IMG/VR virus record: IMGVR_UViG_3300043570_001980 | Span: 186,001-250,000 of that record | DNA length: 64,000 nucleotides | Direction: 5' to 3' (one strand) | Shown here: piece by piece, positions 1 to 64,000 of the stretch | Numbering within the stretch: position 1 is the stretch's first letter | Layout: every line of letters starts with the position of its first letter | The notes under the pieces: generated by a model | The model's input: only the letters and a program-made list of their open reading frames with translations | Database searches by the model: none | Told to the model about the DNA's origin: nothing | Position numbers and translations under genes: made by a program

Positions 1-3000
1 TACATTTCTTACATACACCACCGGGGTGTACGAATATGCGTCTGAGTATATGTTTCCAACATCAAATATTTTTGTTGTTCCATCTCCAAATAATTCAACA
101 TCAGGAATAGTCAAAACTGTCACATTTGGAATGTCAGCGGCAATAATATCGTCTGCTAACTCTGCAACAGTTGTTCCTGAGCACTCGACCACAGTATTGT
201 TAATACGTATAGAATCTCCCGGAGTCAATGTTGGATTGGCCACAGTAGTGGTGGTGGTTCCGTACATTCCGCTCTGATTAATGTAATATTCAACTGCGCC
301 ACCCTGTGGACTACGATCGCCATTTAATGGCGCTCCCACAAACAAATTACAACCACTTAAACATTGTTCAACTGTGTATCCAAAATTAGCAAATGCTGGT
401 TGATCTTCATCTTCAACAGTTTGGATTAGATTAAATTGATTTGTATCAATTTCTATGATGTCACCAACATTTAACGCGGCTGTGATTGTTACAGTATTTC
501 CAGCCACTGAGAATGTTCCGTTGATGTTTTCGTCGGTGTTTAATAAGAACGCACCATTTAAAGTAACTGCGGTTGGACCAACAAGGGTTTCTGCAGTTGT
601 ATACGAAGTAACTGCTGAATCAGTAACAATAAATCTTTCCACTGCTCGATCAAACACATAGGCCTGGCCAGCATTGGTTGCATTTGGTGCTCCGATAATC
701 ACAGTACCACCTGTCTTTGGTGTGACCACACTCTGGCCAAATCTTGCTGTGTTGACTAATCCAGGAACAGTAAGCGCAGTTACAAATGTATAGTAAGTTT
801 TACTTGTTACTGTAATCGACGAGTCTGCAGGTGGAATGGTGTTGAACACCAAATCCAGTGAGCTCAGTGCGCTGTCACTATTGAAATCATAGTCAATGAA
901 CGGTCTGTACAGTTGTCCGTTAACTGTGACAGTGAATGAAAAGATATCTGTAGCGGTGTACAAATAAGGATCAAGTGGAAATACTGAAGTATTTGAAACT
1001 CCACTGCCTGACTGTGTGAATGAGACTATGCCTCCTGTTACCACTTCAGTTACGGTGATTGTCAGGTCATTGGCAGGGCTTGTACCACCACCAATGGTTG
1101 CGGCATCAATGACAATTGTGTTTGCAACTGCATAGGCTGTACCCGGTGAAGTCAATGTTACATAGTATACACCGCGATTTCTCCAGATGGTAAATTCAGC
1201 TCCTGATCCTGATCCTGAAGTTACATCTTGTGTGACATTATAATAAACCTGTTGATCAAGATTAACCGAACTATTACGTGTAACAACTAGTGGAAGACCA
1301 GCAGTTGGAACAGTACCAAGTACCACATTTTCTAGCGTTACTGTATAATCATCACCGTACACTAAAATTTCATCGCCAAGGGTTACTGTTATTTGTTCGT
1401 CGCTGTCAATAATAATACTGTTACTGTAGTTGTAAACATAGCTCACGCCGTCAGTGACATATCTGACTCTTTGTTCTGGTATATCAACTTGAGTAAACGC
1501 ATATACTTTATTGTTGCCCGGGGCACCAATGTACATCCATTGGTCGTTGGCGCTGACTACAACGCTGTGACCAAACTCGCCTTGGCCAAAATCCTGGTCA
1601 GGTGAAACCAATAGTTGTCTCTGTTCAAATACATTGCTAGAAGGATATTGATAAATTACACCAACATAACCTTGATTGTTATTGCTTTGACTGGCGCCGG
1701 CTGCGGCCCAATTTTCTCCGCCGATGTCAATGGCATTTCCATAGCCAACAGTTCCGGTGGCTCCTAGTTGAAGTAGTGTGTTCTGAATATATTGATCATT
1801 TTCAGCTTTGACATAGCTGTACACTCCGCCCGGGGCATCAACATTGTTGTTGGGATTGTATCCTGGAGCACCAACTAGAGCACCAATATTTTCAAAACCT
1901 TGGCTTACGCTAGCACCGAATCGTGAATTTTCAACGCTAACTGCTGGTGTTAAAATTGTCTTGAGTGCAAATGGACTTGTTTTTTCAATTACTATCCAGT
2001 TATTTTCAATTCCGTTGTCGTCAATCCAGGCCATGGCACCCGGTACCAGTTGAGCTGATATTGGATTGTTGGCCAAGTCAGATGCTTGTTTAAATCGTGA
2101 GCTCACTAATGTAAATGGTATTCCTGTGCCAGTTAGTGTGGTTTGTCCTCCAACAAAGGTATACGAAATCAGTATTGTGGTTAGAGTAGGAACTGCTAAA
2201 ACGTTGTAAACTCCGTCAATTGCTGTATCAAACTCTTTGATAATTATAAAATCACCCACAGACAAATTATGTTCTTTAGTAAATGTGACTGCGGCACGAT
2301 CGTTTAGGTTATCTGTTACTGTGGTAACTGTTCCTGGAACTTTGTTAACACGATATATGTTCCAGTCATAAGAGTTAGTTTTGGCAACCCAAATGGTTGT
2401 ACCAACTCCAATGGAAGGCAAGCTGTCAGCAATCTCTTGCGGGTTTTCTAAGCTGAAACAGATAATATCTGCATCATCAAAATTTACATAACCAGCAAAT
2501 GGCAAACGAGTAACCTCAAAATTGTCTGTTGTTGTTGGCAAAATATCAGGTGATGTTAGTTTATAACTTTCTTTCCAGACATCTTCTAACAGCACTTTTT
2601 GATCTGCTGGCGATTCTTGTGTTGGTAAAATAATTTCAATCAACGAAGGATCGCTGGGCAACAATGCCTGGTTTAACAATAATTCAAAATAGCTACGATT
2701 AGCGTTGGCACCGTAGGTACTGCGTTGTAAGGCCCAGAATTCATAGATGTCATACTGTGCAATTTCTTTGCCTAGGTTAGCAAAGGTAAAAATTTCTGCG
2801 GCACGTGGAGTACCTTTTGTTCCCAAGAATGACTGGTACAAGTTAACCTGACTTACGTCGGTGAGATTAAGGGCCTGCATGTATTCGCGAGGACGGAAAC
2901 CAATCAACCCGTAGCTGAATAAATCAACATCACGTTCTAAGTTTGCATTATAAACGCTGTATGCTTGTGCAAGCTGATTGCTGTCATTTGCGGCATTTGG

Positions 3001-6000
3001 TAACAGACCTTTTTGTATTGAGCCATAGTCGCTCTTAATCCAGGCGGAATAGTTAAATTCCTGTGACGGCTGAACAATTGTACCTGCACTCCAGTATTCA
3101 TTTTTAAACAGTACAATCTCGCCTTTGGCGTATTTTTTGTTTGGTATCCAGGCCACAATGTTGTCCTGGTTTAAAACAAATCCCGGAGCGTCAACTGTAC
3201 CGTTCCAATCACCACTTAGTGTACCAAATACACGAATACGGCTTTGACGTGCTCCAGTTACTGGTTGATAAATCAGGTCAGCAAAAATACTAGTGTTGTC
3301 AAGAACTGCAAGGTGTTCGTAAGCGGTAAATTTTAAATTTAAAAAGTTAATGGTGTTTGAAGTTAAACTAGAAACTTTAAATGTATTACCAAAACGATCA
3401 ATTTGTAAATCTGTTCCAGGAACAGGTGTGCGATTTTGATTTAAGATAATGTTATCAATGGTTACCGGCACTAGGCTTTCTACTACTGCACCTGGACGTG
3501 TGACAGAAATTGATGTTGCTGCCGGGTTAAGATTGATAATTGCACCTGGTGCCCAGCCCTGATTGCTCCAGTATACAAATTCCTGGGCCATTTGCTGCCA
3601 GTTAAGTGCAGAACCATTTTCTCGATTTTCAAAAATCAAGCCTTGAGTTTCAAGAAGTTTACCGTAGCTTAAAATAAAATCGCAAACTGCGGCCTTGTTA
3701 GTAAACACATATCCGTATGGAACTTGGGCCACTGTGTCAGAGTACTCGACTGGAACACTGATATTGACACCATTGGCAGAAATAGTTAGTGTCTTTCCGC
3801 TTGGCTTTGATACCAATATATCAAAATAAGGGGAGTTGGTACTGTATCCATACACGGCCCACCCATCCTCGGTGCTTTGAACAACAACAGAGCTGTAGAT
3901 AATCTTGGAGAACGGTTGATTTTTGTACAGCAGTAGTTGATAGCTTTCGTCGGGTAACATTAAACTTGCATTTAAACTGTTTGGTGTAGAGCGTTCAGTG
4001 TAAATTTTTAAATAATTTTTGTCGCTGAATGCAGCCATTCTCCAGCAGAGTCTTACATCAATGTTATATAATGCATCAGTTAATCCTGTTGTGCTGTTGA
4101 TACCTCTCTGACGATTGTAGTCAATGATCCAGTCAATATAACTGGCTTTGCTGACTCCGTTACCATACAAAGGCTCTAGATGTTTAGCGTCAAGTCGGTA
4201 ACGATTGTCCCATAGATATTGCTCTTGCGCAGAATCATATACATAACGATCTCTGTCGGCAAATAATGCAAAAAACTTAGCAGGTTTAGTTAGTGCCAAT
4301 AATCTCATCACAGCAAACGGCCATGAACTGCTGGTACGCCAAGATGATTCCACTGGGCCATCATCACCAAACACCCAACTACGTCTGAAACTGGTTTGAT
4401 CAAAATTTCCAACTATTGAATTAAACGGGCTGGTTAACTCTCCTTCAGACCCCGACGGGATAACCTGAGTTAGTCCATTACGTACATACAGTGGATTAAC
4501 ATAGTGACCAACTGGGTCTTTAATTAATCCTTTTTCAAGATCTTCCCACAGAACCAAGTTTCCTGATGTGTATGGTGCAGGACCGTATTCTGCTTCCCAC
4601 CAATATGGTTGCTCACTAAACCCAAGCATTTCCCAAGGAGTGGTATTAGGAGTAATTGTGTCGTAGAAATATAAGTAGTTGCCGCGCCAGCCACCCAGCA
4701 ATGGTTTGTTATCTAACTTGTTTGCACTTTGGCTGTAATTGTATGTAAACGGATCCAATGGTACATAAAACTGAGTATTGTAGTCAAGTTTATTCCATCC
4801 TACCCAGCTTAAAAAATCTTCGCTGAGAATCTCATTGATCTCAGTAAGAGAATATTGTGTGGTTCTAAACTGTCCAGGCATGACTTCATCTAGAACCATT
4901 GGGATTTCACTAATAATTTTTAGATTATTAAAAATTCGTGTTTCAAATTCTAACAAAACCTGATCTCGAAAATCCCCAAATGCCACAGTGATACTGCCGT
5001 CATGCCCCTGTATTACTTCTGTTGGATTGACATAAGTGTCCGACACAAACATAGATGGTTTAAATGACGGATACAATCCAATCTTTGTTGGTGTGTTTGG
5101 AACGTAGCTACCATAAGTTGTATCATATTCTCGAATCTTGATAACATCTCCAATTGCCAGAGTTGCTGTGATTGTCATTGTAGGAGAATCAGCAGATACT
5201 GTATAATCATAACCGCGAGTTAGAATGTTACCATTCAAATAAACTAGCAGGCTGTGGTAGTTTGAAGATGTAAAACTATAAATTTTTGTTAGATCAAATG
5301 TACTGTCGCTAGTGAACGAATATGTGTACGTTGTCTCAGTATACGTTTCTCCGCTGGGGATCATGTCACTCCAGTAGAATGGTGACAGGTTTGATCGTCC
5401 TATTGAAATTTCTTGTAATACAGAATCCAGCACCTGAGTCGGTGTTAAATTAATATAATTTCCTTTGGCGGCCAAGTCCAGCAACAATGATTTATATTTT
5501 GTGTATTCCTGACTATTAAATCTTAGAGAATTAAACAACTCATATTGTTGTTCTCTGAGAAATACACCCGTTAGTGCCAACGGAGAGGAGTGTTGCACAA
5601 TATTGGCACCGTAGGGAATTAAATCTCCGAGATCTCGAGTGTTATTTGCGCCATTGATTGGTCCAACAAGATCTTTAAGATTTTGTCCAATAGTTTCATA
5701 GTGAGTTCTAATTGTGCCAAGAGTGTACGATCCGCTATTTTCGTTAAGAGGATTGTTTTCAAGATTTAACGGAACTTGATAGAATCCAACTTTACTTGGG
5801 TAGTTACTCAGTGCTTGTAGTTCAATTATTGTGCCAACCGGCGGCGGCGCTGCCAATTCAATTATGGTATTTTGTCCGCTAATAGTCACTGAATAGTTGC
5901 CTGGGTCAACAAACACGCCCTCAATAAACATCTGTACTGCTGGAAAAACCGACGTAGTTGTCACGGGCACATCGAGTTTTAAGTTTTCACCGTTGTACGT

Positions 6001-8814
6001 AAATCTAAATATTTGGCGGCTTTGATTTTCTGCTGCCGCTTTTTGCCAACCAATTACTTCGGTAAACGACACACGGTCAATGTATTCTCTAACAAACCCA
6101 GTGCTTACTTTTAATTCTGAACTTATATTATCTTTGACATAGATAAAAGTATCATTGTACAGGTAGTTTTCAAATACAATGTCACCAAGGTTATTGATAT
6201 TCAAATACTTTAGAGAAAAGCCAAGCACAACGTCCACTGACGATGTGGTTCCTACTCCGTAGCCAAACAATCTTGACCCTGTAAATGTTGAACTTGGGTA
6301 AACTGCGCGATTGCCAAAGCTTACTCCGTTGGAATCAAACACATCAAACAATGGTGGTTGATTAACTCCGGTTTTTTCTTGTGCTTCAAACCAAGACACC
6401 CCGTCAAACCAATAGCTCTTTCCTTGCTGTGTATTGCCACTTAAACAAACAACAGTTTGATTTACCAATGCTTGACTGTTGATAACTGGGACCAAATCAA
6501 TAATTTTAACGCCTGAGCCTGTTGTATCAATAAACTTAACTTCATAGATTCGATTGCGCACAGTTGCATCTGAATCATTGGCAAAAATCACGAGGCTACC
6601 ATCGATAAATGTGTATCCATCAGTACTGTAGCCTCGCTGACCATTGATGTTGCTGAATGCATCTGTGCTGGCAAAGTCAACAATGTTAACTGGTGGCTTG
6701 GCCTGTGTTCCGTTGTTGTATAAATCGATGTTTGCACGAAATTCAATAATTGGACGTTTTGCTCTGAAATTATTATCTATGACCGCTACCTGATTGTTGT
6801 ATTCAGCAGTGGCATTGATAACATCTTTGTGGAACCAACGATTACTACGGCTCCAGGCATTTCTATCTTGGCTTGCACGATTTATTGTAATATAGTCAGG
6901 CACCGTTGGCGCATTTAAACTAGCATCCCAGGGAGTAGAATCATAGGATGTAAAATCATAAGGAATGGTTTCACTTTTGGTATATGTTTCTGGTGTGACT
7001 AGGTCGCTGACTGGAATTAAAACAATACCGTTGCCTTTTGGTGCTCCTGCTACTCCGCTGGTTGCCAATGGAGTACCGGCTGGGCCGCCGGCGCCGATGT
7101 TGAGCAGACTCTCTTCTACAGTATCATAGATATATTGTTGGTACACGTCAGTCTGGCGTATTGTTCCTGTGATTTTTTGACCATCTTTAAGATGCCAGGC
7201 GCCAAAATACGCTTCACCGTCAACAAATCCAACTCGAGCAGAAATACCCGGGCCGGTGCCAACACCTTCAACATAGTATTCTAAATCCTGGTAGCCAGCA
7301 GGGACTGTGGGTCCACGAAATTGAACTTTTAATCCATTGGTAAACTCTACGCCATTTTGACTAATGTAATTTTTAGCACCAATAATGTCATTGATATTGA
7401 TCGGTTCTACCTGTTCAGCATCAATCAGTCGTATTTGTCCAAAAATTTCAGGGTTTGTGCTGTCTTGATACCACAGCGTGTTGAGTACCGCTGTCAGCAA
7501 AGGAATTTGCTCAAAGTAACCTGATGCATTCTTATACCATGAAGTACCGCTGTAAGTTACTCCAAACAAGATTTTAAACTTACTGAGATTATTCACAGGC
7601 AATATGCTAGATAAGCGAATATACGGGTCTAGTCCGGTTTCTGAAATGTATTGAATTTGCCAAATACTATAACGCTGTGCCTGTGATGTGATGTCTGTTG
7701 TCTGATCAAATAAAATGCTGTCATAACTGCCCGGTTGACCATCCAAGGGATCGGGTTCACCGCTGACAATTATATCTGTAAGTGTTTCATAAGGAACGCT
7801 ATCATAAGGTTGGCCGTTCACATCATAGCTGATAGACGCTCCAACTTGATTGGGTACAGTACGAACCAACGGGTCAAATGGTGTGGTTAATTGCCAGCCG
7901 CCGGATTCAGCATCTGGGTTCCTGTTTAGGAAAATAACAGTTTTGTTATTGAGGTTGGTGGTTCCGTCAATTCCATTTGGAAATTCTTGCAAGAATTGTG
8001 CAACAGAGATATTATTAATCTGATTAAAGTTTAAAGTTGTTACAAGGTCAACGCTACCAATATCATTTAAGTTGTAGTAAAAGTCCTGAGCAGTTTTCAA
8101 CGGAACATTAAAAGTGACCGTGCCCTGGTCTTCACCGTTGTTGACTACCCCCAACACATCTCGGCTGCTAATATTTGGCGTTGCTGATAACCGGCCATTG
8201 ATACCTGGCTCGGCTTGAATCCAGAACTTGCTACCAGGTTGGTTCACAGTGAATTGATAACTGCCGCCACGTGCAACAGTGATGATCGGATCTTTGCCTC
8301 GCACATCGCTAAATGTGTAATCGTTGGTTTCACGAGTTACTTCCCAAGTGTCAGTCAGTGGAACTTCAGTTGTGCTAATGTCAACGCTGTCTACGCCTTG
8401 CGGTAGCCAATAGTACTGACTATAGTTTGAAAACTTATCAAAGTCGCAGAATGGATCCCAAGAATAATATTGACTTTCAAAGAGTCTATCTTGTTTGGTA
8501 ACATTGGCATTTTGCAACTCTAACGCATCAACCATACCAGGGTATGTGATTGCATCAATAGCTGTGCTAGTATCTGGCTTTAAGAAAATAACACCTGGTT
8601 CAAATTGATAGTTTGTTCGTGTGGCTGTTGGTTCAGTGACATAATAATCTGCCGGATTAACTCCTGGACCAACACGACGTCCTACATATCCTTGTGTTTT
8701 CTTTGTGATAGGTTCTTGTGTCAGTTGATCTAATGTAGCAGACAAAAACTTTCGGTTTGTGTCTGTACGAAAAATCTCTGGAAGAAGGTCAATTGTACGT
8801 CTGCGTGTTGCCAT
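1..8814 (-). CDS. Giant virion/baseplate-associated structural protein, partial (>2938 aa, open at the left window edge), with FG-GAP-like repeats toward the C-terminus
   Basis: ATG at 8814-8812 overlaps the TAA of the upstream wedge gene (TAATG) and reads MATRRRTIDLLPEIFRTDTNRKFL. The same frame is still open at position 1 (..DAYSYTPVVYVRNV). The ORF track lists no long terminated ORF in this frame, consistent with no stop. Repeats SRFGASV..VGAPG, GEFGHSV..IGAPG, RFGQSV..IGAP and NFGYTV..VGAP lie at ~330-1925. Confidence 0.8.
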   Translation of the reverse strand, partial: MATRRRTIDLLPEIFRTDTNRKFLSATLDQLTQEPITKKTQGYVGRRVGPGVNPADYYVTEPTATRTNYQFEPGVIFLKPDTSTAIDAITYPGMVDALELQNANVTKQDRLFESQYYSWDPFCDFDKFSNYSQYYWLPQGVDSVDISTTEVPLTDTWEVTRETNDYTFSDVRGKDPIITVARGGSYQFTVNQPGSKFWIQAEPGINGRLSATPNISSRDVLGVVNNGEDQGTVTFNVPLKTAQDFYYNLNDIGSVDLVTTLNFNQINNISVAQFLQEFPNGIDGTTNLNNKTVIFLNRNPDAESGGWQLTTPFDPLVRTVPNQVGASISYDVNGQPYDSVPYETLTDIIVSGEPDPLDGQPGSYDSILFDQTTDITSQAQRYSIWQIQYISETGLDPYIRLSSILPVNNLSKFKILFGVTYSGTSWYKNASGYFEQIPLLTAVLNTLWYQDSTNPEIFGQIRLIDAEQVEPININDIIGAKNYISQNGVEFTNGLKVQFRGPTVPAGYQDLEYYVEGVGTGPGISARVGFVDGEAYFGAWHLKDGQKITGTIRQTDVYQQYIYDTVEESLLNIGAGGPAGTPLATSGVAGAPKGNGIVLIPVSDLVTPETYTKSETIPYDFTSYDSTPWDASLNAPTVPDYITINRASQDRNAWSRSNRWFHKDVINATAEYNNQVAVIDNNFRAKRPIIEFRANIDLYNNGTQAKPPVNIVDFASTDAFSNINGQRGYSTDGYTFIDGSLVIFANDSDATVRNRIYEVKFIDTTGSGVKIIDLVPVINSQALVNQTVVCLSGNTQQGKSYWFDGVSWFEAQEKTGVNQPPLFDVFDSNGVSFGNRAVYPSSTFTGSRLFGYGVGTTSSVDVVLGFSLKYLNINNLGDIVFENYLYNDTFIYVKDNISSELKVSTGFVREYIDRVSFTEVIGWQKAAAENQSRQIFRFTYNGENLKLDVPVTTTSVFPAVQMFIEGVFVDPGNYSVTISGQNTIIELAAPPPVGTIIELQALSNYPSKVGFYQVPLNLENNPLNENSGSYTLGTIRTHYETIGQNLKDLVGPINGANNTRDLGDLIPYGANIVQHSSPLALTGVFLREQQYELFNSLRFNSQEYTKYKSLLLDLAAKGNYINLTPTQVLDSVLQEISIGRSNLSPFYWSDMIPSGETYTETTYTYSFTSDSTFDLTKIYSFTSSNYHSLLVYLNGNILTRGYDYTVSADSPTMTITATLAIGDVIKIREYDTTYGSYVPNTPTKIGLYPSFKPSMFVSDTYVNPTEVIQGHDGSITVAFGDFRDQVLLEFETRIFNNLKIISEIPMVLDEVMPGQFRTTQYSLTEINEILSEDFLSWVGWNKLDYNTQFYVPLDPFTYNYSQSANKLDNKPLLGGWRGNYLYFYDTITPNTTPWEMLGFSEQPYWWEAEYGPAPYTSGNLVLWEDLEKGLIKDPVGHYVNPLYVRNGLTQVIPSGSEGELTSPFNSIVGNFDQTSFRRSWVFGDDGPVESSWRTSSSWPFAVMRLLALTKPAKFFALFADRDRYVYDSAQEQYLWDNRYRLDAKHLEPLYGNGVSKASYIDWIIDYNRQRGINSTTGLTDALYNIDVRLCWRMAAFSDKNYLKIYTERSTPNSLNASLMLPDESYQLLLYKNQPFSKIIYSSVVVQSTEDGWAVYGYSTNSPYFDILVSKPSGKTLTISANGVNISVPVEYSDTVAQVPYGYVFTNKAAVCDFILSYGKLLETQGLIFENRENGSALNWQQMAQEFVYWSNQGWAPGAIINLNPAATSISVTRPGAVVESLVPVTIDNIILNQNRTPVPGTDLQIDRFGNTFKVSSLTSNTINFLNLKFTAYEHLAVLDNTSIFADLIYQPVTGARQSRIRVFGTLSGDWNGTVDAPGFVLNQDNIVAWIPNKKYAKGEIVLFKNEYWSAGTIVQPSQEFNYSAWIKSDYGSIQKGLLPNAANDSNQLAQAYSVYNANLERDVDLFSYGLIGFRPREYMQALNLTDVSQVNLYQSFLGTKGTPRAAEIFTFANLGKEIAQYDIYEFWALQRSTYGANANRSYFELLLNQALLPSDPSLIEIILPTQESPADQKVLLEDVWKESYKLTSPDILPTTTDNFEVTRLPFAGYVNFDDADIICFSLENPQEIADSLPSIGVGTTIWVAKTNSYDWNIYRVNKVPGTVTTVTDNLNDRAAVTFTKEHNLSVGDFIIIKEFDTAIDGVYNVLAVPTLTTILISYTFVGGQTTLTGTGIPFTLVSSRFKQASDLANNPISAQLVPGAMAWIDDNGIENNWIVIEKTSPFALKTILTPAVSVENSRFGASVSQGFENIGALVGAPGYNPNNNVDAPGGVYSYVKAENDQYIQNTLLQLGATGTVGYGNAIDIGGENWAAAGASQSNNNQGYVGVIYQYPSSNVFEQRQLLVSPDQDFGQGEFGHSVVVSANDQWMYIGAPGNNKVYAFTQVDIPEQRVRYVTDGVSYVYNYSNSIIIDSDEQITVTLGDEILVYGDDYTVTLENVVLGTVPTAGLPLVVTRNSSVNLDQQVYYNVTQDVTSGSGSGAEFTIWRNRGVYYVTLTSPGTAYAVANTIVIDAATIGGGTSPANDLTITVTEVVTGGIVSFTQSGSGVSNTSVFPLDPYLYTATDIFSFTVTVNGQLYRPFIDYDFNSDSALSSLDLVFNTIPPADSSITVTSKTYYTFVTALTVPGLVNTARFGQSVVTPKTGGTVIIGAPNATNAGQAYVFDRAVERFIVTDSAVTSYTTAETLVGPTAVTLNGAFLLNTDENINGTFSVAGNTVTITAALNVGDIIEIDTNQFNLIQTVEDEDQPAFANFGYTVEQCLSGCNLFVGAPLNGDRSPQGGAVEYYINQSGMYGTTTTTVANPTLTPGDSIRINNTVVECSGTTVAELADDIIAADIPNVTVLTIPDVELFGDGTTKIFDVGNIYSDAYSYTPVVYVRNV

Positions 8815-11800
8815 TAATATTCACCTGTCTGGCTTAGTGTGCTGTTTAATCTTCCGGTACTGCTAACACTAACAGGATATAATCCTGACACCGGAGTTTG
8901 ACTTTGAATGTTACTTTGTGTCAGTGCGTCAATCACTTGAACGTCAGCCACTGTTGCTCCATTAACAAAAATTTCATTTGGCGCTGATCTAATTTCATAT
9001 AAATCACCAAAACTTTTCAATGGGTTCAATGGAACAAGAACCACTGAACTGATAATAGAACCCATTTGTGTATGTAGATATGCGGCTAATTCTGAGAAAA
9101 AGAAGCTGTCGCCAAAATCCCATTTATCAATGGTAAAATAATTGTTTACATTTGCAATAACCTGGCTCTTGATTTCGCTAACTGTGGCTGTTACTTTTGG
9201 TGCCTTGACAACTTTAATTGTTGCTCTCAGACTGGCTGCGGCTTTGGGGCCAAATAATGGCTTAAAGACCACTGTGTTAGGTACTAGATTATCAGAAATC
9301 ATTTTATAGTCATCTAGTTTGGCGTAGGCTGTTGACAGCTCTGAAATTGTTGGTGGGCTTGGTTCAGGAACAGTACCTGTGGTGTCTTTGATGTAATTCT
9401 GATAAGCAGTATAATACTCCGCAACTACCAAATATAAGTCAATGATGTTGGTTGATCCTGGATCAATAATGTTAGTCAATGGACTATTATGTCTATATTG
9501 AAATCCAAGTGTTTGTCTGCCAATTCTAGCCTTGTAGATATTTGTTTGCACTAGTGTACGTTGTACAATTCCATTTACTACTGTAAAGACCAACTCATAA
9601 AATACCTTTTCGTCATATGCGTAAAATACTTGTCCACCAACAAATTGAGTTTTAACTACCTCAATGTCATTCTTGGTTGCGTATTGAGCATTTACAATGC
9701 CAGGTTCAACTGGTAGATATCTTTCTAGATTATCAAAATCAACTGTTTGTTTTAAAAATATTAATTTTGAATTTGGATCAATGTTTGGTGCAACAATTTC
9801 ATCAAAGAAGTCTGGGTTATCCGCAACGCCATCAGCATCCGAATCAACATAGCTAACAATAACTTCGTAGTCGTTGACATAGCCGTCGCTTTGTACTGGC
9901 TGTGCAATAATATCCATTTTAACATCGCTGGTCAACGGTTGGTTGCTGTCAGGTTTTGAGTTTGTTTTTAATACTTTTATGAAATCATCAATTACTAATC
10001 CAGTGCGACTGTCATAGATGCTTTCGTTGCCGTCAAAGGTAAAACGTGTTTGTAGTACACTGGCAAAAACATAATCCAACCCACGAGAAACCACTGTGTA
10101 AGAAACCCCGTTGGTAATAAATTGGATTAGCCAGGAAGCATCAAGATTTAATCCTTCGGTATTTTGTGCATAAGAAAGGCTAAACGGAGCATCTTGGTGT
10201 AGGTTTGAGCTGGTAATCAGATACCAGGTCGATGTTAAGTTATTATAACCCAACCCAAAGTTTCTAAACAATTCAATCTGTTGTAACATTTGTTGACGAA
10301 TTGTGCTTGGTAAATCGTCAATAAATTTAGGAATTACTTCTACTGCAAGAGCGCCGGTGGGTACAAAATTGTTTAAAATAACCGGCCCAGTTCCATCAGG
10401 AAAGTTGCCTAGACCTTGGTTAGTTCCGTCTAACACCACTGCCATGATTGTTGCCCAGATAATTAATTTTTCGTCAGCACGTAATGGAACTCCAGCAACT
10501 AGCTTGTTGTTTGCGTCGAAGAAGTATCCTGACGGAGCGGCAAATTTAATCAATGATCCTTGTGTTAAGTATTTGGCATTGTTACTGGCATAGCTACCAA
10601 TAGACTGTGGAGAGGTTGGGGTGCCAACATAAAAATATCCAGTGGTTTCTCTAACCACAGTTGTGCTTTGGTTCCAGGCAAAATTTAATACAGATAAACT
10701 TGGGCGAGGATAATTCGCATAGTAAAACTGTTGCATACTGCGGCCAGGAAGAATTGGTTCTATGTTGTTAGCAATAGTATCAACAATGTCGTTGCGATTG
10801 ATCCAAGCAAAGTCAAAGCTTGGCAATACGTTCTGACGATATAGTACGCCATCAGATGCAAAAATGTTAGTGGAACTGTACTTGCCGGTGATATCAGTAA
10901 AATCTACATATCGACTGGTGCCTGTACTAGACCGTGCCACTGCCTTGCTTTTGATAATGCTATTATACAAAGTAAACGGAAAGTTGTTGTAATCTTCGCC
11001 GTTGACCATACGGTTCTGTGTGTAGTAACGAGCAGGCGCACGTTGTTTAATTTCATCAATGGTTTCACGAGGAGCGGCATTGCTTACTGGAGTTGTAATA
11101 CCGCATGTGAATGTAATTGTTTCCAGGCGCCCTGTGCGGCTGATGTAGCTGATAGGCAAGGAAATACTTTGCATTTCCTCAGGATTAATGATATATCTTA
11201 ATCCATTGCTGGCACGAACATAGGTACGATAAAAGCCCACTGGGACTTCGCTGAATACTCCGTCACCAAATGTCATGGTGATTTGATCATTGGTTCGACT
11301 TGTAATAGAATAAATTTTGCGTTGATCAGGAGAAAGCTGTTCAAGTGCGGCAGCATAGACACTTTCAACATATTTCCACTCAGTGGCAATAGAACCAATA
11401 TTATCCAGTTGATATAACCAATAGTCTTGGTTGTTAATACCTTCAATATTGATGTTGACTGTGCGGTTAGGAAGTGCTTCAGCTAGGTTAAAGTCTTGGT
11501 TTTGCAATACACCCTGTTTAAATAAGAAAAAGAATCCATTGTTTTCACTGCCAAACCCCAGCGAATCGTTGCGGTACATAACATTGAATACGCCATTAGG
11601 ACGAGGTGCTGGTTCATAGATGTAGTCTTTGCCCTGGCTAGTGCCGCTGACTGCTTCGAACGGCATGTTGACGCCGTCAACTGCGGTGGTATAAGGAATG
11701 ACAGGCAAAAACCCAGGTACTAAATTGATTGCATATTCAGAAGTATCAATGCCTAAAAGCGTTTGTTTATTGCCTGGGCGCCCATATTTTTGACTGTCTA

Positions 11801-12293
11801 CTAGACTGGCATTAATAATCAGTGTTAGTTGTTCAAACCAATTTGGGTTTGTTGGGTCGTTCCAATCAATGGTAACATTTGAAAGATTAATTCCGTTGTA
11901 GTCAACAACATTTTCTGTGGTCGACACAGAGAATACTTTTAACAATCCTTGAGCGGCTTCGTTACGCTTTGGAGTATAACTTATAAGATTGGCAAGACGA
12001 ACAACGCTGTCACGACGTTCAGCGGTGTCCATAAAGTTTTCGCGAGTGTTTAGATCATTACGGAATGCAAGACTCTGACCCATAAAGGCCATAACGTCAA
12101 GTAATGCAATAAATTCCGAACTTTCAATGTAGTCATTGAATGTTTCTGGATAATAAAGTCTCAGGTAGTCAACGAAGCTCTTGCGTAGTGTTTCAAAGTC
12201 GTAACTTTGAAAGTCGGCCTCGCGGTAGGTCTGGTATAATCTTTTCCAGTCCTCAACTCCAAATATTGCGGTTTGTCTTGCTGTCTTTGCCAT
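8814..12293 (-). CDS. gp6: Baseplate wedge subunit (T4 gp6-like)
   Basis: 1159 aa. N-terminal DFQSYDFETLRKS..LLDVMAF..ENFMDTAERRDSV..LISYTP and internal FGDG and 'ETIDEIKQRAPARYYTQNRMVNGEDY' motifs typical of gp6/baseplate J; next to a gp25-like gene. Confidence 0.8.
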   Translation of the reverse strand: MAKTARQTAIFGVEDWKRLYQTYREADFQSYDFETLRKSFVDYLRLYYPETFNDYIESSEFIALLDVMAFMGQSLAFRNDLNTRENFMDTAERRDSVVRLANLISYTPKRNEAAQGLLKVFSVSTTENVVDYNGINLSNVTIDWNDPTNPNWFEQLTLIINASLVDSQKYGRPGNKQTLLGIDTSEYAINLVPGFLPVIPYTTAVDGVNMPFEAVSGTSQGKDYIYEPAPRPNGVFNVMYRNDSLGFGSENNGFFFLFKQGVLQNQDFNLAEALPNRTVNINIEGINNQDYWLYQLDNIGSIATEWKYVESVYAAALEQLSPDQRKIYSITSRTNDQITMTFGDGVFSEVPVGFYRTYVRASNGLRYIINPEEMQSISLPISYISRTGRLETITFTCGITTPVSNAAPRETIDEIKQRAPARYYTQNRMVNGEDYNNFPFTLYNSIIKSKAVARSSTGTSRYVDFTDITGKYSSTNIFASDGVLYRQNVLPSFDFAWINRNDIVDTIANNIEPILPGRSMQQFYYANYPRPSLSVLNFAWNQSTTVVRETTGYFYVGTPTSPQSIGSYASNNAKYLTQGSLIKFAAPSGYFFDANNKLVAGVPLRADEKLIIWATIMAVVLDGTNQGLGNFPDGTGPVILNNFVPTGALAVEVIPKFIDDLPSTIRQQMLQQIELFRNFGLGYNNLTSTWYLITSSNLHQDAPFSLSYAQNTEGLNLDASWLIQFITNGVSYTVVSRGLDYVFASVLQTRFTFDGNESIYDSRTGLVIDDFIKVLKTNSKPDSNQPLTSDVKMDIIAQPVQSDGYVNDYEVIVSYVDSDADGVADNPDFFDEIVAPNIDPNSKLIFLKQTVDFDNLERYLPVEPGIVNAQYATKNDIEVVKTQFVGGQVFYAYDEKVFYELVFTVVNGIVQRTLVQTNIYKARIGRQTLGFQYRHNSPLTNIIDPGSTNIIDLYLVVAEYYTAYQNYIKDTTGTVPEPSPPTISELSTAYAKLDDYKMISDNLVPNTVVFKPLFGPKAAASLRATIKVVKAPKVTATVSEIKSQVIANVNNYFTIDKWDFGDSFFFSELAAYLHTQMGSIISSVVLVPLNPLKSFGDLYEIRSAPNEIFVNGATVADVQVIDALTQSNIQSQTPVSGLYPVSVSSTGRLNSTLSQTGEY

Positions 12294-12340
12294 ATTCTCT
12301 CACTGTTTTCATATTTATGGTTTGTATAAACTGAGTAGTT

Positions 12341-12715
12341 TTAGATAAAACTTGCTCTACGAGTTTCTTGGTCAAAGAATATGGCCAATCGTTCTGCCGT
12401 TGAACTTCCTACCACTTGTACTGCAACTTCAATTAGTATCCCATTAAGCTGTGGATAAACTGATGCATCTGACAGATAAATTCTTGGGTCACCACCTGCT
12501 ACACGTTGTAGTTCAGCAAGAATACCACGTTCCGTTTCAGGAGTCTGATTTTCAAATATAAAACTCCAAATTATAGTACCATATCCTGGGCGGCCAGGCA
12601 GCTCACCTTGCTGAATGTTGAGAGCATTTGACAGGTCTTGCTTGATTAACTCAAAGTCAACCAGGGTAAACTTTTTGTACTGATTGATAGTACTGAAACC
12701 AATAAATGTAGGCAT
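12341..12715 (-). CDS. gp25: Baseplate wedge/sheath-initiator protein (gp25-like)
   Basis: 124 aa with IKQDLSNAL..GELPGRPGYGTII..DPRI, matching the gp25/GPW pattern; located between gp5-like and gp6-like genes. Confidence 0.8.
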   Translation of the reverse strand: MPTFIGFSTINQYKKFTLVDFELIKQDLSNALNIQQGELPGRPGYGTIIWSFIFENQTPETERGILAELQRVAGGDPRIYLSDASVYPQLNGILIEVAVQVVGSSTAERLAIFFDQETRRASFI

Positions 12716-12765
12716 GCTATTATTTATTGGTTATTTTTCGTGAGGTTGGTGGATTTTAGAAATCA

Positions 12766-15042
12766 TCAGCCAAATTTTGGTGTTGGAATTTTTGGATCAC
12801 CAAGTATGCTTGTTAATGCTTTGTCAAGGCCTGCACGTTTTACTGTGCCAACTGCATTTGTTACCTGTTGTCCAACTGCACCAAGCTCGCCAGCTTTGGC
12901 AGTAACAAACGATGCGGCTTGACTAGCACTCTTGGCTAGATTATTAAATTCTGAAGCAATGGCTGCTGGTGCATTACCTTTACTCCAGGCTTTGGTAGCA
13001 TCAAGTCCAAACTTTGTTGTACTTTGTACAAGAGCCGCTAGCTGTGCTGGACTTTCTTTACCTGTGGCCAATCCTGAAGATTTAAGCCCTGCTAGTGCCC
13101 CTGTCATGAGTTCTTGCTGTGCCATATTTTGAATTTTATCGCTGGACAACAACTTGCTCAAGTTACCTACACCACCTTTACCAGTCCAAACTGTTGGGCT
13201 TGCCAACACTGATTGTAGTTTAGCAGGGTCTGACAGATATTGCTGTACCGTTCCTGGCTTTAAGAAGCCCGACGACTCCAATTGCTTAGGACTCAGTCCA
13301 TACTTGCCAATACCTTTTGTAGGGTCAACTGAGTCTAATTTAAGTCCTGACGCTCCTGATGCTGATGCTAACAATCCAGTAACCTGGCTTTTATCCAAGC
13401 TACCTAGGCTGATTTCAGCAGGTGATTGACTTAGGAAGTCTGCTGAATTAATTGGGTTTGAAATTAATTGATTGTTAGTTTCTGTTACTGTCATTTCTGC
13501 AGGAGTTTCAATATTGCCTCCGCCTGCAATGTCCGTTGTTGTTACAGCGCCAACATCACCACCAGCAACGTCTGTTGCTGTTCCATCACCGCCGCCAGCA
13601 TCTCCACCTTCGCCATCAAAACTCACATCAGCAGATACCCCTGTATTGTGTGCAGACCAAGGTTCATGTGTGGGTGCTCTAGTGACAATTGTTTTAAGTT
13701 TACCCGGAGTTGACGTCCATCCTGAAGGGCCAAACGAAGTATCTGGTAGCTCGTAATCTGTAAACGGTTTTGGATTTTCCGGGGGAGAGGGTGCAGTACC
13801 ACCATTTAAATCAATTGTGCCTGCTACCAATACCAAACTATCACCGGCATCCCATCCACCTGAACTGCCATTTTTAAGCACCAGTGACCCGTCGGCAGTG
13901 ATTCCAATATCAGCTTTGCTGTACATTTTGATAGCACTGGTTGACAGCAAGTCAAAGGATTTGTCACCTTCAATTTTGATTGTTCCACTTTTTACGTTGA
14001 AATTTTCCTTGGCATAGATGTTAACATCCTTGTCTGCATGAAGATTAATAGTTCCCTGTGTTCTGACGTTTACAGAATTTGTAGCGTACACATCAACTGT
14101 GCCCTCGGCCCCTAGCTCGATCCAGGCTTGACCGTTGGCATGCACAATGTAAAAACAATTGCCATCATCACTCATTGTGATTTGGTGGCCTTTGCTGGTC
14201 CGAATACGAACTAAATTATCTTTACCTTCGAGGTCTCCGTCATCCATGACAATGCTGTGACCACCACGACGAGCAATTACTTTTAAGTCTTGTGGTCTTA
14301 CTGCGCCACTTTGTAATTTTTGTTTAATATCAGATTCAGCAAGTCCACCTTGATAAATTGGTCGACCGGGAGTTGTTATACCGTAGGCGCTTGACGGGCT
14401 TTCTCTCTGGCTATTGCTATTGATTGGTCCACGTACGGTATCATTAATTAATCCCTGTTGTAGCATTTCTGCGGCAACAACCGAGTGTACTGGCTTGGCT
14501 TGATCAAAGAATCGTGGATTTTCAGAAATTTTTAAATTGGTATTGTTGATTTCTGTTACTGGTAACTGTGTAGCTGATCCAAGCAAAGCTTTCTGACTGT
14601 CTGACAATTGAAATTTTTTACTAGAGCCAATTGCTGGTAGCATGTGAGTAATTCCTTCTTCAGGAACACACCCAATATAATATCCTTGGTTTGGATCGCC
14701 AGCGACAAATATACAAATAACTCTGGTACCAACGTCAGGAGGAGTAAACCACATGCCATAACTTTGTTGATTGCCAGTAAATGTTCCAGTTCCAACATTA
14801 GTTCCTGTGTGAGGAGTAACTCCGTAAAATGGCGGAACATAACTTACAGTACGCCAAAGACTTTTATCTTTAGGGTTACTTCCGCCAAACTGTTCAATAT
14901 AAACTTGCAGTCGTCCTGACCTGGTGGGGTCAACGTTGTTCATAATCCTGCCAATGTACGGCCCAAACTCAGTAGGGGTGCCTCCGCGATCAAACTTATA
15001 GCCGGCACCGCGGCCTTTGGTACGTTGAATATTATCAGCCAT
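12766..15042 (-). CDS. Baseplate central spike/hub protein (gp5/VgrG-like) with a C-terminal extension
   Basis: OB-fold-like N-terminus (NNVDPTRSGRLQVYI..GMWFTPPDVGTRV), then GHSIVMDD/GHQITMSDD and beta-helix-like repeats; baseplate context. Confidence 0.7.
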   Translation of the reverse strand: MADNIQRTKGRGAGYKFDRGGTPTEFGPYIGRIMNNVDPTRSGRLQVYIEQFGGSNPKDKSLWRTVSYVPPFYGVTPHTGTNVGTGTFTGNQQSYGMWFTPPDVGTRVICIFVAGDPNQGYYIGCVPEEGITHMLPAIGSSKKFQLSDSQKALLGSATQLPVTEINNTNLKISENPRFFDQAKPVHSVVAAEMLQQGLINDTVRGPINSNSQRESPSSAYGITTPGRPIYQGGLAESDIKQKLQSGAVRPQDLKVIARRGGHSIVMDDGDLEGKDNLVRIRTSKGHQITMSDDGNCFYIVHANGQAWIELGAEGTVDVYATNSVNVRTQGTINLHADKDVNIYAKENFNVKSGTIKIEGDKSFDLLSTSAIKMYSKADIGITADGSLVLKNGSSGGWDAGDSLVLVAGTIDLNGGTAPSPPENPKPFTDYELPDTSFGPSGWTSTPGKLKTIVTRAPTHEPWSAHNTGVSADVSFDGEGGDAGGGDGTATDVAGGDVGAVTTTDIAGGGNIETPAEMTVTETNNQLISNPINSADFLSQSPAEISLGSLDKSQVTGLLASASGASGLKLDSVDPTKGIGKYGLSPKQLESSGFLKPGTVQQYLSDPAKLQSVLASPTVWTGKGGVGNLSKLLSSDKIQNMAQQELMTGALAGLKSSGLATGKESPAQLAALVQSTTKFGLDATKAWSKGNAPAAIASEFNNLAKSASQAASFVTAKAGELGAVGQQVTNAVGTVKRAGLDKALTSILGDPKIPTPKFG

Positions 15043-17975
15043 TAGTACTCTCTATCCATAATTTGTGACGGTTCTTCTGTGACATTTCCGTCTTCTTCCT
15101 CAGCTTGAAAATCCTGAGGTACGCCCACATCTTCGCCTCCCGAGTCCGGTGGCTCATCTGCTTCAGCATAATCGGGTTCTTGGTCATCGTAATATTCACT
15201 GCCGGTGTCCAATTCATCTCCGGCGGTGTCATCACTTATCGATTCATTGTAAGTGTCATCATACTCCTCAGCTGAGTTGTCAACCTCTTCAGAGTTTGCG
15301 CCAGACATACTTCTTGTACGAGATGTGCCTGCTGATGTAGATCTTGCCTGCTGGTTTGACTCAGCGTTTTGGTCAGCAATCTGTTGTGCCAAATTGTCTG
15401 GCACAGGAAATGTAACTAGTACACCTTCTAAGTCTTGTGTGAAACGGCCTCGGCTAAAGTTACTGACAATTTTAACTGCTTTGTAAACATAACTGTGTCT
15501 TGCATCTCCAGCTCGTCCAATACTGCGATTTGCATTGTAGTTCTGTGTGCCAGGGTCCATTATACCTGTGTTCATATTATAGTCAACTGGCTTGTTAAAC
15601 GAAACTTCAAACAATGCTTCTTGACTCTCTGTATTGATAGTTCCATCAGGTAAGAAAGGTCCGTAGTTGAATCTTAAGCCAGCAACACCCGACCATAATT
15701 CTCCTTGTTGAATCCATGCTGGATCTCCAACAATGGTCAATCGTGCTCTGCTTAGGTCGGCTGGACTATACAAGTAATCGGCAGCGTTGGCGCCTGGTTC
15801 ATTCACACGACCTTCAATGCCCTGATCAGTCTGATTGCTTCGAGGCTGGAATGCACGTTTTTCGTATTCACGATAATCAACTAATCTAGTGGGTGGTTTT
15901 TGTTTAGTGTTAGAAACAATGTAATAGAGATAGTTGTAGTCTTGATTAAAATCTAGTATTTCGTTGTTCTCGCCGGTAAACCAATAGCTATATTTTTTGT
16001 GTGTTCCTTTAAATGCACTATTCGGAAAGTAATCACTTTTAACATCGCTGACAGCATAAGGGCTCAACTGATAGGTAATCTTATATGCATAGTCTCTGCG
16101 CTTTTCGTCATACTTGATAGGAGTTGCTTCTAAACCAATTCGGTACCAGCCCATGATCTTGCCCGGAACACCTTGTGGTTTTTCTTTGTCTGTAACTGGG
16201 TCGATAATTTTAATCTGTTGGTCTGTGATGTAACTGCTGGTTCTTGTTACTTCATCTATGAACTGCACAATACTTTTACCTGCTAGAATACTAGTTGTTT
16301 TTCCAGTGGTATTCATGCTTTGTTTTTCTCCTAGCCCCTGTTGATCAGCACTGGTTGCCTGTATCATAGGAGTGTTCTTTTTATTGGTCTGGCCAGGAGG
16401 AACAACTTTAGCACTTTCTAAAATTGAATTAGTGATTATAATTTCGTACTGGTCAGGAACATTAAAAATTCCTTTTTTAACTTTTTCTTGTTCGTATTTG
16501 TTTAATGCATTGACTAGACCAGACACAATAGTCGGGTTAGGCGCGGCACTGGCTTTTGGCGGAGCTGAATTTTGAGTTGGGCTTGTACCAGCATCCACTG
16601 TGCTAGTTCCTTCGACTCCGTTTTCTCCTACTACCATTACACCTTCTTCGGGCTGTGCTTGAGGTAACCCGGCTGTGCTTCCACGGCCAGCACCGGCAGA
16701 ATATTGAGGGCCAGTGTCTGACCTTGGTTCCCTACCATTGGTGCCGCCTGTTTGATTTATAGTCGAGAAGTTGGCATTGCCAACCAACAGTTCTTTTAAA
16801 GAGGTTGACGTTAATTCAACATTATAAGGGATTACTCCACGGGCTTGACCTGAAGCAATTAAATTTTGTGGGCAAACTGCTTCGCACTCATATTCAGTTA
16901 ACTTGTTGGCAATACGAAATTTGATCCCGGTAAATTGAAAAGGTATAAACTTTTCAATGATAGCATTAGAATCACTGTATCCATCTGGACTCTTGGTACC
17001 CGACCCTTTGACTAGTGTTCCGTTACTGTCATATCCATAAAAACGAATTACCATTAAAAAGTTTTGTGCTGAATAGTTTTGTTTGCCGCCAGTCTTTTTT
17101 CCAACATACTGTTGAGTTGCCGCATATAAATTGTCTAGTAAACTGATGCCATTGGGTTCAACAATTTTAAATGTCATCTTGGTAGTGTTGTGTGCAGAAT
17201 TGGTGCCTTTGCCATTTAATACACCTTCAAGTTTTACATCTTCAATATAAAAATCCAAAGGAAAAAATTGATTTCTGCCCAGTGATGCCTGTTGAGGATT
17301 TAACAATGCACTGGTCATTTCTTCAACGTCAAACGACAGCGGAACACTTGATGTAGTGGTAAGTCCCGATGACACAGGTGCTCCTCCACTTTGCATCAGT
17401 AGTTGATTGCCGGGAACTGTTTTGCGCTTTGTGCGCACCATATTTTTAAACTCTTCAGGACCTAGAATATACATGCTGATACTGTAAGTGTAAGAAACAA
17501 ACTTACTGAGTTCGTTGGGCTTGGGTGTAATTTTATTGGCACCAAACAAATTGTTTAGTGTTGCTCGTGTGGGGTTTGTTTGGTCGTCACCGGCAGCAAA
17601 TGGTCCCAATGATCTTGACGGTATTGGTCGACCTGCCATGTCCTCAGCAAGTGTGCCATTGGCTGCTTCCTCGTTGTTTTCACCTTGTAGCCCTTCTTCA
17701 GGCATGGACGGTTCAGCAGTGGGAGGAGGTATAGTTTGAGTGTCGCTTATTTCTCTGGTTTCAGCGTCGGTACCAAAGTCTGCGTCTTCATTGTAACTGT
17801 CAGCATTGGTATCTGTTAGATCTTCCGGTCCCGGAACAATTTCCCCTTCGTCATTTAAGTAACTGACAGTTGTGTCGGGCTGTATGAAATTGGCACCATC
17901 GTCTTGTGCAATCTGTGCATTAATAATAATTTGCCCGGCGCTGTCCGGACCGTCATCTGGTGGTATAGTTGCCAT
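15042..17975 (-). CDS. Large baseplate hub/tail-associated protein with acidic termini
   Basis: 977 aa; 'LTIVGDP' and terminal 'IVSNFSRGRFTQDLEGV' resemble hub (gp27/gpD-like) proteins; lies between gp53-like and gp5-like genes. Confidence 0.55.
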   Translation of the reverse strand: MATIPPDDGPDSAGQIIINAQIAQDDGANFIQPDTTVSYLNDEGEIVPGPEDLTDTNADSYNEDADFGTDAETREISDTQTIPPPTAEPSMPEEGLQGENNEEAANGTLAEDMAGRPIPSRSLGPFAAGDDQTNPTRATLNNLFGANKITPKPNELSKFVSYTYSISMYILGPEEFKNMVRTKRKTVPGNQLLMQSGGAPVSSGLTTTSSVPLSFDVEEMTSALLNPQQASLGRNQFFPLDFYIEDVKLEGVLNGKGTNSAHNTTKMTFKIVEPNGISLLDNLYAATQQYVGKKTGGKQNYSAQNFLMVIRFYGYDSNGTLVKGSGTKSPDGYSDSNAIIEKFIPFQFTGIKFRIANKLTEYECEAVCPQNLIASGQARGVIPYNVELTSTSLKELLVGNANFSTINQTGGTNGREPRSDTGPQYSAGAGRGSTAGLPQAQPEEGVMVVGENGVEGTSTVDAGTSPTQNSAPPKASAAPNPTIVSGLVNALNKYEQEKVKKGIFNVPDQYEIIITNSILESAKVVPPGQTNKKNTPMIQATSADQQGLGEKQSMNTTGKTTSILAGKSIVQFIDEVTRTSSYITDQQIKIIDPVTDKEKPQGVPGKIMGWYRIGLEATPIKYDEKRRDYAYKITYQLSPYAVSDVKSDYFPNSAFKGTHKKYSYWFTGENNEILDFNQDYNYLYYIVSNTKQKPPTRLVDYREYEKRAFQPRSNQTDQGIEGRVNEPGANAADYLYSPADLSRARLTIVGDPAWIQQGELWSGVAGLRFNYGPFLPDGTINTESQEALFEVSFNKPVDYNMNTGIMDPGTQNYNANRSIGRAGDARHSYVYKAVKIVSNFSRGRFTQDLEGVLVTFPVPDNLAQQIADQNAESNQQARSTSAGTSRTRSMSGANSEEVDNSAEEYDDTYNESISDDTAGDELDTGSEYYDDQEPDYAEADEPPDSGGEDVGVPQDFQAEEEDGNVTEEPSQIMDREY

Positions 17976-18275
17976 TTAAAATCCTAGTGCGGCACGTAAG
18001 GTAGTAATTTTAGGAACGTAAATCTTTTTTCCTGCTTCAAAGTCCCAGGGTGGTGCTTGTAGTGTGTTTGGGTTACGTTGATAGAATACCCACCAAAGGC
18101 CGGCGTTTTCATACAAGTCAAAGGCCAGCAAATCTGGTCTGTACTGGTACGTTTGATTTATGCGAAATAGTTTGTCGTCATTTTCTTTTGGCAATGATCT
18201 ATTGACCATCATGTCCAAATAGAATTGCGTATACTTTGTGTTAAAGTACGGACTGGTTGAGTCGTAAACAGCCAT
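17976..18275 (-). CDS. Baseplate wedge protein (gp53/LysM-like)
   Basis: 99 aa with YRPDLLAFDLY..LWWVF..N..G.KIYVP, typical of gp53/tail-X LysM-like proteins. Confidence 0.7.
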   Translation of the reverse strand: MAVYDSTSPYFNTKYTQFYLDMMVNRSLPKENDDKLFRINQTYQYRPDLLAFDLYENAGLWWVFYQRNPNTLQAPPWDFEAGKKIYVPKITTLRAALGF

Positions 18276-19657
18276 TACCAGAATCCTCCTTTTAGTAGAT
18301 CGCCATTGGCAAATTGTTTGAGACTAAACTGTTTACTAACTTGTTCTCTACTCTGCATTGGCAATAGCGTGAGGCTTAGGTCAATTTTAGTAGGAACATA
18401 CGTTGGTCTATCTGTGCCCAATGTTGCTGGTGCCGGAGGACTAAACAATCCGCCCTTGCTCAATCCAGCAGTGGTCAATCTCTGCCAGGCTGATGAAAAT
18501 GGGTTTGTTGGCAGGTTTTGTCTGTCTCTGCGAAACTGTAAATCAGTGCCGTTGATGTTTGTACTTCCTGCACGAATGTAGTCAACATCTGTGGGTAAAT
18601 TATATGTAAACTGACTGACCACGCAAGGTGCTAGGTTAAATTGGTATTGGCCCAGACCTTGTAGATATACCAGTGGGGGAGGTGCACCTCGTTCAGCATC
18701 TTGACCATAGAACATTTTGGTAACACTACGGAAAAAATGTATCACTGCCAGCAGGTAATTTGCTTCGTAGGTGTCTTGTGCTGTGAATGTTGCTTGTATA
18801 GCGATCTCGCCAACGTAGCTGTTTTGATAAAAGTATCCGCGATAGTTGCTGTGTGTCAAATCGTAAGTTGAATAGTTGGCCTGGTAGTTGGTGTTGATCT
18901 GTGGAGTGTAAGGAAATACTACTCCGTCTGTGATTGCCAATGGCTGTAATATTCCTGGTTCTTCTGCTTTGTACAAATAATTTGCAGACGGTGCCAGGCG
19001 AAGTTTTACACGCCAGTCACCATCGTTGGCCTGTTTTCTTTGGGCCTGTAGTGTTGCTTGTTTTTGCGCAAGAGCTCGTGTGGCATACTCACGCTCGCCA
19101 TCAGCCTGGTCGGCACCTTCGTCTCTGGCTCTTTCTATTTCAGCATCCACATCAATGCCGGCATTGAAAATTTCAGCATCAACTTCTTCTGGAGACAACA
19201 ATGGTGGTTCTTGCAAGTCATTTTCATTGGCTGCAATTTGTTCATCAATACCGGCAAATTCATCCACATCTTCTGGTTCAAAGTTGTCAACACCTTCGTC
19301 CCTGGCTCTTTCTATTTCGGCATCTACATCAATGCCGGCATTGAAAATTTCTTCGTCGACTTCTTCTGGAGACAACAATGGTGGTTCTTGCAAGTCATTT
19401 TCATTGGCTGCAATTTGTTCATCAATACCGGCAAATTCATCCACTGGCTGAGGATCCGCTTCAAATTCAGCAATTTCAAAAAATGATTGGTCAGGCGAAT
19501 TGTCGCTGGTATTTGGAATAACAATCGGTTCTTCGTTGTTAATTTGTAAATTTATACCGCCAATAGGAACTGTAGTCCCACTGCCTTGTGCAGTAAGCGA
19601 TGTATATTCAGCATTGGTGACAAATTGTAATCGACCGTCAATTAATATGTAAGGCAT
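18275..19657 (-). CDS. Tail tube initiator/baseplate protein (gp48/gp54-like C-terminal domain) with a duplicated acidic N-terminal segment
   Basis: C-terminal domain VFPYTPQI..THSNY..F.RSVTKMFYG..PPPLVYLQGLG..VPTK, first gene of the baseplate operon; N-terminus holds two near-identical 51-aa acidic repeats. Confidence 0.55.
   Translation of the reverse strand: MPYILIDGRLQFVTNAEYTSLTAQGSGTTVPIGGINLQINNEEPIVIPNTSDNSPDQSFFEIAEFEADPQPVDEFAGIDEQIAANENDLQEPPLLSPEEVDEEIFNAGIDVDAEIERARDEGVDNFEPEDVDEFAGIDEQIAANENDLQEPPLLSPEEVDAEIFNAGIDVDAEIERARDEGADQADGEREYATRALAQKQATLQAQRKQANDGDWRVKLRLAPSANYLYKAEEPGILQPLAITDGVVFPYTPQINTNYQANYSTYDLTHSNYRGYFYQNSYVGEIAIQATFTAQDTYEANYLLAVIHFFRSVTKMFYGQDAERGAPPPLVYLQGLGQYQFNLAPCVVSQFTYNLPTDVDYIRAGSTNINGTDLQFRRDRQNLPTNPFSSAWQRLTTAGLSKGGLFSPPAPATLGTDRPTYVPTKIDLSLTLLPMQSREQVSKQFSLKQFANGDLLKGGFW
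19114..19444. repeat. Near-perfect direct repeat, two ~154 bp copies (19114-19267, 19291-19444), period 177 bp
   Basis: VDEFAGIDEQIAANENDLQEPPLLSPEEVD(E/A)EIFNAGIDVDAEIERARDEG occurs twice with few nucleotide differences. Confidence 0.95.
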
Positions 19658-19675
19658 ATCTTTATCCTTGTACCT

Positions 19676-19690
19676 TATTTACCGTAAATA
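19676..19690. promoter_or_regulatory. Divergent late-promoter pair, TATTTA-CCG-TAAATA
   Basis: Palindromic arrangement of the TAAATA motif between the divergent baseplate operon and the sigma-factor gene. Confidence 0.6.
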
Positions 19691-19715
19691 AAAACGGCAT
19701 AGTTAAAGATAAAGG

Positions 19716-19743
19716 TTGACAAGCGTTGTAAATATGCTACAAT
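19716..19743 (+). promoter_or_regulatory. Sigma70-type promoter upstream of the late sigma gene
   Basis: TTGACA-16 nt-TACAAT with TG extension; AGGAGG at 19753-19758 before ATG 19770. Confidence 0.7.
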
Positions 19744-19769
19744 ACGTGACTTAGGAGGCACATTAGCGA

Positions 19770-20675
19770 ATGTCATTATTACCAACACCACCAAAAAAAG
19801 TCAATTATCTCAACAACAGAGATATTTTGAAAGAAATTCATTTGAGTAAGAATACATATTGTTCGTTTTTAGATCCTGTAAACGATCATCAATATGATAT
19901 TATCTTGCCCAGCGTTAGCAAAATTAATCAAAAAACCATTGTCGACGCAAGACGCAATCGTGCTGACCGTATTAAACGTGAAACTGGCGTGGTCATTGAT
20001 CAAAAGAAAATCCCCAATACCGATCTTGTATTCAGAATCACCTGTTGGGAACACATACCAATGGCTCCTAAAAAGATTCCAAAAAGCCAGCAAAAAAAGC
20101 GCAAGCTTGAAGATATTTTAGATTTAGAAGAAGACGTGGTTGACTCTGTGCTTGATGAAATTGCAGAAGTTATTGAGCCTGTTGGTGACCCAACACACGT
20201 TCGTGTTAATTTTCCACCATTCTGGCATTATCGACTCACAGACCAAAAAGTACCTTACGTTGTGGGTCGAAGTCACTGGAAGGGAGATTTCGAAACTGGA
20301 GAATACAGTCGAGATCACGGTACTATGACTCGTAAGCTGGCCACAATGTTTATGAAGTTATGTGAAAGATATGCTACAAGGAGCAACTGGCGTGGATACA
20401 CCTACAACGAAGAAATGCGGGGACAAGCCTTGCTACAACTCAGTCAAATCGGATTGCAATTCGACGAATCAAAATCGCAGAACCCTTTTGCGTATTATAC
20501 TGCCGCTATCACTAATAGCTTTACTCGTGTCTTGAATATTGAGAAAAAGATGCAGAACATCCGTGATGATATTTTAGAAATTAACGGACTCAATCCATCC
20601 TGGACTCGACAAAATTCTGGCAAGGCTGGCATGGCTGCATTATCCGGACCGGTTGTATCTAGCTTGGATGAGTAG
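19770..20675 (+). CDS. gp55: Late-transcription sigma factor (T4 gp55-like)
   Basis: VNYLNNRDIL..; KLCERYATRSNWRGYTYNEEMRGQALLQL..FDESKSQNPFAYYTAAITNSFTRVLNIEKK resembles gp55; sits just upstream of gp47/gp46 as in T4-like phages. Confidence 0.8.
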   Translation: MSLLPTPPKKVNYLNNRDILKEIHLSKNTYCSFLDPVNDHQYDIILPSVSKINQKTIVDARRNRADRIKRETGVVIDQKKIPNTDLVFRITCWEHIPMAPKKIPKSQQKKRKLEDILDLEEDVVDSVLDEIAEVIEPVGDPTHVRVNFPPFWHYRLTDQKVPYVVGRSHWKGDFETGEYSRDHGTMTRKLATMFMKLCERYATRSNWRGYTYNEEMRGQALLQLSQIGLQFDESKSQNPFAYYTAAITNSFTRVLNIEKKMQNIRDDILEINGLNPSWTRQNSGKAGMAALSGPVVSSLDE

Positions 20676-20681
20676 TATAAT
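20653..20681 (+). promoter_or_regulatory. Sigma70-like promoter 6 nt before the gp47 start codon
   Basis: TTGTAT-17 nt-TATAAT, then CAATAG-ATG; no obvious SD. Confidence 0.5.
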
Positions 20682-20687
20682 CAATAG

Positions 20688-21704
20688 ATGACTAATCTAT
20701 TTCGTAAAACGGCTATTTGTACTGACATTCATTTTGGACTAAAGTCAAATAGCCTGGCACACAACCAAGACTGTGAAAATTTTATTGACTGGTTTATTGC
20801 CAAGGCCAAAGAGCAGGGCTGTGAAACTGGCATGTTCCTTGGCGACTGGCATCATCATAGAGCCAGCATTAATCTACAGACCTTGAACTTTAGTCTGCGA
20901 GCGTTGGAAAAACTGTCTAAAGCATTTGATCAGTTTTATTTTATTCCTGGCAATCACGACCTGTACTACAGAGACAAGCGTGATATTCACGGTGCCGAAT
21001 GGGCCAAACATCTACCCAACATACAGATTGTCAACGATTGGTTCAAGCAAGGCGATGTAGTTATTGCTCCCTGGTTGGTGGGAGACGATCACAAGCGCAT
21101 TTCAAAACTGTCAGCTAAATATGTTTTCGGACATTTTGAATTACCACATTTTAAAATGAATGCCATGGTAGAGATGCCGGATCATGGCGAACTACAAGCA
21201 GAGCACTTTACAGGTGTTGAAGAAGTGTATAGCGGTCACTTTCACCTAAGACAAAAAAGACAAAACATCAATTACATTGGCAATTGTTTCCCACATAATT
21301 TTGCCGATGCTGGAGACGACAAACGTGGATGTGCTATTTTAGAATGGGGGAAACCTGTAGAATATCACGCATGGCAGGACCAACCAAGATACCGTGTTCA
21401 CAAACTCAGCGAACTGCTAGATGAAAATAACAAATTGCTCGGCGACAACATGCATGTTCGAATTCAACTTGATATTGATATCAGCTACGAAGAAGCCAAC
21501 TTCATCAAAGAAACGTTCATGCAAAAACATGCCATTAGAGAAATTGGCCTAATTACAGTTAAAAATCAAGATTTAACTTTGGATTTAGCACCAGGTGAAA
21601 TTAAATTTGAAAGTGTTGATCAAATTGTCACACAACAGATCACAGACATTGAATCAGAATTTTACGATTCAAAATTACTGTTGAACATTTACCAGAGTCT
21701 ATAA
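20688..21704 (+). CDS. gp47: Recombination endonuclease subunit (gp47/SbcD/Mre11 metallophosphoesterase)
   Basis: TDIHFG, LGDWHH, PGNHD, FGHFE and SGHFH metallophosphoesterase motifs. Confidence 0.92.
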   Translation: MTNLFRKTAICTDIHFGLKSNSLAHNQDCENFIDWFIAKAKEQGCETGMFLGDWHHHRASINLQTLNFSLRALEKLSKAFDQFYFIPGNHDLYYRDKRDIHGAEWAKHLPNIQIVNDWFKQGDVVIAPWLVGDDHKRISKLSAKYVFGHFELPHFKMNAMVEMPDHGELQAEHFTGVEEVYSGHFHLRQKRQNINYIGNCFPHNFADAGDDKRGCAILEWGKPVEYHAWQDQPRYRVHKLSELLDENNKLLGDNMHVRIQLDIDISYEEANFIKETFMQKHAIREIGLITVKNQDLTLDLAPGEIKFESVDQIVTQQITDIESEFYDSKLLLNIYQSL

Positions 21705-23155
21705 TGAAAGAAGTAATCACAAGAGATTTTATCAATCAACGTATTCGTTTTGTTGAATGTCTAAACAAAGATAAAGTCTACAATATTAAAGAGTTCAACG
21801 ACACAATTAACTATTGGAAAATTATTTTGTACGAAGGGTACAATCTAAGGCCAGGTAACAGAATTTGCATTTATGATTCCACCATTGGATTTTTATATAC
21901 CAGTTTGTTTTTTGCGGCAGCCGAGCTTGGTCTTGAAATCATTACTCCTCCCGAAAAAGCCACAGACGAGTCTGGATATGTAGAACATTTGGAAATCATG
22001 ACTCAAGAACAGGGTCTGTTTGATGCTGCCATCATTGATGAGATTAACCAAAAAAGTTCTAATGTATCGGCCATGGCACAACGATATTGTAAATCTATTA
22101 TCTCTGACCAGGCTTTCTTTTCTTATAAGATCAAAGATGATCAATTATACAAATATCTAGTAGATAACGTTCTTTGTACAGAAGATTCTATTCTGGTACA
22201 TGCAACTACCAGTGGTAGCACTGGGATTCCCAAACCATTGAAATACACACACAAACAACTGCACAGAATTGCTGTGAGAAATATTGATGTTCTTGGTTAT
22301 AAAAATAATTCTGTGTGTCACACAAGAAATCTGCATCATTCATTTATATTAATGACCCACTTCTTGCCGTCAATACACGCATCTGAAGAGCATTATAGTT
22401 TTCCGTTAGGTCGTTGGGAAAATATTAAAGAATTCATTGAGCTGATTAAACAATTAGAAATTTCCAAAGTAGCAATAACTTATAAAGGACTAATCGACAA
22501 TGTATTTTCTATTATGACCAAGTCTGGAGATCAGTTTAAGCATAATATTTCAATTATCGTCGGCGGGTTTCATGTCAGCAACGAATTTATTAAACTAGTA
22601 AAACAAGTAAACATTCAGGAGATTCTTAGTTTATTTGGAACCAATGAAACATTTGGTCCGTTGTTTGTCAAGCATATTAAACAGAGCCAGGATCTTTCCA
22701 CATATCGTCCCGATTGGTATCCACCAACAGATGGAGATTTTTTTACAATCACCGGTGTAGAAAATAAAATTTCTGTTACTGCGGATTCAATTGGTATTAA
22801 AGATATAGTTGTTGAGGATACACTGATCGGAGATAACATCGCAGGATACATACACAAGGGTCGAGAAAATTTATTTAGGATTAACGAAATATATTTTACA
22901 ATTCCCGAAATACACGAAACTGTTGTTCCGTATTGTGATGGAGATTTTGATATTTGTGTGGATGCATCAAATCAAAAATTATATCTTGCTGTCTGGAGTG
23001 GCGCAGTTGAATTTGAAAAATTAAATTTAGCAATGAAAGAAAAATTTAAATTGTTACAATTTGACAAGTATTCCAGACTAGATCGAGACAACTATAGCGG
23101 GTTCAAGGTCAACATGAATTTGTTAAGAAACTTTTTTAACACAATAAAAGAATAA
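21704..23155 (+). CDS. Adenylate-forming (ANL superfamily, acyl-CoA synthetase-like) enzyme
   Basis: P-loop TTSGSTGIPK, FGTNET (A5-like), D..KGREN (A7/A8-like) and terminal SGFKVN (A10-like Lys); AT-rich; inserted between gp47 and gp46. Confidence 0.7.
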   Translation: MKEVITRDFINQRIRFVECLNKDKVYNIKEFNDTINYWKIILYEGYNLRPGNRICIYDSTIGFLYTSLFFAAAELGLEIITPPEKATDESGYVEHLEIMTQEQGLFDAAIIDEINQKSSNVSAMAQRYCKSIISDQAFFSYKIKDDQLYKYLVDNVLCTEDSILVHATTSGSTGIPKPLKYTHKQLHRIAVRNIDVLGYKNNSVCHTRNLHHSFILMTHFLPSIHASEEHYSFPLGRWENIKEFIELIKQLEISKVAITYKGLIDNVFSIMTKSGDQFKHNISIIVGGFHVSNEFIKLVKQVNIQEILSLFGTNETFGPLFVKHIKQSQDLSTYRPDWYPPTDGDFFTITGVENKISVTADSIGIKDIVVEDTLIGDNIAGYIHKGRENLFRINEIYFTIPEIHETVVPYCDGDFDICVDASNQKLYLAVWSGAVEFEKLNLAMKEKFKLLQFDKYSRLDRDNYSGFKVNMNLLRNFFNTIKE

Positions 23156-23209
23156 TGCAGTCAACCGTTATGGTTGGCCTTTTCTCTTAAAATACTGTAC
23201 AATACAACT

Positions 23210-24973
23210 GTGATTAATATTAAAACTCTGACTGTTAAAAACTTTATGAGCGTGGGTAATTCTACTCAAGCCGTTGATTTTGATCGTAAAGATCTTACAC
23301 TTGTGCTAGGTGAGAATCTTGACCTTGGTGGAGATGGCAGTCGGAACGGTACCGGTAAAACTACTATTATCAATGCTCTTAGCTATTCATTATACGGGCA
23401 GGCATTGACCAATATTCGCAAAGACAATCTTGTTAACAAGACCAATGGCAAAAACATGTTGGTCAGTTTAGATTTTGAAGTGAGTGGGAAAAATTATCGA
23501 ATTGAGCGTGGTCGAAAACCCAACGTGTTGAAGTTTTATGTCAACAGTCAAGAACAAGAAATCACCGACGATAGCCAAGGAGACAGCAGAGAAACACAGG
23601 ATGCTATTGAACACATACTTGGTATGAGTCACGATATGTTTAGACATATTCTAGCACTTAACACTTATACTGAACCTTTTTTAAGTCTCAAAGCCAACGA
23701 TCAGCGAACTTTGATCGAACAGTTGTTGGGAATAACGTTGCTGAGTGAAAAGGCTGAACGTATTAAAGAATTAAACAGAGAAACCAAGGACTCTATCAGC
23801 CAGGAAGAGTTTAGAATACGTGCAGTTCAAGAAGCAAACAAACGGATTGAAGAACAAATTGACAGTTTAAAGCGTAGACAAACATTATGGATTACCAAGC
23901 GAGCTGAAGAAATTACCAAACTACAGACAGCGTTAGAAGCATTACAAGAGATTGATATTGATGCAGAAATTACTGCACACCGTGAACATACTGCTTGGGA
24001 TAATAGAAGAAAAGCATTCAACGACTTGCAAACTAAACTAAGTCGAGCAAAGCTAGAAGTTCAACGTGAAGAAAAAACAATTAAAAAATTGTCTGATGAG
24101 ATTGTTTCATTAGAAGCACATACCTGTCACACTTGCGGACAGGCATTTCATGATGAGAAACACGAGCAAGTGTTGACTAATAAACGCACTGACTTAGCTG
24201 ATGCAAGAACACGATGCACCGAGCAAACTACCGAAGTCAGTGAAATTCAAAACGAGTTAGATGATATCGGCGCAGTCGGCAAACCTCCAGTGATGTTCTA
24301 TGACAACGAAGAAGATGCTATTCATCATCGTGCTACATTGGCCAACCTACAAACACAGATTGATAGCAAGCAACAAGAACAAGATCCGTATGCTGAACAA
24401 ATTAGCGACATGCAAGAACAAGCATTGCAGGTGGTTGACTATGTTGGATTAAATGATCTAACCAGAATGCAAGAACATCAAGACTTCTTGTTGAAGTTAT
24501 TGACTTCAAAAGATAGTTTTATTCGCAAAAAGATTATTGAGCAAAATTTAAGTTATTTAAATGCTCGACTAACGCACTATCTAGATAAAATTGGGTTGCC
24601 GCATCAGGTTGTATTTCAAAATGATCTCAGTGTTGAAATTACCGAACTGGGCCGTGACTTAGACTTTGATAACTTATCGCGTGGTGAACGCAATAGACTT
24701 ATACTGTCAATGTCCTGGGCATTCCGTGATGTTTGGGAAAGCTTATATCATCCAATCAATGTGTTGTTCATTGACGAACTTGTTGATTCAGGTATGGATA
24801 CCCAGGGTGTTGAAAACAGTCTTGCACTACTTAAAAAGATGAGTAGAGAACGTCATAAAAGTATTTGGTTAGTAAGTCACCGAGATGAACTTGCTGGTCG
24901 TGTAGAAAATATTTTACGTGTTGTAAAAGAAAATGGATTTACATCCTATAACAATGATGTAGAGATGGCCTGA
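23210..24973 (+). CDS. gp46: Recombination ATPase subunit (gp46/SbcC/Rad50)
   Basis: KNFMSVGN, Walker A NGTGKTT, coiled coil with CHTC zinc hook, LSRGE signature, Walker B LFIDE, VSH. Start likely GTG 23210; the track's TTG 23174 overlaps a promoter-like TTGGCC-18-TACAAT. Confidence 0.93.
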   Translation: MINIKTLTVKNFMSVGNSTQAVDFDRKDLTLVLGENLDLGGDGSRNGTGKTTIINALSYSLYGQALTNIRKDNLVNKTNGKNMLVSLDFEVSGKNYRIERGRKPNVLKFYVNSQEQEITDDSQGDSRETQDAIEHILGMSHDMFRHILALNTYTEPFLSLKANDQRTLIEQLLGITLLSEKAERIKELNRETKDSISQEEFRIRAVQEANKRIEEQIDSLKRRQTLWITKRAEEITKLQTALEALQEIDIDAEITAHREHTAWDNRRKAFNDLQTKLSRAKLEVQREEKTIKKLSDEIVSLEAHTCHTCGQAFHDEKHEQVLTNKRTDLADARTRCTEQTTEVSEIQNELDDIGAVGKPPVMFYDNEEDAIHHRATLANLQTQIDSKQQEQDPYAEQISDMQEQALQVVDYVGLNDLTRMQEHQDFLLKLLTSKDSFIRKKIIEQNLSYLNARLTHYLDKIGLPHQVVFQNDLSVEITELGRDLDFDNLSRGERNRLILSMSWAFRDVWESLYHPINVLFIDELVDSGMDTQGVENSLALLKKMSRERHKSIWLVSHRDELAGRVENILRVVKENGFTSYNNDVEMA

Positions 24974-25512
24974 TGCTTGAGTTTGAGTTAGAAATAGCAT
25001 CATCACAAGGTCGCACACCAGGATACCTACGGGTAGATGACCAAAAGACACACCTGTCAGATCCATTGATACATGCTAAATTTATTATTCAAGACCTAGG
25101 ACAATTAAAACTTGTGTTTGGCGGCAAGACAGAAAACGATACGGTAATAGACAGTAATGGTAATATTGTTGCTGATACAGAATTTAGAATCCTTAATATT
25201 AGATGCAATCAAATCAAACTAGAACCCTGGATACTAACTGATTTTGTTTATTACCCTGATTACTTTAGCGGGTATCTACAACAGTTTCCAGACTCTCCGA
25301 TAACTATTACTAGCCCATATCAATATAATTTTCCCGGAACAATAGAATTTAATTGGGTTTCTAATTTTTGGGATTGGTATTTTGAAGAAAAAAATAAACG
25401 AGAAGTCATTGGTTTCTTAGAAAAAGATCCTGATCGTGTTTGGAAGTTTCGTGGCAGTTTAGATCCCTGTGAGGATCTAGTAGAAAAAATAAAAGAACTA
25501 ATACAGCTATGA
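24973..25512 (+). CDS. Hypothetical protein coupled to the radical SAM gene
   Basis: 179 aa ORF overlapping the gp46 stop and the radical SAM start (ATGA). Confidence 0.7.
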   Translation: MLEFELEIASSQGRTPGYLRVDDQKTHLSDPLIHAKFIIQDLGQLKLVFGGKTENDTVIDSNGNIVADTEFRILNIRCNQIKLEPWILTDFVYYPDYFSGYLQQFPDSPITITSPYQYNFPGTIEFNWVSNFWDWYFEEKNKREVIGFLEKDPDRVWKFRGSLDPCEDLVEKIKELIQL

Positions 25513-27086
25513 AACGATTTGCATTTATCAACGTACCAAGTCAAGAGTTAGAAAGACCACCAGCCGCCGCCGCGGCCATAAGTGCTTGTGTACGTAGTGC
25601 TGGTTGGGAATGTAACGTGTATGATTTTAATTTGTTTTTACACAGCAATGTAACTACAGATGTGTGGGTTGAACTTGAACAATACTGGCGTTGCAAAAAA
25701 TATACACTAGAACCCGAAACTCAACAAATATTAAATGACACCATTGATCAATTTTTAACAACTGTAGCTGAGTTTGAGCCTGACATGGTTGGGATTTCTG
25801 TGTTTACTAGATTCAGTGTTATCCCTGCCAGTGTGATGTTGCAGAAGGTACGAGATCAATTAAACTGTAAAATTGTCATAGGCGGAGCAGGTAGCTATGC
25901 TTGGCCAGGAAGTTTGCCAAATTTAACCAAGAACCCGCTGGCATTAGATGCCACAACGTTTGCTGACTATGCACTAAAGACCGGATTAGTTGATTACTAC
26001 ATCCAAGGAGAAGGTGAACAGGCCATCATTGAATTATTAAATGGCAATGATAACTCCAACGGAGTTAACGGAAACCCAGCAGTTCAAATTCGTAAATTAG
26101 ACAAGCTGCCGCATCCTGAATACGAAGGCATTGACCCATCAAATTACTATTACACATCTGAGCCGGGAATTTATATCACTGCATCAAGAGGCTGTGTTAG
26201 GAATTGCAAATTTTGTAGTATTTCAGACATGTGGCCAAAGTATACTTCTCGTAGTGCCGATGATATTGTAAAAGAAATTATCAACGGAAAGAAAAAATAC
26301 AATGTCAACCTATTTCACTTTACCGACAGTTTAATCAACGGTAATATGAAAATGTGGAGAGAAGTAAATCAGCAATTAGTACAAGCTAAAAAACAAGACG
26401 TCAGTTTAGAACCAATAAAATATCTTGGTCAGTTTATTTGTAGAACAAGATTTGATCAAACTGAAAAAGACTGGGAGTTAATGGCCAAGGCTGGTTGTAA
26501 TATGCTGGTCACTGGATTTGAATCTTACAGTCCTCATGTTAGAAAACACATGGGTAAAAATCACACCAATGCAGATATTGATTTCCATTTTGCACAGTCA
26601 GCATATTACGGAATTAAGAATGTTTGTTTAATGTTTGTTGGATACCCTGTTGAAACATTGGAAGACCATAATTATAATATTGAATTTTTACACCGGTATC
26701 AAAAATATGCTCGAGCAGGAGTGATTCACATGGTACGTTGGGGGTACACTGGTATGTTCCGTGAAGAAGGCAAGCTAGCTGGTGATTCAAAAGTAAAACT
26801 AATTACTGATCCAGACTTTGCCAAACGTTTTCATAACCTACCACAAGGGCTTCGTGACATTGCACTGGGCTTTGGATGGGTAAATGAATTAAACCCAACA
26901 CTCACACTAAAAGAACGCATCCGTCGTCGACTAGAGTTACACGAAGTAAGTGTAAAACTAGGATGGCCACAGACTCGTAACAGAGAAGAGTTACAAATTT
27001 TATATAACATTTTACAAAACCTTGACAAGAATGTCATCAACACTCAGGATTTTGAAAACTTAGAAACCTTATTAGATTTTCATTAA
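25509..27086 (+). CDS. Cobalamin-binding (class B-like) radical SAM enzyme
   Basis: N-terminal B12-binding-like region (PDMVGISVF..IVIGG..GEGE) and SRGCVRNCKFC CxxxCxxC; FTDSLING, GFES and FVGYPVET motifs. Confidence 0.88.
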   Translation: MKRFAFINVPSQELERPPAAAAAISACVRSAGWECNVYDFNLFLHSNVTTDVWVELEQYWRCKKYTLEPETQQILNDTIDQFLTTVAEFEPDMVGISVFTRFSVIPASVMLQKVRDQLNCKIVIGGAGSYAWPGSLPNLTKNPLALDATTFADYALKTGLVDYYIQGEGEQAIIELLNGNDNSNGVNGNPAVQIRKLDKLPHPEYEGIDPSNYYYTSEPGIYITASRGCVRNCKFCSISDMWPKYTSRSADDIVKEIINGKKKYNVNLFHFTDSLINGNMKMWREVNQQLVQAKKQDVSLEPIKYLGQFICRTRFDQTEKDWELMAKAGCNMLVTGFESYSPHVRKHMGKNHTNADIDFHFAQSAYYGIKNVCLMFVGYPVETLEDHNYNIEFLHRYQKYARAGVIHMVRWGYTGMFREEGKLAGDSKVKLITDPDFAKRFHNLPQGLRDIALGFGWVNELNPTLTLKERIRRRLELHEVSVKLGWPQTRNREELQILYNILQNLDKNVINTQDFENLETLLDFH

Positions 27087-27148
27087 ATTTTTACACTTAG
27101 ATCAACGGAGATGATAACTATACAGCAAGGATAAATCACACACAACAT

Positions 27149-27577
27149 ATGACATGGCTATTTCAAGACACCCCAGTTGAGACATTGCCCGAAGAGTGTG
27201 TTGGATTTGTTTACTTGATTACAAATAATCTCACTGGTCGCAAGTACATAGGCAAAAAACTCGCAAAATTTTCAAAAACCACATACAAAACAGTAACACA
27301 AAAAAACGGCATAAAAAAGCGGAAGAAGATACGCTCGAAGATTGATTCAGATTGGAGAGAGTACTACGGGTCAAGCCCAGAATTAACCGCAGACGTAATC
27401 AAACTAGGCACCGAAAACTTCACCAGAGAAATACTTTATTATTGCAACTCCAAATCAGAATGCAGTTACATTGAAGCAAGAGAACAATTTTCAAGACGAG
27501 TATTAGAATCGCAAGATTATTACAACGGCCATATACAAGTTAGAGTACACGGTAGTCATATTAGAGGAAAACTATGA
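27149..27577 (+). CDS. Small GIY-YIG-family nuclease
   Basis: GFVYLITNNLTGRKYIGKK..YYGSS..FTREIL..E..YYN. Confidence 0.8.
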   Translation: MTWLFQDTPVETLPEECVGFVYLITNNLTGRKYIGKKLAKFSKTTYKTVTQKNGIKKRKKIRSKIDSDWREYYGSSPELTADVIKLGTENFTREILYYCNSKSECSYIEAREQFSRRVLESQDYYNGHIQVRVHGSHIRGKL

Positions 27578-28380
27578 GTGAAATTTTTTTACAAAAGTTT
27601 TATGACAATGTCAAAGATTTGTCTTGGCCTCAACTTATTGAAACCTACAGTGACTTTGTAAAATTGCCCGATAGTATCAAAAACGAATGTTATCAACAGC
27701 ATGGACTAGAATCAACACTGAATCAAATTGAAGATTCCGATTACTGGCTTGCCAGTCATCGGTCCAGGGTAGTGGTGTACCGACATCATTCTTTGGTGTT
27801 TATACCTGTGCCAAAATGCGGATTTATTTACTATCATGATTTGTTTACTCGTATAGGGTGGGAACAAATTACCCTGGACAAAGTAAATTTTGATCAGCAC
27901 ATTGTTTTTACTGCTATCATGAATCCAACGGATCGATATCTCAAAGGCTTAACTGAGTGGTTCTGGAAAAGAATTAGATTTGATAATTTTGACAATTTAG
28001 AACAGCAAGAACTATTTTTTAACATAGCATCTGACATACTGATTACTGATATACACACAATGCCATACACCGTCGAATATCAAGGTATTATCAATAAGAT
28101 ACATTGGATTCCGTCTGACAACTTGTCTGACAACGAAGTAAAACAATCAATGATGCATTTGTTTAAAAAACACAATTACAATATACAGCTACCACTTGAC
28201 GACCCCCGATTACATCAATCCAACCCAAAAAAACTAAAGCTTTACCAGGCATTAAAAAATGTACACATCCGTAAAAAACAAAAAACTTTTGAATTGTTGT
28301 ACGTTTTTTTAGCAGAAGATTTAAAATTTTACCGGCAGCTAGTTAATAAATTTGACCCAACTTGGTCTAAAAACATTTAA
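27574..28380 (+). CDS. Sulfotransferase-fold-like protein with an N-terminal KxxxWP mini-domain
   Basis: VFIPVPKCG (5'-PSB-like), MNPTDRYLKG (3'-PB-like RxPxxR), D.HT.P and terminal EDLKFY resemble Sulfotransfer_2-type proteins; motifs are degenerate. Confidence 0.5.
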   Translation: MSEIFLQKFYDNVKDLSWPQLIETYSDFVKLPDSIKNECYQQHGLESTLNQIEDSDYWLASHRSRVVVYRHHSLVFIPVPKCGFIYYHDLFTRIGWEQITLDKVNFDQHIVFTAIMNPTDRYLKGLTEWFWKRIRFDNFDNLEQQELFFNIASDILITDIHTMPYTVEYQGIINKIHWIPSDNLSDNEVKQSMMHLFKKHNYNIQLPLDDPRLHQSNPKKLKLYQALKNVHIRKKQKTFELLYVFLAEDLKFYRQLVNKFDPTWSKNI

Positions 28381-28394
28381 TTTTAAGCAGTTAC

Positions 28395-28826
28395 GACTCG
28401 CACAGGTCAATTTCGTGTGCCCTAGACCTGGATCTCGGATCACAGGGACGGAAGTCTTGCCGCTCTAGCAAGCACTCAATCACTACCCGAAAGGATGACG
28501 ATCGCTAATTGCCGCGGTTTGATTGTTTGAAAAGAATTTAAAGGCTAAAAAGACGCAGAAGTGATTCTGCAGGTTAATATAGTATGTTAGCGTATATTAT
28601 ATTGATTGCCGTTGTATAAAGACGCAACTCGAGGTACCGGACAACCGCCTCTGTAATGTTGTAACGCTATGTGGCTATTCGAACTCGGATAATGCTTTTA
28701 ATCTTTGCCCTGTGCGGGCAAAGTGTGACCAAAGAATCTGGATAATAACTGTAATCTCACTTCGCTCGATGTTTATAATAATATTGATGAGCGATAGCGA
28801 AATCAATAGAACTTCAACGAAGTTCT
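28395..28826 (+). ncRNA. Candidate structured non-coding RNA (or replication-origin/ssi-like structured DNA)
   Basis: ORF-free gap with at least 9 hairpins, including GCAGAA-GTGA-TTCTGC and CC-GAAA-GG (GNRA loops), CTTTGCCC-TGTGC-GGGCAAAG, CCTGGATC-TCG-GATCACAGG, a G.U-containing AATATAGTATGT/GTATATTATATT stem, and GAACTTC-AAC-GAAGTTC. Confidence 0.5.
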
Positions 28827-28836
28827 CATAAAGCCG

Positions 28837-29172
28837 TTATAAGTTAGTATCTGGCCAATCTCTAAACAATGCATGTTGAATATCACCAGCAACAAACTGA
28901 TTGAATGACTTGTGTTTCTCTTCGAGTTCTCCTTTGAGTGGTGCTACTCGTTTGAACGCATTGTCCATCTGACCCATGTCTCTAAACTCCATGAGTATCA
29001 TCCACTCTGGCATGTCGGCAATACTACGGAATCCCATTTTACATCTTGTGATTCTGTACGATACCATCTTGTCTTCGGAGATCAAATGATCAAAGAAACT
29101 TTTCATTCCGTTGACCCAGTCTAAGTCTGAGATATCGCCTTCTTTGTTTGCCCAAATTGTGTATAAGTCCAT
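28837..29172 (-). CDS. Small conserved protein (DUF6614-like, possible dimeric alpha/beta barrel)
   Basis: 111 aa; YRITRCKMGFRS..PEWMILMEF..QMDNAF..H..F..ALFRDWPD; last gene of the amidinotransferase operon. Confidence 0.55.
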   Translation of the reverse strand: MDLYTIWANKEGDISDLDWVNGMKSFFDHLISEDKMVSYRITRCKMGFRSIADMPEWMILMEFRDMGQMDNAFKRVAPLKGELEEKHKSFNQFVAGDIQHALFRDWPDTNL

Positions 29173-29173
29173 T

Positions 29174-30145
29174 TTATATTTCCTCTCTGTGAAGATCGCT
29201 GGTTACACAATGCAGACCATTGTCCCAAAAACACTTGTGTCTAAACTGTGAAACATGCGGAGTAACTTGATGCCGTTTGAGTGCATCAAATATTTGTTGA
29301 TTGTAGCCACTGATCACTACATTTTTATTGTCGATGATCAACATGTTTAATTCAAAAACAGTTTCTGCTACATAACCCAACAAATTCTTAAAGTAACAAT
29401 CAATAAACTCTGTGAGTTTATTATTACTTTCTTGCCCTGGCAACCACCAAGATCCTGTGTGTGTTGCTTGCCAATTCTTAAATGATGGTAATTTTTCTAG
29501 ACTGGGTTTGATATAAACTATTTCCCAATCATAGAAATACATTTTAAAAAATAGTTTTAGTAGTTGGTGATTTGCAGGATCGTCTATGGCTATAATCAAT
29601 CCTGGTGTAACAGGACAAAACCATCCATCAATATGCCCAGTCTGATGAAAAGCTGTTAATTTTTTATTGCTGGCTCTATTTTGTAAAAATTCATGAGCTG
29701 ATTTATTATTAGAATAAAATACACAGTCGAGAAATTGATAAACAGTGGCACCACACACTGATGGTAGATTAATTTCTATTTCTTGATTACCCTGAGCAAT
29801 CACATGATCAGAAATGTTTTTATAAAAATCCGGATCTATGTTATTGTAAAATGATTTAACAAGTTTATTTCCTAGCATTAACAAATGATCCCTGGCTGCC
29901 AACGGCGCCTTTGGTAGATTGTCAACATCAACATCAACAACACCTGCTGTTGGCCTAAGCGTGTGTACTCCAAGAGCATTCAGATTAACTGCTAGTGTAT
30001 GTAGGTCTTCTTCGGTTTCACTGGCAATTGTTTCAAAATGATTTCGAATCTCAACGTTGTTGATCCAACTATAAAACTCAGGACTCCAACTGCGGCCAAC
30101 CACACAGGTTTTTAGTCTATGCCATTCGCTGTTAATCTGATACAT
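29174..30145 (-). CDS. Amidinotransferase-family protein (copy 2)
   Basis: SEWHRLKTCVVG, ARDHL, GHIDGWF, FELNML and C-terminal DNGLHCVTSDL (His and Cys catalytic motifs of the AGAT/StrB1 family). Confidence 0.85.
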   Translation of the reverse strand: MYQINSEWHRLKTCVVGRSWSPEFYSWINNVEIRNHFETIASETEEDLHTLAVNLNALGVHTLRPTAGVVDVDVDNLPKAPLAARDHLLMLGNKLVKSFYNNIDPDFYKNISDHVIAQGNQEIEINLPSVCGATVYQFLDCVFYSNNKSAHEFLQNRASNKKLTAFHQTGHIDGWFCPVTPGLIIAIDDPANHQLLKLFFKMYFYDWEIVYIKPSLEKLPSFKNWQATHTGSWWLPGQESNNKLTEFIDCYFKNLLGYVAETVFELNMLIIDNKNVVISGYNQQIFDALKRHQVTPHVSQFRHKCFWDNGLHCVTSDLHREEI

Positions 30146-30588
30146 TACACCAACGGACCTAATATCTCAAAGCCATCAATATCTTGTTTGTATAAATGTG
30201 CTTGCTCTAAGTATAAAAATTTAAAACCACGCTGTTTATAGATAGCACATTCTGTTTTCATTGTTTCAATGCCTAGTCGCATTTTGGGTCGATGATAGGT
30301 CCAAGCAAATTGGTCGCATTGTGCGTTATACTGGTCAAATCTACGTATCAGGCTAAATGCAACCAGTTCAGCGTTGTCGTAGTAGCCAATGATGTCAGCC
30401 ATTGGATCTTGATAGCGACTGTGAAATATAGGCATTACTGATGAAAAATGTTTGTAGGTACAGTAGTACTTGTATATTTCATCTAGCTTGTTGAGTGTGG
30501 TTTCATCACGATCAGTGATGTAATTCCAACCAACAGTGGGTAGGTAATTGGTTTTATCTAGGTCAATTCTGGCAAATTGATAAGTCAT
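30145..30588 (-). CDS. Arginyl-tRNA-protein transferase (ATE/Bpt) C-terminal-like GNAT-fold protein
   Basis: GYYDNAELVAFSLI..FAWTY..RLGIETMKTECAIYKQRGFKFLYL..YK resembles the ATE_C pattern (LG..S...EI..A...G..YLYLG..YK). Confidence 0.55.
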   Translation of the reverse strand: MTYQFARIDLDKTNYLPTVGWNYITDRDETTLNKLDEIYKYYCTYKHFSSVMPIFHSRYQDPMADIIGYYDNAELVAFSLIRRFDQYNAQCDQFAWTYHRPKMRLGIETMKTECAIYKQRGFKFLYLEQAHLYKQDIDGFEILGPLV

Positions 30589-31814
30589 GTTCTATCCGGA
30601 AAAAAATCTTGCTGGATACCTTTTCGGTCCAGGTCCAAGGTAACACAATGTACACCACCGTCCCAGAAGTATCTGTGTCGCAAAGGGCAAATGTGAGGAG
30701 TTATGTTGTGACGTTTAAAAGCATCAAATGCTTTTTCATTGTAGCTGTTGACAATGACATTTTGTTGATTGATCACAAGGATATTTACATCAAACACACT
30801 TTCCTCAACATACCCTACCCAATCTTGCAACCATGTTTCTACATATTCAATCAGTTCGTCATCGTATTCACTACCCTTGATCCACCAACGCCCTTGATTT
30901 TTTTCTTTAAGGTCCAAAAATGATTTCACTTTGTTCCAGCCTTCTCCGCTCAGGTATACAACTTCCCATCCAGGAAATGTATCTGCATAGGTAGGCATAT
31001 CTTCTATGCTCACAATAAGACCAGGCTTAACAGGAGTAAAACAACCGTCGATATGTCCACCAGTGGTCACAATATGATTTCTAAAGTCTGGAAAAAAATG
31101 TTCAGTTAGTTTTTTGATTTTGTCGATATCGGCAGATTCAGATATCCCAAAAAATAAATCTTTTCCGATACGGGTGATTCCATTAGTTGGAATTTGATTT
31201 AACATGTCATGATATTGATTTTCAATGATAGGATTACCAGCTGACTTCACAAGACCAGTAACCGGTTCCCACCAGTCGAACTCACTAGCCTTGGATATAA
31301 TTTCATCAGAATTGTCACCAGGTTTAAACTCAAACTGAAACAAGTTTTTACATTCTTCTTGGATCCAAACTGGCAGCTGATCAAATGGAGTAAATTCTTG
31401 TGGCCAATCAGGACCTTTAAAGTTGTTGTAATTTTTTTTAGTCCAATTACCAGGAGGCATGATACTTCGTCCTGATGATTTTATGCTGATGTTGTCGTAA
31501 GGAAACACAAAAAAGTCTGATCCAATCATAATCATCTGATCTCTTGGAATCATGCTAACAGGGCCAGGTATGCGACGATTTTGTGTCAGTAACCGATCTA
31601 GTTGTACTGTGGGTACATTTGGTCTTACAGTCTTTACATTGAACTTTTCAAGTAATGTCACAAGATTCACAAAGTCTTCTTCAGTTTCAGTAGCAATACG
31701 TTCAAACAAACTGCGTAATCGTGGATTTTTTATAAAGCTATAAAACTCAGGAGGATAACTTTTACCCACAACACAAACTTGCAATGGATCCCACGGTTGA
31801 TGTACACTATACAT
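30585..31814 (-). CDS. Amidinotransferase-family protein (copy 1) with an internal KxxxWP insertion
   Basis: WDPLQVCVVG, PRDQ, TRIGKD, GHIDGCF, FDVNIL and DGGVHCVTLDL motifs. Confidence 0.88.
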   Translation of the reverse strand: MYSVHQPWDPLQVCVVGKSYPPEFYSFIKNPRLRSLFERIATETEEDFVNLVTLLEKFNVKTVRPNVPTVQLDRLLTQNRRIPGPVSMIPRDQMIMIGSDFFVFPYDNISIKSSGRSIMPPGNWTKKNYNNFKGPDWPQEFTPFDQLPVWIQEECKNLFQFEFKPGDNSDEIISKASEFDWWEPVTGLVKSAGNPIIENQYHDMLNQIPTNGITRIGKDLFFGISESADIDKIKKLTEHFFPDFRNHIVTTGGHIDGCFTPVKPGLIVSIEDMPTYADTFPGWEVVYLSGEGWNKVKSFLDLKEKNQGRWWIKGSEYDDELIEYVETWLQDWVGYVEESVFDVNILVINQQNVIVNSYNEKAFDAFKRHNITPHICPLRHRYFWDGGVHCVTLDLDRKGIQQDFFPDRT

Positions 31815-32320
31815 TATGTTTTCCTTGGATCCTGTCTGTGGTGAAACAGGGCTTGTAGATATTCTTCAGGCCAAGAGTGATAAAATCCTTTGTCAGCCAT
31901 TTGCTTGGCTTTGGTGTTTAAATCACTTAGACTTTGTACCAATGCTAATGCATACGTGCCTTGATTCATGCACACACCATTGATCATTTCAACATCATCT
32001 GGGTGATCTTCTAGTGCCAACATGTCTCTAGGTAACAGTACTTCCTTGTTAACCAATTCAATACTACCAGCAAGCATATCGTGTGACCATTCTGTTGGAT
32101 CGTACACATAGATAATAACTTCTCGGTTGCCCATGCCTTGACGCCCACAATTTTTAAGATCGTAGTAGGGATCGGCTCCAAGATAAACTGCATAGCTGTT
32201 CTTTACTCGTGCTGACCGTGCATAAGGACAAGGAGAAAATCCCCCTAATGCAGGATGTGGAACTTCTAAGAAGTTTGTAATCCACAGTTCTATATCTTGT
32301 TTGACTTGTTCTAGTTCCAT
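31814..32320 (-). CDS. Hypothetical protein (DUF1415-like CPYAR motif)
   Basis: 168 aa; WI..F..PCPYAR..DHP..LVQ..L..GFYHSW; translationally coupled on both sides. Confidence 0.55.
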   Translation of the reverse strand: MELEQVKQDIELWITNFLEVPHPALGGFSPCPYARSARVKNSYAVYLGADPYYDLKNCGRQGMGNREVIIYVYDPTEWSHDMLAGSIELVNKEVLLPRDMLALEDHPDDVEMINGVCMNQGTYALALVQSLSDLNTKAKQMADKGFYHSWPEEYLQALFHHRQDPRKT

Positions 32321-32538
32321 TAGAAGAAAGGTAATCCAGATTTTTTAGTAGTGTCTAAATTATCTTTAATCAAATTATTGATAATTTTTCTTTCGTTTGG
32401 GGCCAACGACATGGCATCCTCGTAGGACAGGCCGCCGCGCATGTACCAGGCAAACTTTATGGACTCTTCACGTATTTGATCACACTCTTTTTCCATCCGG
32501 TCAACAAGCTTGATGACGCGGTCAGAGTCCAGGCTCAA
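32320..32538 (-). CDS. Baseplate hub assembly protein (gp51-like)
   Basis: 72 aa; WYMRGGLSYEDAMSLAPNERKII; directly after the gp26-like gene as in T4-like phages. Confidence 0.55.
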   Translation of the reverse strand: MSLDSDRVIKLVDRMEKECDQIREESIKFAWYMRGGLSYEDAMSLAPNERKIINNLIKDNLDTTKKSGLPFF

Positions 32539-33377
32539 GAGTTGGAATCGAAAAAATTTGACATATCCAATGTAAAGTTTTGATCATACTCATTACCACA
32601 ATTGGTACATTTAATTTTAATTGGTTTTAGTTCAGCTTCTTGTTTGAGTTGAATTGCACGGTCACGTATTGCACCAAACGCAGATTTTTCACAGTTGTTC
32701 AAAAACTCAACAATAAATTCTTGTTCGTTGACCTGAGCACCTGGTGTTTTAATTACGCCAATGCTCTGAGCAATGCTTCTAATTGTAAGACTGGTAATTT
32801 TTAAAAATGCTTCGCCCAACTGCTTCAGTTTTTCTTCTTCGGGTATTTCTGCATTCTGAAACATTGCTACTAGTTTTTGATCTTCAAATTGAATCTGACT
32901 ATTTGAATTTAATTCCTGATAGGTCATTGGTTTAAAATACACTTCTAAGTCTCCAACTTTGACAGGCACATCATAGTCAGGAGAATTAATATTTTCAAGT
33001 ACTACTCGAAGATCAATTTGATATTCATCTTCATTTCCACAACTGGGGCATTTGGTACCTATGTCCATGCCGTGACCGTAAGTGGCAATACGTATTGCCA
33101 CCAGTAGCGTATCAACGTCTAGACTAGGGACCTGCCATGCATCTTTAATGTTTGGACAACAACTTTCAAAAATCTTAACCATGGCAGACCCGTTGAACAA
33201 AGCATCGGGTGTTCTGGTAGTAATTTCATCAACTGCGGTCATTGGGTAAATGGGAATTTCCTGATTGGGCGGAATAGTAATTGCTTCACTATTCCAGAAT
33301 TTACCTTTTGATGGCAATCTAATATAGATTGACGGTTGTCTAAAGTACTGCTTTAGTGGGTTAGCTGTTTGTGTCAT
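32535..33377 (-). CDS. gp26: Baseplate hub assembly chaperone (gp26-like)
   Basis: LPSKG, PMTAVDE, DVDTLLVAIRIATYG, two CxxC motifs (CPSC, CTNC) and terminal NFF. Confidence 0.75.
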   Translation of the reverse strand: MTQTANPLKQYFRQPSIYIRLPSKGKFWNSEAITIPPNQEIPIYPMTAVDEITTRTPDALFNGSAMVKIFESCCPNIKDAWQVPSLDVDTLLVAIRIATYGHGMDIGTKCPSCGNEDEYQIDLRVVLENINSPDYDVPVKVGDLEVYFKPMTYQELNSNSQIQFEDQKLVAMFQNAEIPEEEKLKQLGEAFLKITSLTIRSIAQSIGVIKTPGAQVNEQEFIVEFLNNCEKSAFGAIRDRAIQLKQEAELKPIKIKCTNCGNEYDQNFTLDMSNFFDSNS

Positions 33378-33389
33378 GTTTGGGTACCA

Positions 33390-33407
33390 TAAATATATCA
33401 GTACTTA
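33390..33407. promoter_or_regulatory. Face-to-face late promoters (TAAATA on +, TAAGTA on -)
   Basis: The 42 bp gap between gp26-like (-) and tape measure (+) contains TAAATA at 33390-33395 and TACTTA at 33402-33407. Confidence 0.5.
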
Positions 33408-33419
33408 TACACCTACATT

Positions 33420-36400
33420 ATGGACGAACAAGAATTACAAGCCCTCTTTGACAAACTTAGATCTGGTGCCCAGCTCACTGACGATGAGCTGAAAAAACTG
33501 AACACAGCGTTAAACGGATCAACCAAGAATCTAGATCAATTTAAATCGGCTATTAAGGATGGTTCAAAAGAAGTAACTAAATCACTGGGCCGCTTTGCTC
33601 TTGATATAGGAGATGGATCAAAAGGATTTACACAGTTAAATCCCTTAATTGATTCAGTTAGTAATGCACTGGGAGGTATGGCCAAAGCCATACCGTTTGC
33701 TGGCGAAGCAATGAGCGCGGCTGTAAAAGCCACCGCTGAAGGTACAAAATTTGTCATTGAGCAGTTACAGAAAACTACTCAAACATTCCAAGATTTAAGT
33801 GATGTAGGTGCAGTAACTGCCAAAGGCATGTCTGGCGTTCAGGAGCAGTTCCTACGTTCTGGCATGAGCCTAAACGGCTTCCAAAAATCGATCAAAGAAA
33901 ATTCAGCTTCGTTGGCCAGATTCCGTGGACTAACAGCCGATGGTGCTGAAGAATTTAGCAAGATTGTTGGTGGTATTGTTGACAGCAAAGCCGGCGATGA
34001 ACTACGTAGAATTGGTTTTAGTGCAGATGCAATAGGTGAAGCATCAGGTGCTTATGTTGCACAGCAAACACGACTTGGCCTAGCACAGAACAAAACACAA
34101 AAGCAACTATCACAAGGTGCTGTAGAATACGCCAAAGAACTAGATCAGTTGACCAAGTTAACTGGCATGAGTAGAAAAGAAATTCAGGCTCAACAGGATG
34201 CGGCACTCAGCGAAGGTAGATTCCGTGCTCAGTATGACGAAATGGTGGCCAATGGTCAAGAAGGCGCTGCCAAAGAACTTTTAGACTTCCAAACTCAGAT
34301 CAGCAAAGTTGCTCCTGAACTGGGACAGGCAATTCGAGATCAAGCGTCGGGTTTTACCAGTAGCGAAGCCGCTATTAAAGGATTTAACAGCACAGCTGGT
34401 GCATTACCCGACATCATTGAACGCTTAAAAGCTAGTGAGATCACCAGAGATCAGGCCATACAAGAGCTACAGAATTCTACAAAAGATAACATTCAGACTC
34501 AGCGAGATTTTGCAAAAGCAGTTGGTGACGGCACAGGTACTTTCTTAAAGTATTCAGAACTCAGTGACCTGAACAATGCCACAATGCAGGACGGTGTATT
34601 AAAAGCTAAAAAGGCTCAGGATGCACAGGTTGCTGGACAAGATGAGTTAACTAACAAAACAGTTGAAGCCCAGAAAAACATGGAGCAACTGAGTCGACAG
34701 ATTCAAAATCTAGGCTTCACATTAATGCCAGCAGCGGCCACTGCTATTTCTGAATTTACTACCTCATTAAATGAATTCTTAAAATTTGTTTCTAAAACCA
34801 CAGGAATAGAAATTCCAGGAATTGCTGGTGGTAAAGGTGGTACAGGACCAGGGCAAAAAACTGCCGCTGAACAAACCAAACAAGACGAAGAAAATTGGAA
34901 AAAAGCCACACTTGGTGAAAAAGCTTCGATTGCTACTGCTAAAACTGTTGAAACAGTTGGCACCGCATTGGGCAAGGCCTTTGAGTGGATGGGTGCCAAA
35001 GAAACTGGCAAAGCAATACAAGACACGGCTGCTAAAGCCAAAGAAGAACGTGTTGCATCTGATACTGCTTACTTAGAAAAAACTGGGCGTGGTGATGCTG
35101 GCACAAAGAAATACACAGGTGGTGGGCAGGCAGCAGTAGCCGGACCGTCGGGTGGTGCTGGAGGTGCTGGACAAGCTGGCGGTGCCGTTGGTTCAGAACC
35201 AGTAGGACCAGGAGCACAAGGCAAACCCGGAGGTGGTGGCGCTGATACTAGATCAACAGGCGGCAAAGCCACCACAGACAAACCTATTAAAGCAGTGACA
35301 GGTGCCGGTCCAGGATTCACAGAAGTACAGACCACAGACGATGAAAAACAACGTAGAGAAGGTGTACGTAACTGGCGCAACAACAATCCAGGCAATCTTG
35401 AAATGGGTGCATTTGCACGGTCGTTTGGTGCAGTTGGGTCGGACGGGCGATTTGCAGTATTTCCAACACTAGCTGATGGAACCAAAGCCAAAGAAGAGTT
35501 GTTGTTTGGATCAAAGTCAAAATATGCTAATTTAAGCATCACCGATGCTCTTAACAGATATGCACCTCCCAATGAAAACAACACCGCGGCCTATATTAAG
35601 TCTGTAGCTAGTGCAGTAGGTGTTGATCCTAGTACTATATTAAACAAACTTGATTCTGGACAGCGCCAACAGATGCTAGCAGCCATCAGCAGAGTTGAAG
35701 GATTTAAAACAGGAAAAATTGTATCTGCGGCAGATGGTGGTGTATTTTCAGGACCAACAAAAGGATATCCTGCAACATTGCACGGCACAGAAGCAGTTAT
35801 TCCAATGTCAGATGGTAAAAGCATACCAGTTAAATTTGACAAGCCGGATAGACAGCAGTTAGTTGATGCATACAAGGATATGTTTAAAACGCTAAACCCA
35901 TCAAAAACAGACAGTATTAACATATCTGACATAGTTGATGAAATGTCCAAGTCCATGGCACCGGTTAAATTTGAACCTCCGAGCATACAACAATTAATTG
36001 AAACATACGGAGATGCATTTAGAACATTAATCCCCGGAATGACTGTGAACAAGCAAGGAGACGGCCTTGCTATTGAATTAGGAAGTGTTGCTGATAAGCT
36101 CAGTATGGCAGTAGACGAAATGTTTGCTGCCATGCCAGAGATGAAAAAACAGTTTAACTATGGCAAAATGGAACCTGGGGATTTCATGCGGGCCATGTTG
36201 GCAACACCGGAAGGAAAAGTATTTTCAGCACAAAACGATATTGGTGTGCAAGGACTAAACGGTCCACAAACCGAAGAATCAAAAGCACTGAGAGGCCAGT
36301 ACGATCTAATTAGAGAAATGATTCGACAACAAGATAGTGCCGCAATCAAGGCTGGAAAAATGGCCGGCGGCAGTATCGAAGATCCATTGTCTAGAATGGA

Positions 36401-36746
36401 AGTGTTGGCCGAAGATTATGTCAAGCGACAACAAATTAGAACAGGTTGGGGAACTGGAGATTGGCAAACAGGCGAAGTCGGCAAACAAAACTTGTTTGAC
36501 GAAAACTCAAAAGTCATCACAGAACTGGTCAAAGGCCTGCAGGAAAATACTCAGACCGCTACTGAAGATAAAGTCACTGGCATACTAGAAAAGTTTACAA
36601 ATTCTTTTAAAGAAATGTTTACTCAACAGTCCACACAAGGCAACGCAGTAACACCTGAGTTGATTGGTGCCATTCAAGAAATGGTACAAGCCCAGAGAGA
36701 CAATGTTAGTATCAGCAGTAAAATACTTCAAGTAAGTCAAAACTAA
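33420..36746 (+). CDS. Tape measure-like protein with a lysozyme-like (RNNNPGN) domain
   Basis: 1108 aa; Ala/Gln/Lys-rich helical N-terminus, Gly-rich linker, RNWRNNNPGNL..GRFAVFPT..G..RYAPPNENNT..Y muralytic-type domain, and ADGGVFSGP..LHGTEAVIP motif. Confidence 0.7.
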   Translation: MDEQELQALFDKLRSGAQLTDDELKKLNTALNGSTKNLDQFKSAIKDGSKEVTKSLGRFALDIGDGSKGFTQLNPLIDSVSNALGGMAKAIPFAGEAMSAAVKATAEGTKFVIEQLQKTTQTFQDLSDVGAVTAKGMSGVQEQFLRSGMSLNGFQKSIKENSASLARFRGLTADGAEEFSKIVGGIVDSKAGDELRRIGFSADAIGEASGAYVAQQTRLGLAQNKTQKQLSQGAVEYAKELDQLTKLTGMSRKEIQAQQDAALSEGRFRAQYDEMVANGQEGAAKELLDFQTQISKVAPELGQAIRDQASGFTSSEAAIKGFNSTAGALPDIIERLKASEITRDQAIQELQNSTKDNIQTQRDFAKAVGDGTGTFLKYSELSDLNNATMQDGVLKAKKAQDAQVAGQDELTNKTVEAQKNMEQLSRQIQNLGFTLMPAAATAISEFTTSLNEFLKFVSKTTGIEIPGIAGGKGGTGPGQKTAAEQTKQDEENWKKATLGEKASIATAKTVETVGTALGKAFEWMGAKETGKAIQDTAAKAKEERVASDTAYLEKTGRGDAGTKKYTGGGQAAVAGPSGGAGGAGQAGGAVGSEPVGPGAQGKPGGGGADTRSTGGKATTDKPIKAVTGAGPGFTEVQTTDDEKQRREGVRNWRNNNPGNLEMGAFARSFGAVGSDGRFAVFPTLADGTKAKEELLFGSKSKYANLSITDALNRYAPPNENNTAAYIKSVASAVGVDPSTILNKLDSGQRQQMLAAISRVEGFKTGKIVSAADGGVFSGPTKGYPATLHGTEAVIPMSDGKSIPVKFDKPDRQQLVDAYKDMFKTLNPSKTDSINISDIVDEMSKSMAPVKFEPPSIQQLIETYGDAFRTLIPGMTVNKQGDGLAIELGSVADKLSMAVDEMFAAMPEMKKQFNYGKMEPGDFMRAMLATPEGKVFSAQNDIGVQGLNGPQTEESKALRGQYDLIREMIRQQDSAAIKAGKMAGGSIEDPLSRMEVLAEDYVKRQQIRTGWGTGDWQTGEVGKQNLFDENSKVITELVKGLQENTQTATEDKVTGILEKFTNSFKEMFTQQSTQGNAVTPELIGAIQEMVQAQRDNVSISSKILQVSQN

Positions 36747-36762
36747 CGGTAAATATAGCACT

Positions 36763-38532
36763 ATGTCGTGGAAAAAATATTTTAAAGTTGCCAACTCAAA
36801 TGGTGAACTGAGTCCTTTATCAGGAAAAGGTTCTGACGGTCTACCCGGTTACGGTCGTAACGATGGTAGAGATCCTATGAAAGGACATGCTGACATTGTT
36901 TACAGAAACTATGCCAGCAGATTGCCCGAAGTCTACACTGGCCATCCAAATCGTGTTGAGCGTTATAACCAATACGAAAATATGGACAGTGACAGTGAGA
37001 TCAATGCGTGTCTTGATATTCTGGCAGAATTTTCTACTCAAAAGAACGAAAACAACTCAACTCCTTTTGAAGTACAGTACAACGAAACTCCCACAGACAA
37101 TGAAATTAGTATTATCAAGCAACAGCTTCAGCAATGGGTCAAGCTTAACAAGTTAGATCAGCGCATGTTCCGTATTTTCCGTAACACATTAAAATACGGA
37201 GATCAAGTGTTTGTACGAGATCCAGAAACATTTGAAATGTACTGGGTAGACATGACCAAAGTAGCTAGAGTTATTGTCAACGAAAGTGAAGGCAAAAGAC
37301 CCGAGCAGTATGTAATTCGTGACATTAATCCAAACTTTCAGAATCTTTCAATAGCAGTTAAAACCACCACAGACTTTCAGAGTAATCCACCGTCAACTGG
37401 TTATACAGCACCCTACAATTACTCAGCACCTAACGCTGGTGCCGGCGGCTCTGGCGGCAATAGATTTAGTGCCGCAATGAATGAAACAGTTATTGATGCA
37501 AAACACGTGGTACACCTGAGTTTAAGCGAAGGCCTGGATTTTTATTGGCCGTTTGGCATGAGCGTACTGGAAACAATTTTCCGTGTTTTTAAACAAAAAG
37601 AACTGTTGGAAGATGCGGTTCTTATCTATCGTGTGGCCCGTGCTCCTGAACGTAGAGTGTTTAAAATTGACGTGGGTAACATGCCAAGTCACATGGCCAT
37701 GGCCTTTGTTGAACGAGTTAAAAACGAAATTCACCAACGTAGAATTCCCAGTCATACTGGCGGCGGCCAAAATGTCATGGATTCAAGCTATAACCCACTG
37801 AGTATCAACGAAGATTACTTCTTCCCACAAACAGCAGACGGTCGTGGTTCAAGTGTAGATACCCTGCCCGGTGGTTCAAATCTTGGCGAAATCGACGATT
37901 TAAAGTATTTTAATAACAAAATGTGTCGTGGATTGCGTGTGCCTTCGAGCTATTTGCCCACAGGTCCTGATGACAGCGATCGTCCAATGAATGATGGTCG
38001 TGTGGGTACTGCGCTCATACAAGAATACCGTTTTAACCAGTACTGTGAACGACTACAACGTTTAGTTGTAGAAAAACTTGACGATGAATTCAAAATGTTC
38101 ATGCGTTGGAGAGGATTTAACATTGACTCAGGGCTATTCAGTATTGAGTTTAATCCGCCACAGAACTTTGCCAGTTACCGCGAAGCTGAATTAGATACCA
38201 CAAGAGTCAGCACGTTTGGTGCATTAGAACAAGTTCCTTATCTATCAAAACGTTTCTTATTAAAACGTTATCTTGGATTGTCCGAAGAAGAAATTGCAGA
38301 AAATGAAGAACTTTGGCATCAAGAGCGAGCACAACCTGATGCTCCGGGCTCAACTGGTCAGGACCTACGTAGTGTGGGCGTTACACCAGCTGATTTTGAA
38401 ACTGATATTCAAACCGGTGAAGAAATGGCTGATGCGCAAGCAACTCCAGATCTTGGTGCAGAAGCTGGACTTGCCCCTGGATCTCAACCAGCCGCGGGTA
38501 TCACACCACCCGGTCCTACGCCTGCGGTATAA
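36763..38532 (+). CDS. gp20: Portal protein (T4 gp20-like)
   Basis: LEDAVLIYRVARAPERRVFKIDVGNMP, EDYFFP..GRGSSVDTLPGG.NLGEIDDLKYF..L.VP.S.L. Confidence 0.95.
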   Translation: MSWKKYFKVANSNGELSPLSGKGSDGLPGYGRNDGRDPMKGHADIVYRNYASRLPEVYTGHPNRVERYNQYENMDSDSEINACLDILAEFSTQKNENNSTPFEVQYNETPTDNEISIIKQQLQQWVKLNKLDQRMFRIFRNTLKYGDQVFVRDPETFEMYWVDMTKVARVIVNESEGKRPEQYVIRDINPNFQNLSIAVKTTTDFQSNPPSTGYTAPYNYSAPNAGAGGSGGNRFSAAMNETVIDAKHVVHLSLSEGLDFYWPFGMSVLETIFRVFKQKELLEDAVLIYRVARAPERRVFKIDVGNMPSHMAMAFVERVKNEIHQRRIPSHTGGGQNVMDSSYNPLSINEDYFFPQTADGRGSSVDTLPGGSNLGEIDDLKYFNNKMCRGLRVPSSYLPTGPDDSDRPMNDGRVGTALIQEYRFNQYCERLQRLVVEKLDDEFKMFMRWRGFNIDSGLFSIEFNPPQNFASYREAELDTTRVSTFGALEQVPYLSKRFLLKRYLGLSEEEIAENEELWHQERAQPDAPGSTGQDLRSVGVTPADFETDIQTGEEMADAQATPDLGAEAGLAPGSQPAAGITPPGPTPAV

Positions 38533-38535
38533 ATA
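38528..38535 (+). promoter_or_regulatory. T4-type late promoter TATAAATA
   Basis: Exact T4 late consensus overlapping the portal stop codon, 5 nt before ATG 38541. Confidence 0.7.
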
Positions 38536-38540
38536 TTATT

Positions 38541-38759
38541 ATGATATTAAACGAAGTTTATCAACGTAGTCCAGACGCTTATCAAGAAGTTGCACAAGAC
38601 AACTCTCAACCTAAATTGGGAGACCTTCGTAAGACTAAATTAACTCTGCGACAGATTAATAAGCTTCGACGTATGAACGATGTTCGTACCTATGAGTTCA
38701 AAGAAAAACTTAAAAAAGTTCAACAACAATACGCCCCACCGGCGCAACCAATGGCATAA
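38541..38759 (+). CDS. Small basic protein in the head cluster
   Basis: 72 aa (RKTKLTLRQINKLR) between the portal and core genes, preceded by a late promoter. Confidence 0.7.
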   Translation: MILNEVYQRSPDAYQEVAQDNSQPKLGDLRKTKLTLRQINKLRRMNDVRTYEFKEKLKKVQQQYAPPAQPMA

Positions 38760-38871
38760 TTGACAAAATTTTAATATTTCTGTCAAAAAGTGCGAAAATT
38801 TACCCTATATCTACCCAGTTTATTGCATCTGTCTTAAATAAAGCACAGAGCCATTTACATTGGAGGATCTT

Positions 38872-39687
38872 ATGAGTAAATTTGAACAATTAATTGAATA
38901 CGTCATTAATGACGAAAACGACAAAGCTCGCGAGCTTTTCCACAACATTGTTGTAGAAAAAAGTCGTGCCATCTATGAAGAAATGATGGAAGAAGAGGAA
39001 GTAAAAGACGACGAGTCTGAGGGCGAGGAATTAGATGAATCAGAAGAAGAACTTGACGAAGCCGACATGGGCGGTGATCAAGCCGACGAGCTGATTGATG
39101 ATATTGAAGTTGAAGAAGAAGGTTTAAGCTTTGAAGGCGAAGACGACGGCGAAGAAGGCATGGAAGACGAAGAGTCTGCAGAAAACCTCGAAGACCGTGT
39201 GGTTAACCTTGAAGACAAACTAGACGAACTAATGGCCGAATTTGAAAGCCTAATGGGTGACGAAGAAGGCAGTGATGACATGGATGACATGGATGACATG
39301 GATGACATGGGCGGAATGGACGACATGGGCGACGACGGCATGAGCGACGAAGAAGTTGTTGATGACGAGTTTGAAACTGAAGGTATGTTCCAAGAAGCTG
39401 TTACTTTAAAAGCTGTTGCAAAACCAAACAACAGTGAAGAAGCTAACAACAAGAAAAGTGTAGTAGCTGCCAACAGTGGCGCACGTGGTGCAATGGCCAA
39501 GCCAGTGCATGCCGGTGCTAACGAAGGTGGTCATCACGACACAGCCGCATACAAAAACGCCACTAAAGATTTGATTGGTAAAGTTGGTAACACACCAGCA
39601 CAATCAACTCAAAGACCAACTCCAGCCACAAAGCCACAATTAGGCCAAGCCGCTGGTGTTAATACTAAGCCAGTAATTGGCAAATAA
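38872..39687 (+). CDS. Highly acidic prohead core/scaffold-like protein
   Basis: GGAGG at 38862-38866 favours ATG 38872. Extremely D/E-rich; lies between portal and protease; TAAATA at 38835. Confidence 0.7.
   Translation: MSKFEQLIEYVINDENDKARELFHNIVVEKSRAIYEEMMEEEEVKDDESEGEELDESEEELDEADMGGDQADELIDDIEVEEEGLSFEGEDDGEEGMEDEESAENLEDRVVNLEDKLDELMAEFESLMGDEEGSDDMDDMDDMDDMGGMDDMGDDGMSDEEVVDDEFETEGMFQEAVTLKAVAKPNNSEEANNKKSVVAANSGARGAMAKPVHAGANEGGHHDTAAYKNATKDLIGKVGNTPAQSTQRPTPATKPQLGQAAGVNTKPVIGK
39274..39309 (+). repeat. 9 bp tandem repeat GATGACATG x4 (DDM x4)
   Basis: Read directly from the sequence. Confidence 0.9.
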
Positions 39688-39699
39688 GGACTACAGGTA

Positions 39700-40326
39700 A
39701 TGGCTCTTTACCTTAGAGAAAATCTTACCTTTAACCAGGCCAACATTATTGTTGAAGGCTCGGGCGAAGGTAAGGATCTCCACATGGTAGGAATCTGCAT
39801 TCAGGGCGGAGTTAAAAACGCCAACGAACGTGTGTACCCAGTTAACGAAATTGAACGTGCAGTTGGCACGTTAAATGAACAGATTACCAATGGTTATTCT
39901 GTTATGGGTGAGGTAGATCACCCTGACGATCTTAAAATTAATCTTGATCGAGTTAGTCATATGATCACATCCATGTGGATGGATGGTCCAAACGGATTCG
40001 GCAAGTTAAAAATTTTACCAACACCAATGGGTCAACTAGTTAAAACTATGTTGGAAAGTGGTGTTAAATTAGGAGTTTCGAGCCGCGGTTCCGGAAACGT
40101 AAACGAGGCCAACGGACATGTCAGTGACTTTGAAATAGTCACTGTAGATGTGGTTGCCCAACCCAGTGCGCCTAACGCATATCCAAAAGCCATCTATGAA
40201 GGCTTGATGAATATGAAATACGGACATCGTGTGCTAGAAATAGCACGTGACGCTGGCCAGGACAACAAAGTACAGAGATATTTGAAGGGCGAAATTACTA
40301 AGCTCATCAAAGATCTCAAGATTTGA
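39700..40326 (+). CDS. gp21: Prohead protease (T4 gp21-like)
   Basis: KNANERVYP, GEVDHP, LDRVSH, LGVSSRGSG, DVVAQPSAPNAY. Confidence 0.93.
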   Translation: MALYLRENLTFNQANIIVEGSGEGKDLHMVGICIQGGVKNANERVYPVNEIERAVGTLNEQITNGYSVMGEVDHPDDLKINLDRVSHMITSMWMDGPNGFGKLKILPTPMGQLVKTMLESGVKLGVSSRGSGNVNEANGHVSDFEIVTVDVVAQPSAPNAYPKAIYEGLMNMKYGHRVLEIARDAGQDNKVQRYLKGEITKLIKDLKI

Positions 40327-40336
40327 GGAGAATCGC

Positions 40337-41425
40337 ATGCTAGATGCTATTAAACCGTTATTAGATAGCGACCTGATCAACGAGGAAACTCGTAGCGAGA
40401 TCTCTGAAGCTTGGGAAGCCAAGCTAAATGAGACACGTGAGATGGTACGTGCAGAACTACGTGAAGAGTTTGCACAACGCTATGAGCATGATAAGACTGT
40501 AATGGTAGAAGCTCTAGATCGCATGGTAACAGAAGGTCTCAAAGTAGAACTTGAGCAAGTGGCCGCTGAAAAGCGTAATCTTGCTGAAGACCGCGTTAAG
40601 TTCCAAGGCAAGATGAAAGAATCAGCTACAAAGTTTAACAACTTTATGGTTTCTAAACTTGCTGAAGAAATTGGCGAACTACGTAAAGACCGTAAAGCAC
40701 ACAATGAAGGACTAGAAAAACTAGAAAAATTCATTGTTATGGCTCTTGCAGAAGAGATCCAGGAGTTTGCAAAAGACAAGAAGGACGTTGTTGAAACCAA
40801 AGTTCGTCTAGTCCGTGAAGCTCGTGCAAAATTGGAAAGCTTAAAGTCACGTTTCGTAAAAGAAAGTGCCGCTAAGATGAGCCAAGCTGTTAGTCATCAT
40901 CTAAAAGCTGAACTATCACAGTTAAATGAAGACATCAAAGTTGCTCGAGAGAATAACTTTGGACGTAAAATCTTTGAAGCGTATGCAGCCGAATTCAGCA
41001 ACACTCATTTAAATGAGAAAGTTGAAATGCGTAAACTGCACAATGTAATCGCAGAAAAAGAACGTCAACTGGCGGAAGCCACAAGAATCGCCAAGGATGC
41101 TAAAGTTTTAGTTGAATCCAAAGAGCGTGAAGTTCGAATGATTAAAGAATCCAATGTACGTCAAGGTACTATGGAGGAATTGCTTTCTCCTCTAAACGAA
41201 GAGAAGCGCGAAGTCATGAAAAACTTACTGGAAAGCGTCCAAACTAACCGTTTGACAAACGCCTACGAAAAGTACTTACCAGCTGTACTAGCTAATACCA
41301 CACCAAAAGCTAAAAAGGTGATTAGTGAAAGTGTTAGTGTTGTAACTGGTGATAAAACAGTCAAAGCGATTGAAGAAGATAAAAACAATGTTATCGACAT
41401 CAAGCGTTTAGCAGGACTGAATTAA
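40337..41425 (+). CDS. Prohead scaffolding/core protein (gp22-like)
   Basis: 362 aa coiled-coil, E/K-rich protein between the protease and the major capsid gene. Confidence 0.75.
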   Translation: MLDAIKPLLDSDLINEETRSEISEAWEAKLNETREMVRAELREEFAQRYEHDKTVMVEALDRMVTEGLKVELEQVAAEKRNLAEDRVKFQGKMKESATKFNNFMVSKLAEEIGELRKDRKAHNEGLEKLEKFIVMALAEEIQEFAKDKKDVVETKVRLVREARAKLESLKSRFVKESAAKMSQAVSHHLKAELSQLNEDIKVARENNFGRKIFEAYAAEFSNTHLNEKVEMRKLHNVIAEKERQLAEATRIAKDAKVLVESKEREVRMIKESNVRQGTMEELLSPLNEEKREVMKNLLESVQTNRLTNAYEKYLPAVLANTTPKAKKVISESVSVVTGDKTVKAIEEDKNNVIDIKRLAGLN

Positions 41426-41444
41426 GAAAATTAAGGAGACTTAA

Positions 41445-42662
41445 ATGTCACAAGAATTATTAGAAGGTCGTTGGGACGAGACTAAAGAAGCCCTGCTCGA
41501 AGGTCTAAAAGGTAACCGTCGCAACTCGATGAACGTGATCCTAGAGAATACACGTAAGTACCTAAAAGAAAACGCAAGTGCTGGTTCAACATCAGCAGGT
41601 AACATTGCCACACTTAACCGTGTGATTCTTCCAGTTATCCGTCGTGTCATGCCAACAGTTATTGCTAACGAGTTGGTTGGTGTACAACCAATGACAGGAC
41701 CAGTTGGTCAGATTCACACTCTGCGTGTACGCTATGCGTCTACAATGACTGATCAAACAGCAGCCGCTACTTCTGTAGTTGCTGGTGAAGAAGCATTGTC
41801 ACCATTCAAGATCGCTACAGCATACTCTGCAGGCGCTCGTGGTGCTGATAACGCCGCAACAACACAAACAGCCGCTCAAGGTTACTCTGGTGCTCCAACA
41901 TCAACCCTTGAAGGCAACGGTGGTCGTCAGATCTCCGTTCAAATCTTGAAACAAGCTGTTGAAGCCAAGACTCGCAAATTGCAAGCTCGTTGGACTTTTG
42001 AAGCCGCTCAAGACGCACAAGCTATGCATGGTATCGACGTTGAAGCCGAAATTATGGCAGCTTTGGCTCAAGAGATCACAGCTGAAATTGACCAAGAGAT
42101 TCTATTGAGCCTGCGCTCATTGGCTTCTACTGAGTTCACATACAACCAAGCTACCGTTTCTGGTACAGCTACATTCGTTGGTGACGAACATGCCGCATTG
42201 GCAGTTTTGATCAACCGTGTTGCTAACTTGATCGCCCAACGTACACGTCGTGGCGCAGGTAACTGGGCTGTTGTTTCTCCAGCATCTTTGACAGTATTGC
42301 AATCTGCTACAACTAGCGCATTTGCACGTACTACAGAAGGTACATTCGAAGCACCTACAAACACCAAGTTTGTTGGTACATTGAACGGCGCTATGCGTGT
42401 GTTCGTTGACTCTTATGCATCTGACTCAACACCAGTGTTGGTTGGTTACAAAGGTTCTTCAGAAGCTGACGCAGCCGCATTCTACTGCCCATACATTCCG
42501 TTGATGAGCAGTGGTGTTGTACTTGATCCATCAACATTCGAACCAGTTGTGTCATTCATGACACGTTACGGTTACATTGAACTTACTAACACAGCAAGTT
42601 CTTTCGGTAACGCTGGTGACTATGTTGGCGAGATCGCTGTATCTAACCTTTCATTCTCCTAA
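41445..42662 (+). CDS. gp23: Major capsid protein (T4 gp23-like)
   Basis: RRVMPTVIANELVGVQPMTGPVGQI, AKTRKLQARWTFEAAQD, EITAEIDQEI, FYCPYIPL, FMTRYG; strong SD AAGGAG. Confidence 0.96.
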   Translation: MSQELLEGRWDETKEALLEGLKGNRRNSMNVILENTRKYLKENASAGSTSAGNIATLNRVILPVIRRVMPTVIANELVGVQPMTGPVGQIHTLRVRYASTMTDQTAAATSVVAGEEALSPFKIATAYSAGARGADNAATTQTAAQGYSGAPTSTLEGNGGRQISVQILKQAVEAKTRKLQARWTFEAAQDAQAMHGIDVEAEIMAALAQEITAEIDQEILLSLRSLASTEFTYNQATVSGTATFVGDEHAALAVLINRVANLIAQRTRRGAGNWAVVSPASLTVLQSATTSAFARTTEGTFEAPTNTKFVGTLNGAMRVFVDSYASDSTPVLVGYKGSSEADAAAFYCPYIPLMSSGVVLDPSTFEPVVSFMTRYGYIELTNTASSFGNAGDYVGEIAVSNLSFS

Positions 42663-42692
42663 TCAGAGAACTACCCAGGGATGGGAAGAAGG

Positions 42693-42719
42693 AAAAGGGC
42701 CGAAAGGCCCTTTTTCTTT
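42693..42719 (+). terminator. Rho-independent terminator after the capsid gene (probably bidirectional)
   Basis: AAAAGGGCC-GAAA-GGCCCTTTTT between convergent genes. Confidence 0.9.
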
Positions 42720-42748
42720 GATACTAAAAATTCTAGCTCAACGACCTA

Positions 42749-43081
42749 TCACCCTTCGGCACTATATCTGTGTCTTATTGCAAGAGATAAAATTACTGCC
42801 GTTTCGCTGGTGCCGTCGGGCATGGCATATAAGTCACAAACGCCGGCACAATCCTGTGCAATCAACTGGGCAAACTTTTCTAGTCTAGAATCCCACATAT
42901 CTCTTTTTGCTCCAAGACCATAAACGTCCATGCCAGATGTTTTTTCAAATTCTCGAAGTCTCATCTTGAGTAATGATTGACCACGAGCCTTTGCAAACTT
43001 TTCATAATCTTCTTGTGTGCCTTCGCTATAGCCACCGTCACCTGCGTGAATATCACTACCTGCTTTAATATTTTTATTCAT
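42749..43081 (-). CDS. Hypothetical protein
   Basis: 110 aa ORF coupled (ATGA overlap) to the upstream 216 aa gene. Confidence 0.6.
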   Translation of the reverse strand: MNKNIKAGSDIHAGDGGYSEGTQEDYEKFAKARGQSLLKMRLREFEKTSGMDVYGLGAKRDMWDSRLEKFAQLIAQDCAGVCDLYAMPDGTSETAVILSLAIRHRYSAEG

Positions 43082-43728
43082 ACATCAATCTTTAAAATTT
43101 TTTTAACTTTGACCAGGTCCAGACTGGGATTACAAGCAGGTATTGCATTGTGCTTCTTGTAAAATTCCACTAACAAATCTAATTCTATTTCTTTACAGTA
43201 GCTGGGGTGCATTGGCAGATAAGCTTGATAAACGTGATCAATTTTATCTAGACCAAATTTTTCTTTAAACACAGTACCACATCCGTACGGACTGAGTCTT
43301 GGATTTCTTACAGTTCCTTTAAAATCTGTACGCCTACCCAGCATGCTGTTTCTACTGGTAGCTCTGCTTTCTCCAATATAAATCACTCCAGGATCTAGTA
43401 GATTAGCTGATCCAGCTGGAGCATCGTTTTCAAACACTCCGTATATGTAACAGCCCGGATGAGATTTGTCAAACCCCCAGGATTCATTCCAGGATTCGTC
43501 GATTTGATGCCAAGTTGTAAATTCTGTTAAGCCGGGCTTTGATGTTGCAGTTACCTGTGCAGTAAATGCAGACTTACCGCTGATCTCAGCACACTTAAAC
43601 AAACTGTAGGCCAGTTGATTTACATTATCACAGTGAGTAAACACCTGATATAATTGTTCTTCAGTAAGGCCATGATTTCCTGAACCAGTGCGTATATTTT
43701 GTGCAAGTATTCTTGCAAGGTCTTGCAT
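43078..43728 (-). CDS. Hypothetical protein with a GIY-YIG-like C-terminal domain
   Basis: GCYIYG..VIYIGES..R..E..L..F...H..IPACN; SD AAGGA; TAAATA on the minus strand at 43755-43760. Confidence 0.55.
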   Translation of the reverse strand: MQDLARILAQNIRTGSGNHGLTEEQLYQVFTHCDNVNQLAYSLFKCAEISGKSAFTAQVTATSKPGLTEFTTWHQIDESWNESWGFDKSHPGCYIYGVFENDAPAGSANLLDPGVIYIGESRATSRNSMLGRRTDFKGTVRNPRLSPYGCGTVFKEKFGLDKIDHVYQAYLPMHPSYCKEIELDLLVEFYKKHNAIPACNPSLDLVKVKKILKIDV

Positions 43729-43795
43729 TTAAAATCCTTTTGTTTAGTGTAAACTATTTAGGCAATATTGTCAATAATTTTGGTTAAATAGTGTT

Positions 43796-44458
43796 GTGGC
43801 CAAAATATTTTATACACCCCCGGGATACTCAGGTACTGCCCAATTAACAGCATCAAACGGTCTTGTAATTGAAAATCAAGCTCGCTGGCGTTTCAGTGAA
43901 CAAGGATACAACGACGGGGCAACGTTTGGTGTTAGCCTTAGCTGGCCCGATAAAGCTGTGGGTGAATTCAGCTACGGGCAACCAGCACAAAAGATCAAAC
44001 CTGAATCTTCTGGATTATTACATGTTAAAGGAACAAACTGGCCTATAGCAGTAATTGGCAATTCTCTACAGTCATACACCAATCCTGACACTAGCCAAAC
44101 ATATCCAGCCAGCCAATGTAGGATTTTAGTAACGGGTCACTGGCAAGTTAATCGTCAACCAAACAGCAACTCATGGAACTCAATAGGAGTTTTTTATAAA
44201 GGCTTAACCACTACCGATCTCGGAGACAGGGATATGGATCCGTACTTGTTGAACTATAACTCCCCAGATGCAACTTATGTAATTCAAGGAGCCAATGTCA
44301 CTGGCGGTGCCCAAGATACATTTACCACTCGCGAATTTTCCTGCAGATGCGAACACAGCACAACCAGCAATAATTCCAATAGAGAATATCAATCCAATGC
44401 AATTGCTCAACCTATATTTGTGTACACATACAGCATGAGTTGGGAAATAGAAGTTTAA
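43796..44458 (+). CDS. Hypothetical (probably virion) protein
   Basis: 220 aa, GTG start 5 nt after TAAATA (43785-43790). Confidence 0.6.
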   Translation: MAKIFYTPPGYSGTAQLTASNGLVIENQARWRFSEQGYNDGATFGVSLSWPDKAVGEFSYGQPAQKIKPESSGLLHVKGTNWPIAVIGNSLQSYTNPDTSQTYPASQCRILVTGHWQVNRQPNSNSWNSIGVFYKGLTTTDLGDRDMDPYLLNYNSPDATYVIQGANVTGGAQDTFTTREFSCRCEHSTTSNNSNREYQSNAIAQPIFVYTYSMSWEIEV

Positions 44459-44460
44459 CA

Positions 44461-44558
44461 TAAATACTTGTCAACACAATCAGGTGTTTTATGCTGAGAT
44501 TAATACCCACAGCGTAGCGGCTAGAACCCGCATCGGACTTCTTTAAGGAGAAAACAAA
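44461..44558 (+). promoter_or_regulatory. Late promoter followed by a structured 5' leader
   Basis: TAAATA at 44461, then three adjacent hairpins (AACAC/GTGTT, TATGCTG/CAGCGTA, GCGG/CCGC) before AAGGAG. Confidence 0.5.
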
Positions 44559-45077
44559 ATGGGTCGTCCTCTAAAAATTAAAAAATCCACAACCAAAGAC
44601 ATTGGTTTTAACAATCTTGGCAGTTTAACAAATCCAGTATATCCAACAACATTAAACTCGTCTCAATACCTGGGTGTGGTTGGCGGTGAGAACACCAGCG
44701 TGGCCACCACAGCTTATCCGGTGATTCGTGTGCAAGCATGTGAAATTGGCGGTGCTGAAGAAGAAGCTATCATTGTGCGCCAAAAAGGAAGCACAACATA
44801 CTTGGTACTGGGGCAAACCAGTGGAAATACATATCAAGCCACTCTGGCTAACGAAGCCACTGGTGCATTGTCACCAGGCAACATGAACATTGCTATGTTT
44901 AATGGCGATAGTACAGACATCTTGATCAGCAAACTCACAAACAAGTGGGCACTGGACTATTCAGTACCACCAGTTCGTTATGTGATTAACTTCTTCAGTG
45001 ACGAAGGCACAGAGATCAAGTCTGGCACCGTCGGTGTGACCAACAACTTGGCCATTGCAGAAAATTACACCAGCTAA
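44559..45077 (+). CDS. Virion structural protein (putative head decoration/fibre base)
   Basis: 172 aa, MGRPLK start, IVRQKG motif, strong SD, late promoter. Confidence 0.6.
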   Translation: MGRPLKIKKSTTKDIGFNNLGSLTNPVYPTTLNSSQYLGVVGGENTSVATTAYPVIRVQACEIGGAEEEAIIVRQKGSTTYLVLGQTSGNTYQATLANEATGALSPGNMNIAMFNGDSTDILISKLTNKWALDYSVPPVRYVINFFSDEGTEIKSGTVGVTNNLAIAENYTS

Positions 45078-45094
45078 TTTCTATTTGTCTGGCC

Positions 45095-45129
45095 AATCCT
45101 CCTTGCTACATAACAAGGAGGATTTTTTT
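45095..45129 (+). terminator. Terminator-like hairpin overlapping the SD of the next gene
   Basis: AATCCTCCTTG-CTACATAA-CAAGGAGGATT-TTTTT directly followed by ATG 45130. Confidence 0.75.
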
Positions 45130-45714
45130 ATGGCCGCATTTGTTTTAGGAAATGGTGTAAGTAGACGCCCAATTGATGTAAAGTATCTGACAACGTTGGG
45201 TCCAGTCTACGGCTGTAACGCATTATATCGCACAGATACACCCACTGTGCTAGTTGCTACAGACACACCAATTAGTCAAATGATACAAGAATCAGGATAT
45301 AGTGCTAAACATAGATTTTATACACGTAAGCCTATTCCCAACCTTGGTGCAATTCAAATTCAGAAAAAATATTACGGATTTAGTTCAGGACCTATTGCTA
45401 TGTCCATAGCGGCTGAAGATTTTAATAATTCAATATATTTGCTGGGATTCGATATGGGTCCATCTGAAGCAGGCAAGTTTAATAATTTGTATGCTAACAC
45501 TGAGTTTTATAAGAAATCTGATGGGTATCCAACGTTTACTGGAAACTGGGCCAAACAAATGGCATCAATAATGAGAGAGTATAAAAATGTAACCTTTTAC
45601 AGAGTTCAAGGAGATACAACTTCGCCGATCAAGGAGTTTGATAATTTGCCAAACCTGACTCATCTACCGTTTACAGACTTTGTAACCCGAATAAATAATC
45701 CAAAGGATCTCTAA
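45130..45714 (+). CDS. Rossmann-like protein resembling GT29/GT42/Maf-type sugar transferases (paralog 1)
   Basis: AFVLGNGVSR..YGCNALYR..VATD..SSGPIA..IYLLGFD; start at ATG 45130 after AAGGAGG. Confidence 0.5.
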   Translation: MAAFVLGNGVSRRPIDVKYLTTLGPVYGCNALYRTDTPTVLVATDTPISQMIQESGYSAKHRFYTRKPIPNLGAIQIQKKYYGFSSGPIAMSIAAEDFNNSIYLLGFDMGPSEAGKFNNLYANTEFYKKSDGYPTFTGNWAKQMASIMREYKNVTFYRVQGDTTSPIKEFDNLPNLTHLPFTDFVTRINNPKDL

Positions 45715-46326
45715 ATGTCTACTTACAAACGCTCAGATGGTGATTATTACATTGTTACTATAAACTCAGATGACAATGTACATATTCAAACTAACACAGT
45801 TAAAATACAAGGTAACCTTGATGTTGTGGGTAACATTACCTATATTGATACCACTGAACTTGAAATTACAGATCCATTCATTACACTGGCGGCCAACAAC
45901 AGTGGAGCATATTCCAATATTGGTATCATTGCCCAAAAAACATCAAACACCTACGCTGGCCTACGTTGGAATACCACTTCTGGCACCTGGCAAACATCTC
46001 CAAACAACACCACCTGGTCGGATATTGCAACAGGTAATGTTGTAAGCACAGCGGCTGGTTCAAACACGCAGATACAGTTCAATGACGATAATAGTTTTGG
46101 TGCCAATGTAAAACTTACCTATGATTATGCAACATCAAAGTTGACAATTCAAGGACATCAAATTTATGGCAATATTGGCACAAGCCCATCGTCGGTGGCC
46201 AATTCTGTAGCTGTTTATAACAAAGCTGAAGGTGGTGGCGGCACTGGGTTGTATGTCAAAAGCTCAACTGTTGATGACGAACTAGTCAGCAAAGGCAAAG
46301 CCATTGTATACGCTATTATATTTTAA
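45715..46326 (+). CDS. Tail/head fibre-related structural protein
   Basis: GNLDVVGN..ITDPFITL and AAGSNTQIQFND motifs common in phage fibre proteins. Confidence 0.6.
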   Translation: MSTYKRSDGDYYIVTINSDDNVHIQTNTVKIQGNLDVVGNITYIDTTELEITDPFITLAANNSGAYSNIGIIAQKTSNTYAGLRWNTTSGTWQTSPNNTTWSDIATGNVVSTAAGSNTQIQFNDDNSFGANVKLTYDYATSKLTIQGHQIYGNIGTSPSSVANSVAVYNKAEGGGGTGLYVKSSTVDDELVSKGKAIVYAIIF

Positions 46327-46335
46327 GGAATCAAA

Positions 46336-46650
46336 ATGACAATCTCAACATCACTGGTTGGAAACACAGTTGGCAATGTGTATGCCAGCTCAGGAAATAC
46401 TGCTATCACCTGGCTAACTATCAACAACTACACATCTGGTAATGCACTGGCCAATGTACACGTTGTTCCGTCAGGCGGCACAGCCAACGCACAAAATCAA
46501 ATTTTAACAAATTTAGAAATCACAGCCAGCGACACTTATCAACTGTATACCGGTGGTGAAAAACTGCTGTTAAACACAGGCGATACTGTTCAAGCTGTTG
46601 CCAATCTTAACACCACGTTAAACATTGTAGTAAGTTACACAACAATTTAA
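46336..46650 (+). CDS. Small virion structural protein
   Basis: 104 aa, T/N-rich beta protein, EKLLLNTGD motif; SD AAGGA. Confidence 0.6.
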   Translation: MTISTSLVGNTVGNVYASSGNTAITWLTINNYTSGNALANVHVVPSGGTANAQNQILTNLEITASDTYQLYTGGEKLLLNTGDTVQAVANLNTTLNIVVSYTTI

Positions 46651-47054
46651 TGGGAACATTTGTTAAAAATCGTCAACTACAGTCAGGTAGTTCAGGTGTT
46701 GTATTACCAACAGGTAGTACTATTAATAGACCTCTGACTCCGGTATTTGGATTGATTAGATACAATACCGACCTGGCTTCAATTGAATTTTTTAACGGAA
46801 CACAGTTTATTAATTTAACAGCTCCTGGGGAAGTTGACTACGTGGTGGATTCTTTTGTTGGAGACGGTACAACGTCAATCTTTACCATGAGCATTGAAGA
46901 AAGCTCAGCTTCGCAGATTATTGTTTTTGTTGGCAGCATCTATCAAGATTCTACCAGTGCATACACAGTAAATGGTGGGTATGATATTATGTTCACATCA
47001 CCACCGCCCGACGGCGAACCAATTTCAGTGATTCACAGTACCACAACAACATAA
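46650..47054 (+). CDS. Small fibre-associated protein
   Basis: LPTGSTINRP..GLIRYNT..EFFNG and GDGTTSIF..Q..YTV..FTSPP modules, shared with neighbouring fibre genes. Confidence 0.65.
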   Translation: MGTFVKNRQLQSGSSGVVLPTGSTINRPLTPVFGLIRYNTDLASIEFFNGTQFINLTAPGEVDYVVDSFVGDGTTSIFTMSIEESSASQIIVFVGSIYQDSTSAYTVNGGYDIMFTSPPPDGEPISVIHSTTTT

Positions 47055-47055
47055 T

Positions 47056-49122
47056 ATGTCTATCAATAAGATTTCTGGTAATATACTTCAAGACAACCTT
47101 CAGAGAGGTTCAAACCTCTCTGTACAAGGAAACTTGGTATTTTTTGACATCACCAACACTCGCCTGGGTATCAACACCAATGCACCCACTGCCACATTGA
47201 ATGTTGTTGGTAACACTGAAATAAACGGCAATATCAGTGTTGGCAATTTAAATTTTGGCAACGGTGTTATCAACGGTACTGGTAATATCACCGGAAACGG
47301 TGTAACTTTATCAGCAAATGCCATCTCAGCCTCATCAGGATTATTAACCTTAGGGTCTAATGCTAATATAAAAATCACAGGCGGCGGCACAAACTATTTG
47401 TTTACAACCGACGGTACAGGAAATCTTTTTTGGAGTGACCCTGGAAACTTAGCAGGTGTGATAGGCAATACCATTGATTTGGGTACACCAAGTCTTGGTA
47501 ATCTGACCAGTAATGCAGTGACAATGACTACAACTACAACAGTGACCGACGGCATTGCACAACTCAACACAGTACTAGGCAAACTAGTACCAGCATCTCC
47601 AAGTAATTTTCCAGGCAGTCAGACACTTTCGATATCAAGCTTGTCTACATATCGCATGGCCAACATCACCCAGGTGGACAATACACCAGGTGCAAATAAA
47701 TCGGTGGCCGCTGGTGCAACAGTTACATCAGTGCGCAGAGCTGCCACATATGCTACCAACACTATCAGCACAGTTGGCCCAGGCGACACAGGCATAATCA
47801 CTGCTGTTCGAAACGGTGCAAATGTGGGCACAGTGACACTGAATGCAGGAGCCAGCCCAACTGCCAACGGCACCTACGGCGGCAACTTGGTTATTACCAA
47901 CAACTTTGATTATAATTCTGCCAATGCCAACATTGCGGCCGGATTCTGGTATGTATTTTCGTCGGCAATTTCTGGCACAGTTGCTCCAGCAGGCTGGAAC
48001 GAACTATACATAGCAGACTCTGCTACAGGAAACACAAACACCCCCAGCTGGTACTACGACAACTCAAGTCCTTCAACTCCAAGTTTTAGTTCTGCCACAA
48101 TGACTCCTCCGGGATCAACTACTTTGTTGTACAGCAGTACTATTCCTCACTATACCAATGCAAATCAATTTGCAATTTCAGCAAATGTGGCCAATGTCAG
48201 TGGCAACACTTATCCAACTTCAAATGTGTTGGCCACAGGATCATCTGGCGGCAGTTTTGCGGCACCTGCATCAGTCAACTACAATGCCAGCAACATTGGC
48301 AGTAATGTTCTAAACTCATTTGCATCAGCTTCATTTTCAACCACTGCCACAGTGACCACTGGGTTTGGCGCTAGTTCAACTGGACCAAGTATTGTAGTTA
48401 ATAACAGCTACAGTTCTGGTACACTGACTTTGACTTCGGCATTGGGTAATACAGTTCTATACAAGTCAGGATCTGCCACAGCCATTGACGAAGGAAATGT
48501 CATTGTTACCAGTGTTGGCACCGGGTCAGGCAACGCATTTAGAATTATCAATCCTGGATCAGTGAATAACCCAACATATACCAGCAATGCGGCAGCATTT
48601 AATAGCCAATCAAGTACTTTAGAAACATATGATGCCACAGTGGTTGGATCAGGATCAGCTGGTGTACTCAAACACGACCAGACCAATTACTCAACAGGAT
48701 ACTTGCCTGCAGGTCCTAACCTAAGTGCTGGACGCTCAGGCACACAATACTTTACAATTAAATTTGTGCGTACTAACGTATCAAAATTTGATATTACCTA
48801 TGCTGGCAATGTTGCTGGTATGTGGGTAGCACTACCGGGATCGGTTATTGATTCAAGTTCTAGTGCCAACGGATGGATTAGTATGACCACTGCTTATGCA
48901 GGTGCTGGCTACCCAGGTGTCAATAGCCCGGGCAACGGGTCTGACGGCTGTGCCCTTGGCGGTGTGGTTGTTCCTAATGTAAACACCGCAAGTACAAACA
49001 AGACTTGTACGTTTGGAACAGTATCAAGTTCAAGCACAGCAACAAACGAAATCTATGTGAGAATTGCTCTTGCATCTGGCCAGTCAGTAACTGGCCTATC
49101 ATTTAACGCGGCGAGTAATTAA
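47056..49122 (+). CDS. Fibre/structural protein
   Basis: 688 aa, S/T/G/N-rich, RLGINTNAPTATL motif. Confidence 0.65.
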   Translation: MSINKISGNILQDNLQRGSNLSVQGNLVFFDITNTRLGINTNAPTATLNVVGNTEINGNISVGNLNFGNGVINGTGNITGNGVTLSANAISASSGLLTLGSNANIKITGGGTNYLFTTDGTGNLFWSDPGNLAGVIGNTIDLGTPSLGNLTSNAVTMTTTTTVTDGIAQLNTVLGKLVPASPSNFPGSQTLSISSLSTYRMANITQVDNTPGANKSVAAGATVTSVRRAATYATNTISTVGPGDTGIITAVRNGANVGTVTLNAGASPTANGTYGGNLVITNNFDYNSANANIAAGFWYVFSSAISGTVAPAGWNELYIADSATGNTNTPSWYYDNSSPSTPSFSSATMTPPGSTTLLYSSTIPHYTNANQFAISANVANVSGNTYPTSNVLATGSSGGSFAAPASVNYNASNIGSNVLNSFASASFSTTATVTTGFGASSTGPSIVVNNSYSSGTLTLTSALGNTVLYKSGSATAIDEGNVIVTSVGTGSGNAFRIINPGSVNNPTYTSNAAAFNSQSSTLETYDATVVGSGSAGVLKHDQTNYSTGYLPAGPNLSAGRSGTQYFTIKFVRTNVSKFDITYAGNVAGMWVALPGSVIDSSSSANGWISMTTAYAGAGYPGVNSPGNGSDGCALGGVVVPNVNTASTNKTCTFGTVSSSSTATNEIYVRIALASGQSVTGLSFNAASN

Positions 49123-50384
49123 TGGCAGTCTCAATAGCACAATACGTTGATTTACTCTTTAAGAAACTGCAAGGTGTTGCAAAAACCGCCAACTCCTCGA
49201 CCAAGAGTGCGTCAAATGAAAGTATTGCTAGCCCACCGTTGTTGCGTGGCGATATTGTGTGGGTACAGTCAGATCAAATTGGAAATACTGCCCAGGCAAT
49301 TGCTGGAATTACCACTGCCTATAGAAATAGTGGAGCAATTGAATGTACTCCAGATACCACAGTCCCGCCTATTGGTGCCATCAGACCCACTTGGTTAACC
49401 AACGAAACGTACTGGATACCACAAGAATTTGGCTCTACCTGGTTGCCAAAAGTATTTGTTGGACCCAGCGCCGCTGCCAATATTGAAGCAACTGGTACAC
49501 AGATATTTTCTGCTGGTATTGGTGGTGTTGGCGAGTATTACTTTGATACACAAGCTGGAGTGTTAAACTTCATAGGCGAAACTATTCCCACGGTACTCAC
49601 AGCAGGAAATGTGGTTTATGTAGCGGGTTATCAATATTCTGGATTGATTGGAACTACAAATCTACCAGGAAATACCACAATTGGTAACTTGGTAATAGCA
49701 AATACTACCATAACCACCAATCAGGTAAATGGCAATATTATTCTAGAACCAACAGGAAACGGCTTTGCAATTATTGATACCACAACAGGCCTGGTATTGC
49801 CAGTTGGAAATACTGCTCAACGCCCAGCAAGCCCTGACCAAGGCACAATACGATACAACACCAACTCAACAGATGTAGAAGTTTGGGATGGCTCTCAATG
49901 GGCAGGAATTGGTGGTGCTGTGTCAGAAATCACCAATCAATACATCACAGGTGATGGTATTACCACAGTTTTTACACTGGATCAGAGCACCACTGCCGCT
50001 GCCATCATTGTCAGCACCAACGGTGTGGTGCAGTTTCCAGACGTTGCATACACAGTTGCTGGAAATTCGATTACATTTGCTGAACCTCCAATATCAACAG
50101 ACGTGATTGATGTTAGATTTACTGCATTGCTTACCACAATTAATGCTGTTACTAATGCATCAGGGCAAGAGCTCACAATAACTGTGCCCGGAGTGGTAAA
50201 TATAACAAACACACACAGTCTACAGTTACCTACATACACAGTTTCACAGGCCACCAGTCTAGGTAATGTTGCTAATGGTCAATTGATTTATGTCAGCAAT
50301 GGCGACAGCGGCAGTCCTTGTCTAGCTGTTTATGCCAACAGCGCCTGGAAACGTGTGTCTTTTGGCGCAAATATTAGTTCATAA
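49122..50384 (+). CDS. Fibre/structural protein
   Basis: 420 aa with LPVGNTAQRP..GTIRYNT and GDG..F..NGVVQ..YTV..FAEPP modules. Confidence 0.65.
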   Translation: MAVSIAQYVDLLFKKLQGVAKTANSSTKSASNESIASPPLLRGDIVWVQSDQIGNTAQAIAGITTAYRNSGAIECTPDTTVPPIGAIRPTWLTNETYWIPQEFGSTWLPKVFVGPSAAANIEATGTQIFSAGIGGVGEYYFDTQAGVLNFIGETIPTVLTAGNVVYVAGYQYSGLIGTTNLPGNTTIGNLVIANTTITTNQVNGNIILEPTGNGFAIIDTTTGLVLPVGNTAQRPASPDQGTIRYNTNSTDVEVWDGSQWAGIGGAVSEITNQYITGDGITTVFTLDQSTTAAAIIVSTNGVVQFPDVAYTVAGNSITFAEPPISTDVIDVRFTALLTTINAVTNASGQELTITVPGVVNITNTHSLQLPTYTVSQATSLGNVANGQLIYVSNGDSGSPCLAVYANSAWKRVSFGANISS

Positions 50385-50487
50385 TTCAACTACACTCAGT
50401 TAATTTTTCATGGTGTACCATAAATAGGTATAGTAAAACCTATTGGCGGTTCGATAGGTAGGAAAGAAGCCCTATTGGAGACCAAAA

Positions 50488-53400
50488 ATGGCCGTAACCA
50501 GAATTAAAAATAATCAGATTACTGATTCAACCATTGACGCCAACGTTAAACTTGTCAGCTACTCGGTAACGTCAGCTAAACTTGCCAACAACATCACTTA
50601 TGGTAGTGATTTTACTATTTCAGGTAATCTAGTAGTTAATGGCACCACAACCACAATTGACACAGTTAATGTCAGTATTCAAGATCCAATATTACTATTG
50701 GCAGACAATCAAACTGGATCTCCTTCACTGGACATTGGTTTCATTGGCAAACGCGGTAATAGTACAAACATTGCATTTGTCTGGAAAGAATCAGCCAGCC
50801 AGTTTGAAACTGTTTACACCAGCAGTGAAGTCACCAACACCACGGTCACTGTCACAAGTTTTGCAGATTTAAAAACATTCAATTTTACCGCTGCTGGTAA
50901 TGCCAACGTTGGCTCCAACGTTGTTATAGTCGGAACATCGACCTTGCAAGGCAACGTTATTGGCAATGTAACAAACTTCACAGGTAACATAGTTGCTGGA
51001 AACATTTCAACTCCAGGTTTAATCAACGCCACAGGCAACATCACCGGTGGTAATGTAACCACAGCAGGTATAGCCAACATTGGCACTCTAGAAGTAACTG
51101 GCAATGGTACTGTTGGAGGCACACTGGGTGTGACAGGTAACGCCACTGCGGGCAATGTGACCACAGTAGGTACAGCCAACATTGGCACACTGGCAGTAAC
51201 AGGTAATGGTACTGTTGCAGGCACATTGGGTGTGACAGGCAATGCCAACGTGGGCAATTTGGGCACAGCAGGACTAATTGTTGCCACAGGCAACATCACC
51301 GGTGGTAATGTAACCACAGCAGGTATAGCCAATATTGGCACTCTAGAAGTAACAGGCAACAGTAATGTAGCAGGCACATTGGGTGTAACAGGCAACGCCA
51401 CCGTGGGCAATTTAACCACAGCAGGCACAGCCAATGTTGGAACACTGATAGTAACTGGTAACAGTAACATTTCTGGCAACTTTGGTGTTTCAGGCAACAT
51501 TACTGGTAACAATTTAATTTCAATTAACGGAATCTACGGCAACGGTCTAAACATCACCGGCGATGCAGTGATCACTGGTAACTTGGCAGTTCAGGGCAAT
51601 TTAACCTATATCGACATTGAAGATTTACGTGTGTCAGATCCAATTATTCAATTGGGCGGTGGCGCCAATGGCAACGCTTTGGTTGCCAACGACGGATATG
51701 ATCGCGGTACACTATTATCATATTATACAACTGCCCAGGGCAATGCATTCATGGGCTGGGACAACAGCACTGGTAATATGTTTATTGCCAGCAACGTGGC
51801 AATAGCCAACGAAATTATTTCAGTCAACAGCTACGGAACATTACAAGGTGGTAGCTTGTATTTTGCTGATGGTAACATCACAGGCAACGCCAACGTTGGT
51901 AATTTAGGTAGTTCAGGACTAATTGTTGCCACAGGCAACATCACAGGCGGCAACTTGACCACAGTAGGTACAGCCAACATTGGCACCCTAGAAGTAACTG
52001 GCAATGGTACTGTTGCAGGCACACTGGGTGTAACTGGCAATGCCAACGTGGGCAACCTAGGCACAGCAGGACTAATTGTTGCCACAGGCAACATCACAGG
52101 TGGAAATGTAACCACAGTAGGTATTGCCAATATTGGCACACTGGCAGTAACAGGTAATGGTACTGTTGCAGGTACACTGGGTGTAACTGGCAATACCACA
52201 GTGGGTAATTTATCCAGCCTTGGCCATATAGATGTTGGAAATACATTAAGTGTTCTAGGCAATGCCAACGTGGGTAATCTAGGCACAGCAGGACTAATTG
52301 TTGCCACAGGCAACATCACTGGTGGTAACTTGACCACAGCTGGTCTATCAAGTCTAGGCAACATTCGAATCAGTGGTGATGATATCACTGACACCAACGG
52401 TCGTGTAAACTTTAACACAGCTGGCGCCGATGTTGACTTTGCAGTCAACGGCGACACAGTGGCCAACGTATTTTATGTAGATGCTGGAACAGACACAGCC
52501 AGTTTTGGCAATTCAGCTCAAACAGCCAATGCTCTTGTAGCATTTAATGCCGCAACCAGTATTGTTGTGCCAGTGGGTAACACACTACAGCGTCCAGCAA
52601 CTGGCGTAACTGGTATGATGCGTTTTAACACATCATCAGACAGTTTAGAATACTATGACAACAGTAAATGGACATCAGCAGGTACAACATTCACTGTTGT
52701 TGTGTCAGACCAATTCACTGGTAATGGCGTTGCAACAGCGTTCACACTCAGTGAAGATTCCACAACTGCCAGTACTATTGTTGCAATCAACGGTGTTGTA
52801 CAGATTCCAACCACAGCTTATTCTGTAACAGGCAATGCATTGACATTCACAGAAGCTCCGTTGTCAACAGACGTTATTGATGCACGTATTTTAACAACCA
52901 CTACCACAGTTACAGCACTTCAAAATGCCACAGGCTCTGCGCTGGTTGAAGCAGTTGACGGTCAAGCTGTAATTTCAGTCACTGGTAATATACTACCAAC
53001 TGCTAATTCAACGTTCTCATTGGGCAATGCAACAAGCTGGTGGTCAAGCCTGTATGTAGCTGGTAACACAATTTACCTAGGCAACCTACAGCTCAAAGCA
53101 GTGAATGGACAAATGGCATTCTATGCCGCAGACGGTACAACTCCTGCAACCATTGCCAGCTCAAGCGTTGACACAACAACCATTGCCAACGGTACCAGTG
53201 CAGTATCTGTTGTTACTTCAGGTGGTAACGTTCGTGCTAATATTGCAGGTGCAACAGTACAAACTCTAAGTGCAGGTGGCGCAAACGTCACAGGATATAT
53301 CACTGCAACAGGCAACATCACTGGCAACTATGTGCTAGGTAATGGTAGTCAGTTGACTGGTATTGATGCCACAAGTATACAAAACGGCAATGCCAACGTT

Positions 53401-54777
53401 AGAGCATTTGCCAATGGCAACGTCACTGTTAGCTCAGCTGGTACTGCCAACGTGCTGGTTGTGACCAGCTCAGGTGCCAACATTGCAGGTACATTGAATA
53501 CAGGTACTGGCAACGCCAACGTGGGCAACATTGGTGCAACCAATGCTGTGTTTACCAACATAAGTGGTAACTTAACTGGCAATGTAACCGGTACATTACT
53601 AACTGCTTCACAACCCAATATTACCACAGTTGGAACACTGGGTTCATTGTCAGTTAGTGGTAATATCACACCAGGTGGCATTGCTATGTCAACAGGTAAT
53701 GCCACAATTGGTAACCTGTATGTGTCAGGTACAACAACAATTGCGGGTAACATTACACAGGTATCAGGTAATTCAGGATCATTCTTTGGTAATGCATCCA
53801 CAGGTTTCAATGCCTTGTACGCTGGTTTGCCAGCTGGATTTACCTTGCTACCACAGTCTGTGGTCAACTTTGTATCACAGTTTGATAGTTATAGCCAGAT
53901 TAACAATCAGAACCAAAGTGCAGGTAACACAGCCACAACTGATTATGTATTAACTTCTGACAACGGCAATGACTCCACATACTACCTTGACATGGGTATT
54001 GCCAGTAGCACATATGACGGCGCTGTGGCTGTACTTGACAACGCCATGGGTACCTCGGTCACACCCAACGATGCTTACTTGTACACAACAGGTAATGTGG
54101 CCGCAGGTAATCCAAGTGATCTAGTGCTTGGTGCTATTGATGCAGGTGGACAAATTAGATTTGCGGTTGCTGGCAGTATGGCAGCCAACGTGGCAATGAA
54201 GCTGAATGCACCCAACACAACTTCTAGCAACACCACTACTGGTACTACTGTTATCACAGGTGGTGTTGGTATTTCAGGTGCGTTAAATGTTGGTGGTGCA
54301 ATTGGCACAAACAGCATTATCAACACAGGATCAAATGCCACTGGTAACATTGGATCAAGCTCAACATACTTTAATACTGTGTTTGCCAAAGCCACATCAG
54401 CTCAATACGCTGACTTGGCAGAGTACTACGAATCAGACGGTACTTACGAACCAGGTACTGTCATGATGTTTGGCGGATCAAAAGAAGTCACCATGGCTGG
54501 CACTAGCGCAAGTAGTGTAGCAGGTGTTATTTCTACAAATCCAAGTTACATCATGAACTCAGGACTGACAGCCGAATACACAGCAATAGTTGCGTTGACC
54601 GGTCGTGTTCCAACCAAGGTAGTTGGCACAGTCAAGAAAGGCGACATGATGATTTCTGCAGGTGCCGGACGTGCTTGTGCTTGTGCAAGTCCACAGATTG
54701 GCACAGTTATTGGTAAGGCACTAGCCGACTTTGATGGCGCAGAAGGCGTTATTGAAGTTGTTGTGGGTCGACTATAA
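50488..54777 (+). CDS. Long repetitive fibre protein with a C-terminal intramolecular-chaperone-like domain
   Basis: 1429 aa; many GNITGGNVTT/GTLGVTGN/ANVGNLG repeats; ends AQYADLAEYY..GVISTNP..VALTGRVP.KV.G.VKKGD (peptidase G2/IMC-like); TAAATA at 50421. Confidence 0.8.
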   Translation: MAVTRIKNNQITDSTIDANVKLVSYSVTSAKLANNITYGSDFTISGNLVVNGTTTTIDTVNVSIQDPILLLADNQTGSPSLDIGFIGKRGNSTNIAFVWKESASQFETVYTSSEVTNTTVTVTSFADLKTFNFTAAGNANVGSNVVIVGTSTLQGNVIGNVTNFTGNIVAGNISTPGLINATGNITGGNVTTAGIANIGTLEVTGNGTVGGTLGVTGNATAGNVTTVGTANIGTLAVTGNGTVAGTLGVTGNANVGNLGTAGLIVATGNITGGNVTTAGIANIGTLEVTGNSNVAGTLGVTGNATVGNLTTAGTANVGTLIVTGNSNISGNFGVSGNITGNNLISINGIYGNGLNITGDAVITGNLAVQGNLTYIDIEDLRVSDPIIQLGGGANGNALVANDGYDRGTLLSYYTTAQGNAFMGWDNSTGNMFIASNVAIANEIISVNSYGTLQGGSLYFADGNITGNANVGNLGSSGLIVATGNITGGNLTTVGTANIGTLEVTGNGTVAGTLGVTGNANVGNLGTAGLIVATGNITGGNVTTVGIANIGTLAVTGNGTVAGTLGVTGNTTVGNLSSLGHIDVGNTLSVLGNANVGNLGTAGLIVATGNITGGNLTTAGLSSLGNIRISGDDITDTNGRVNFNTAGADVDFAVNGDTVANVFYVDAGTDTASFGNSAQTANALVAFNAATSIVVPVGNTLQRPATGVTGMMRFNTSSDSLEYYDNSKWTSAGTTFTVVVSDQFTGNGVATAFTLSEDSTTASTIVAINGVVQIPTTAYSVTGNALTFTEAPLSTDVIDARILTTTTTVTALQNATGSALVEAVDGQAVISVTGNILPTANSTFSLGNATSWWSSLYVAGNTIYLGNLQLKAVNGQMAFYAADGTTPATIASSSVDTTTIANGTSAVSVVTSGGNVRANIAGATVQTLSAGGANVTGYITATGNITGNYVLGNGSQLTGIDATSIQNGNANVRAFANGNVTVSSAGTANVLVVTSSGANIAGTLNTGTGNANVGNIGATNAVFTNISGNLTGNVTGTLLTASQPNITTVGTLGSLSVSGNITPGGIAMSTGNATIGNLYVSGTTTIAGNITQVSGNSGSFFGNASTGFNALYAGLPAGFTLLPQSVVNFVSQFDSYSQINNQNQSAGNTATTDYVLTSDNGNDSTYYLDMGIASSTYDGAVAVLDNAMGTSVTPNDAYLYTTGNVAAGNPSDLVLGAIDAGGQIRFAVAGSMAANVAMKLNAPNTTSSNTTTGTTVITGGVGISGALNVGGAIGTNSIINTGSNATGNIGSSSTYFNTVFAKATSAQYADLAEYYESDGTYEPGTVMMFGGSKEVTMAGTSASSVAGVISTNPSYIMNSGLTAEYTAIVALTGRVPTKVVGTVKKGDMMISAGAGRACACASPQIGTVIGKALADFDGAEGVIEVVVGRL
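51025..52340 (+). repeat. Degenerate in-frame tandem repeats in the fibre shaft
   Basis: Repeated DNA blocks such as GCCACAGGCAACATCAC(C/A/T)GG and GGCACAGCAGGACTAATTGTTGCCACAGG. Confidence 0.85.
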
Positions 54778-54793
54778 TCAACTGACAAAGAAC

Positions 54794-54825
54794 AAAATAG
54801 GGCCGCAGGTTGGCCCTATTTTTTT
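54794..54825 (+). terminator. Rho-independent terminator followed by a late promoter
   Basis: AAAATAGGGCC-GCAGGTT-GGCCCTATTTTTTT; TAAATA at 54829-54834. Confidence 0.88.
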
Positions 54826-54854
54826 GACTAAATATTAGATCAAATGGTGGACAC

Positions 54855-56012
54855 ATGGGTTTAACAAGGATATCAGCACAACAAATTTCAGACATTGATT
54901 ACAAGCAAGCGGTGCGTGTGATCACAGTTTCAAATGTTACATTAAGTGGCGGCGCCCCTGCTTCTGTTGACGGTGTTTCTTTGGCAACAAATGATAGGAT
55001 TCTTGTTGCTGGACAAACAACTGGCAGTCAAAATGGATTGTACGTGGTACAAACAGTAGGCAGCGGATCGTCGGGAACCTGGATTAGATCCACAGACAGC
55101 AATACAACTGGAGAATTAGAAGCCGGTACCATTGTAATGGTCACCGAGGGCAATGTTTACAAAGACACTCAATGGAAACTTACCACCAATAATCCCATTG
55201 TGCTTGGAACCACTGCACTTACATTTGAGCAAAATTCAGCGTTTGCATTTGGCAATATCTATGCCAACAGTACCGCGGTGCTGGCAAACACAGTTGGTGA
55301 TACACTGACATTGACCGCTGGTAATAATATTTCCATTACCGGAAATGCGGCAGCCAAGTCAGTGACCATTGGAGTCACTGGCATCAGTTTAAATTCTATC
55401 AGCAACGGTACAAGTAACGTTAATGTGGTCAGCTCAAATGGCAACATCACAATCAGTGTTGCCGGCACCAGTAATGTTGCAGAATTTTCTTCAACAGGAG
55501 TATATGTCCCGGGCGCAATATCAACATTGGGCAATATGACTATTGGTTCATCGTTGACTGTAGGACGTATAAACTCTAATCTTATTCCAGTAACTGACGT
55601 GATCTATAGTTTAGGAAATGCAACCCATCGTTGGAGCAACTTATATCTAGCAGGCAATACCATTTATCTAGGCAACAGTATTATTACTGAAAATGCAAAT
55701 GGTGACGTTGTTATTGATAACACAGGTAGTTTTGCGGTACCTGTGGGATCAACCCTACAGCGTAGTGCAGTTCAAGGTGCCATACGCTATAATACCACAG
55801 CCGGCGTGTTTGAAACCTACGACGGCGTAGGCTGGAACTCCTTAGCATATGGAACAGCCACAGATCTCCCGTTTGGTGACTACGGTAGTGTAAGTGATGT
55901 AGCTACAACTGATGCGTTTGGTGTGTCTGTAACATCCACGTTTGATTGTGGTGCCGAAGGACCAATTAGTTACAACGATTTAGCCACAGGCGAAGCCTAT
56001 GTTGGCGCATAA
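54855..56012 (+). CDS. Fibre/head-decoration-like structural protein
   Basis: DYKQAVR..LSG..VDGVSL..DRILV.GQT..QNGLY N-terminal module common in phage fibres. Confidence 0.7.
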   Translation: MGLTRISAQQISDIDYKQAVRVITVSNVTLSGGAPASVDGVSLATNDRILVAGQTTGSQNGLYVVQTVGSGSSGTWIRSTDSNTTGELEAGTIVMVTEGNVYKDTQWKLTTNNPIVLGTTALTFEQNSAFAFGNIYANSTAVLANTVGDTLTLTAGNNISITGNAAAKSVTIGVTGISLNSISNGTSNVNVVSSNGNITISVAGTSNVAEFSSTGVYVPGAISTLGNMTIGSSLTVGRINSNLIPVTDVIYSLGNATHRWSNLYLAGNTIYLGNSIITENANGDVVIDNTGSFAVPVGSTLQRSAVQGAIRYNTTAGVFETYDGVGWNSLAYGTATDLPFGDYGSVSDVATTDAFGVSVTSTFDCGAEGPISYNDLATGEAYVGA

Positions 56013-56037
56013 ATATAACAGTAGATAAGGATAATTC

Positions 56038-57870
56038 ATGCCAACCGTAGTTCAATTTAGACGAGGAACAACTGCACAAAACAACAATTTTCTCGGAGCC
56101 AACGGAGAAATTTCCGTTGACACAGATCTTCATGTTTTACGCATTGCTGACGGAGCCACTGTTGGTGGATTTGCATTGGTTGGACAAAATTGTGTTCAAA
56201 CTATAGCTAACAAAACATACACCGGGGCATCGCTTAGTGTAACTGGCAACGTATCAGGTAATTACATTTTAGGCAATGGTAGTCAACTAACTGGTATTGA
56301 TGCTACAAGTATTCAAAGTGGAACAAGTAATGTCAGAGTTGTTAGTTCTGGCGGCAATGTCACAGTAGGGATTAACGGGACTAGCAACGTAGTTGTTGTG
56401 TCATCCACAGGAGCCAACGTTGCAGGTACACTAGGTGTAACCGGAAATATCACAGGCAGTTACATCTTGGGTAATGGTAGCCAACTAACCGGTATTGATG
56501 CAACCAGCATTCAGAGTGGTACATCTAACGTTAGAGTTGTAAGCTCAGGCGGAAACGCCACGGTTAGCATTGGTGGAACATCAAATGTGGCAGTATTTGC
56601 CTCAACAGGTGCGTATGTAACCGGTGTTATAAGCGCCACAGGTAATATTAGTGGTAACAACATCTCTGGTACATTAACAACTGCAAGTCAGCCAAATATT
56701 ACTGCTGTGGGAACTTTAGGTTCATTGGCTGTTAGTGGCAACATTACCCCAGGAGGCATTGCTATGTCAACTGGTAATGCCACAATTGGTAACTTGTATG
56801 TGTCAGGCACAACAACAATTGCAGGTAACATTGTACAGGTATCTGGCAACTCAGGTCAGTTCTTTGGTAATTCGTCAACTGGTTTCAATGCATTGTATGC
56901 TGGGTTGCCAGCAGGATACACACTACTGCCACAATCCGTAGTTAACTTTGTATCACAGTTTGATGATTACTCTCAAATTAACAATCAAAACCAAAGTGCA
57001 GGTAACACAGCCACAAGTGACTGGGTATTGACTTCTAACAACGGCAATGATTCAACATATTATGCTGACTTTGGTATTGCTAGTAGTACATATGACGGCG
57101 CCGTGGCAGTTCTTAACAACGCCATGGGTAACTCAGTTACTGCCAATGACGCTTATTTGTATGTTACGGGTAACGTGGCAGCTGGCAATCCAAGTGACCT
57201 AGTACTTGGTGCCATTGATGTTGGTGGACAAATAAGATTCCCAGTTGGCGGCAGTACGGCAGCCAATGTGGCAATGAAACTGAATGCACCCAACACAACC
57301 TCCAGTTCAACCACAACTGGTACTGCTGTTATCACAGGCGGAGTCGGAGTGTCAGGTGCGCTTAATGTTGGTGGTACTATTGGCACAAACAATATTATCA
57401 ACACAGGATCAAATGCCACTGGTAACATTGGCAATTCAACTACCAGCTTCAACACAGTATTTGCCAAGGCCACATCTGCACAGTATGCTGACGTTGCAGA
57501 AAAATATGTAGCTGATAAAATTTATCCACCGGGTACTGTTGTTGAGTTTGGTGGCGAAGCAGAGGTAACAATTACCACTGTTTCTAGCAGTCCAGCAGTG
57601 GCTGGCATTATCTCCACAAATCCTGCATTTATAATGAATGCAGGAGAAAATAATGTTAATGCAGTTTTGGTTGCCCTGTTAGGAAGAGTTCCTTGCCGTG
57701 TGGTTGGCGATATCAAAAAAGGAGATCGACTGGTTTCTAGTGATATTCCTGGAGTTGCTAAAAAATTAAATCCTGCTGAGTATCAGCCAGGATGTATTCT
57801 TGGTAAAGCGTTGGAAAACTATTCAAGTTCTGAACCAGGAGTAATCGAAGTCATAGGAGGACGTTTATGA
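56038..57870 (+). CDS. Fibre protein with an Mtd-like N-terminus and a C-terminal chaperone-like domain
   Basis: VQFRRGTTAQ..GEISVDTD..DGATVGG N-terminus; ~280 aa region paralogous to the 1429 aa fibre; ends AQYADVAEKY..ALLGRVP. Confidence 0.75.
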   Translation: MPTVVQFRRGTTAQNNNFLGANGEISVDTDLHVLRIADGATVGGFALVGQNCVQTIANKTYTGASLSVTGNVSGNYILGNGSQLTGIDATSIQSGTSNVRVVSSGGNVTVGINGTSNVVVVSSTGANVAGTLGVTGNITGSYILGNGSQLTGIDATSIQSGTSNVRVVSSGGNATVSIGGTSNVAVFASTGAYVTGVISATGNISGNNISGTLTTASQPNITAVGTLGSLAVSGNITPGGIAMSTGNATIGNLYVSGTTTIAGNIVQVSGNSGQFFGNSSTGFNALYAGLPAGYTLLPQSVVNFVSQFDDYSQINNQNQSAGNTATSDWVLTSNNGNDSTYYADFGIASSTYDGAVAVLNNAMGNSVTANDAYLYVTGNVAAGNPSDLVLGAIDVGGQIRFPVGGSTAANVAMKLNAPNTTSSSTTTGTAVITGGVGVSGALNVGGTIGTNNIINTGSNATGNIGNSTTSFNTVFAKATSAQYADVAEKYVADKIYPPGTVVEFGGEAEVTITTVSSSPAVAGIISTNPAFIMNAGENNVNAVLVALLGRVPCRVVGDIKKGDRLVSSDIPGVAKKLNPAEYQPGCILGKALENYSSSEPGVIEVIGGRL

Positions 57871-58541
57871 ATATTACCAACAGATATCGTGCTGATTACA
57901 CCGGAGAATTTGTAGTTACAAATTTAGTCTGGGCTGGCAACCAAAAACATCAAACAAGAGAATGGTTACCTAACCCAATTGAAAACCAACATATTTCAGG
58001 TCGTGCCGCAGTCATTGGCAGCGTACTTGATCAGGAACAATTTGATTTTAAAAAGCTAGAAAAACACAAAGGTGGATTACTAGGACAAAAAAAATTACAA
58101 ACATACGGATCAGGAGATTTGTGGAAGTCAATGAAATTTGATTTTTATGTCACTTCCTCAGACAGTCACTTACAAGAAGTTAATGCAACAGGATATTCAG
58201 AACAAAATATTGTCTATACAACAGCAAAAAATGTTTCTAAGTATCCAGGTAAATTTTATCTAGTGCCACACATTGGACGCCTTGATGAACTGGCAATGGC
58301 AGTTTATCTTGCGGCATTTGATGGCCACAACGAAGTATTCTTATTTGGGTATAACAATGACACTCATGATATAGCTGGTAGAATTACCTGGAAAGAACAT
58401 GTTAACTCAATTTTTGCGGCTTATAAAACAACAGAATTTATATTAGTTGGAACAGAAACAAATATGCCAGACATGTGGAAGAACAACAGAAATGTAAGTT
58501 GCCAAAATTTTAGACAATTTATTACTTACTGTGACGTGTAA
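57867..58541 (+). CDS. Rossmann-like GT/Maf-like protein (paralog 2, degenerate)
   Basis: RAAVIGS..LQTYGSGDLW..DFYV..AVYLAAFDGHNEVFLFGY aligns by eye with the 45130 protein. Confidence 0.45.
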   Translation: MNITNRYRADYTGEFVVTNLVWAGNQKHQTREWLPNPIENQHISGRAAVIGSVLDQEQFDFKKLEKHKGGLLGQKKLQTYGSGDLWKSMKFDFYVTSSDSHLQEVNATGYSEQNIVYTTAKNVSKYPGKFYLVPHIGRLDELAMAVYLAAFDGHNEVFLFGYNNDTHDIAGRITWKEHVNSIFAAYKTTEFILVGTETNMPDMWKNNRNVSCQNFRQFITYCDV

Positions 58542-58953
58542 CAGTTTTTTTTAACGTATCAATTTTATTTTGTACTGCTTCAAAATTAACAGTTGACCAC
58601 AACCCAGGGTGCATGGGCCTAGGCCATGTGCCCGTGTCTATCCAGGCATATCCTATGTGTTCATGATTGAGAGTTGGTTTGAATTCTTCAGCAACACAGC
58701 AGAAAAATGTATGATAGCAAAATAATCCATCAGCACTGGTAAATTGTTCCAAGGGAATTAATTTAAAGTGAAAGGGAAAAAATCCAAGCTCTTCGGTGCA
58801 TTCCCTGTGCATTGTATCTAGTAGAGTTTCGTTAAGTTCTGTTTTACCACCAGGTAATCCCCAGGTGTTTGGATGTTTAGGATCGTCTCTTAACAAATAC
58901 AAATACCTTTGAGTGTCTAAACTATAAAACCAAATACCAACAGCATTGATCAT
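58522..58953 (-). CDS. Nudix hydrolase
   Basis: Nudix box GGKTELNETLLDTMHRECTEELG; LNHEH.GYAW. Confidence 0.88.
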   Translation of the reverse strand: MINAVGIWFYSLDTQRYLYLLRDDPKHPNTWGLPGGKTELNETLLDTMHRECTEELGFFPFHFKLIPLEQFTSADGLFCYHTFFCCVAEEFKPTLNHEHIGYAWIDTGTWPRPMHPGLWSTVNFEAVQNKIDTLKKTVTRHSK

Positions 58954-60332
58954 AGCACCAGACTCCAGGTGCCTCCTGGGTATATACCCTCATAGCTTTT
59001 TACCCATTCACTGCCAGTCCATCGATATTGCAACCCTGTGGTCAAATTTGTACAAAATTGCAAGTTATCAGTGCTGTCAACAGCTCTAAATACAACGTCC
59101 CATGCGCCATCAATATATTGAACAATATCATTGGCGTTGGCCACCAACGGACCCCAGGCCACGGCAGGGTGTATATTTCCAATAGCACCAACAGCATTTA
59201 ATAACAAGTATCTTGTGCCTGCAACGGCCGCTGGTAGACCCACTCCTGGACCACTGATCAACGGATCAATCACAGCATCAATTGGAGCCAACGTATTTTG
59301 TGGAACGGTGTCTATGTCTACATCAAACAGCATAAATCGCTCATCAGTGGGATCGTAAGTAACAGTACCAATAACTGTGCCTGAATCGTCCCATTGATCT
59401 TCAAGTCGAATCTGACTAATGCCTGGCCTTAATACACCATACATCCCAACCACTGCTGGCCACAGTTCATTGCTGGGAGGACTGTCGGGCAAGTTTGTGT
59501 TGGCATTTGATTGATCCACCGTGATTTTTTCTTTGAGAATCTGTATTTTATTACCAATTAACAACGTCTGGTAACCATATGGTGTAATCTGTTGTCTTGT
59601 ACCTAATAACAAATCGTTGTTGGTGATGGCATCGCTGGCATCACCTAAACTGTTAAACACAGAATATATAATTTTTTCAACCACACCCAACTTCTTAACT
59701 TTAGCAGGACTACTGATCCAAATTGGAATGCCAAATCGCATGGTCATAACGTCAATGGGATTTTCTGTGCCTTGAGGAATAACTCTACTGGTCCAGGTAA
59801 CAGATTCTAATTCAACCACGGTCAAACTGGTCCAATCAACAAAGTTGTCTGTGCCCTGTAGCTCTAATGCAGGATTAAACAATGTTGCTATTTGTTCAAA
59901 CAACTGCATTTTCTGATTGGTGTTTGAGGTCCAGATATCCAAACTAATAGTCATTTTGTAAGGAACTGGCATTAACCTTTCGATAGTAAATGCATTACCC
60001 TGTGTAGTTTCGTAGGTGTCTGTAGTGGTATCGTAGTAGCGTTGTCTAACTTGCATTTTATTAACGTGGTAAGGTTCCTGCAATCTTGGACGATCGTAGT
60101 CCATGCCAGTTATGTAAAATGTCATCAACGGAGTAGAAGGTAAACTGTTGGCAGAGTTTTCCTGCAGAATAGTCTGTGCCTGACGTGTTGCATCCCCGTA
60201 ACGGACTGGCACACGTATCAATGTTGCGTTTGCACTTTCATCTCTGCCGTATTCAATTGCAAAGTTAGAAAAAATTCTTGTAAACTGTAACAAAAATCTT
60301 CGTATCTGCTCATCATAAAAAAACTGTTGCAT
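58950..60332 (-). CDS. gp15: Tail sheath terminator/completion protein (gp15-like) with a C-terminal extension
   Basis: FFYDEQIRRFLLQFTRIFSN..VPVRYG..MPVPY..QLFEQI..FNP; follows the gp14-like gene. Confidence 0.7.
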   Translation of the reverse strand: MQQFFYDEQIRRFLLQFTRIFSNFAIEYGRDESANATLIRVPVRYGDATRQAQTILQENSANSLPSTPLMTFYITGMDYDRPRLQEPYHVNKMQVRQRYYDTTTDTYETTQGNAFTIERLMPVPYKMTISLDIWTSNTNQKMQLFEQIATLFNPALELQGTDNFVDWTSLTVVELESVTWTSRVIPQGTENPIDVMTMRFGIPIWISSPAKVKKLGVVEKIIYSVFNSLGDASDAITNNDLLLGTRQQITPYGYQTLLIGNKIQILKEKITVDQSNANTNLPDSPPSNELWPAVVGMYGVLRPGISQIRLEDQWDDSGTVIGTVTYDPTDERFMLFDVDIDTVPQNTLAPIDAVIDPLISGPGVGLPAAVAGTRYLLLNAVGAIGNIHPAVAWGPLVANANDIVQYIDGAWDVVFRAVDSTDNLQFCTNLTTGLQYRWTGSEWVKSYEGIYPGGTWSLVL

Positions 60333-60335
60333 GTA

Positions 60336-61661
60336 TTATCCGCCGTTATCTGCTCTGGGTTTAAGAATCTCACTAAGGCTTTGTCTGCTTGGAATTGCGC
60401 CTCGGTCATTGGTTTCAACTTCATTGGTGTTGTTTACAAAGCTTGATCGCAGGGTCTTATTCATTGGACCATTTGTGAGATCAGTTCTGACCTTGTCCTC
60501 AATCTTGAGCCAGGATTTGCCATTGAATCTAAACAATCTATTTGGAAAATAATCTAATCTTAGTGCATAATCGCCTTCGGCTGGATTAGCAGGAAACGAT
60601 ACCCCAGGGGTTACCGGTAAACCGTTTGGCGCAATACCATCTCCAGTGAGATAACCCATTGTGTAGCCATCTCCTGTGGGTGTCTGTGACGCATCTGATG
60701 AGTTTGGTTCCAGTCCATCAACAGTATTAAGTGTACCGTCAGCAGTTACTCCGCTTGGGTCAGCCGGTGTTCCATCAGGATTGGTTGGATAGATATAAAA
60801 CTTAACAGTATCATAACCACTGAGCGGTACTTCAATTTCGGCCTGTGCAAGAATAGCATCATTGAGCGCAAGATCTTTTGGTCTTGTGCTCATTACATCG
60901 CTGGTGGTTGGTGGATCAACTTCTAGCCAGTATGCAGTATTGGTGATGTCCGTGTCCACTGGAACATTTGCAATAGCTCGATAATATGTGTCGCCGTTGT
61001 TGACAATAGTACCAGTTGGATAAAAATTTCCTGGATCCCAAATGTTTTCTGTCACAAAAGGCTTGTTGACAATCTCTTGGTATTCTTGTGCATTGACCAT
61101 AGGTGTGGCTTTGACACGCCACAGGTGTGGCAACCAAGTTTGACTAAAACCTTCACTGGCAAAAGCTGAATCCTGAATCACATAATACTTGGGCAATGCA
61201 CGTGGAATTGTATCGTTTAATGGATTGTAGTCTTTTAAATTTGGCACTTCCAACACATCACCACTCATGAGCTTTCTTCCAATGGTATCAAGCATATCGT
61301 TGTAGTGGAATGTAAGAAACAAAGTATCATTGTTAAGGAATAGACCAAATTGCGTTAAATCAAAATCGATGTCCTGTGTTCGGTAAACGCCACGTAATCG
61401 GTAAATGTCTGGATCATACGCACGATCTCTATTTTCTAACAATAACAAATCCTGAATAAACAACGGATTTTCAAAGGTGTAATTTGGTTGTGTGGCATCA
61501 AAATTTCCACTTTCAGTTGAATCTCCTGTGCCCGTTTTGGGACCAAGATACTTGTGTATGAATATATCAAGTCCACCAACGGTGTACATTTCCGCAATAG
61601 TGCGGTCCAGAAACTGGTAGTCACTGGTTCTATTAGGGCGATAAAGGCTTAAACGTGGCAT
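60336..61661 (-). CDS. gp14: Neck/head-closure protein (gp14-like)
   Basis: DLLLLENRDRAYD..LTQFGL..GDVLE.P; late motif 7 nt upstream; adjacent to the gp15-like gene. Confidence 0.6.
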   Translation of the reverse strand: MPRLSLYRPNRTSDYQFLDRTIAEMYTVGGLDIFIHKYLGPKTGTGDSTESGNFDATQPNYTFENPLFIQDLLLLENRDRAYDPDIYRLRGVYRTQDIDFDLTQFGLFLNNDTLFLTFHYNDMLDTIGRKLMSGDVLEVPNLKDYNPLNDTIPRALPKYYVIQDSAFASEGFSQTWLPHLWRVKATPMVNAQEYQEIVNKPFVTENIWDPGNFYPTGTIVNNGDTYYRAIANVPVDTDITNTAYWLEVDPPTTSDVMSTRPKDLALNDAILAQAEIEVPLSGYDTVKFYIYPTNPDGTPADPSGVTADGTLNTVDGLEPNSSDASQTPTGDGYTMGYLTGDGIAPNGLPVTPGVSFPANPAEGDYALRLDYFPNRLFRFNGKSWLKIEDKVRTDLTNGPMNKTLRSSFVNNTNEVETNDRGAIPSRQSLSEILKPRADNGG

Positions 61662-61731
61662 AGTGTACTATTTATGGGTGGCATTGTAGTTTAGTTTAAA
61701 GCTAGTGTGTTCTAAAAACAACACTTGACAG

Positions 61732-61760
61732 TTGACAAATAATTCAATTGCTGTTATAAT
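61732..61760 (+). promoter_or_regulatory. Consensus sigma70 early promoter
   Basis: TTGACA-17 nt-TATAAT with TG extension. Confidence 0.85.
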
Positions 61761-61786
61761 TACAACTTAACCAAAAGGAGTATATA

Positions 61787-61930
61787 ATGGAATGTACACA
61801 TTGCAGAAAATGGCATTTTAAAGGAATTGAATCCTGCGACACCGCACCCAAACGGCCCACACCTCCTAAAACAACAACTCCGTTGTCAACTCCGTTGTCA
61901 ACTCCGTTGTCAACTCCGTTGACCGAATAA
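61787..61930 (+). CDS. Small early protein (47 aa) with a CxxC..H..C motif and (STPL)n tail; absent from the ORF track
   Basis: AAGGAG at 61775-61780 and ATG 61787: MECTHCRKWHFKGIESCDTAPKRPTPPKTTTPLSTPLSTPLSTPLTE*. Confidence 0.6.
   Translation: MECTHCRKWHFKGIESCDTAPKRPTPPKTTTPLSTPLSTPLSTPLTE
61875..61921. repeat. 12 bp tandem repeat CAACTCCGTTGT x~4
   Basis: Three full copies plus an 11 bp copy; each unit contains the CAAC-N3-GTTG palindrome. Confidence 0.95.
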
Positions 61931-61947
61931 TCTGAGTCTGCTATAAT
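61919..61947 (+). promoter_or_regulatory. Second sigma70 early promoter
   Basis: TTGACC-17 nt-TATAAT with TG extension. Confidence 0.8.
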
Positions 61948-61974
61948 ATACACTTGTACAACAAAGGAGTGTAT

Positions 61975-62262
61975 ATGCAAGCCGCAAACTTTTTAACAAA
62001 GTACACAGGCCCAAAAGGCAAGGGTTTTATACAACCCTATGACAAAATAAAAGCCACAGAAAAATGGGTGGAGTATGCGCTAGACATTGTGGACATGAGC
62101 CGTATAATAATGTCAGTGGACTTCAACACCAAATGGCGCCTGGCAGAGGCCCTGGAAGTAGCTGAACGCAAAAAGGCTTATATGTACCGGCACAAAAATT
62201 TTGACGTTACTCGTGCCGCAAGACTTTTTGATGCAGTAAAAGATTTACCCAAAACTAAGTAA
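61975..62262 (+). CDS. Hypothetical early protein
   Basis: AAGGAG at 61964-61969 supports ATG 61975 (MQAANFLTKY..), 95 aa. Confidence 0.7.
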   Translation: MQAANFLTKYTGPKGKGFIQPYDKIKATEKWVEYALDIVDMSRIIMSVDFNTKWRLAEALEVAERKKAYMYRHKNFDVTRAARLFDAVKDLPKTK

Positions 62263-62270
62263 GGACTAAC

Positions 62271-63416
62271 ATGATTGCCCAAACTAAAATTAAACCACCC
62301 AAGCCATTGAACCCACGTAGTGCAGATACCAATCACATGGGCCAGGAACCTGCTTGGACACATCAGCCCACAGACTATCGCATCAGTGCATTAAGCAAAG
62401 CATTTGGTTGGTACAATTACTTTTACGGCAAAAAAGACGCCAAGGACATGATTGCATCCTATTTGGATCGGCGTGAACGTATCCGAGATGCCAAACAGAT
62501 TCGCAGTCTTGGCGACAGCCAAATTCGTCTGACCACAGGATGGCTCTGTCGCATGAGTGATATGGGGCTTGAGTTAACTGAACAAGAGCAGATCAAGCTG
62601 GATAATATGATTCTCGAACTGTTAGAGATCAAAGAAGAAAAGAAAGAAGAAGTAATGGCCGAGGATGCGTCAGTGGCCAGAATAACCATTCAGGACCGGT
62701 TGCGTGAAAAAGTATCCGAGTGCGCTGGTGAAATCGAAGGCCTGTTTGATGACTTTGTTACCGAGGGTGCCAAAATGTCAGCCAATATCAAACCGATTGC
62801 CACAATACGTGGCATGAATGTGGCACCACAAATGATCAGCACCATTTCTGACATTTGGAAAAAACGACTAGAAGAATTTGAAGAAGTTGCCAAAGGCAAA
62901 GACTCACAATTGGTTGAAGCGTACAGTTGCTATAGCAAAATTGACATTCGTAATATGATCAAGTTCTGTGAAACAGTGATCAACGACTGTGGCGCCTATG
63001 TGCAGATTAAAAAGGTCGAGCGCAAGCCGCGCAAGTCCAAACCCATTGATCCTGCCAAACTCACAGCCAAATTCAAGTATCTCAAAGAGTTTGCAGAACT
63101 CAAACTCAAGTCAGTGCCTGTTACAGGCTTGGTGGGTGCTACAGAAGCCTGGTTGTACGACACCAAAAAACGCAAGTTGATCCATGTCACAGCAGACAGT
63201 CACATTGGCTCGCTTACTGTAAAAAGCAGTTCTATCATTGGGTTTGACGCCGCTACCAGTGTGCAAAAAACCCTGCGTAAGCCTGCAGAACAGATCAAAG
63301 CGTTGCTGTCAGTAGGAGCACCACAAGCTCGTAAGGTATTCAAGGACATCAAGGCCACAGATACCAAGTTTAACGGACGTGGCAATGAGAATTTGATACT
63401 GTTGAAGGTGCGCTAA
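62271..63416 (+). CDS. Conserved-looking phage hypothetical protein
   Basis: 381 aa with SD AAGGA; basic C-terminal domain (GATEAWLYDTKKRKL..SVQKTLRKP). Confidence 0.75.
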   Translation: MIAQTKIKPPKPLNPRSADTNHMGQEPAWTHQPTDYRISALSKAFGWYNYFYGKKDAKDMIASYLDRRERIRDAKQIRSLGDSQIRLTTGWLCRMSDMGLELTEQEQIKLDNMILELLEIKEEKKEEVMAEDASVARITIQDRLREKVSECAGEIEGLFDDFVTEGAKMSANIKPIATIRGMNVAPQMISTISDIWKKRLEEFEEVAKGKDSQLVEAYSCYSKIDIRNMIKFCETVINDCGAYVQIKKVERKPRKSKPIDPAKLTAKFKYLKEFAELKLKSVPVTGLVGATEAWLYDTKKRKLIHVTADSHIGSLTVKSSSIIGFDAATSVQKTLRKPAEQIKALLSVGAPQARKVFKDIKATDTKFNGRGNENLILLKVR

Positions 63417-63437
63417 ATATAGGGCAAGGAGCCCTAC

Positions 63438-64000
63438 ATGGCAGATCAAACACTAGACCCGCTGAAGAAACAACTGATAGAATATGTGCAGTTACAACTA
63501 GCCAGTCAAATAATTGACATTGAGCTAGACCCGGCACACTTTGAAGCCGCTTATCAAAAAACCATAGGCACCTATCGCCAACGTGCGCAAAATGCCTATG
63601 AAGAAAGCTACAGCTTTATGGAATTGCTTAACGATGTAAATGAATACACGTTGCCACAAGAAGTCACACAGGTTCGACAAATTTTTAGACGCACAATTGG
63701 CCTCAGCACCGGAGGTGGTGGCACAAGCTTTGACCCGTTTGGCGCCGCAACTTTAAACACTTATCTATTGAATTTTAATCAGCAACAAGGCGGCCTTGCA
63801 ACCTACGATTTTTATCAACAGTATGTTGAACTGGCCGCTCGTATGTTTGGTGGATATATCAACTTTACCTGGAATCCTGTTACAAAAAAACTACAACTAA
63901 TTCGTGACCCAAAAGGCACTGGCGAAGTGGTGTTGTTATGGACCTACAATCTCAAACCTGAAATTACTCTGTTAAGCGACTTTCAGATTAGTCAATGGAT
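63438..64000 (+). CDS. gp13: Neck protein (gp13-like), partial, runs off the right edge
   Basis: MADQTLDPLKKQLIEYVQLQLASQIIDIELDPAHFE..YTLPQEV..V..IFR..FTWNPVTKKL; TAAATA at 63414 and SD AAGGAG. Confidence 0.7.
   Translation, partial: MADQTLDPLKKQLIEYVQLQLASQIIDIELDPAHFEAAYQKTIGTYRQRAQNAYEESYSFMELLNDVNEYTLPQEVTQVRQIFRRTIGLSTGGGGTSFDPFGAATLNTYLLNFNQQQGGLATYDFYQQYVELAARMFGGYINFTWNPVTKKLQLIRDPKGTGEVVLLWTYNLKPEITLLSDFQISQW

What the first reader, a model, noticed from the sequence alone, without database searches (positions are those of the whole stretch)
21704..28380. Tailoring enzymes slotted between core recombination genes
Seen: an AT-rich ANL-type adenylating enzyme splits the normally adjacent gp47 and gp46. 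A 179 aa unknown plus a B12 radical SAM follow gp46, and a sulfotransferase-like gene follows the GIY-YIG gene, mostly with overlapping stop/start codons. Inference: together with the amidinotransferase cassette these resemble a dispersed biosynthetic or modification toolkit (acylation, radical methylation, sulfation, amidination) inserted gene by gene into core operons.
Basis: partly seen in the sequence, partly recalled or inferred. Interest (0 to 1): 0.6.

Follow-up and report, generated by a model that had tools for sequence, protein, structure and literature searches.

The report
Enzyme cargo slots in phage recombination operon
In an abundant group of giant lake-water phages, the gaps between core DNA-recombination genes act as slots that different relatives fill with different enzymes; this phage carries three separately acquired, apparently working enzymes there, which do not look like one pathway.

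Summary
On the + strand: gp55, gp47 (Mre11-like), a divergent ANL adenylating enzyme, gp46 (Rad50-like), a 179-aa protein, a B12-type radical SAM enzyme, a 142-aa GIY-YIG protein and a 268-aa protein with a sulfotransferase fold. Four of six junctions overlap. All four enzymes, including the neighbouring amidinotransferase, keep their catalytic motifs.

I surveyed 59 related loci, chosen by the conserved GIY-YIG gene. gp47|gp46, gp46|GIY-YIG and the site after GIY-YIG are cargo slots. Slot A is empty in 31 loci, holds the ANL in 5 and other genes in 23. Slot B holds radical SAM cargo in 22.

The cargo items vary independently:
- The ANL and the B12 enzyme co-occur only in this lineage.
- The ANL allele was swapped by recombination exactly at its gene borders (dS 1.5 against 0.3-0.4 in the flanks).
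- The 179-aa protein is a predicted subunit of the radical SAM enzyme. The pair moves together and occurs fused.
- The 268-aa gene is an 827-bp insertion between GIY-YIG and a conserved Polynucleobacter-1 RNA.
- No carrier protein is present.

Insertion into hotspots is supported; a single coordinated toolkit is not. The phage is nevertheless very rich in tailoring enzymes (14 radical SAM genes, plus a halogenase/ANL/carbamoyltransferase operon).

The parts
19716..19743 (+). Best sigma-70-like promoter match, just upstream of gp55 (TTGACA, 16 nt, TG, TACAAT; 11 of 12)
   Evidence: It is a consensus match only; the total number of such sites in the region is no higher than in shuffles.
19770..20675 (+). 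gp55-like late sigma factor, first gene of the conserved frame
   Evidence: PHROG 12791, 4.8e-76. Present at 56-95% identity in all related loci.
20688..21704 (+). gp47 / SbcD / Mre11-like nuclease subunit (core gene)
   Evidence: Pfam Metallophos 31.2 bits; PHROG 100, 2.5e-57. dN/dS 0.023 against L018.
21704..23155 (+). Slot A cargo: divergent ANL-superfamily adenylate-forming enzyme, 483 aa
   Evidence: Pfam AMP-binding 38.1 bits. AF2 model pLDDT 87.5; Foldseek top hits are ANL enzymes at E about 1e-21 and 12-14% identity. Invariant in 15 homologues: P-loop S170/G171/T173/P176, E315, G386-R387, K468; D372 in 90% or more. GC 33.7%. DNA identity to L018 drops from 0.93 to 0.65 exactly at the start codon. 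dS 1.54, dN/dS 0.14.
23174..24973 (+). gp46 / SbcC / Rad50-like ATPase subunit (core gene)
   Evidence: PHROG 77, 9.6e-103; Pfam AAA_23 and SMC_N. Nearest cultured relatives are PA5oct-like Pseudomonas jumbo phages at 51%.
24973..25512 (+). Slot B cargo, part 1: 179-aa accessory subunit of the radical SAM enzyme (family without annotation)
   Evidence: No Pfam, PHROG, NCBIfam or PDB match. A homologue lies directly upstream of the B12 radical SAM gene in L010, L012, L046 and the marine contig L044. 578 cluster representatives, including natural fusions to B12 radical SAM enzymes, P0276 and P0299. Complex prediction ipSAE 0.73 against best control 0.00.
25509..27086 (+). Slot B cargo, part 2: class-B (cobalamin-type) radical SAM enzyme, 525 aa
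   Evidence: Radical_SAM 70.4 bits, B12-binding 28.8 bits. All NCBIfam families far below cut-off; best is the RiPP C-methyltransferase family TIGR03975, 77.8 against 281.85. C229/C233/C236 invariant in 13 homologues. dN/dS 0.044. No match in 50,697 phage records, but 1478 metagenomic homologues.
27149..27577 (+). Conserved 142-aa GIY-YIG protein: a fixed core gene of the clade, not a mobile homing endonuclease
   Evidence: SegE_GIY-YIG 114.8 bits. 83% mean column identity over 11 divergent loci. At least 592 IMG/VR contigs carry it. Homologues in Kyanoviridae cyanophages and Methylophilales phage Melnitz.
27574..28380 (+). Slot C cargo: 268-aa protein with an N-terminal helical motif domain (1-65) and a sulfotransferase-fold domain (71-261)
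   Evidence: Atlas score 0.95 to viral Sulfotransfer_2 clusters. AF2 pLDDT 89. VIA-align top 18 rows all sulfotransferases, best Z 8.5. Invariant K81-C82 in 'PVPKCG', R121, D159, H161. Absent from L018: an 827-bp indel, window 27552-28379.
28395..28528 (+). Polynucleobacter-1 RNA motif (RF01718), the conserved 3' neighbour of the GIY-YIG gene
   Evidence: 120 bits, E 3.7e-26, full length. Directly after GIY-YIG in L018, L041, L036, L006, L031, L073, L046 and L027.
28837..29172 (-). DUF6614 protein, a conserved member of the convergent minus-strand cassette
   Evidence: Pfam DUF6614 74.8 bits. Present in L025, L026, L031, L034, L041 and L046.
29174..30145 (-). 323-aa accessory gene, weakly amidinotransferase-like, inserted between DUF6614 and the 147-aa gene
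   Evidence: phmmer to StrB1 (1bwd), 3.7e-4. Absent from L025, L026, L031, L034 and L041, where its neighbours are contiguous. GC 35.9%.
30145..30588 (-). Conserved 147-aa gene of the minus-strand cassette (unknown function)
   Evidence: 59-100% identity in related loci.
30585..31814 (-). 409-aa AGAT-family amidinotransferase-like enzyme, inserted between the 147-aa and 168-aa genes
   Evidence: phmmer to HsvA 2.7e-10, AGAT 3.4e-10, SxtG 6.6e-8. HID and GGVHC motifs aligned to the catalytic His and Cys regions. Absent from most relatives. Carries the ~35-aa motif also found in the 268-aa protein.
31814..32320 (-). Conserved 168-aa gene of the minus-strand cassette (unknown function)
   Evidence: 58-96% identity in related loci.

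Best explanation
Window 19.7-32.3 kb is the conserved frame of a very abundant clade of freshwater jumbo T4-like phages: gp55, gp47, [slot A], gp46, [slot B], GIY-YIG, [slot C], Polynucleobacter-1 RNA, then a convergent minus-strand cassette. The junctions between these core genes are cargo slots. Recombination between related phages in the same lakes, using the conserved core genes as homology arms, swaps, adds or removes accessory genes there.

Shown: this phage holds three unrelated modules, acquired separately. Each is under purifying selection and keeps its catalytic motifs.
- Slot A: a highly divergent ANL adenylate-forming enzyme.
- Slot B: a cobalamin-type radical SAM enzyme with a 179-aa partner protein.
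- Slot C: a sulfotransferase-fold enzyme, inserted between GIY-YIG and the RNA.
Two amidinotransferase-like genes were inserted in the same way into the neighbouring cassette.

Inferred mechanisms:
- The ANL activates a carboxylic acid as an acyl-AMP. With no carrier protein encoded, it passes the acyl group to CoA or to an amine.
- In several deeply diverged relatives the ANL sits next to a secreted TctC-type carboxylate-binding protein. This suggests the substrate is an imported organic acid.
- The 179-aa protein binds the C-terminal region of the radical SAM enzyme as a subunit. The pair most likely methylates an unactivated carbon of an unknown substrate.
- The 268-aa enzyme transfers sulfate from PAPS.
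- The modules work independently, as exchangeable accessory enzymes co-transcribed with the recombination genes. They are not steps of one pathway.
For: Hotspots. In 59 loci chosen only by the GIY-YIG gene, slot A is empty in 31, holds the ANL in 5, and holds other cargo in 23 (N-terminal-twitch radical SAM, a 267-aa family, unknowns). Slot B is empty in 25, holds radical SAM-type cargo in 22 and unknowns in 12. About 30 loci have diverse slot C genes (families named).

Fixed frame. The same order of core genes is found at 56-99% identity in all loci.

Exchange of the ANL. Against L018 the ANL has dS 1.54 and 70% amino-acid identity. gp47 has dS 0.43 and 99%; gp46 has dS 0.31 and 98%. ANL dN/dS is 0.14. 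DNA identity drops exactly at the ANL start codon. Against L019 the ANL is 52% identical while the flanks are 95-97%.

Independent distribution.
- ANL without the B12 enzyme: L003, L006, L026, L027, L031, L034, L036, L041.
- B12 enzyme without ANL: L010, L012, L046.
- 268-aa-like gene without either: L108, L109.

Intact enzymes.

Subunit claim.
- The 179-aa gene and the radical SAM gene are adjacent even in an unrelated marine phage context.
- Natural fusions exist.
- ipSAE is 0.73 against a best control of 0.00. That mark was reached by 58 of 80 solved complexes and 2 of 110 mismatched pairs. The runs agree in at least 89% of contacts and the partner's pLDDT is at least 84.

No carrier protein.

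TctC genes with signal peptides lie next to the ANL in L001/L017/L018, L019, L025, L031-33 and L117, in both orders.

Co-existing relatives share the GIY-YIG gene but differ on both sides of it in the same lake samples.
Against: - No substrate is known for any of the enzymes. All chemistry beyond the enzyme class is inferred.
- The TctC link is weak for this phage. Its own TctC genes lie elsewhere in the genome, and an ANL-free relative also has one.
- The loci are not phylogenetically independent, and several are the same phage from different samples. The counts describe loci, not events.
- The 268-aa protein fails every sequence model of sulfotransferases, and Z 8.5 is in the range that unrelated folds can reach (note).
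- The motif shared by the 268-aa protein and the amidinotransferase could mean that some of the cargo shares a target. So could the genome-wide excess of tailoring enzymes.
- The ANL always sits right after gp47 and is usually translationally coupled to it. This is not explained by chance insertion alone.
Confidence: 0.6

Rival explanations
1. One dispersed pathway. The ANL, the radical SAM pair, the sulfotransferase-like enzyme and the amidinotransferases act in sequence or on one common target. The target could be a hypermodified DNA base, a virion or cell-surface glycan, or a peptide or small-molecule product. They are scattered only because insertion sites are limited.
For: - All are tailoring-type enzymes with intact motifs, packed within 11 kb.
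- A ~35-residue motif (FYxxVKDPxWP...LPxxIxxEC) occurs at the N-terminus of the 268-aa protein and inside the 409-aa amidinotransferase. It also occurs in other enzymes of these phages.
- The same phage carries 14 radical SAM genes.
- It also has an operon of two tryptophan halogenases, a canonical ANL, a carbamoyltransferase and several radical SAM enzymes.
- The genes are co-transcribed with DNA-metabolism genes.
Against: - The genes show no co-occurrence across 59 + 28 related loci.
- The closest relative (95-99% identical flanks) lacks the 268-aa gene and has a 70%-identical ANL allele plus an extra TctC gene.
- No carrier protein and no ThyA-type hydroxymethylase are present in near-complete genomes.
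- The 'APS kinase' hit is only a generic P-loop N-terminus.
Confidence: 0.15
2. Counter-defence cargo. The slots hold arms-race genes, and the ANL in particular is an anti-defence enzyme. It might inactivate or mimic a host immune signal or cofactor, with alleles kept diverse by selection from host defences.
For: - The ANL allele is far more diverged than its flanks, was replaced as a cassette, and is still under purifying selection.
- Slot contents turn over rapidly among co-existing relatives.
- Expression is probably early, from a host-type promoter.
- None of these families is present in cultured phages.
Against: No similarity to any known anti-defence or defence protein was found, and PADLOC was not searched. 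Accessory metabolic genes show similar turnover. The association with a secreted carboxylate-binding protein points to metabolism rather than immunity.
Confidence: 0.15
3. The ANL is a functional partner of the Mre11/Rad50-like gp47/gp46 nuclease, for example modifying one subunit or a DNA-end-bound factor. That would explain why it lies between the two genes.
For: - In 26 of 28 ANL-bearing viral loci with readable context, the ANL lies between gp47 and gp46, down to 23% identity.
- Its start usually overlaps the gp47 stop.
Against: - Only 5 of 59 clade loci have it. 31 have gp47 and gp46 directly adjacent, and 23 have unrelated cargo in the same slot.
- The allele is exchanged independently of gp47 and gp46.
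- A distant homologue sits among tail and neck genes instead.
- No complex prediction was run for this pair.
Confidence: 0.05

Closest known systems
Plastic (hyperplastic) regions of the T4 superfamily: a conserved core with accessory genes between core genes, as in cyanophage and T4-like genomes (from my own knowledge of the literature, not checked here)
   Same: Conserved, syntenic core genes (gp55, gp47, gp46, baseplate, portal). Variable accessory genes lie between them. Cargo is AT-richer, and exchange occurs among relatives.
   Different: - The insertion sites split gp47 from gp46 and gp46 from a fixed GIY-YIG gene.
- The identifiable cargo is dominated by radical SAM enzymes with small partner proteins.
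- The host genomes are about 340-355-kb freshwater jumbo phages with no close cultured relative. Megablast found no match, and the best gp46 hit is 51%.
ANL superfamily (acyl/aryl-CoA synthetases, NRPS adenylation domains, acyl-ACP synthetases, luciferases)
   Same: Two-domain fold. The P-loop, the Glu of the YGxTE-like motif, the GR hinge motif and the C-terminal catalytic Lys are all conserved, and the ribose-binding Asp nearly so.
   Different: - Only 12-14% identical to any solved member. The Pfam match covers only residues 122-325, and no AMP-binding_C match was found.
- A family-specific invariant H206-x-R208-x-x-H211-H212 plus H230 lies where the acyl pocket is expected.
- No carrier protein is encoded.
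- The family is restricted to metagenomic phage contigs.
Class B (cobalamin-dependent) radical SAM methyltransferases, such as the RiPP C-methyltransferase family TIGR03975 and the PhpK P-methyltransferase family TIGR04479
   Same: An N-terminal B12-binding-like domain followed by a radical SAM domain with CxxxCxxC.
   Different: - Scores are far below every curated family cut-off (77.8 against 281.85; 71.9 against 600).
- It always comes with a ~170-200-aa partner protein of an unannotated family, and is sometimes fused to it.
Sulfotransfer_2 (PF03567) and heparan sulfate O-sulfotransferase fold
   Same: The fold of residues 71-261. A PKxG-type loop carries invariant Lys81, and Arg121 and His161 are also invariant.
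   Different: No sequence-profile match at all. There is an extra N-terminal helical domain carrying a motif shared with other phage enzymes.
AGAT-family amidinotransferases (HsvA, glycine amidinotransferase, SxtG, StrB1)
   Same: The 409-aa neighbour matches them at E 1e-8 to 1e-10 and keeps the HID and GGxHC motifs.
   Different: There is no Pfam match in the window. It carries an inserted ~35-aa motif, it is phage-encoded, and its substrate is unknown.
Seg-type GIY-YIG homing endonucleases of T4
   Same: The GIY-YIG domain matches the SegE model at 114.8 bits.
   Different: It is only 142 aa, with no DNA-binding extension. It sits at a fixed position, is 70-96% identical across the clade, and is found in at least 592 contigs. 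It behaves as a core gene, not a mobile one.

Membership tests
ANL superfamily (483-aa protein) | Pfam AMP-binding match above the gathering score | tested here: met
   38.1 bits against 29.9, residues 122-325.
ANL superfamily (483-aa protein) | Two-domain ANL fold | tested here: met
   AF2 pLDDT 87.5. Foldseek top rows are all ANL enzymes: 4r0m, 8i3i and 7thq, E about 1e-21, TM 0.6-0.69.
ANL superfamily (483-aa protein) | Core catalytic motifs: P-loop, Glu, Asp, GR hinge, C-terminal Lys | tested here: met
   S170, G171, T173, P176, E315, G386, R387 and K468 are invariant in 15 sequences at 23-70% identity; D372 is present in 90% or more. Motif assignment is by inspection.
ANL superfamily (483-aa protein) | ATP-dependent adenylation of a carboxylate | not testable with these tools
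   Needs an enzyme assay.
Class B cobalamin-dependent radical SAM (525-aa protein) | Radical SAM domain with a CxxxCxxC cluster motif | tested here: met
   Radical_SAM 70.4 bits. C229, C233 and C236 are invariant in 13 homologues.
Class B cobalamin-dependent radical SAM (525-aa protein) | N-terminal B12-binding domain | tested here: inconclusive
   PF02310 scores 28.8 bits, below the 32.1 cut-off. The fused homologue P0299 reaches 35.2. Cobalamin binding was not tested.
Class B cobalamin-dependent radical SAM (525-aa protein) | Membership of a curated functional subfamily (TIGR03975, PhpK, BchE, HpnR and others) | tested here: not met
   All 22 NCBIfam matches are far below their cut-offs.
Sulfotransferase, Sulfotransfer_2 type (268-aa protein) | Sequence-profile match | tested here: not met
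   No PF03567 hit for the protein, for any of 14 homologues at E up to 1, or in six-frame searches of 5 genomes.
Sulfotransferase, Sulfotransfer_2 type (268-aa protein) | Sulfotransferase fold | tested here: met
   VIA-align top 18 rows are all sulfotransferases, Z 8.5 to 4.8, 140-176 residues aligned. Atlas TM 0.61-0.64 and feature score 0.95. Foldseek alone found nothing below E 0.001.
Sulfotransferase, Sulfotransfer_2 type (268-aa protein) | PAPS-binding Lys loop, Arg, and catalytic His | tested here: inconclusive
   K81, R121 and H161 are invariant. Their equivalence to the PAPS-binding and catalytic residues is by inspection, not by superposition.
One biosynthetic pathway or gene cluster | Member genes co-occur across genomes | tested here: not met
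   Independent presence and absence in 59 + 28 loci.
One biosynthetic pathway or gene cluster | Carrier protein for the adenylating enzyme | tested here: not met
   No PF00550 match in G000 or in five related records, including genomes 95% and 99% complete. The control search found it in 11 of 14 genomes.
Mobile Seg-type homing endonuclease (142-aa GIY-YIG) | Sporadic distribution and variable position | tested here: not met
   Fixed position in all loci, 83% mean column identity, at least 592 contigs.
AGAT-family amidinotransferase (409-aa neighbour) | Sequence similarity and the catalytic Cys and His motifs | tested here: met
   HsvA 2.7e-10, AGAT 3.4e-10. HID and GGVHC are aligned. No Pfam family was found for this protein, and the six-frame PF02274 search matched only outside the window.

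The most novel reading that the evidence does not exclude
These lake jumbo phages may run a large, modular 'tailoring chemistry' system on a common class of target, such as their own DNA, a peptide or a surface polymer. Each genome carries 6-19 radical SAM genes. This phage also has two halogenases, a carbamoyltransferase, two ANL enzymes, amidinotransferases and a sulfotransferase-like enzyme.

In this reading the slots around gp47, gp46 and GIY-YIG are where interchangeable modules are plugged in. The ~180-aa partner proteins and the shared ~35-aa motif would be the adaptors that direct different enzymes to that target. This would be a new kind of combinatorial modification system in viruses.
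Probability: 0.15. Interest if true: 0.85.

Novelty: new variant of a known kind. Interest (0 to 1): 0.55.

Why it matters
- It turns a loose impression into a defined, testable architecture: a fixed operon frame with three cargo slots, in a phage clade seen in at least 592 viral contigs and 20 lake metagenome runs.
- It identifies three enzyme families that no cultured phage carries: a deeply divergent ANL, a two-subunit B12-type radical SAM enzyme, and a cryptic sulfotransferase-fold protein.
- It shows how recombination between co-existing relatives shuffles such genes.
- It flags phages that are very rich in radical SAM enzymes. The chemistry is unknown and may bear on DNA or protein modification, host metabolism or counter-defence.
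- It assigns the orphan Polynucleobacter-1 RNA motif to a phage context.

Tried and rejected
Searches that found nothing:
- Megablast of 19770-28380 against 50,697 phage records: no match.
- tblastn of the ANL and of the radical SAM enzyme against the same collection: no match.
- Pfam, PHROG and NCBIfam on the 179-aa and 268-aa proteins; Pfam on 14 homologues of the 268-aa protein.
- phmmer of the 179-aa and 268-aa proteins against PDB sequences: nothing usable.
- Foldseek of the 268-aa model against the PDB: no row below E 0.001. It was superseded by the exhaustive VIA-align search.
- Two literature searches on radical SAM enzymes in phages found nothing on this clade or these families.

Leads checked and dropped:
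- PF02274 amidinotransferase six-frame search: only a 12.8-bit match outside the window. The cassette was found instead by PDB sequence search.
- DNA hypermodification by the T4 route: no ThyA-type hydroxymethylase in five related genomes. This does not exclude other routes.
- PAPS supply: the APS-kinase hit covers only the N-terminal P-loop of a 264-aa protein that also matches KTI12 and generic AAA models, so it is not evidence.
- Synteny in the nearest cultured carrier of the GIY-YIG gene, Melnitz: not syntenic and uninformative.
- A distant ANL homologue (23%) lies among tail-fibre and neck genes, with no informative partner.
- Expression: none of the listed runs that hold the stretch is an RNA run, so transcription is untested.
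- One contig joint in run X20 skips 24778-27248, which would be an empty slot B. It has only 23 letters on one side, so I do not count it.

Procedure:
- No other genetic code was used.
- Read laying was given 5951 letters.

Full report
**What is in the sequence**

The + strand between 19.7 and 28.4 kb carries eight tightly packed ORFs.
- Family scans name gp55-like late sigma (PHROG 12791, 4.8e-76), gp47/SbcD (2.5e-57) and gp46/SbcC (9.6e-103).
- The 483-aa protein matches Pfam AMP-binding at 38.1 bits.
- The 525-aa protein has Radical_SAM at 70.4 bits and a sub-threshold B12-binding match at 28.8 bits.
- The 142-aa protein matches SegE-type GIY-YIG at 114.8 bits.
- The 179-aa and 268-aa proteins have no family.
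- The accessory genes are AT-richer than the core: ANL 33.7%, 179-aa 35.0% and 268-aa 34.0% GC, against 38-39% for gp46 and gp47 and 40.6% for the genome.
- Four of six junctions share stop and start bases.

The window lies in a 175-kb IMG/VR virus record that CheckV rates 45% complete. An identical copy of the region lies on a 342-kb contig rated 95% complete. So this is a jumbo phage with a T4-like core.
- Megablast against 50,697 phage records finds nothing.
- The nearest gp46 is 51% identical, in PA5oct-like Pseudomonas jumbo phages.
- Twenty lake-water metagenome runs hold 21704-27086 at 96% or more of sampled words.
- Contigs of runs not flagged as the source bridge ANL/gp46, gp46/179/rSAM, GIY/268 and 268/RNA with no differences.

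**The enzymes look active**

ANL enzyme.
- An alignment of 15 ANL homologues at 23-70% identity keeps the P-loop (S170, G171, T173, P176), E315, G386-R387 and K468 invariant, and D372 nearly so.
- The AlphaFold model has pLDDT 87.5. It matches only ANL enzymes: McyG A-PCP, acyl-ACP synthetase and PltF, at E about 1e-21 and 12-14% identity.
- A family-specific invariant HxRxxHH plus H230 lies where I expect the acyl pocket. That placement is my inference.

Radical SAM enzyme. C229, C233 and C236 are invariant. It falls far below every curated NCBIfam family.

The 268-aa protein.
- It has invariant K81-C82 in a 'PVPKCG' loop, plus R121, D159 and H161.
- Its model has pLDDT 89.
- Foldseek gives nothing significant.
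- An exhaustive VIA-align search puts sulfotransferases in all top 18 rows. The best is heparan sulfate 2-O-sulfotransferase: Z 8.5, rmsd 4.1, 172 residues aligned.
- The ESM Atlas gives 0.95 to viral Sulfotransfer_2 clusters.
- No sequence profile of sulfotransferases matches it or its 14 homologues. I call it sulfotransferase-fold, not a family member.

The amidinotransferase cassette. This is the adjacent minus-strand block.
- The 409-aa ORF matches HsvA, AGAT and SxtG at E 1e-8 to 1e-10 and keeps the HID and GGxHC motifs.
- The 323-aa ORF is only weakly similar to StrB1.

**The junctions are cargo slots**

The ANL family has 29 metagenomic members. In every context read, down to 26% identity, it lies between gp47 and gp46, and its start usually overlaps the gp47 stop. 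The same holds for 26 of 28 IMG/VR loci.

That set was chosen through the ANL, so I built a second one from the most conserved gene of the frame, the 142-aa GIY-YIG. At least 592 viral contigs carry it.

| Slot (59 fetched loci holding gp47, gp46 and GIY-YIG) | Empty | ANL | Radical SAM-type cargo | Other or unknown cargo |
|---|---|---|---|---|
| A: gp47 to gp46 | 31 | 5 | counted under 'other' | 23 (N-terminal-twitch radical SAM, a 267-aa family, unknown ~240-aa proteins) |
| B: gp46 to GIY-YIG | 25 | 0 | 22 | 12 (unknowns) |
| C: after GIY-YIG | about 29 | 0 | 0 | about 30 (diverse unknown genes) |

- The families are named.
- In the lake samples, contig depth over the GIY-YIG gene is 3-9 times that of its flanks. 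Many variant contigs match it and then run on into unlike sequence on both sides. Relatives with different slot contents co-exist there, sharing this gene as a homology arm.

**The cargo is exchanged module by module, not as a set**

Against the closest relative (L018), the core genes are 94-99% identical with dS 0.1-0.5 and dN/dS 0.02-0.08.
- The ANL is 70% identical, with dS 1.54, dN 0.21 and dN/dS 0.14.
- DNA identity falls from 0.93 to 0.65 exactly at the ANL start codon.
- It returns to 0.95 at gp46, after a 966-bp TctC gene that only the relative has.
- Against L019 the ANL is 52% identical within flanks of 95-97%.
- The ANL allele is therefore older than its flanks. It was replaced by recombination and is still under purifying selection.

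The 268-aa gene is an 827-bp indel against L018. The only other members in the survey, at 35% identity, sit in slot C of loci that have neither the ANL nor a B12 radical SAM enzyme.

The two amidinotransferase-like genes are missing from L025, L026, L031, L034, L041 and L046, where their conserved neighbours are contiguous.

The ANL occurs without the B12 enzyme in many lineages, and the B12 enzyme occurs without the ANL in L010, L012 and L046. The two co-occur only in this phage's own lineage.

No phosphopantetheine carrier domain is found in the 175-kb record or in five related records, including genomes 95% and 99% complete. No ThyA-type hydroxymethylase is found in those five related records.

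The enzymes are not dead.

**The 179-aa protein belongs to the radical SAM enzyme**

- A homologue at 28-51% identity lies directly upstream of the B12-type radical SAM gene in L010, L012 and L046. It does so too in a marine TARA contig with unrelated neighbours.
- A profile search finds 578 cluster representatives.
- Two of these, P0276 (714 aa) and P0299 (689 aa), are B12/radical SAM enzymes with a C-terminal 179-like domain.
- A complex prediction gives ipSAE 0.73 against a best control of 0.00. That mark was reached by 58 of 80 solved complexes and 2 of 110 mismatched pairs.
- The runs agree in at least 89% of contacts, and the partner's pLDDT is at least 84. My own alignments were used, so the calibration holds only roughly.
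- The interface joins residues 77-82 and 133-177 of the small protein to the C-terminal region of the enzyme.
- Weakly related 147-159-aa proteins accompany other radical SAM cargo.

I read the pair as a two-subunit enzyme. The substrate is unknown. Methylation is inferred from the enzyme class only.

**What the ANL may do**

TctC-type solute-binding proteins with signal peptides lie next to the ANL in at least three deeply diverged lineages. They sit before it in some and after it in others. In the unbiased set, TctC in this operon is seen only beside an ANL.

This suggests that the ANL activates an imported organic acid. With no carrier protein present, the acyl group would go to CoA or to an amine.

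The link is weak for this phage. Its two TctC genes lie elsewhere, and an ANL-free relative also has one.

The fixed position after gp47 might instead mean a tie to the Mre11/Rad50-like nuclease. However, 54 of 59 clade loci lack the ANL, and a distant homologue sits among tail and neck genes.

**Wider context**

- Near-complete relatives carry 6-19 Radical_SAM genes each, and this phage carries 14.
- Upstream of the window, the same record has a minus-strand operon with two tryptophan halogenases (308-310 bits), a canonical ANL with AMP-binding_C, a carbamoyltransferase and several radical SAM/SPASM enzymes.
- A ~35-residue motif at the N-terminus of the 268-aa protein recurs inside the 409-aa amidinotransferase. 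It also recurs in SGNH-like and unknown proteins of related genomes.

These points keep open a broader reading in which many of these enzymes share a kind of target. I give that reading about 0.15.

**Comparison with what is known**

A conserved core with plastic accessory regions is well known in the T4 superfamily (my own knowledge). Several things here are new variants of that theme:
- the particular slots, which split gp47 from gp46;
- the dominance of radical SAM cargo;
- the cassette-like exchange of a divergent ANL;
- the two-subunit B12-type enzyme;
- the sulfotransferase-fold protein that sequence searches miss.

None of these families is found in cultured phages.

**Verdict**

The region is a hotspot-bearing core operon with independently acquired, active accessory enzymes (confidence 0.6). 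Interest is moderate, at 0.55.

Noticed in passing
window 28395-28528 (+); also L018 16851-16986, L041 14270-14405, L036 16159-16292, L006 13721-13861, L031 13759-13903, L073 10454-10599, L046 11577-11714, L027 5085-5220: A full-length Polynucleobacter-1 RNA motif (RF01718, 69-120 bits against a gathering score of 37) lies directly 3' of the conserved GIY-YIG gene in 9 of the 16 sources searched (the window and 15 loci). The motif was described in 2010 from Burkholderiales and freshwater or estuary metagenomes (PMC2864571). It appears to be an element of this phage clade, and it hints at Polynucleobacter-like hosts.
   Followed up: partly
G000:C1:2751-16958 (-) = L137, upstream of the window: A minus-strand operon holds two flavin-dependent tryptophan halogenases (PF04820, 308-310 bits), a canonical ANL (AMP-binding 200 bits plus AMP-binding_C), a carbamoyltransferase and at least four radical SAM/SPASM enzymes. 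It looks like a natural-product-type tailoring cluster inside a phage genome.
   Followed up: partly
Whole genomes G001 (same phage, 342 kb), G002, G003, G006, G007: Each genome has 6 to 19 Radical_SAM (PF04055) matches at E up to 0.001, and this phage has 14. Five sit side by side at G001:166471-173091. This is an unusually high load for a virus.
   Followed up: partly
window 27574-27770 (N-terminus of the 268-aa protein) and about 31329-31439 (-) inside the 409-aa amidinotransferase; L129-L133, L134, L136: A ~35-residue motif (FYxxVKDPxWP...LPxxIxxEC...H) recurs at different positions in otherwise unrelated enzymes of these phages. These include sulfotransferase-fold, amidinotransferase-like, weakly SGNH/GDSL-like and unknown proteins. 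No Pfam family covers it.
   Followed up: partly
window 27149-27577: The 142-aa GIY-YIG protein is among the most conserved genes of the clade (83% mean column identity). It has homologues in Kyanoviridae cyanophages, where it is widely annotated 'NAD synthetase', which looks like a propagated misannotation. Its role as a fixed core nuclease is unknown.
   Followed up: partly
L001 11458-12411, L025 11452-12390, L031 9045-9989; G001:138676 and G001:61534: The phages encode TctC/Bug-type periplasmic solute-binding proteins with signal peptides, 1-3 per genome in four of the five genomes searched. A marine relative's contig also carries TctA. This suggests that the phage boosts uptake of organic acids.
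   Followed up: partly
window 18275-19657 (-): The 460-aa gene next to the baseplate block is the second most diverged gene against close relatives (79% amino-acid identity, dN/dS 0.33, while its neighbours are 96-98%). It also varies in length between loci. It may be a host-recognition component.
   Followed up: no
window 23160-23178 (+): A stem-loop followed by a T-rich tail lies in the 18-nt gap between the ANL and gp46 and overlaps the gp46 TTG start. It could be a cassette boundary or a translational control element.
   Followed up: no

What the first reader, a model, noticed from the sequence alone, without database searches (positions are those of the whole stretch)
27598..31430. Same ~30 aa mini-domain in two unrelated enzymes
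Seen: the sulfotransferase-like protein starts with FYDNVKDLSWPQLIETYSDFVKLPDSIKNEC (27598-27690). Amidinotransferase 1 carries NYNNFKGPDWPQEFTPFDQLPVWIQEEC (31430-31350) as an insertion that amidinotransferase 2 lacks. Consensus: Y..(V/F)K...WP...(x)n..F..LP..I..EC. Inference: a mobile tag or docking module that recruits diverse tailoring enzymes to a shared substrate, scaffold or compartment, linking the scattered enzymes into one system.
Basis: partly seen in the sequence, partly recalled or inferred. Interest (0 to 1): 0.7.

Follow-up and report, generated by a model that had tools for sequence, protein, structure and literature searches.

The report
Portable mini-domain shared by phage enzymes
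A roughly 40-residue helical module that two unrelated enzymes of this lake-water T4-like phage share is a real, undescribed, apparently phage-only protein domain that recurs in hundreds of tailoring enzymes, and it most likely serves as a common docking or recognition handle.

Summary
The sulfotransferase-fold ORF (27574-28380 +) carries the motif Y..VK...WP...DF..LP..I..EC...H at its N-terminus. The amidinotransferase-fold ORF (30585-31814 -) carries it as an internal insert. The similarity is significant: family profiles align at hhalign E 8e-8, each family's HMM finds the other as its top non-self hit, and 0 of 5000 shuffles reach the real score.

A 42-position profile finds 869 protein clusters among 1.84 billion. 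The module sits N-terminal, internal, C-terminal, in tandem or alone. Its hosts include methyltransferases, radical SAM enzymes, three sulfotransferase-like families, amidinotransferases (some catalytically dead), a GDSL-like hydrolase and DUF6492.

A stringent DNA pattern hits 84 IMG/VR viral contigs and 0 of 185,579 prokaryote species genomes. Pfam, NCBIfam and PDB sequence searches have no model for it.

The module is all-helical and acidic, and it is conserved as protein, not as DNA. My best reading is a portable adaptor that directs a phage's tailoring enzymes to a shared target. That function is inferred, not shown, and no partner was identified.

The parts
27574..28380 (+). ORF 'S', 268 aa: a sulfotransferase-fold enzyme with the module at its N-terminus.
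   Evidence: AF2 model pLDDT 89. The top 18 VIA-align matches are all sulfotransferases (heparan sulfate 2-O-sulfotransferase Z 8.5) and align only from model residue 71/72 onward. The PKCG loop is invariant in 14 homologues. No Pfam, PHROG or NCBIfam hit.
27586..27747 (+). Module copy 1: core residues 5-45 (27586-27708), with a trailing helix to residue 58.
   Evidence: Core HMM 66-70 bits. W18, P19, L31, E38 and C39 are invariant in the family. Helices 2-13, 25-29, 33-42, 45-52 and 55-63 in the model.
30585..31814 (-). ORF 'ATase1', 409 aa: an amidinotransferase-fold enzyme with the module as an internal insert.
   Evidence: Foldseek matches HsvA, AGAT, SxtG and StrB1 at E 5e-17 to 1.6e-15. 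H254, C390 and D92 are invariant. 3434 homologues.
31269..31445 (-). Module copy 2: core residues 124-161 (31332-31445), with a trailing helix to residue 182.
   Evidence: Core HMM 64-69 bits. Y129, W137, P138, P148 and E154 are conserved in at least 90% of the 18 sequences aligned. Helices 126-132, 149-157, 169-176 and 183-191.
29174..30145 (-). ORF 'ATase2', 323 aa: a paralogue without the module. A vestige of the module's first helix remains at 29813-29857.
   Evidence: 29% identity to ATase1. In the alignment of 10 phage amidinotransferases it alone lacks the module, yet it keeps FYNNI-DPDF in register.
27149..27577 (+). SegE-like GIY-YIG homing endonuclease gene directly upstream of S. 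It marks the left edge of an indel that consists of the S gene.
   Evidence: Pfam PF19835 E 3.6e-33. Window 27553-28378 is absent from the 94%-identical relative G002.
28837..32320 (-). Five close-packed minus-strand genes around the two amidinotransferases: DUF6875-like, ATase1, a 147-aa ORF, ATase2 and DUF6614. The first three junctions overlap start and stop codons; a 1-nt gap precedes DUF6614.
   Evidence: ORF coordinates; Pfam.

Best explanation
The shared segment is one copy each of an autonomous protein domain. It has about 40 core residues, or about 55 with a trailing helix. It is helical (three helices in the core), acidic, and so far found only in tailed-phage contigs.

Shown:
- The domain is homologous between the two enzymes.
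- It is bolted onto the catalytic folds: before the sulfotransferase core, and inside a loop of the amidinotransferase propeller.
- The same domain occurs in many other tailoring-enzyme families, at either end, internally, duplicated in tandem, or as a small standalone gene.
- One phage genome carries three to four such genes scattered over its length.

Inferred: because the domain is independent of the catalytic chemistry and survives in enzymes that have lost their catalytic residues, it most likely acts as a common adaptor. Its conserved polar face (K10, D11, D/E22, E33, H38 in profile numbering) would bind one shared partner. That partner could be a phage-specified substrate, such as a glycan or a virion or precursor protein, or a scaffold.

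This logic resembles the RiPP recognition element that many peptide-tailoring enzymes share, although the fold differs. My confidence that this is a real portable domain is about 0.95. The 0.45 below refers to the adaptor function.
For: Homology:
- hhalign E 8.3e-8.
- Reciprocal HMM hits.
- 0 of 5000 shuffles reach the real score.

Add-on nature:
- Sulfotransferase structures align only from residue 71/72 of S.
- The paralogue ATase2 and the cyanophage S-SCSM2R homologue lack the module.

Promiscuity:
- 869 representatives at E<=1e-3 in 1.84e9 proteins.
- The best 150 form 34 groups after the module is masked.
- Hosts include several class I methyltransferases, FkbM, radical SAM enzymes, DUF6492, a GDSL-like protein, ADI/amidinotransferase-like proteins and sulfotransferase-like families.

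Autonomy:
- A 106-aa gene made of two modules sits just upstream of a radical SAM/SPASM gene, and there is an 80-aa standalone gene.
- Tandem copies occur in radical SAM proteins.

Independence from catalysis: amidinotransferase homologues P0148 and P0238 lack the catalytic His and Cys but keep a near-consensus module.

Several per genome:
- 3 in G000 and 4 in the 99%-complete 345-kb relative G002.
- 22 of 80 IMG/VR loci hold two or more within 15 kb.
- A sulfotransferase-like gene and an amidinotransferase gene, both with the module, occur in the same locus in 16 loci.

Phage restriction: 84 viral contigs versus 0 prokaryote genomes for one stringent pattern. The contexts carry PhoH, clamp loader and RNase H genes.

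Conserved polar residues: K/R10 95%, D/E22 92%, E33 97%, H38 71%.
Against: - No partner was identified.
- Most conserved positions (Y6, V/I9, W14, P15, F23, L26, P27, I30, C34) could simply build the hydrophobic core of a mini-fold, and K10-E33 could be an internal salt bridge.
- Modules in the same genome are no more alike than modules from different genomes (mean excess identity -0.025, n=26). So there is no sign of co-adaptation to a genome-specific partner.
- The module-less homologue in cyanophage S-SCSM2R is nevertheless reported in the virion proteome (PMC12801897). The module is therefore not needed for that association.
- All carriers come from uncultured phages, so no experiment bears on it.
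Confidence: 0.45

Rival explanations
1. Structural or lid sub-domain. The module is a stable mini-fold that evolution reuses to cap or shape the substrate pocket of each enzyme separately, and there is no common partner.
For: - The module is predicted with high confidence in both models (block pLDDT means 84-95 in S and 83-93 in ATase1).
- Conserved positions follow one face of each helix, as a packed core would.
- In the Marine virus AG-345-D19 amidinotransferases, a different and unrelated insert sits at the same site. That site is therefore a generally variable region.
- There is no within-genome co-adaptation.
- From general knowledge of class I methyltransferase and sulfotransferase folds, N-terminal extensions and late insertions commonly form substrate lids.
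Against: - Standalone genes and tandem duplicates exist.
- The module occurs at the extreme C-terminus of a ~420-aa family.
- It is retained in catalytically dead homologues.
- The sequence stays nearly the same across chemistries that share no substrate.
Confidence: 0.27
2. Homotypic assembly tag. Modules bind one another, so module-bearing enzymes cluster into one multi-enzyme complex. Small tandem-module proteins would act as bridges.
For: Several carriers occur per genome. A standalone protein consists of two modules. Tandem copies occur inside enzymes.
Against: There is no positive evidence for self-association. The uniformly acidic charge (mean -3.5) does not favour simple self-association.
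Confidence: 0.12
3. Selfish in-frame DNA element, like Rickettsia palindromic elements, that inserts into genes and is tolerated as a surface peptide.
For: The module occurs at varied positions in unrelated genes, and the flanking gene content is flexible. The S gene is a precise indel next to a homing endonuclease gene.
Against: - DNA copies align at only about 55% column identity, with matches confined to constrained codons.
- There is no palindromic or hairpin potential (z -0.45 and +1.98).
- Within each host family the module evolves with the protein and keeps invariant residues.
- There is no excess similarity within genomes.
Confidence: 0.02
4. Chance or convergent resemblance of two short helical segments.
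For: The pairwise BLASTP E-value is only 0.002.
Against: Profile-profile E 8.3e-8, the shuffle controls, and 869 further carriers with the same invariant W-P, L-P and E.
Confidence: 0.01

Closest known systems
RiPP recognition element (RRE, PqqD-like domain)
   Same: It is a small non-catalytic domain found fused to many unrelated tailoring enzymes, at either end or standalone. The standalone form often sits beside a radical SAM/SPASM enzyme, as P0140 does. It directs different chemistries to one substrate.
   Different: The RRE is about 85-90 residues and is a winged helix-turn-helix with a three-stranded sheet (established knowledge). This module is about 40-55 residues and all-helical in both models. 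It has no Pfam match of any kind, even at E<=10. It is phage-restricted, and no precursor peptide has been identified.
Docking modules of multi-enzyme systems (dockerin-cohesin, PKS/NRPS docking domains)
   Same: These are short portable modules appended to diverse catalytic domains, whose job is assembly rather than catalysis.
   Different: No cognate receptor or scaffold is known here. The module is also inserted inside folds, not only at the ends. There is no sequence relationship.
Rickettsia palindromic elements (in-frame selfish insertions)
   Same: A segment of about 40 residues appears inside many unrelated proteins.
   Different: Those elements are conserved and palindromic as DNA. This module is conserved only as protein.
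Variable inserts of the guanidino-group-modifying (pentein) fold
   Same: Relative to solved amidinotransferases, ATase1 carries about 90 extra residues. Foldseek alignments span 449-471 columns against targets of 340-364 residues. Another phage lineage carries a different insert at the same site.
   Different: Here the core of the insert is a module shared with non-pentein enzymes.

Membership tests
Sulfotransferase fold (host protein S) | Three-dimensional similarity to solved PAPS-dependent sulfotransferases | tested here: met
   VIA-align wide search: ranks 1-18 are all sulfotransferases, best Z 8.5, 150-176 residues aligned over ranks 1-17 (140 at rank 18). Foldseek is weak (E about 0.1), but its hits are also mostly sulfotransferases. 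Z of 8 is moderate.
Sulfotransferase fold (host protein S) | 5'-phosphosulfate-binding loop, PKxG(S/T)-type, after the first strand | tested here: met
   PVPKCG at residues 78-83; K81 and C82 are invariant in 14 homologues. The motif definition comes from established knowledge.
Sulfotransferase fold (host protein S) | Match to a curated sulfotransferase sequence model | tested here: not met
   No Pfam, PHROG or NCBIfam hit. The Atlas feature search points to Sulfotransfer_2 at only 0.84, which is a lead. Sulfotransfer activity itself is untested.
Amidinotransferase / pentein superfamily (host protein ATase1) | Fold similarity to solved amidinotransferases | tested here: met
   Foldseek E 5.5e-17 to 1.6e-15, probability 1.00, to 5wpi, 2jdx, 4jdw, 6u1r and 1bwd.
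Amidinotransferase / pentein superfamily (host protein ATase1) | Catalytic Cys near the C-terminus, with His and Asp | tested here: met
   C390 (HCVT), H254 (GGHIDG) and D92 are invariant columns in 18 sequences. The assignment to catalytic roles is by analogy, not by structural superposition.
RiPP recognition element (PqqD-like) | Winged helix-turn-helix of about 85-90 residues with a three-stranded beta-sheet | tested here: not met
   The module regions are helices only in both AF2 models, and the core is 42 profile positions.
RiPP recognition element (PqqD-like) | Sequence match to the PqqD family model | tested here: not met
   No Pfam family at E<=10 for four module segments.
RiPP recognition element (PqqD-like) | Binds the leader of a co-encoded precursor peptide | not tested
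   No precursor was sought systematically. The 456-nt gap after S holds no convincing small ORF.
In-frame selfish DNA repeats (RPE-like) | Copies conserved at DNA level with palindromic structure | tested here: not met
   About 55% column identity; folding z-scores -0.45 and +1.98.
Any curated protein domain family | Significant match of the module to Pfam-A, NCBIfam, or a PDB chain sequence | tested here: not met
   Pfam, NCBIfam, and PDB profile searches of two carrier families. The only PHROG match (ATase1 to phrog_25854) covers residues 210-398, downstream of the module; S has no PHROG hit.

The most novel reading that the evidence does not exclude
T4-like phages of lakes and other waters possess their own universal enzyme address tag. 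One 40-residue domain would route a whole toolkit of sulfo-, methyl-, amidino-, acyl- and radical-SAM tailoring enzymes, and even dead enzyme shells, to a single phage-made target. That target could be a virion protein or glycan, or an assembly scaffold. This would be functionally parallel to RiPP leader recognition but evolutionarily independent of it and confined to viruses.
Probability: 0.3. Interest if true: 0.8.

Novelty: new variant of a known kind. Interest (0 to 1): 0.62.

Why it matters
Large aquatic myoviruses carry many orphan 'auxiliary' enzymes whose targets are unknown. A shared, phage-only domain gives a handle that ties these scattered genes together. It defines a testable set of at least 869 protein clusters. 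It offers a bait (the isolated module) with which the common target could be fished out. It also provides an HMM that would annotate proteins which currently have no family assignment at all.

If the adaptor reading holds, it would be a second, independent invention of the 'one recognition domain, many tailoring enzymes' principle known from RiPP biosynthesis. Even if the role is only structural, this is an unusually promiscuous mini-fold that is missing from the domain databases.

Tried and rejected
- **Related loci:** The search for related loci with the module alignment failed because no stretch was conserved enough.
- **Deposited phages:** megablast of the region, tblastn of S and tblastn of a 49-aa module segment against 50,697 deposited phage records found nothing.
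- **Nearest deposited amidinotransferase homologues:** S-SCSM2R and Marine virus AG-345-D19 lack the module.
- **Atlas searches of the module alone:** the feature search gave only sub-threshold sulfotransferase leads, and the structure search gave non-specific helical matches with TM 0.41-0.58.
- **PDB profile searches of two carrier families:** no usable hit. The GT10-like reading of the ~420-aa family with a C-terminal module rests on an Atlas score of 0.79 and on a TEK-type motif in its consensus that I recognise from memory. It is a lead only.
- **Complex prediction of S with ATase1:** no verdict, score 0.00. This is not evidence either way.
- **Metal site or disulfide:** Cys17 and Cys34 do not co-vary, and both are dispensable in whole families. 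Rejected.
- **Nucleic-acid binding:** unlikely, because the mean net charge is -3.5.
- **Within-genome co-adaptation or gene conversion of modules:** none found.
- **Neighbour-gene census around 80 IMG/VR carriers:** it recovered only local synteny of one dominant carrier family and no candidate partner.
- **P0139:** this 2025-aa hit with 9 stretches is a repetitive protein. No module domain passed the re-scan, so it was discarded as spurious.
- **Weak module-like stretch** in the genome's own radical SAM/SPASM protein (G000 10648-11895): it scores only about 5 bits and is left open.
Full report
**1. Setting**

The window is bases 29451-93450 of a 175,184-bp viral contig. CheckV rates the contig 45% complete. 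A 94-98% identical relative, G002, is 345 kb and 99% complete.

The phage is T4-like. It has a Gp20-type portal (PF07230, E 1.6e-102) and a T4 baseplate protein. It also has a Metallophos ORF followed by a 599-aa ORF that I read from its sequence as SbcD/SbcC-like (gp47/gp46-type). That 599-aa ORF retrieves over 600 related loci in IMG/VR.

The region's sequence is held by at least 23 lake-water metagenome runs. No deposited phage resembles the region at DNA level.

**2. The observation**

ORF S (27574-28380 +, 268 aa) begins with the stated peptide at exactly 27598-27690. No other frame in the window matches the motif. The paralogue ATase2 (29174-30145 -, 323 aa, 29% identical) lacks it.

**3. 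Is it more than chance?**

- Pairwise BLASTP gives E 0.002.
- Both segments are conserved within their own families. In 14 S homologues F9, W18, P19, L31, E38, C39, H43, Y57 and W58 are invariant. In the 18 sequences aligned (ATase1, 16 homologues and ATase2), Y129, W137, P138, P148, E154, W181 and W182 are conserved in at least 90% of rows.
- Profile against profile, hhalign aligns exactly these regions: 63 columns, probability 94.5%, E 8.3e-8.
- An HMM built from one family alone finds the other protein as the best non-self hit among 2682 six-frame ORFs of the genome (E 2.6e-5 and 4.7e-6).
- The real cross-family scores (20.8 and 22.2 bits) exceed all 5000 residue shuffles, whose maximum is 11.6.

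**4. The host proteins really are unrelated**

The AF2 model of ATase1 (pLDDT 81) matches the polyamine amidinotransferase HsvA, human AGAT, SxtG and StrB1 at E 5.5e-17 to 1.6e-15. H254, C390 and D92 are invariant.

The model of S (pLDDT 89) matches only sulfotransferases in the top 18 ranks of an exhaustive structural scan, with a best Z of 8.5. It has the PKCG phosphosulfate-loop motif. Those alignments start at residue 71/72, so the first 70 residues of S are an appendage to the catalytic fold.

In both models the module is helical. In S the helices are 2-13, then the W-P loop, then 25-29, 33-42, 45-52 and 55-63. In ATase1 they are 126-132, then the W-P loop, then 149-157, 169-176 and 183-191.

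**5. It is a widespread portable domain**

Searching relatives' whole records with the module profile found it in other scaffolds:
- further amidinotransferase paralogues of 375-397 aa;
- a 281-aa GDSL-like protein, with the module at residues 145-181;
- a ~270-aa family, with the module at about residues 156-198.

The ~270-aa family also has a member in this genome outside the window (G000 119342-120169, 46 bits). That protein looks sulfotransferase-like by Atlas features (0.93-0.94) and by structure.

A 42-position core profile (A4) was then run against 1.84 billion representative proteins. It found 869 with E<=1e-3 and 57 with E<=1e-10.

After the module was masked, the best 150 fell into 34 groups. 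The module is N-terminal in the S-like group, C-terminal in a ~420-aa group, internal in several groups, and tandem in radical SAM proteins.

Pfam identifies the following among the hosts:
- Methyltransf_31/12/25, MTS, PrmA-like, FkbM and Methyltransf_24;
- Radical_SAM, in at least three groups;
- DUF6492;
- weak ADI matches.

The module itself has no Pfam, NCBIfam or PDB-sequence counterpart.

**6. Profile of the module**

In 229 distinct instances the conserved positions are as follows:

| Position | Residue | Share |
|---|---|---|
| 6 | Y | 97% |
| 9 | V/I | 94% |
| 10 | K/R | 95% |
| 14 | W | 99% |
| 15 | P | 99% |
| 22 | D/E | 92% |
| 23 | F | 86% |
| 26 | L | 99% |
| 27 | P | 95% |
| 30 | I | 93% |
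| 33 | E | 97% |
| 34 | C | 87% |
| 38 | H | 71% |

The mean net charge is -3.5. The two frequent cysteines (positions 17 and 34) do not co-vary, and whole families lack them. This argues against a metal site or a disulfide, and the acidity argues against nucleic-acid binding.

**7. Phage restriction and copy number**

A stringent DNA pattern for WP-(10 residues)-LPxWIxxECxxxH gave 0 matches in one genome each of 185,579 prokaryote species (596 Gb). It gave 84 matches in IMG/VR. Contigs encoding carriers show PhoH, clamp-loader, RNase H and similar phage genes.

Of 80 fetched loci, 22 hold two or more carrier genes within 15 kb. A sulfotransferase-like carrier and an amidinotransferase carrier share a locus in 16 of them. 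This genome has three carriers, and the complete relative G002 has four, spread from 16 kb to 205 kb.

**8. Clues to function**

- *Autonomy.* P0140 is a complete 106-aa gene made of two modules. It overlaps the start of a radical SAM/SPASM gene. P0155 is an 80-aa standalone gene.
- *Independence from catalysis.* Two amidinotransferase-family representatives, P0148 and P0238, have lost the His and Cys but keep a near-consensus module.
- *A variable site.* ATase2 retains only FYNNI-DPDF at the module's position. Marine virus AG-345-D19 homologues carry a different insert there.
- *Not a DNA element.* The DNA copies are about 55% identical and non-palindromic.
- *No genome-specific co-adaptation*.
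- *The enzyme repertoire.* Sulfo-, methyl-, amidino- and acyl-transfer or hydrolysis, radical SAM and a possible glycosyltransferase are the hosts, and one carrier has an APS kinase gene as neighbour. This is the kind of toolkit used to tailor glycans, peptides or proteins.
- *Literature context.* Iyer et al. (PMC2938197) predicted that sulfotransferase and dioxygenase operons modify co-encoded tail-collar or collagen-like proteins. A module-less homologue of these amidinotransferases was detected in the virion proteome of cyanophage S-SCSM2R (PMC12801897). These make virion components a reasonable candidate target, but they do not show it. That homologue's association also does not need the module.

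**9. Interpretation**

Shown: this is a real, homologous, portable, phage-restricted domain that has no entry in the Pfam, NCBIfam or PDB-sequence libraries searched.

Inferred, at about 0.45: it is an adaptor that brings different tailoring enzymes to one shared partner or substrate.

Main rival, at about 0.27: it is a reusable structural or lid element without a common partner. Homotypic assembly stands at about 0.12. A selfish DNA element and chance are essentially excluded.

The only direct binding test available, a complex prediction of S with ATase1, returned no verdict and is not counted.

**10. Novelty**

Small non-catalytic domains shared by tailoring enzymes are a known kind; the RRE and docking domains are examples. 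This one differs in fold, size and taxonomic range, and it fails the RRE membership tests. I therefore file it as a new variant of that kind, not as a member of any known family.

Noticed in passing
window 28395-28528 (+): Strong match to Rfam RF01718, Polynucleobacter-1 RNA (120 bits against a gathering score of 37, E 1.5e-27, full length). It lies in the 456-nt gap just after the S gene. The region is retained in relative G002, which lacks S.
   Followed up: partly
window 27553-28378: The S gene is a precise presence/absence polymorphism. A relative that is 94% identical on both sides (G002, locus L185) has 17 nt in place of these 826 nt. The left edge lies in the last codons of a SegE-like GIY-YIG homing endonuclease gene (27149-27577).
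   Followed up: partly
window 21704-23155 (+): An AMP-binding (adenylate-forming) enzyme gene (PF00501, E 1e-9) sits between a Metallophos ORF (PF00149) and the 599-aa ORF that I read as SbcD/SbcC-like (gp47/gp46-type). Such a pair would usually be adjacent.
   Followed up: no
window 25509-27086 (+): A B12-binding radical SAM enzyme (PF04055 E 2.6e-19; PF02310) lies in the same flexible island. It does not carry the module.
   Followed up: no
window 28837-32320 (-): Five close-packed minus-strand genes: DUF6875-like, ATase1, a 147-aa ORF, ATase2 and DUF6614. The first three junctions overlap start and stop codons by 1-4 nt; a 1-nt gap precedes DUF6614. The 147-aa ORF has no family hit. From memory, its C-terminal YLxxxxxYKxxxxGFExLG pattern recalls aminoacyl-tRNA-protein transferases. 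That is unsupported by any tool here.
   Followed up: partly
proteins P0148 and P0238 (alignment A6): These amidinotransferase-family proteins have lost the catalytic His and Cys but keep a near-consensus module. They look like pseudo-enzymes retained for a non-catalytic role.
   Followed up: partly
L183 59-1599; own genome G000 10648-11895 (locus L002): A standalone two-module gene directly precedes a radical SAM/SPASM gene. This phage has a close homologue of that SPASM enzyme outside the window. It contains a very weak module-like stretch (Y.ML..G.WP.EN..FW, about 5 bits).
   Followed up: partly
L181 3938-5320 and L182 9923-11293 (Marine virus AG-345-D19): Homologous amidinotransferases carry a longer, unrelated insert at the same position as the module. 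That loop is therefore a hot spot for accessory segments.
   Followed up: partly
IMG/VR loci L096-L175: A ~330-370-aa sulfotransferase-like carrier (N-terminal GGTHGNF motif) and a ~410-aa amidinotransferase carrier share a locus in 16 loci. They overlap or abut in, for example, L142 (2809-3876 and 3774-5012). One carrier (P0147) is followed by an APS kinase gene.
   Followed up: partly
whole contig G000: CheckV rates the 175-kb record 45% complete, and the near-identical G002 is 345 kb. The window probably comes from a fragment of a jumbo myovirus genome.
   Followed up: no

What the first reader, a model, noticed from the sequence alone, without database searches (positions are those of the whole stretch)
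28381..28836. ~450 nt ORF-free, hairpin-packed region: candidate large ncRNA downstream of a GIY-YIG gene
Seen: the largest non-coding gap in an otherwise tightly packed window, at the point where two operons converge. It holds at least 9 stems, two closed by GNRA tetraloops (GAAA ~28489, GTGA 28561), and a 12 bp stem (28577-28603) that needs G.U pairs, which favours folding of the + strand as RNA. A motif recurs: GATCTCGGATCA (28431), GAACTCGGATAAT (28681), GAATCTGGATAAT (28735). It matches no tRNA, tmRNA, RNase P or group I core I can recognise. Inference: an undescribed structured RNA co-transcribed with the small GIY-YIG protein (27149-27577), possibly as its RNA partner, with the sulfotransferase-like gene as a later insertion between them.
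Basis: partly seen in the sequence, partly recalled or inferred. Interest (0 to 1): 0.8.

Follow-up and report, generated by a model that had tools for sequence, protein, structure and literature searches.

The report
Known Polynucleobacter-1 RNA, much longer
The ORF-free stretch is a real, intricately folded RNA gene of about 430 bases in an uncultured freshwater jumbo phage; its first third is the already catalogued Polynucleobacter-1 RNA (Rfam RF01718), its function is still unknown, and its last ~165 bases, with two short segments that are always identical to each other, were not modelled by its describers or by Rfam.

Summary
Real feature, but not undescribed. Window 28395-28528 (+) matches Rfam RF01718, Polynucleobacter-1 RNA, at 120 bits (gathering score 37). 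Its 2010 describers had already noted that it lies downstream of a gene family related to cyanophage P-SSM2 PSSM2_218. I show that family is the window's small GIY-YIG protein.

New here:
- Conservation and compensatory base changes continue about 300 nt past the Rfam model, to ~28826. That gives one ~430-nt RNA with at least 15 helices and two well-supported pseudoknots (a third is tentative): 97 pairs, 93.9% canonical in 83 distinct sequences, 70 with double changes, G.U 570 versus A.C 154.
- It is carried by more than 120 uncultured viral contigs and by Polynucleobacter/Burkholderiaceae chromosomes and MAG contigs.
- Two segments, M1 (28683-28694) and M2 (28736-28747), change often but stay identical to each other (118 of 119 loci, 8 haplotypes, and unrelated sequences in divergent subfamilies). 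No complementary partner was found.

The sulfotransferase-like gene is indeed an insertion between the GIY-YIG gene and the RNA.

A dedicated RNA-GIY-YIG partnership is not supported. The protein occurs in 507 cultured-phage records without the RNA. The RNA occurs in bacteria without the protein. No co-evolution signal was found. Function remains unknown.

The parts
27149..27577 (+). Small GIY-YIG protein gene (142 aa). It is the usual upstream neighbour of the RNA. Here its C-terminus was rewritten by the insertion.
   Evidence: Pfam PF19835 SegE_GIY-YIG, E 3.6e-33; phrog_447. Homologues of 71-85% identity end just before the RNA in relatives. It is 39% identical to P-SSM2 PSSM2_218.
27574..28380 (+). 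Sulfotransferase-like gene (268 aa), inserted between the GIY-YIG gene and the RNA.
   Evidence: Found only in the window's own three contigs; a homologous 283-aa gene occupies the same position in L065. ESM Atlas look-alikes are viral Sulfotransfer_2 clusters, score 0.95. No Pfam hit.
28383..28394 (+). Remnant of the original 3' end of the GIY-YIG gene (old last codons plus a mutated stop).
   Evidence: Aligns with the gene ends of L013, L017, L018 and L025, which read ...TTAAGCAGTTAA directly before P1.
28395..28528 (+). 5' domain, equal to the Rfam Polynucleobacter-1 model. Helices: P1 28400-04/16-20, P2 28427-34/38-46, P3 28456-60/68-72, P4 28477-82/20-25, P4a 28487-88/93-94, P5 28500-05/14-19.
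   Evidence: RF01718 at 120 bits, E 2e-27, full model 1-141. Helices are 98.6-100% canonical with compensatory changes.
28511..28545 (+). PK1 (tentative): the P5 loop 28511-13 pairs with 28543-45.
   Evidence: GC 40 / CG 31 exchange at 28511/28545; 89% canonical, all 3 pairs covary.
28554..28606 (+). P6 hairpin (28554-57/68-71, GNRA-type loop here) and the long P7 hairpin (28573-85/94-606).
   Evidence: All 12 P7 pairs show double changes, 93-94% canonical. P6 covaries, but MAFFT aligns it poorly (72% canonical). Both correspond to the 'tail' hairpins of the 2010 alignment.
28587..28670 (+). PK2: the P7 loop 28587-93 pairs with 28664-70.
   Evidence: 7 of 7 pairs covary, 97.9% canonical, no A.C.
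28611..28662 (+). PK3 (28611-15/28641-45) lies inside the P9/P10 hairpin (28624-28/58-62 and 28632-35/47-50).
   Evidence: PK3 is 96.4% canonical with 3 covarying pairs. P9 has 5 of 5 pairs covarying. P10 is 100% canonical.
28668..28694 (+). Module A: a UGUGRC box, a linker, then segment M1 (28683-28694).
   Evidence: Direct repeat of module B. The M1 core is identical to the M2 core in 118 of 119 loci.
28703..28723 (+). P11 hairpin (28703-10/28716-23).
   Evidence: 91.9% canonical; 28706/28720 exchanges U-A, C-G and A-U. 28618 co-varies by identity with 28720.
28721..28747 (+). Module B: a UGUGAC box, a linker, then segment M2 (28736-28747).
28783..28807 (+). P13 (28783-88/802-807) enclosing the conserved GAGCG-N3-AGCGAA. 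I read this as tandem G.A pairs plus a 2-bp P14 with a GNRA-type loop.
   Evidence: 6 of 6 P13 pairs covary. P14 is 95.7% canonical. The motif is also kept in the bacterial copies. The G.A reading is inference.
28808..28826 (+). P15 terminal hairpin, the probable 3' end of the RNA.
   Evidence: 7 of 7 pairs covary. Only 10 of 50 relatives have 4 or more T in the next 9 nt, so it is not a canonical intrinsic terminator.
28837..29172 (-). Convergent DUF6614 gene. It is a variable neighbour and not part of the RNA.
   Evidence: Pfam PF20319, E 7e-21. Present downstream in only 11-13 related loci.

Best explanation
Window 28395 to about 28826 (+) encodes one non-coding RNA of about 430 nt that belongs to the Polynucleobacter-1 family (RF01718).

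Shown:
- The Rfam model covers only the first 134 nt. The conserved, covarying fold continues through a double-pseudoknot middle domain and a 3' domain built from two repeated modules.
- It is an accessory RNA gene found both in viral contigs and in bacterial genomes. It occurs in more than 120 uncultured viral contigs, whose nearest cultured SbcC relatives are PA5oct-like jumbo phages. It also occurs in Polynucleobacter/Burkholderiaceae chromosomes and MAG contigs, next to DUF6641 and (in two of the six loci) a tyrosine integrase; whether these are mobile islands was not tested.
- In phages it starts at the stop codon of a small GIY-YIG gene, at the junction between the SbcC (recombination) module and the baseplate module.

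Inferred:
- It is made by read-through of that operon and trimmed to a stable RNA that ends at hairpin P15.
- It acts in trans as a scaffold. The nearly invariant 5' core forms the body. The 3' domain displays two copies of one short, fast-changing recognition sequence (M1 = M2) to a two-fold or two-copy partner encoded elsewhere, in the host or the phage.
- That would make it a specificity-bearing RNP or decoy in conflict between mobile elements and hosts, rather than a dedicated cofactor of the GIY-YIG protein.

My confidence differs by layer: identity and structure about 0.95; independence from GIY-YIG about 0.7; the scaffold and two-site mechanism about 0.25.
For: - Family: RF01718 at 120 bits.
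- Extent: identity to 29 relatives stays at 55-90% from 28400 to ~28760, and falls off beyond ~28800 and upstream of 28395 except in the closest relatives.
- Structure: the top mutual-information pairs are nearly all Watson-Crick exchanges. Of 97 pairs, 93.9% are canonical and 70 show double changes. The 65 pairs beyond the Rfam model are 91.3% canonical, against 72.9% (maximum 73.9%) in 300 column shuffles and about 40% when the partner is slid.
- Strand: G.U 570 versus A.C 154.
- Distribution: the exact 29-mer occurs in 54 viral contigs and a degenerate pattern in at least 120. There are six bacterial loci with RF01718 at 75-104 bits and the same full-length architecture. M1..M2 is present in 115 of 118 loci with enough sequence.
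- M1 = M2: 118 of 119 loci across 8 haplotypes. On a tree built without those columns there are 22 haplotype changes, and 6 of 6 independent pairs go the same way. Divergent subfamilies carry unrelated but again matching segments: AGCGAAA, AUCGAA, GUGUCAAGU, AGUCAAG.
- Independence from GIY-YIG: the protein family is in 507 cultured-phage records with no RNA match, and the gene is followed by only 0-148 nt. Bacterial copies have no GIY-YIG. Some phages have a resolvase-like gene or another gene upstream instead. No protein column tracks the M type beyond a control character.
Against: - No transcript data are available, so the RNA's ends, its stability and its trans action are all inferred.
- No partner was found for M1/M2, neither inside the RNA nor in about 700 kb of flanking sequence.
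- The tight stop-codon/P1 junction in about 100 loci would also fit a functional 3' UTR of the GIY-YIG mRNA.
- Recombination between phages may inflate the count of independent M-type changes.
- MAFFT alignment of the variable hairpins (P6, P12, P13, P15) is imperfect.
Confidence: 0.6

Rival explanations
1. The RNA is the dedicated partner (guide, scaffold or inhibitor) of the small GIY-YIG nuclease, which lacks a DNA-binding domain.
For: The gene and the RNA abut in about 100 of 122 phage loci. The protein is better conserved (71-85% identity) than SbcC (53-77%) in most of the same loci. The same linkage is seen in the divergent subfamily L177/L205 and was noted in 2010.
Against: There are 507 cultured-phage records with the protein and none with the RNA. 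P-SSM2, Melnitz, C48C1 and ACP17 leave only 0-148 nt after the gene. Bacterial copies lack the protein. Some phages keep the RNA but have another gene upstream. Insertions between the two are tolerated (window, L019, L027, L034). No protein column co-varies with the M type.
Confidence: 0.12
2. The phage RNA mimics a host-encoded RNA from the bacterial DUF6641 loci. The bacterial DUF6641-RNA pair would be a defence or addiction-type module, and phages would carry the RNA alone to neutralise it. M1/M2 would be the two binding sites of a dimeric host protein, diversifying in an arms race.
For: DUF6641 lies divergently upstream of the RNA in bacterial loci whose other flanks differ. Phage copies have no DUF6641. 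M types turn over fast while the scaffold is nearly invariant. No partner is encoded near the phage copy. The neighbouring window gene belongs to DUF6614, a family for which one member is reported as anti-Druantia (bioRxiv 10.1101/2024.04.14.589459).
Against: DUF6641 has no PADLOC hit. The bacterial M sequence (AGCGAAA) matches none of the phage haplotypes. There are only about 9 bacterial-type loci, with no M variation to test against the protein. In L184, DUF6641 is more than 5 kb away.
Confidence: 0.12
3. It is a cis-acting element: a 3' UTR stabiliser or terminator for the SbcC...GIY-YIG operon, or a 5' leader of the downstream gene.
For: It sits at the end of a + strand operon where transcription converges. 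In 18 loci a + strand ORF begins right after P15. The 2010 paper scored the family as possibly cis-regulatory.
Against: About 430 nt with pseudoknots and many invariant single-stranded bases is far beyond what a terminator or stabiliser needs. P15 has no U-tract in most relatives. The genes on both sides vary. In bacteria it stands alone, divergent from DUF6641.
Confidence: 0.08
4. It is a DNA-level element, such as an origin, iterons or recombination sites. The two direct repeats would have to be identical for strand exchange or for binding one protein.
For: M1 and M2 are direct repeats 53 bp apart (about 5 helical turns). The 'free to vary but identical' pattern is what crossover cores of recombination sites show (established knowledge of tyrosine recombinases). 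An integrase lies 0.6-1 kb downstream in two of the bacterial loci, L144 and L148.
Against: G.U outnumbers A.C 3.7 to 1, and 70 pairs keep pairing through double changes, which indicates a folded single + strand. The hairpin between the repeats covaries too. Phage loci have no integrase. 53 bp is very short for recombination between direct sites.
Confidence: 0.03

Closest known systems
Polynucleobacter-1 RNA motif (Rfam RF01718; Weinberg et al. 2010, Genome Biol 11:R31)
   Same: The window's 28395-28528 matches the whole model at 120 bits. The habitat signal is the same (freshwater, Burkholderiales), and so is the upstream gene family (GOS11034 / PSSM2_218, which is the GIY-YIG protein here). 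The authors' raw alignment already held an optional 'tail' equal to my P6, P7 and P9/P10, plus a putative pseudoknot.
   Different: The Rfam model stops at 141 nt. The authors had 16 sequences, found none in purified phages, and had no covariation for the pseudoknot. Here the RNA runs about 430 nt. PK2 and PK3 are supported by covariation. The 3' domain (modules A and B, P11, P13/P14, P15) is outside their modelled structure (in their alignment file it is unannotated flank). More than 120 viral contigs carry it.
GOLLD and ROOL, large ornate RNAs often carried by phages and prophages
   Same: They are also very large, multi-pseudoknotted non-coding RNAs of unknown biochemical function carried by phages. 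(From my own knowledge of the literature.)
   Different: There is no sequence or Rfam match. This RNA is smaller, and no association with tRNA genes is seen. This is a resemblance of kind only.
Guide RNAs encoded next to their enzyme on mobile elements (OMEGA omega-RNAs of IscB/TnpB; IS110 bridge or seek RNAs)
   Same: A structured RNA encoded beside a nuclease or recombinase gene on a mobile element. A conserved scaffold carries short hypervariable segments, and in bridge RNAs there are two recognition loops.
   Different: The GIY-YIG family clearly functions without this RNA. No target complementary to M1/M2 was found. In bridge RNAs the two loops read different sequences, whereas here the two segments are identical.
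Repeated identical protein-binding sites in RNAs (ToxI type III antitoxin repeats; lambda nutL/nutR boxB; box C/D and C'/D')
   Same: Two or more copies of one recognition sequence are kept identical within a genome but differ between relatives, because one trans factor reads all the copies.
   Different: Here there are only two copies, embedded in a large unique scaffold. No toxin or N-like reader has been identified, and there are no tandem unit repeats.

Membership tests
Polynucleobacter-1 RNA (RF01718) | Covariance-model score at or above the curated gathering score (37 bits) over the full model | tested here: met
   120 bits, model positions 1-141 of 141, E 2e-27.
Polynucleobacter-1 RNA (RF01718) | Model helices are kept through compensatory changes in relatives | tested here: met
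   P1, P3, P4 and P5 are 98.6-99.2% canonical with 3-5 double-change pairs each in 83 sequences.
Polynucleobacter-1 RNA (RF01718) | Located downstream of the GOS11034 / PSSM2_218-like gene, as the describers reported | tested here: met
   The GIY-YIG gene lies directly upstream in about 100 of 122 loci. The window protein is 39% identical to PSSM2_218. In the window itself, a 268-aa gene has been inserted between them.
Group I intron | Match to the group I core model, and interruption of a host gene | tested here: not met
   No Rfam hit even at E up to 10 in 28200-29000. The flanking genes are complete and convergent.
tRNA / tmRNA / RNase P RNA | Detection by ARAGORN or by the Rfam models | tested here: not met
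Nuclease-associated guide RNA (OMEGA-like) | The protein family depends on, and is consistently encoded with, the RNA | tested here: not met
   507 phage records carry the protein and none carries the RNA. The RNA occurs without the protein in bacteria and in some phages.
Nuclease-associated guide RNA (OMEGA-like) | The variable segment is complementary to a target | tested here: inconclusive
   Own-type motifs and their complements are not enriched in about 700 kb of flanks or in the 64-kb window. Whole genomes and host genomes could not be searched.
Intrinsic terminator / simple 3' UTR | A GC-rich hairpin followed by a U-run at the end of the unit | tested here: not met
   Only 10 of 50 relatives have 4 or more T in the 9 nt after P15; the window has 1.
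Type III toxin-antitoxin antitoxin RNA | Tandem unit repeats immediately upstream of an endoribonuclease toxin gene | tested here: not met
   Only two short repeats sit inside a unique scaffold. Neighbouring genes have no PADLOC hit apart from weak homing-endonuclease models for the GIY-YIG protein.

The most novel reading that the evidence does not exclude
M1 and M2 are programmable recognition elements. A conserved RNA scaffold found in phages and in bacterial chromosomes/MAG contigs would hold two identical 7-12-nt segments that read two copies of one nucleic-acid sequence (guide or bridge-like), or that contact each other position by position (a parallel, like-with-like interaction). Either would be a mode of RNA recognition not described for any bacterial or phage RNA family.
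Probability: 0.15. Interest if true: 0.85.

Novelty: new member of a known kind. Interest (0 to 1): 0.5.

Why it matters
Very large, highly structured non-coding RNAs with no known function are rare, and historically they have led to new biochemistry. This one has sat in Rfam as a 141-nt 'sRNA' seen in one bacterium and a few metagenome reads.

Three things change how it should be studied:
- It is about three times longer than the Rfam model.
- It is common in freshwater jumbo-phage contigs and also occurs in Polynucleobacter/Burkholderiaceae chromosomes and MAG contigs.
- It carries two segments forced to stay identical while they change rapidly.

Together these turn it into a tractable problem. 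Polynucleobacter asymbioticus is cultivable and carries a copy. The M1/M2 rule gives a simple mutational test: change one segment, or change both.

It also corrects the tempting reading that the RNA is the cofactor of the adjacent GIY-YIG nuclease.

Tried and rejected
- Cultured phages: blastn and tblastn of the region against GenBank phages found no RNA match and no 268-aa ORF match.
- First genome scan: the phage-type pattern gave 0 hits in genome contigs. A bacterial-type pattern was needed.
- Metagenome scan: 60 of 65 hits were chance matches and only 5 were family members.
- Long-range helix J1/2 (28422-26) x M2 flank (28737-41), proposed by RNAalifold. Rejected: the central pair is G-C in 49 sequences, A.C in 24 and U.C in 10, with no compensation. 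It is also absent in divergent subfamilies.
- M1 pairing antiparallel with M2. Rejected by inspection of the haplotypes listed: the AGAU and GCAU haplotypes would create mismatches.
- M core pairing with 28522-28528 (AUUGUUU). This is possible in 47 of 83 sequences, but the partner is G/U-rich and fixed, so it cannot enforce identity.
- Search for any column complementary to the M variable positions: the best is 0.72-0.78, which is background level.
- Own-type motif or its complement in the flanks or the window: no enrichment.
- GIY-YIG protein columns against M type: normalised MI at most 0.5, similar to 0.42 for a control character.
- A small ORF running from the ATG in M1 to the TAA in M2. 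Rejected: the M1-P11 linker length is not conserved modulo 3.
- DUF6641 homologues in phage loci: none.
- PADLOC on the neighbouring genes: nothing informative.
- PDB sequence search for the GIY-YIG and 268-aa proteins: nothing.
- Single-sequence fold z-scores are not discriminating.
- I did not use the count of structure pairs, to avoid typing long structure strings. The equivalent counts and controls were scripted.

Full report
**What is there.** Window 28381-28836 has no ATG-ORF of 50 aa or more. It lies where a + strand gene block meets a - strand block. The + block holds an SbcC-like gene, a radical-SAM gene, a small GIY-YIG gene and a 268-aa ORF. The - block holds DUF6614, two phrog_25854 paralogues and a T4-type baseplate hub gene. 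This is the second-largest ORF-free gap in the window, not the largest; 43729-44203 is 475 nt. Folding energy of the single sequence is unremarkable, with z = -1.57 on the + strand and -2.35 on the - strand. The case for structure therefore rests on comparison with relatives.

**It is a known family.** A scan of the whole window against Rfam 15 places RF01718, Polynucleobacter-1 RNA, at 28395-28528 (+). The score is 120 bits against a gathering score of 37, over the full model. Nothing else in 28200-29000 rises above chance. Weinberg et al. (2010, PMC2864571) described the family from 16 sequences: Polynucleobacter plus freshwater and estuary reads. Their supplement says most copies lie downstream of GOS11034-family genes 'with possible homology to PSSM2_218 in cyanophage P-SSM2'. 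It also says none was found in a purified phage and that the 3' half is not always detected. PSSM2_218 is 39% identical (E 2e-18) to the window's GIY-YIG protein.

**It is much longer than the model.** The window itself is part of a 342-kb viral contig. In 30 distinct sequences, and later 83, identity to the window stays at 55-90% from 28400 to about 28760, and falls off beyond about 28800 and upstream of 28395 except in the closest relatives.

**The extension is structured.**
- Mutual information with APC correction puts Watson-Crick exchanges at the top across the whole stretch.
- A curated set of 97 pairs is 93.9% canonical, and 70 pairs show double changes.
- The 65 pairs beyond the Rfam model are 91.3% canonical. 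Column shuffles give 72.9% (maximum 73.9% of 300), and sliding the partner gives about 40%.
- G.U outnumbers A.C 570 to 154, so the + strand is the folded one.
- Two pseudoknots are well supported. PK2 joins the P7 loop to 28664-70, with 7 of 7 pairs covarying. PK3 joins 28611-15 to 28641-45, inside the P10 loop. A third, PK1, is tentative.
- The authors' raw alignment already contained an optional 'tail' with hairpins equal to my P6, P7 and P9/P10, plus an unsupported pseudoknot.
- Everything after about 28665 was only unaligned flank in their file, even though the Polynucleobacter sequence clearly has it.
- 115 of 118 loci with enough sequence carry the 3' domain.
- P15 (28808-26) is a conserved, covarying hairpin without a U-tail in most relatives.

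**Gene context.**
- In about 100 of 122 phage loci, the ORF ending just before the RNA is the 141-146-aa GIY-YIG protein. Its stop lies 19-45 nt before the anchor, so it abuts P1.
- The 268-aa ORF is found only in the window's own contigs. It looks like a viral Sulfotransfer_2 protein. It sits within the last ~6 codons of the GIY-YIG gene, and the old gene end is still readable at 28383-28394.
- Other lineages have different genes in the same slot: a second sulfotransferase-like gene, a 207-aa GIY-YIG homing endonuclease, and a RusA-like resolvase in loci with no small GIY-YIG gene at that position.
- The genes downstream also vary.
- The locus is a plasticity point between the recombination module and the baseplate module. 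SbcC's nearest cultured relatives are PA5oct-like jumbo phages, at 51% identity.

**Is the RNA the partner of the GIY-YIG protein?** The evidence says no, at least not as an obligate partner.
- The protein family (Pfam SegE_GIY-YIG, phrog_447, often mislabelled 'NAD synthetase') is in 507 cultured-phage records. All are below 60% identity, and most are T4-like cyanophages.
- None of those records has the RNA. The gene there is followed by only 0-148 nt.
- Six bacterial loci carry the full-length RNA at 75-104 bits with no GIY-YIG gene. They include a complete Burkholderiaceae chromosome and a 747-kb Polynucleobacter contig.
- In those bacterial loci a DUF6641 gene lies divergently upstream, and in two of them (L144, L148) a small tyrosine integrase follows downstream, in otherwise variable surroundings.
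- No column of the GIY-YIG alignment tracks the RNA's variable segments better than a control character does.

**The unexplained feature.** The 3' domain holds two repeated modules. Each has a helix 3' strand, a UGUGAC box, a linker, A, then CUC (module A) or UCU (module B), then RGAURAW.
- The 7-nt cores M1 and M2 are identical in 118 of 119 loci, across eight haplotypes.
- On a tree built without these columns, the haplotype changes 22 times. In 6 of 6 independent pairs on supported branches, both copies go the same way.
- Divergent subfamilies have unrelated cores that again match within each RNA: AGCGAAA, AUCGAA, GUGUCAAGU and AGUCAAG.
- The fixed CUC/UCU difference lies between co-varying positions. 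This argues against gene conversion (inference).
- I found no complementary partner in the RNA, in the flanks or in the window.
- A second like-with-like covariation links 28618 with 28720.
- Candidate explanations are a dimeric or two-copy reader encoded elsewhere, a shared trans nucleic-acid target, or a direct position-by-position contact. None has been tested.

**Verdict.** The feature is real and robust, and it is a member of a known family of unknown function. The most likely reading is an autonomous, trans-acting accessory RNA found in phages and in bacterial genomes, made by read-through of the upstream operon. Its two identical segments would give it a changeable specificity. The mechanistic part of that reading is inference and carries low confidence.

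Noticed in passing
window 44472-44561 (+): A second Rfam hit: freshwater-2 RNA (RF02980) at 67.9 bits against a gathering score of 49.9. It ends at an ATG at 44559 preceded by AAGGAG, as expected for a 5' leader.
   Followed up: partly
window 43729-44203 and 61662-61974: Two further ORF-free gaps, of 475 nt (the largest in the window) and 313 nt. The first has no Rfam match at E up to 1. Neither was compared with relatives.
   Followed up: partly
window 28837-29172 (-): The gene convergent on the RNA belongs to DUF6614 (PF20319). A preprint (10.1101/2024.04.14.589459) reports a DUF6614-family ORF of phage DruSM1 with anti-Druantia type I activity. This hints that the junction holds anti-defence cargo.
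   Followed up: partly
window 24973-27086 (+): A 179-aa ORF and a 525-aa radical-SAM/B12-binding gene lie between SbcC and GIY-YIG. In many relatives (for example L004, L007, L015, L023) SbcC ends only about 300 nt before the GIY-YIG gene, so these also look like lineage-specific insertions.
   Followed up: no
L144:3949-4437 (-), L148:7274-7711 (+), L168, L184, L209: In the bacterial copies the conserved neighbour of the RNA is a DUF6641 protein (145 aa), divergently transcribed. A 188-aa tyrosine integrase lies 0.6-1 kb downstream of the RNA in L144 and L148, and small ORFs with signal-peptide-like N-termini (not annotated here) lie upstream.
   Followed up: partly
L177:~4950-5550, L205:~1610-2200: This is a divergent phage subfamily with the same SbcC/GIY-YIG context. 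It has about 140 extra nucleotides between the GIY-YIG stop and P1. That stretch shares a UUACUACUGAUA-like box with the bacterial copies, so the RNA may start further upstream in those lineages.
   Followed up: no
window 29174-30145 and 30585-31814 (-): Two paralogous genes both match phrog_25854 (unknown function), separated by a 147-aa ORF.
   Followed up: no
window 27149-27577; L140, L141 (Melnitz, C48C1): The small GIY-YIG family is widely annotated as 'NAD synthetase', which looks like a propagated misannotation. In Melnitz and C48C1 it sits a few small ORFs downstream of nrdA/nrdB, the neighbourhood that T4 denA (endonuclease II, also GIY-YIG) occupies. It may therefore be a DenA-like host-DNA nuclease rather than a homing enzyme. 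The T4 gene order is from memory and was not tested.
   Followed up: no
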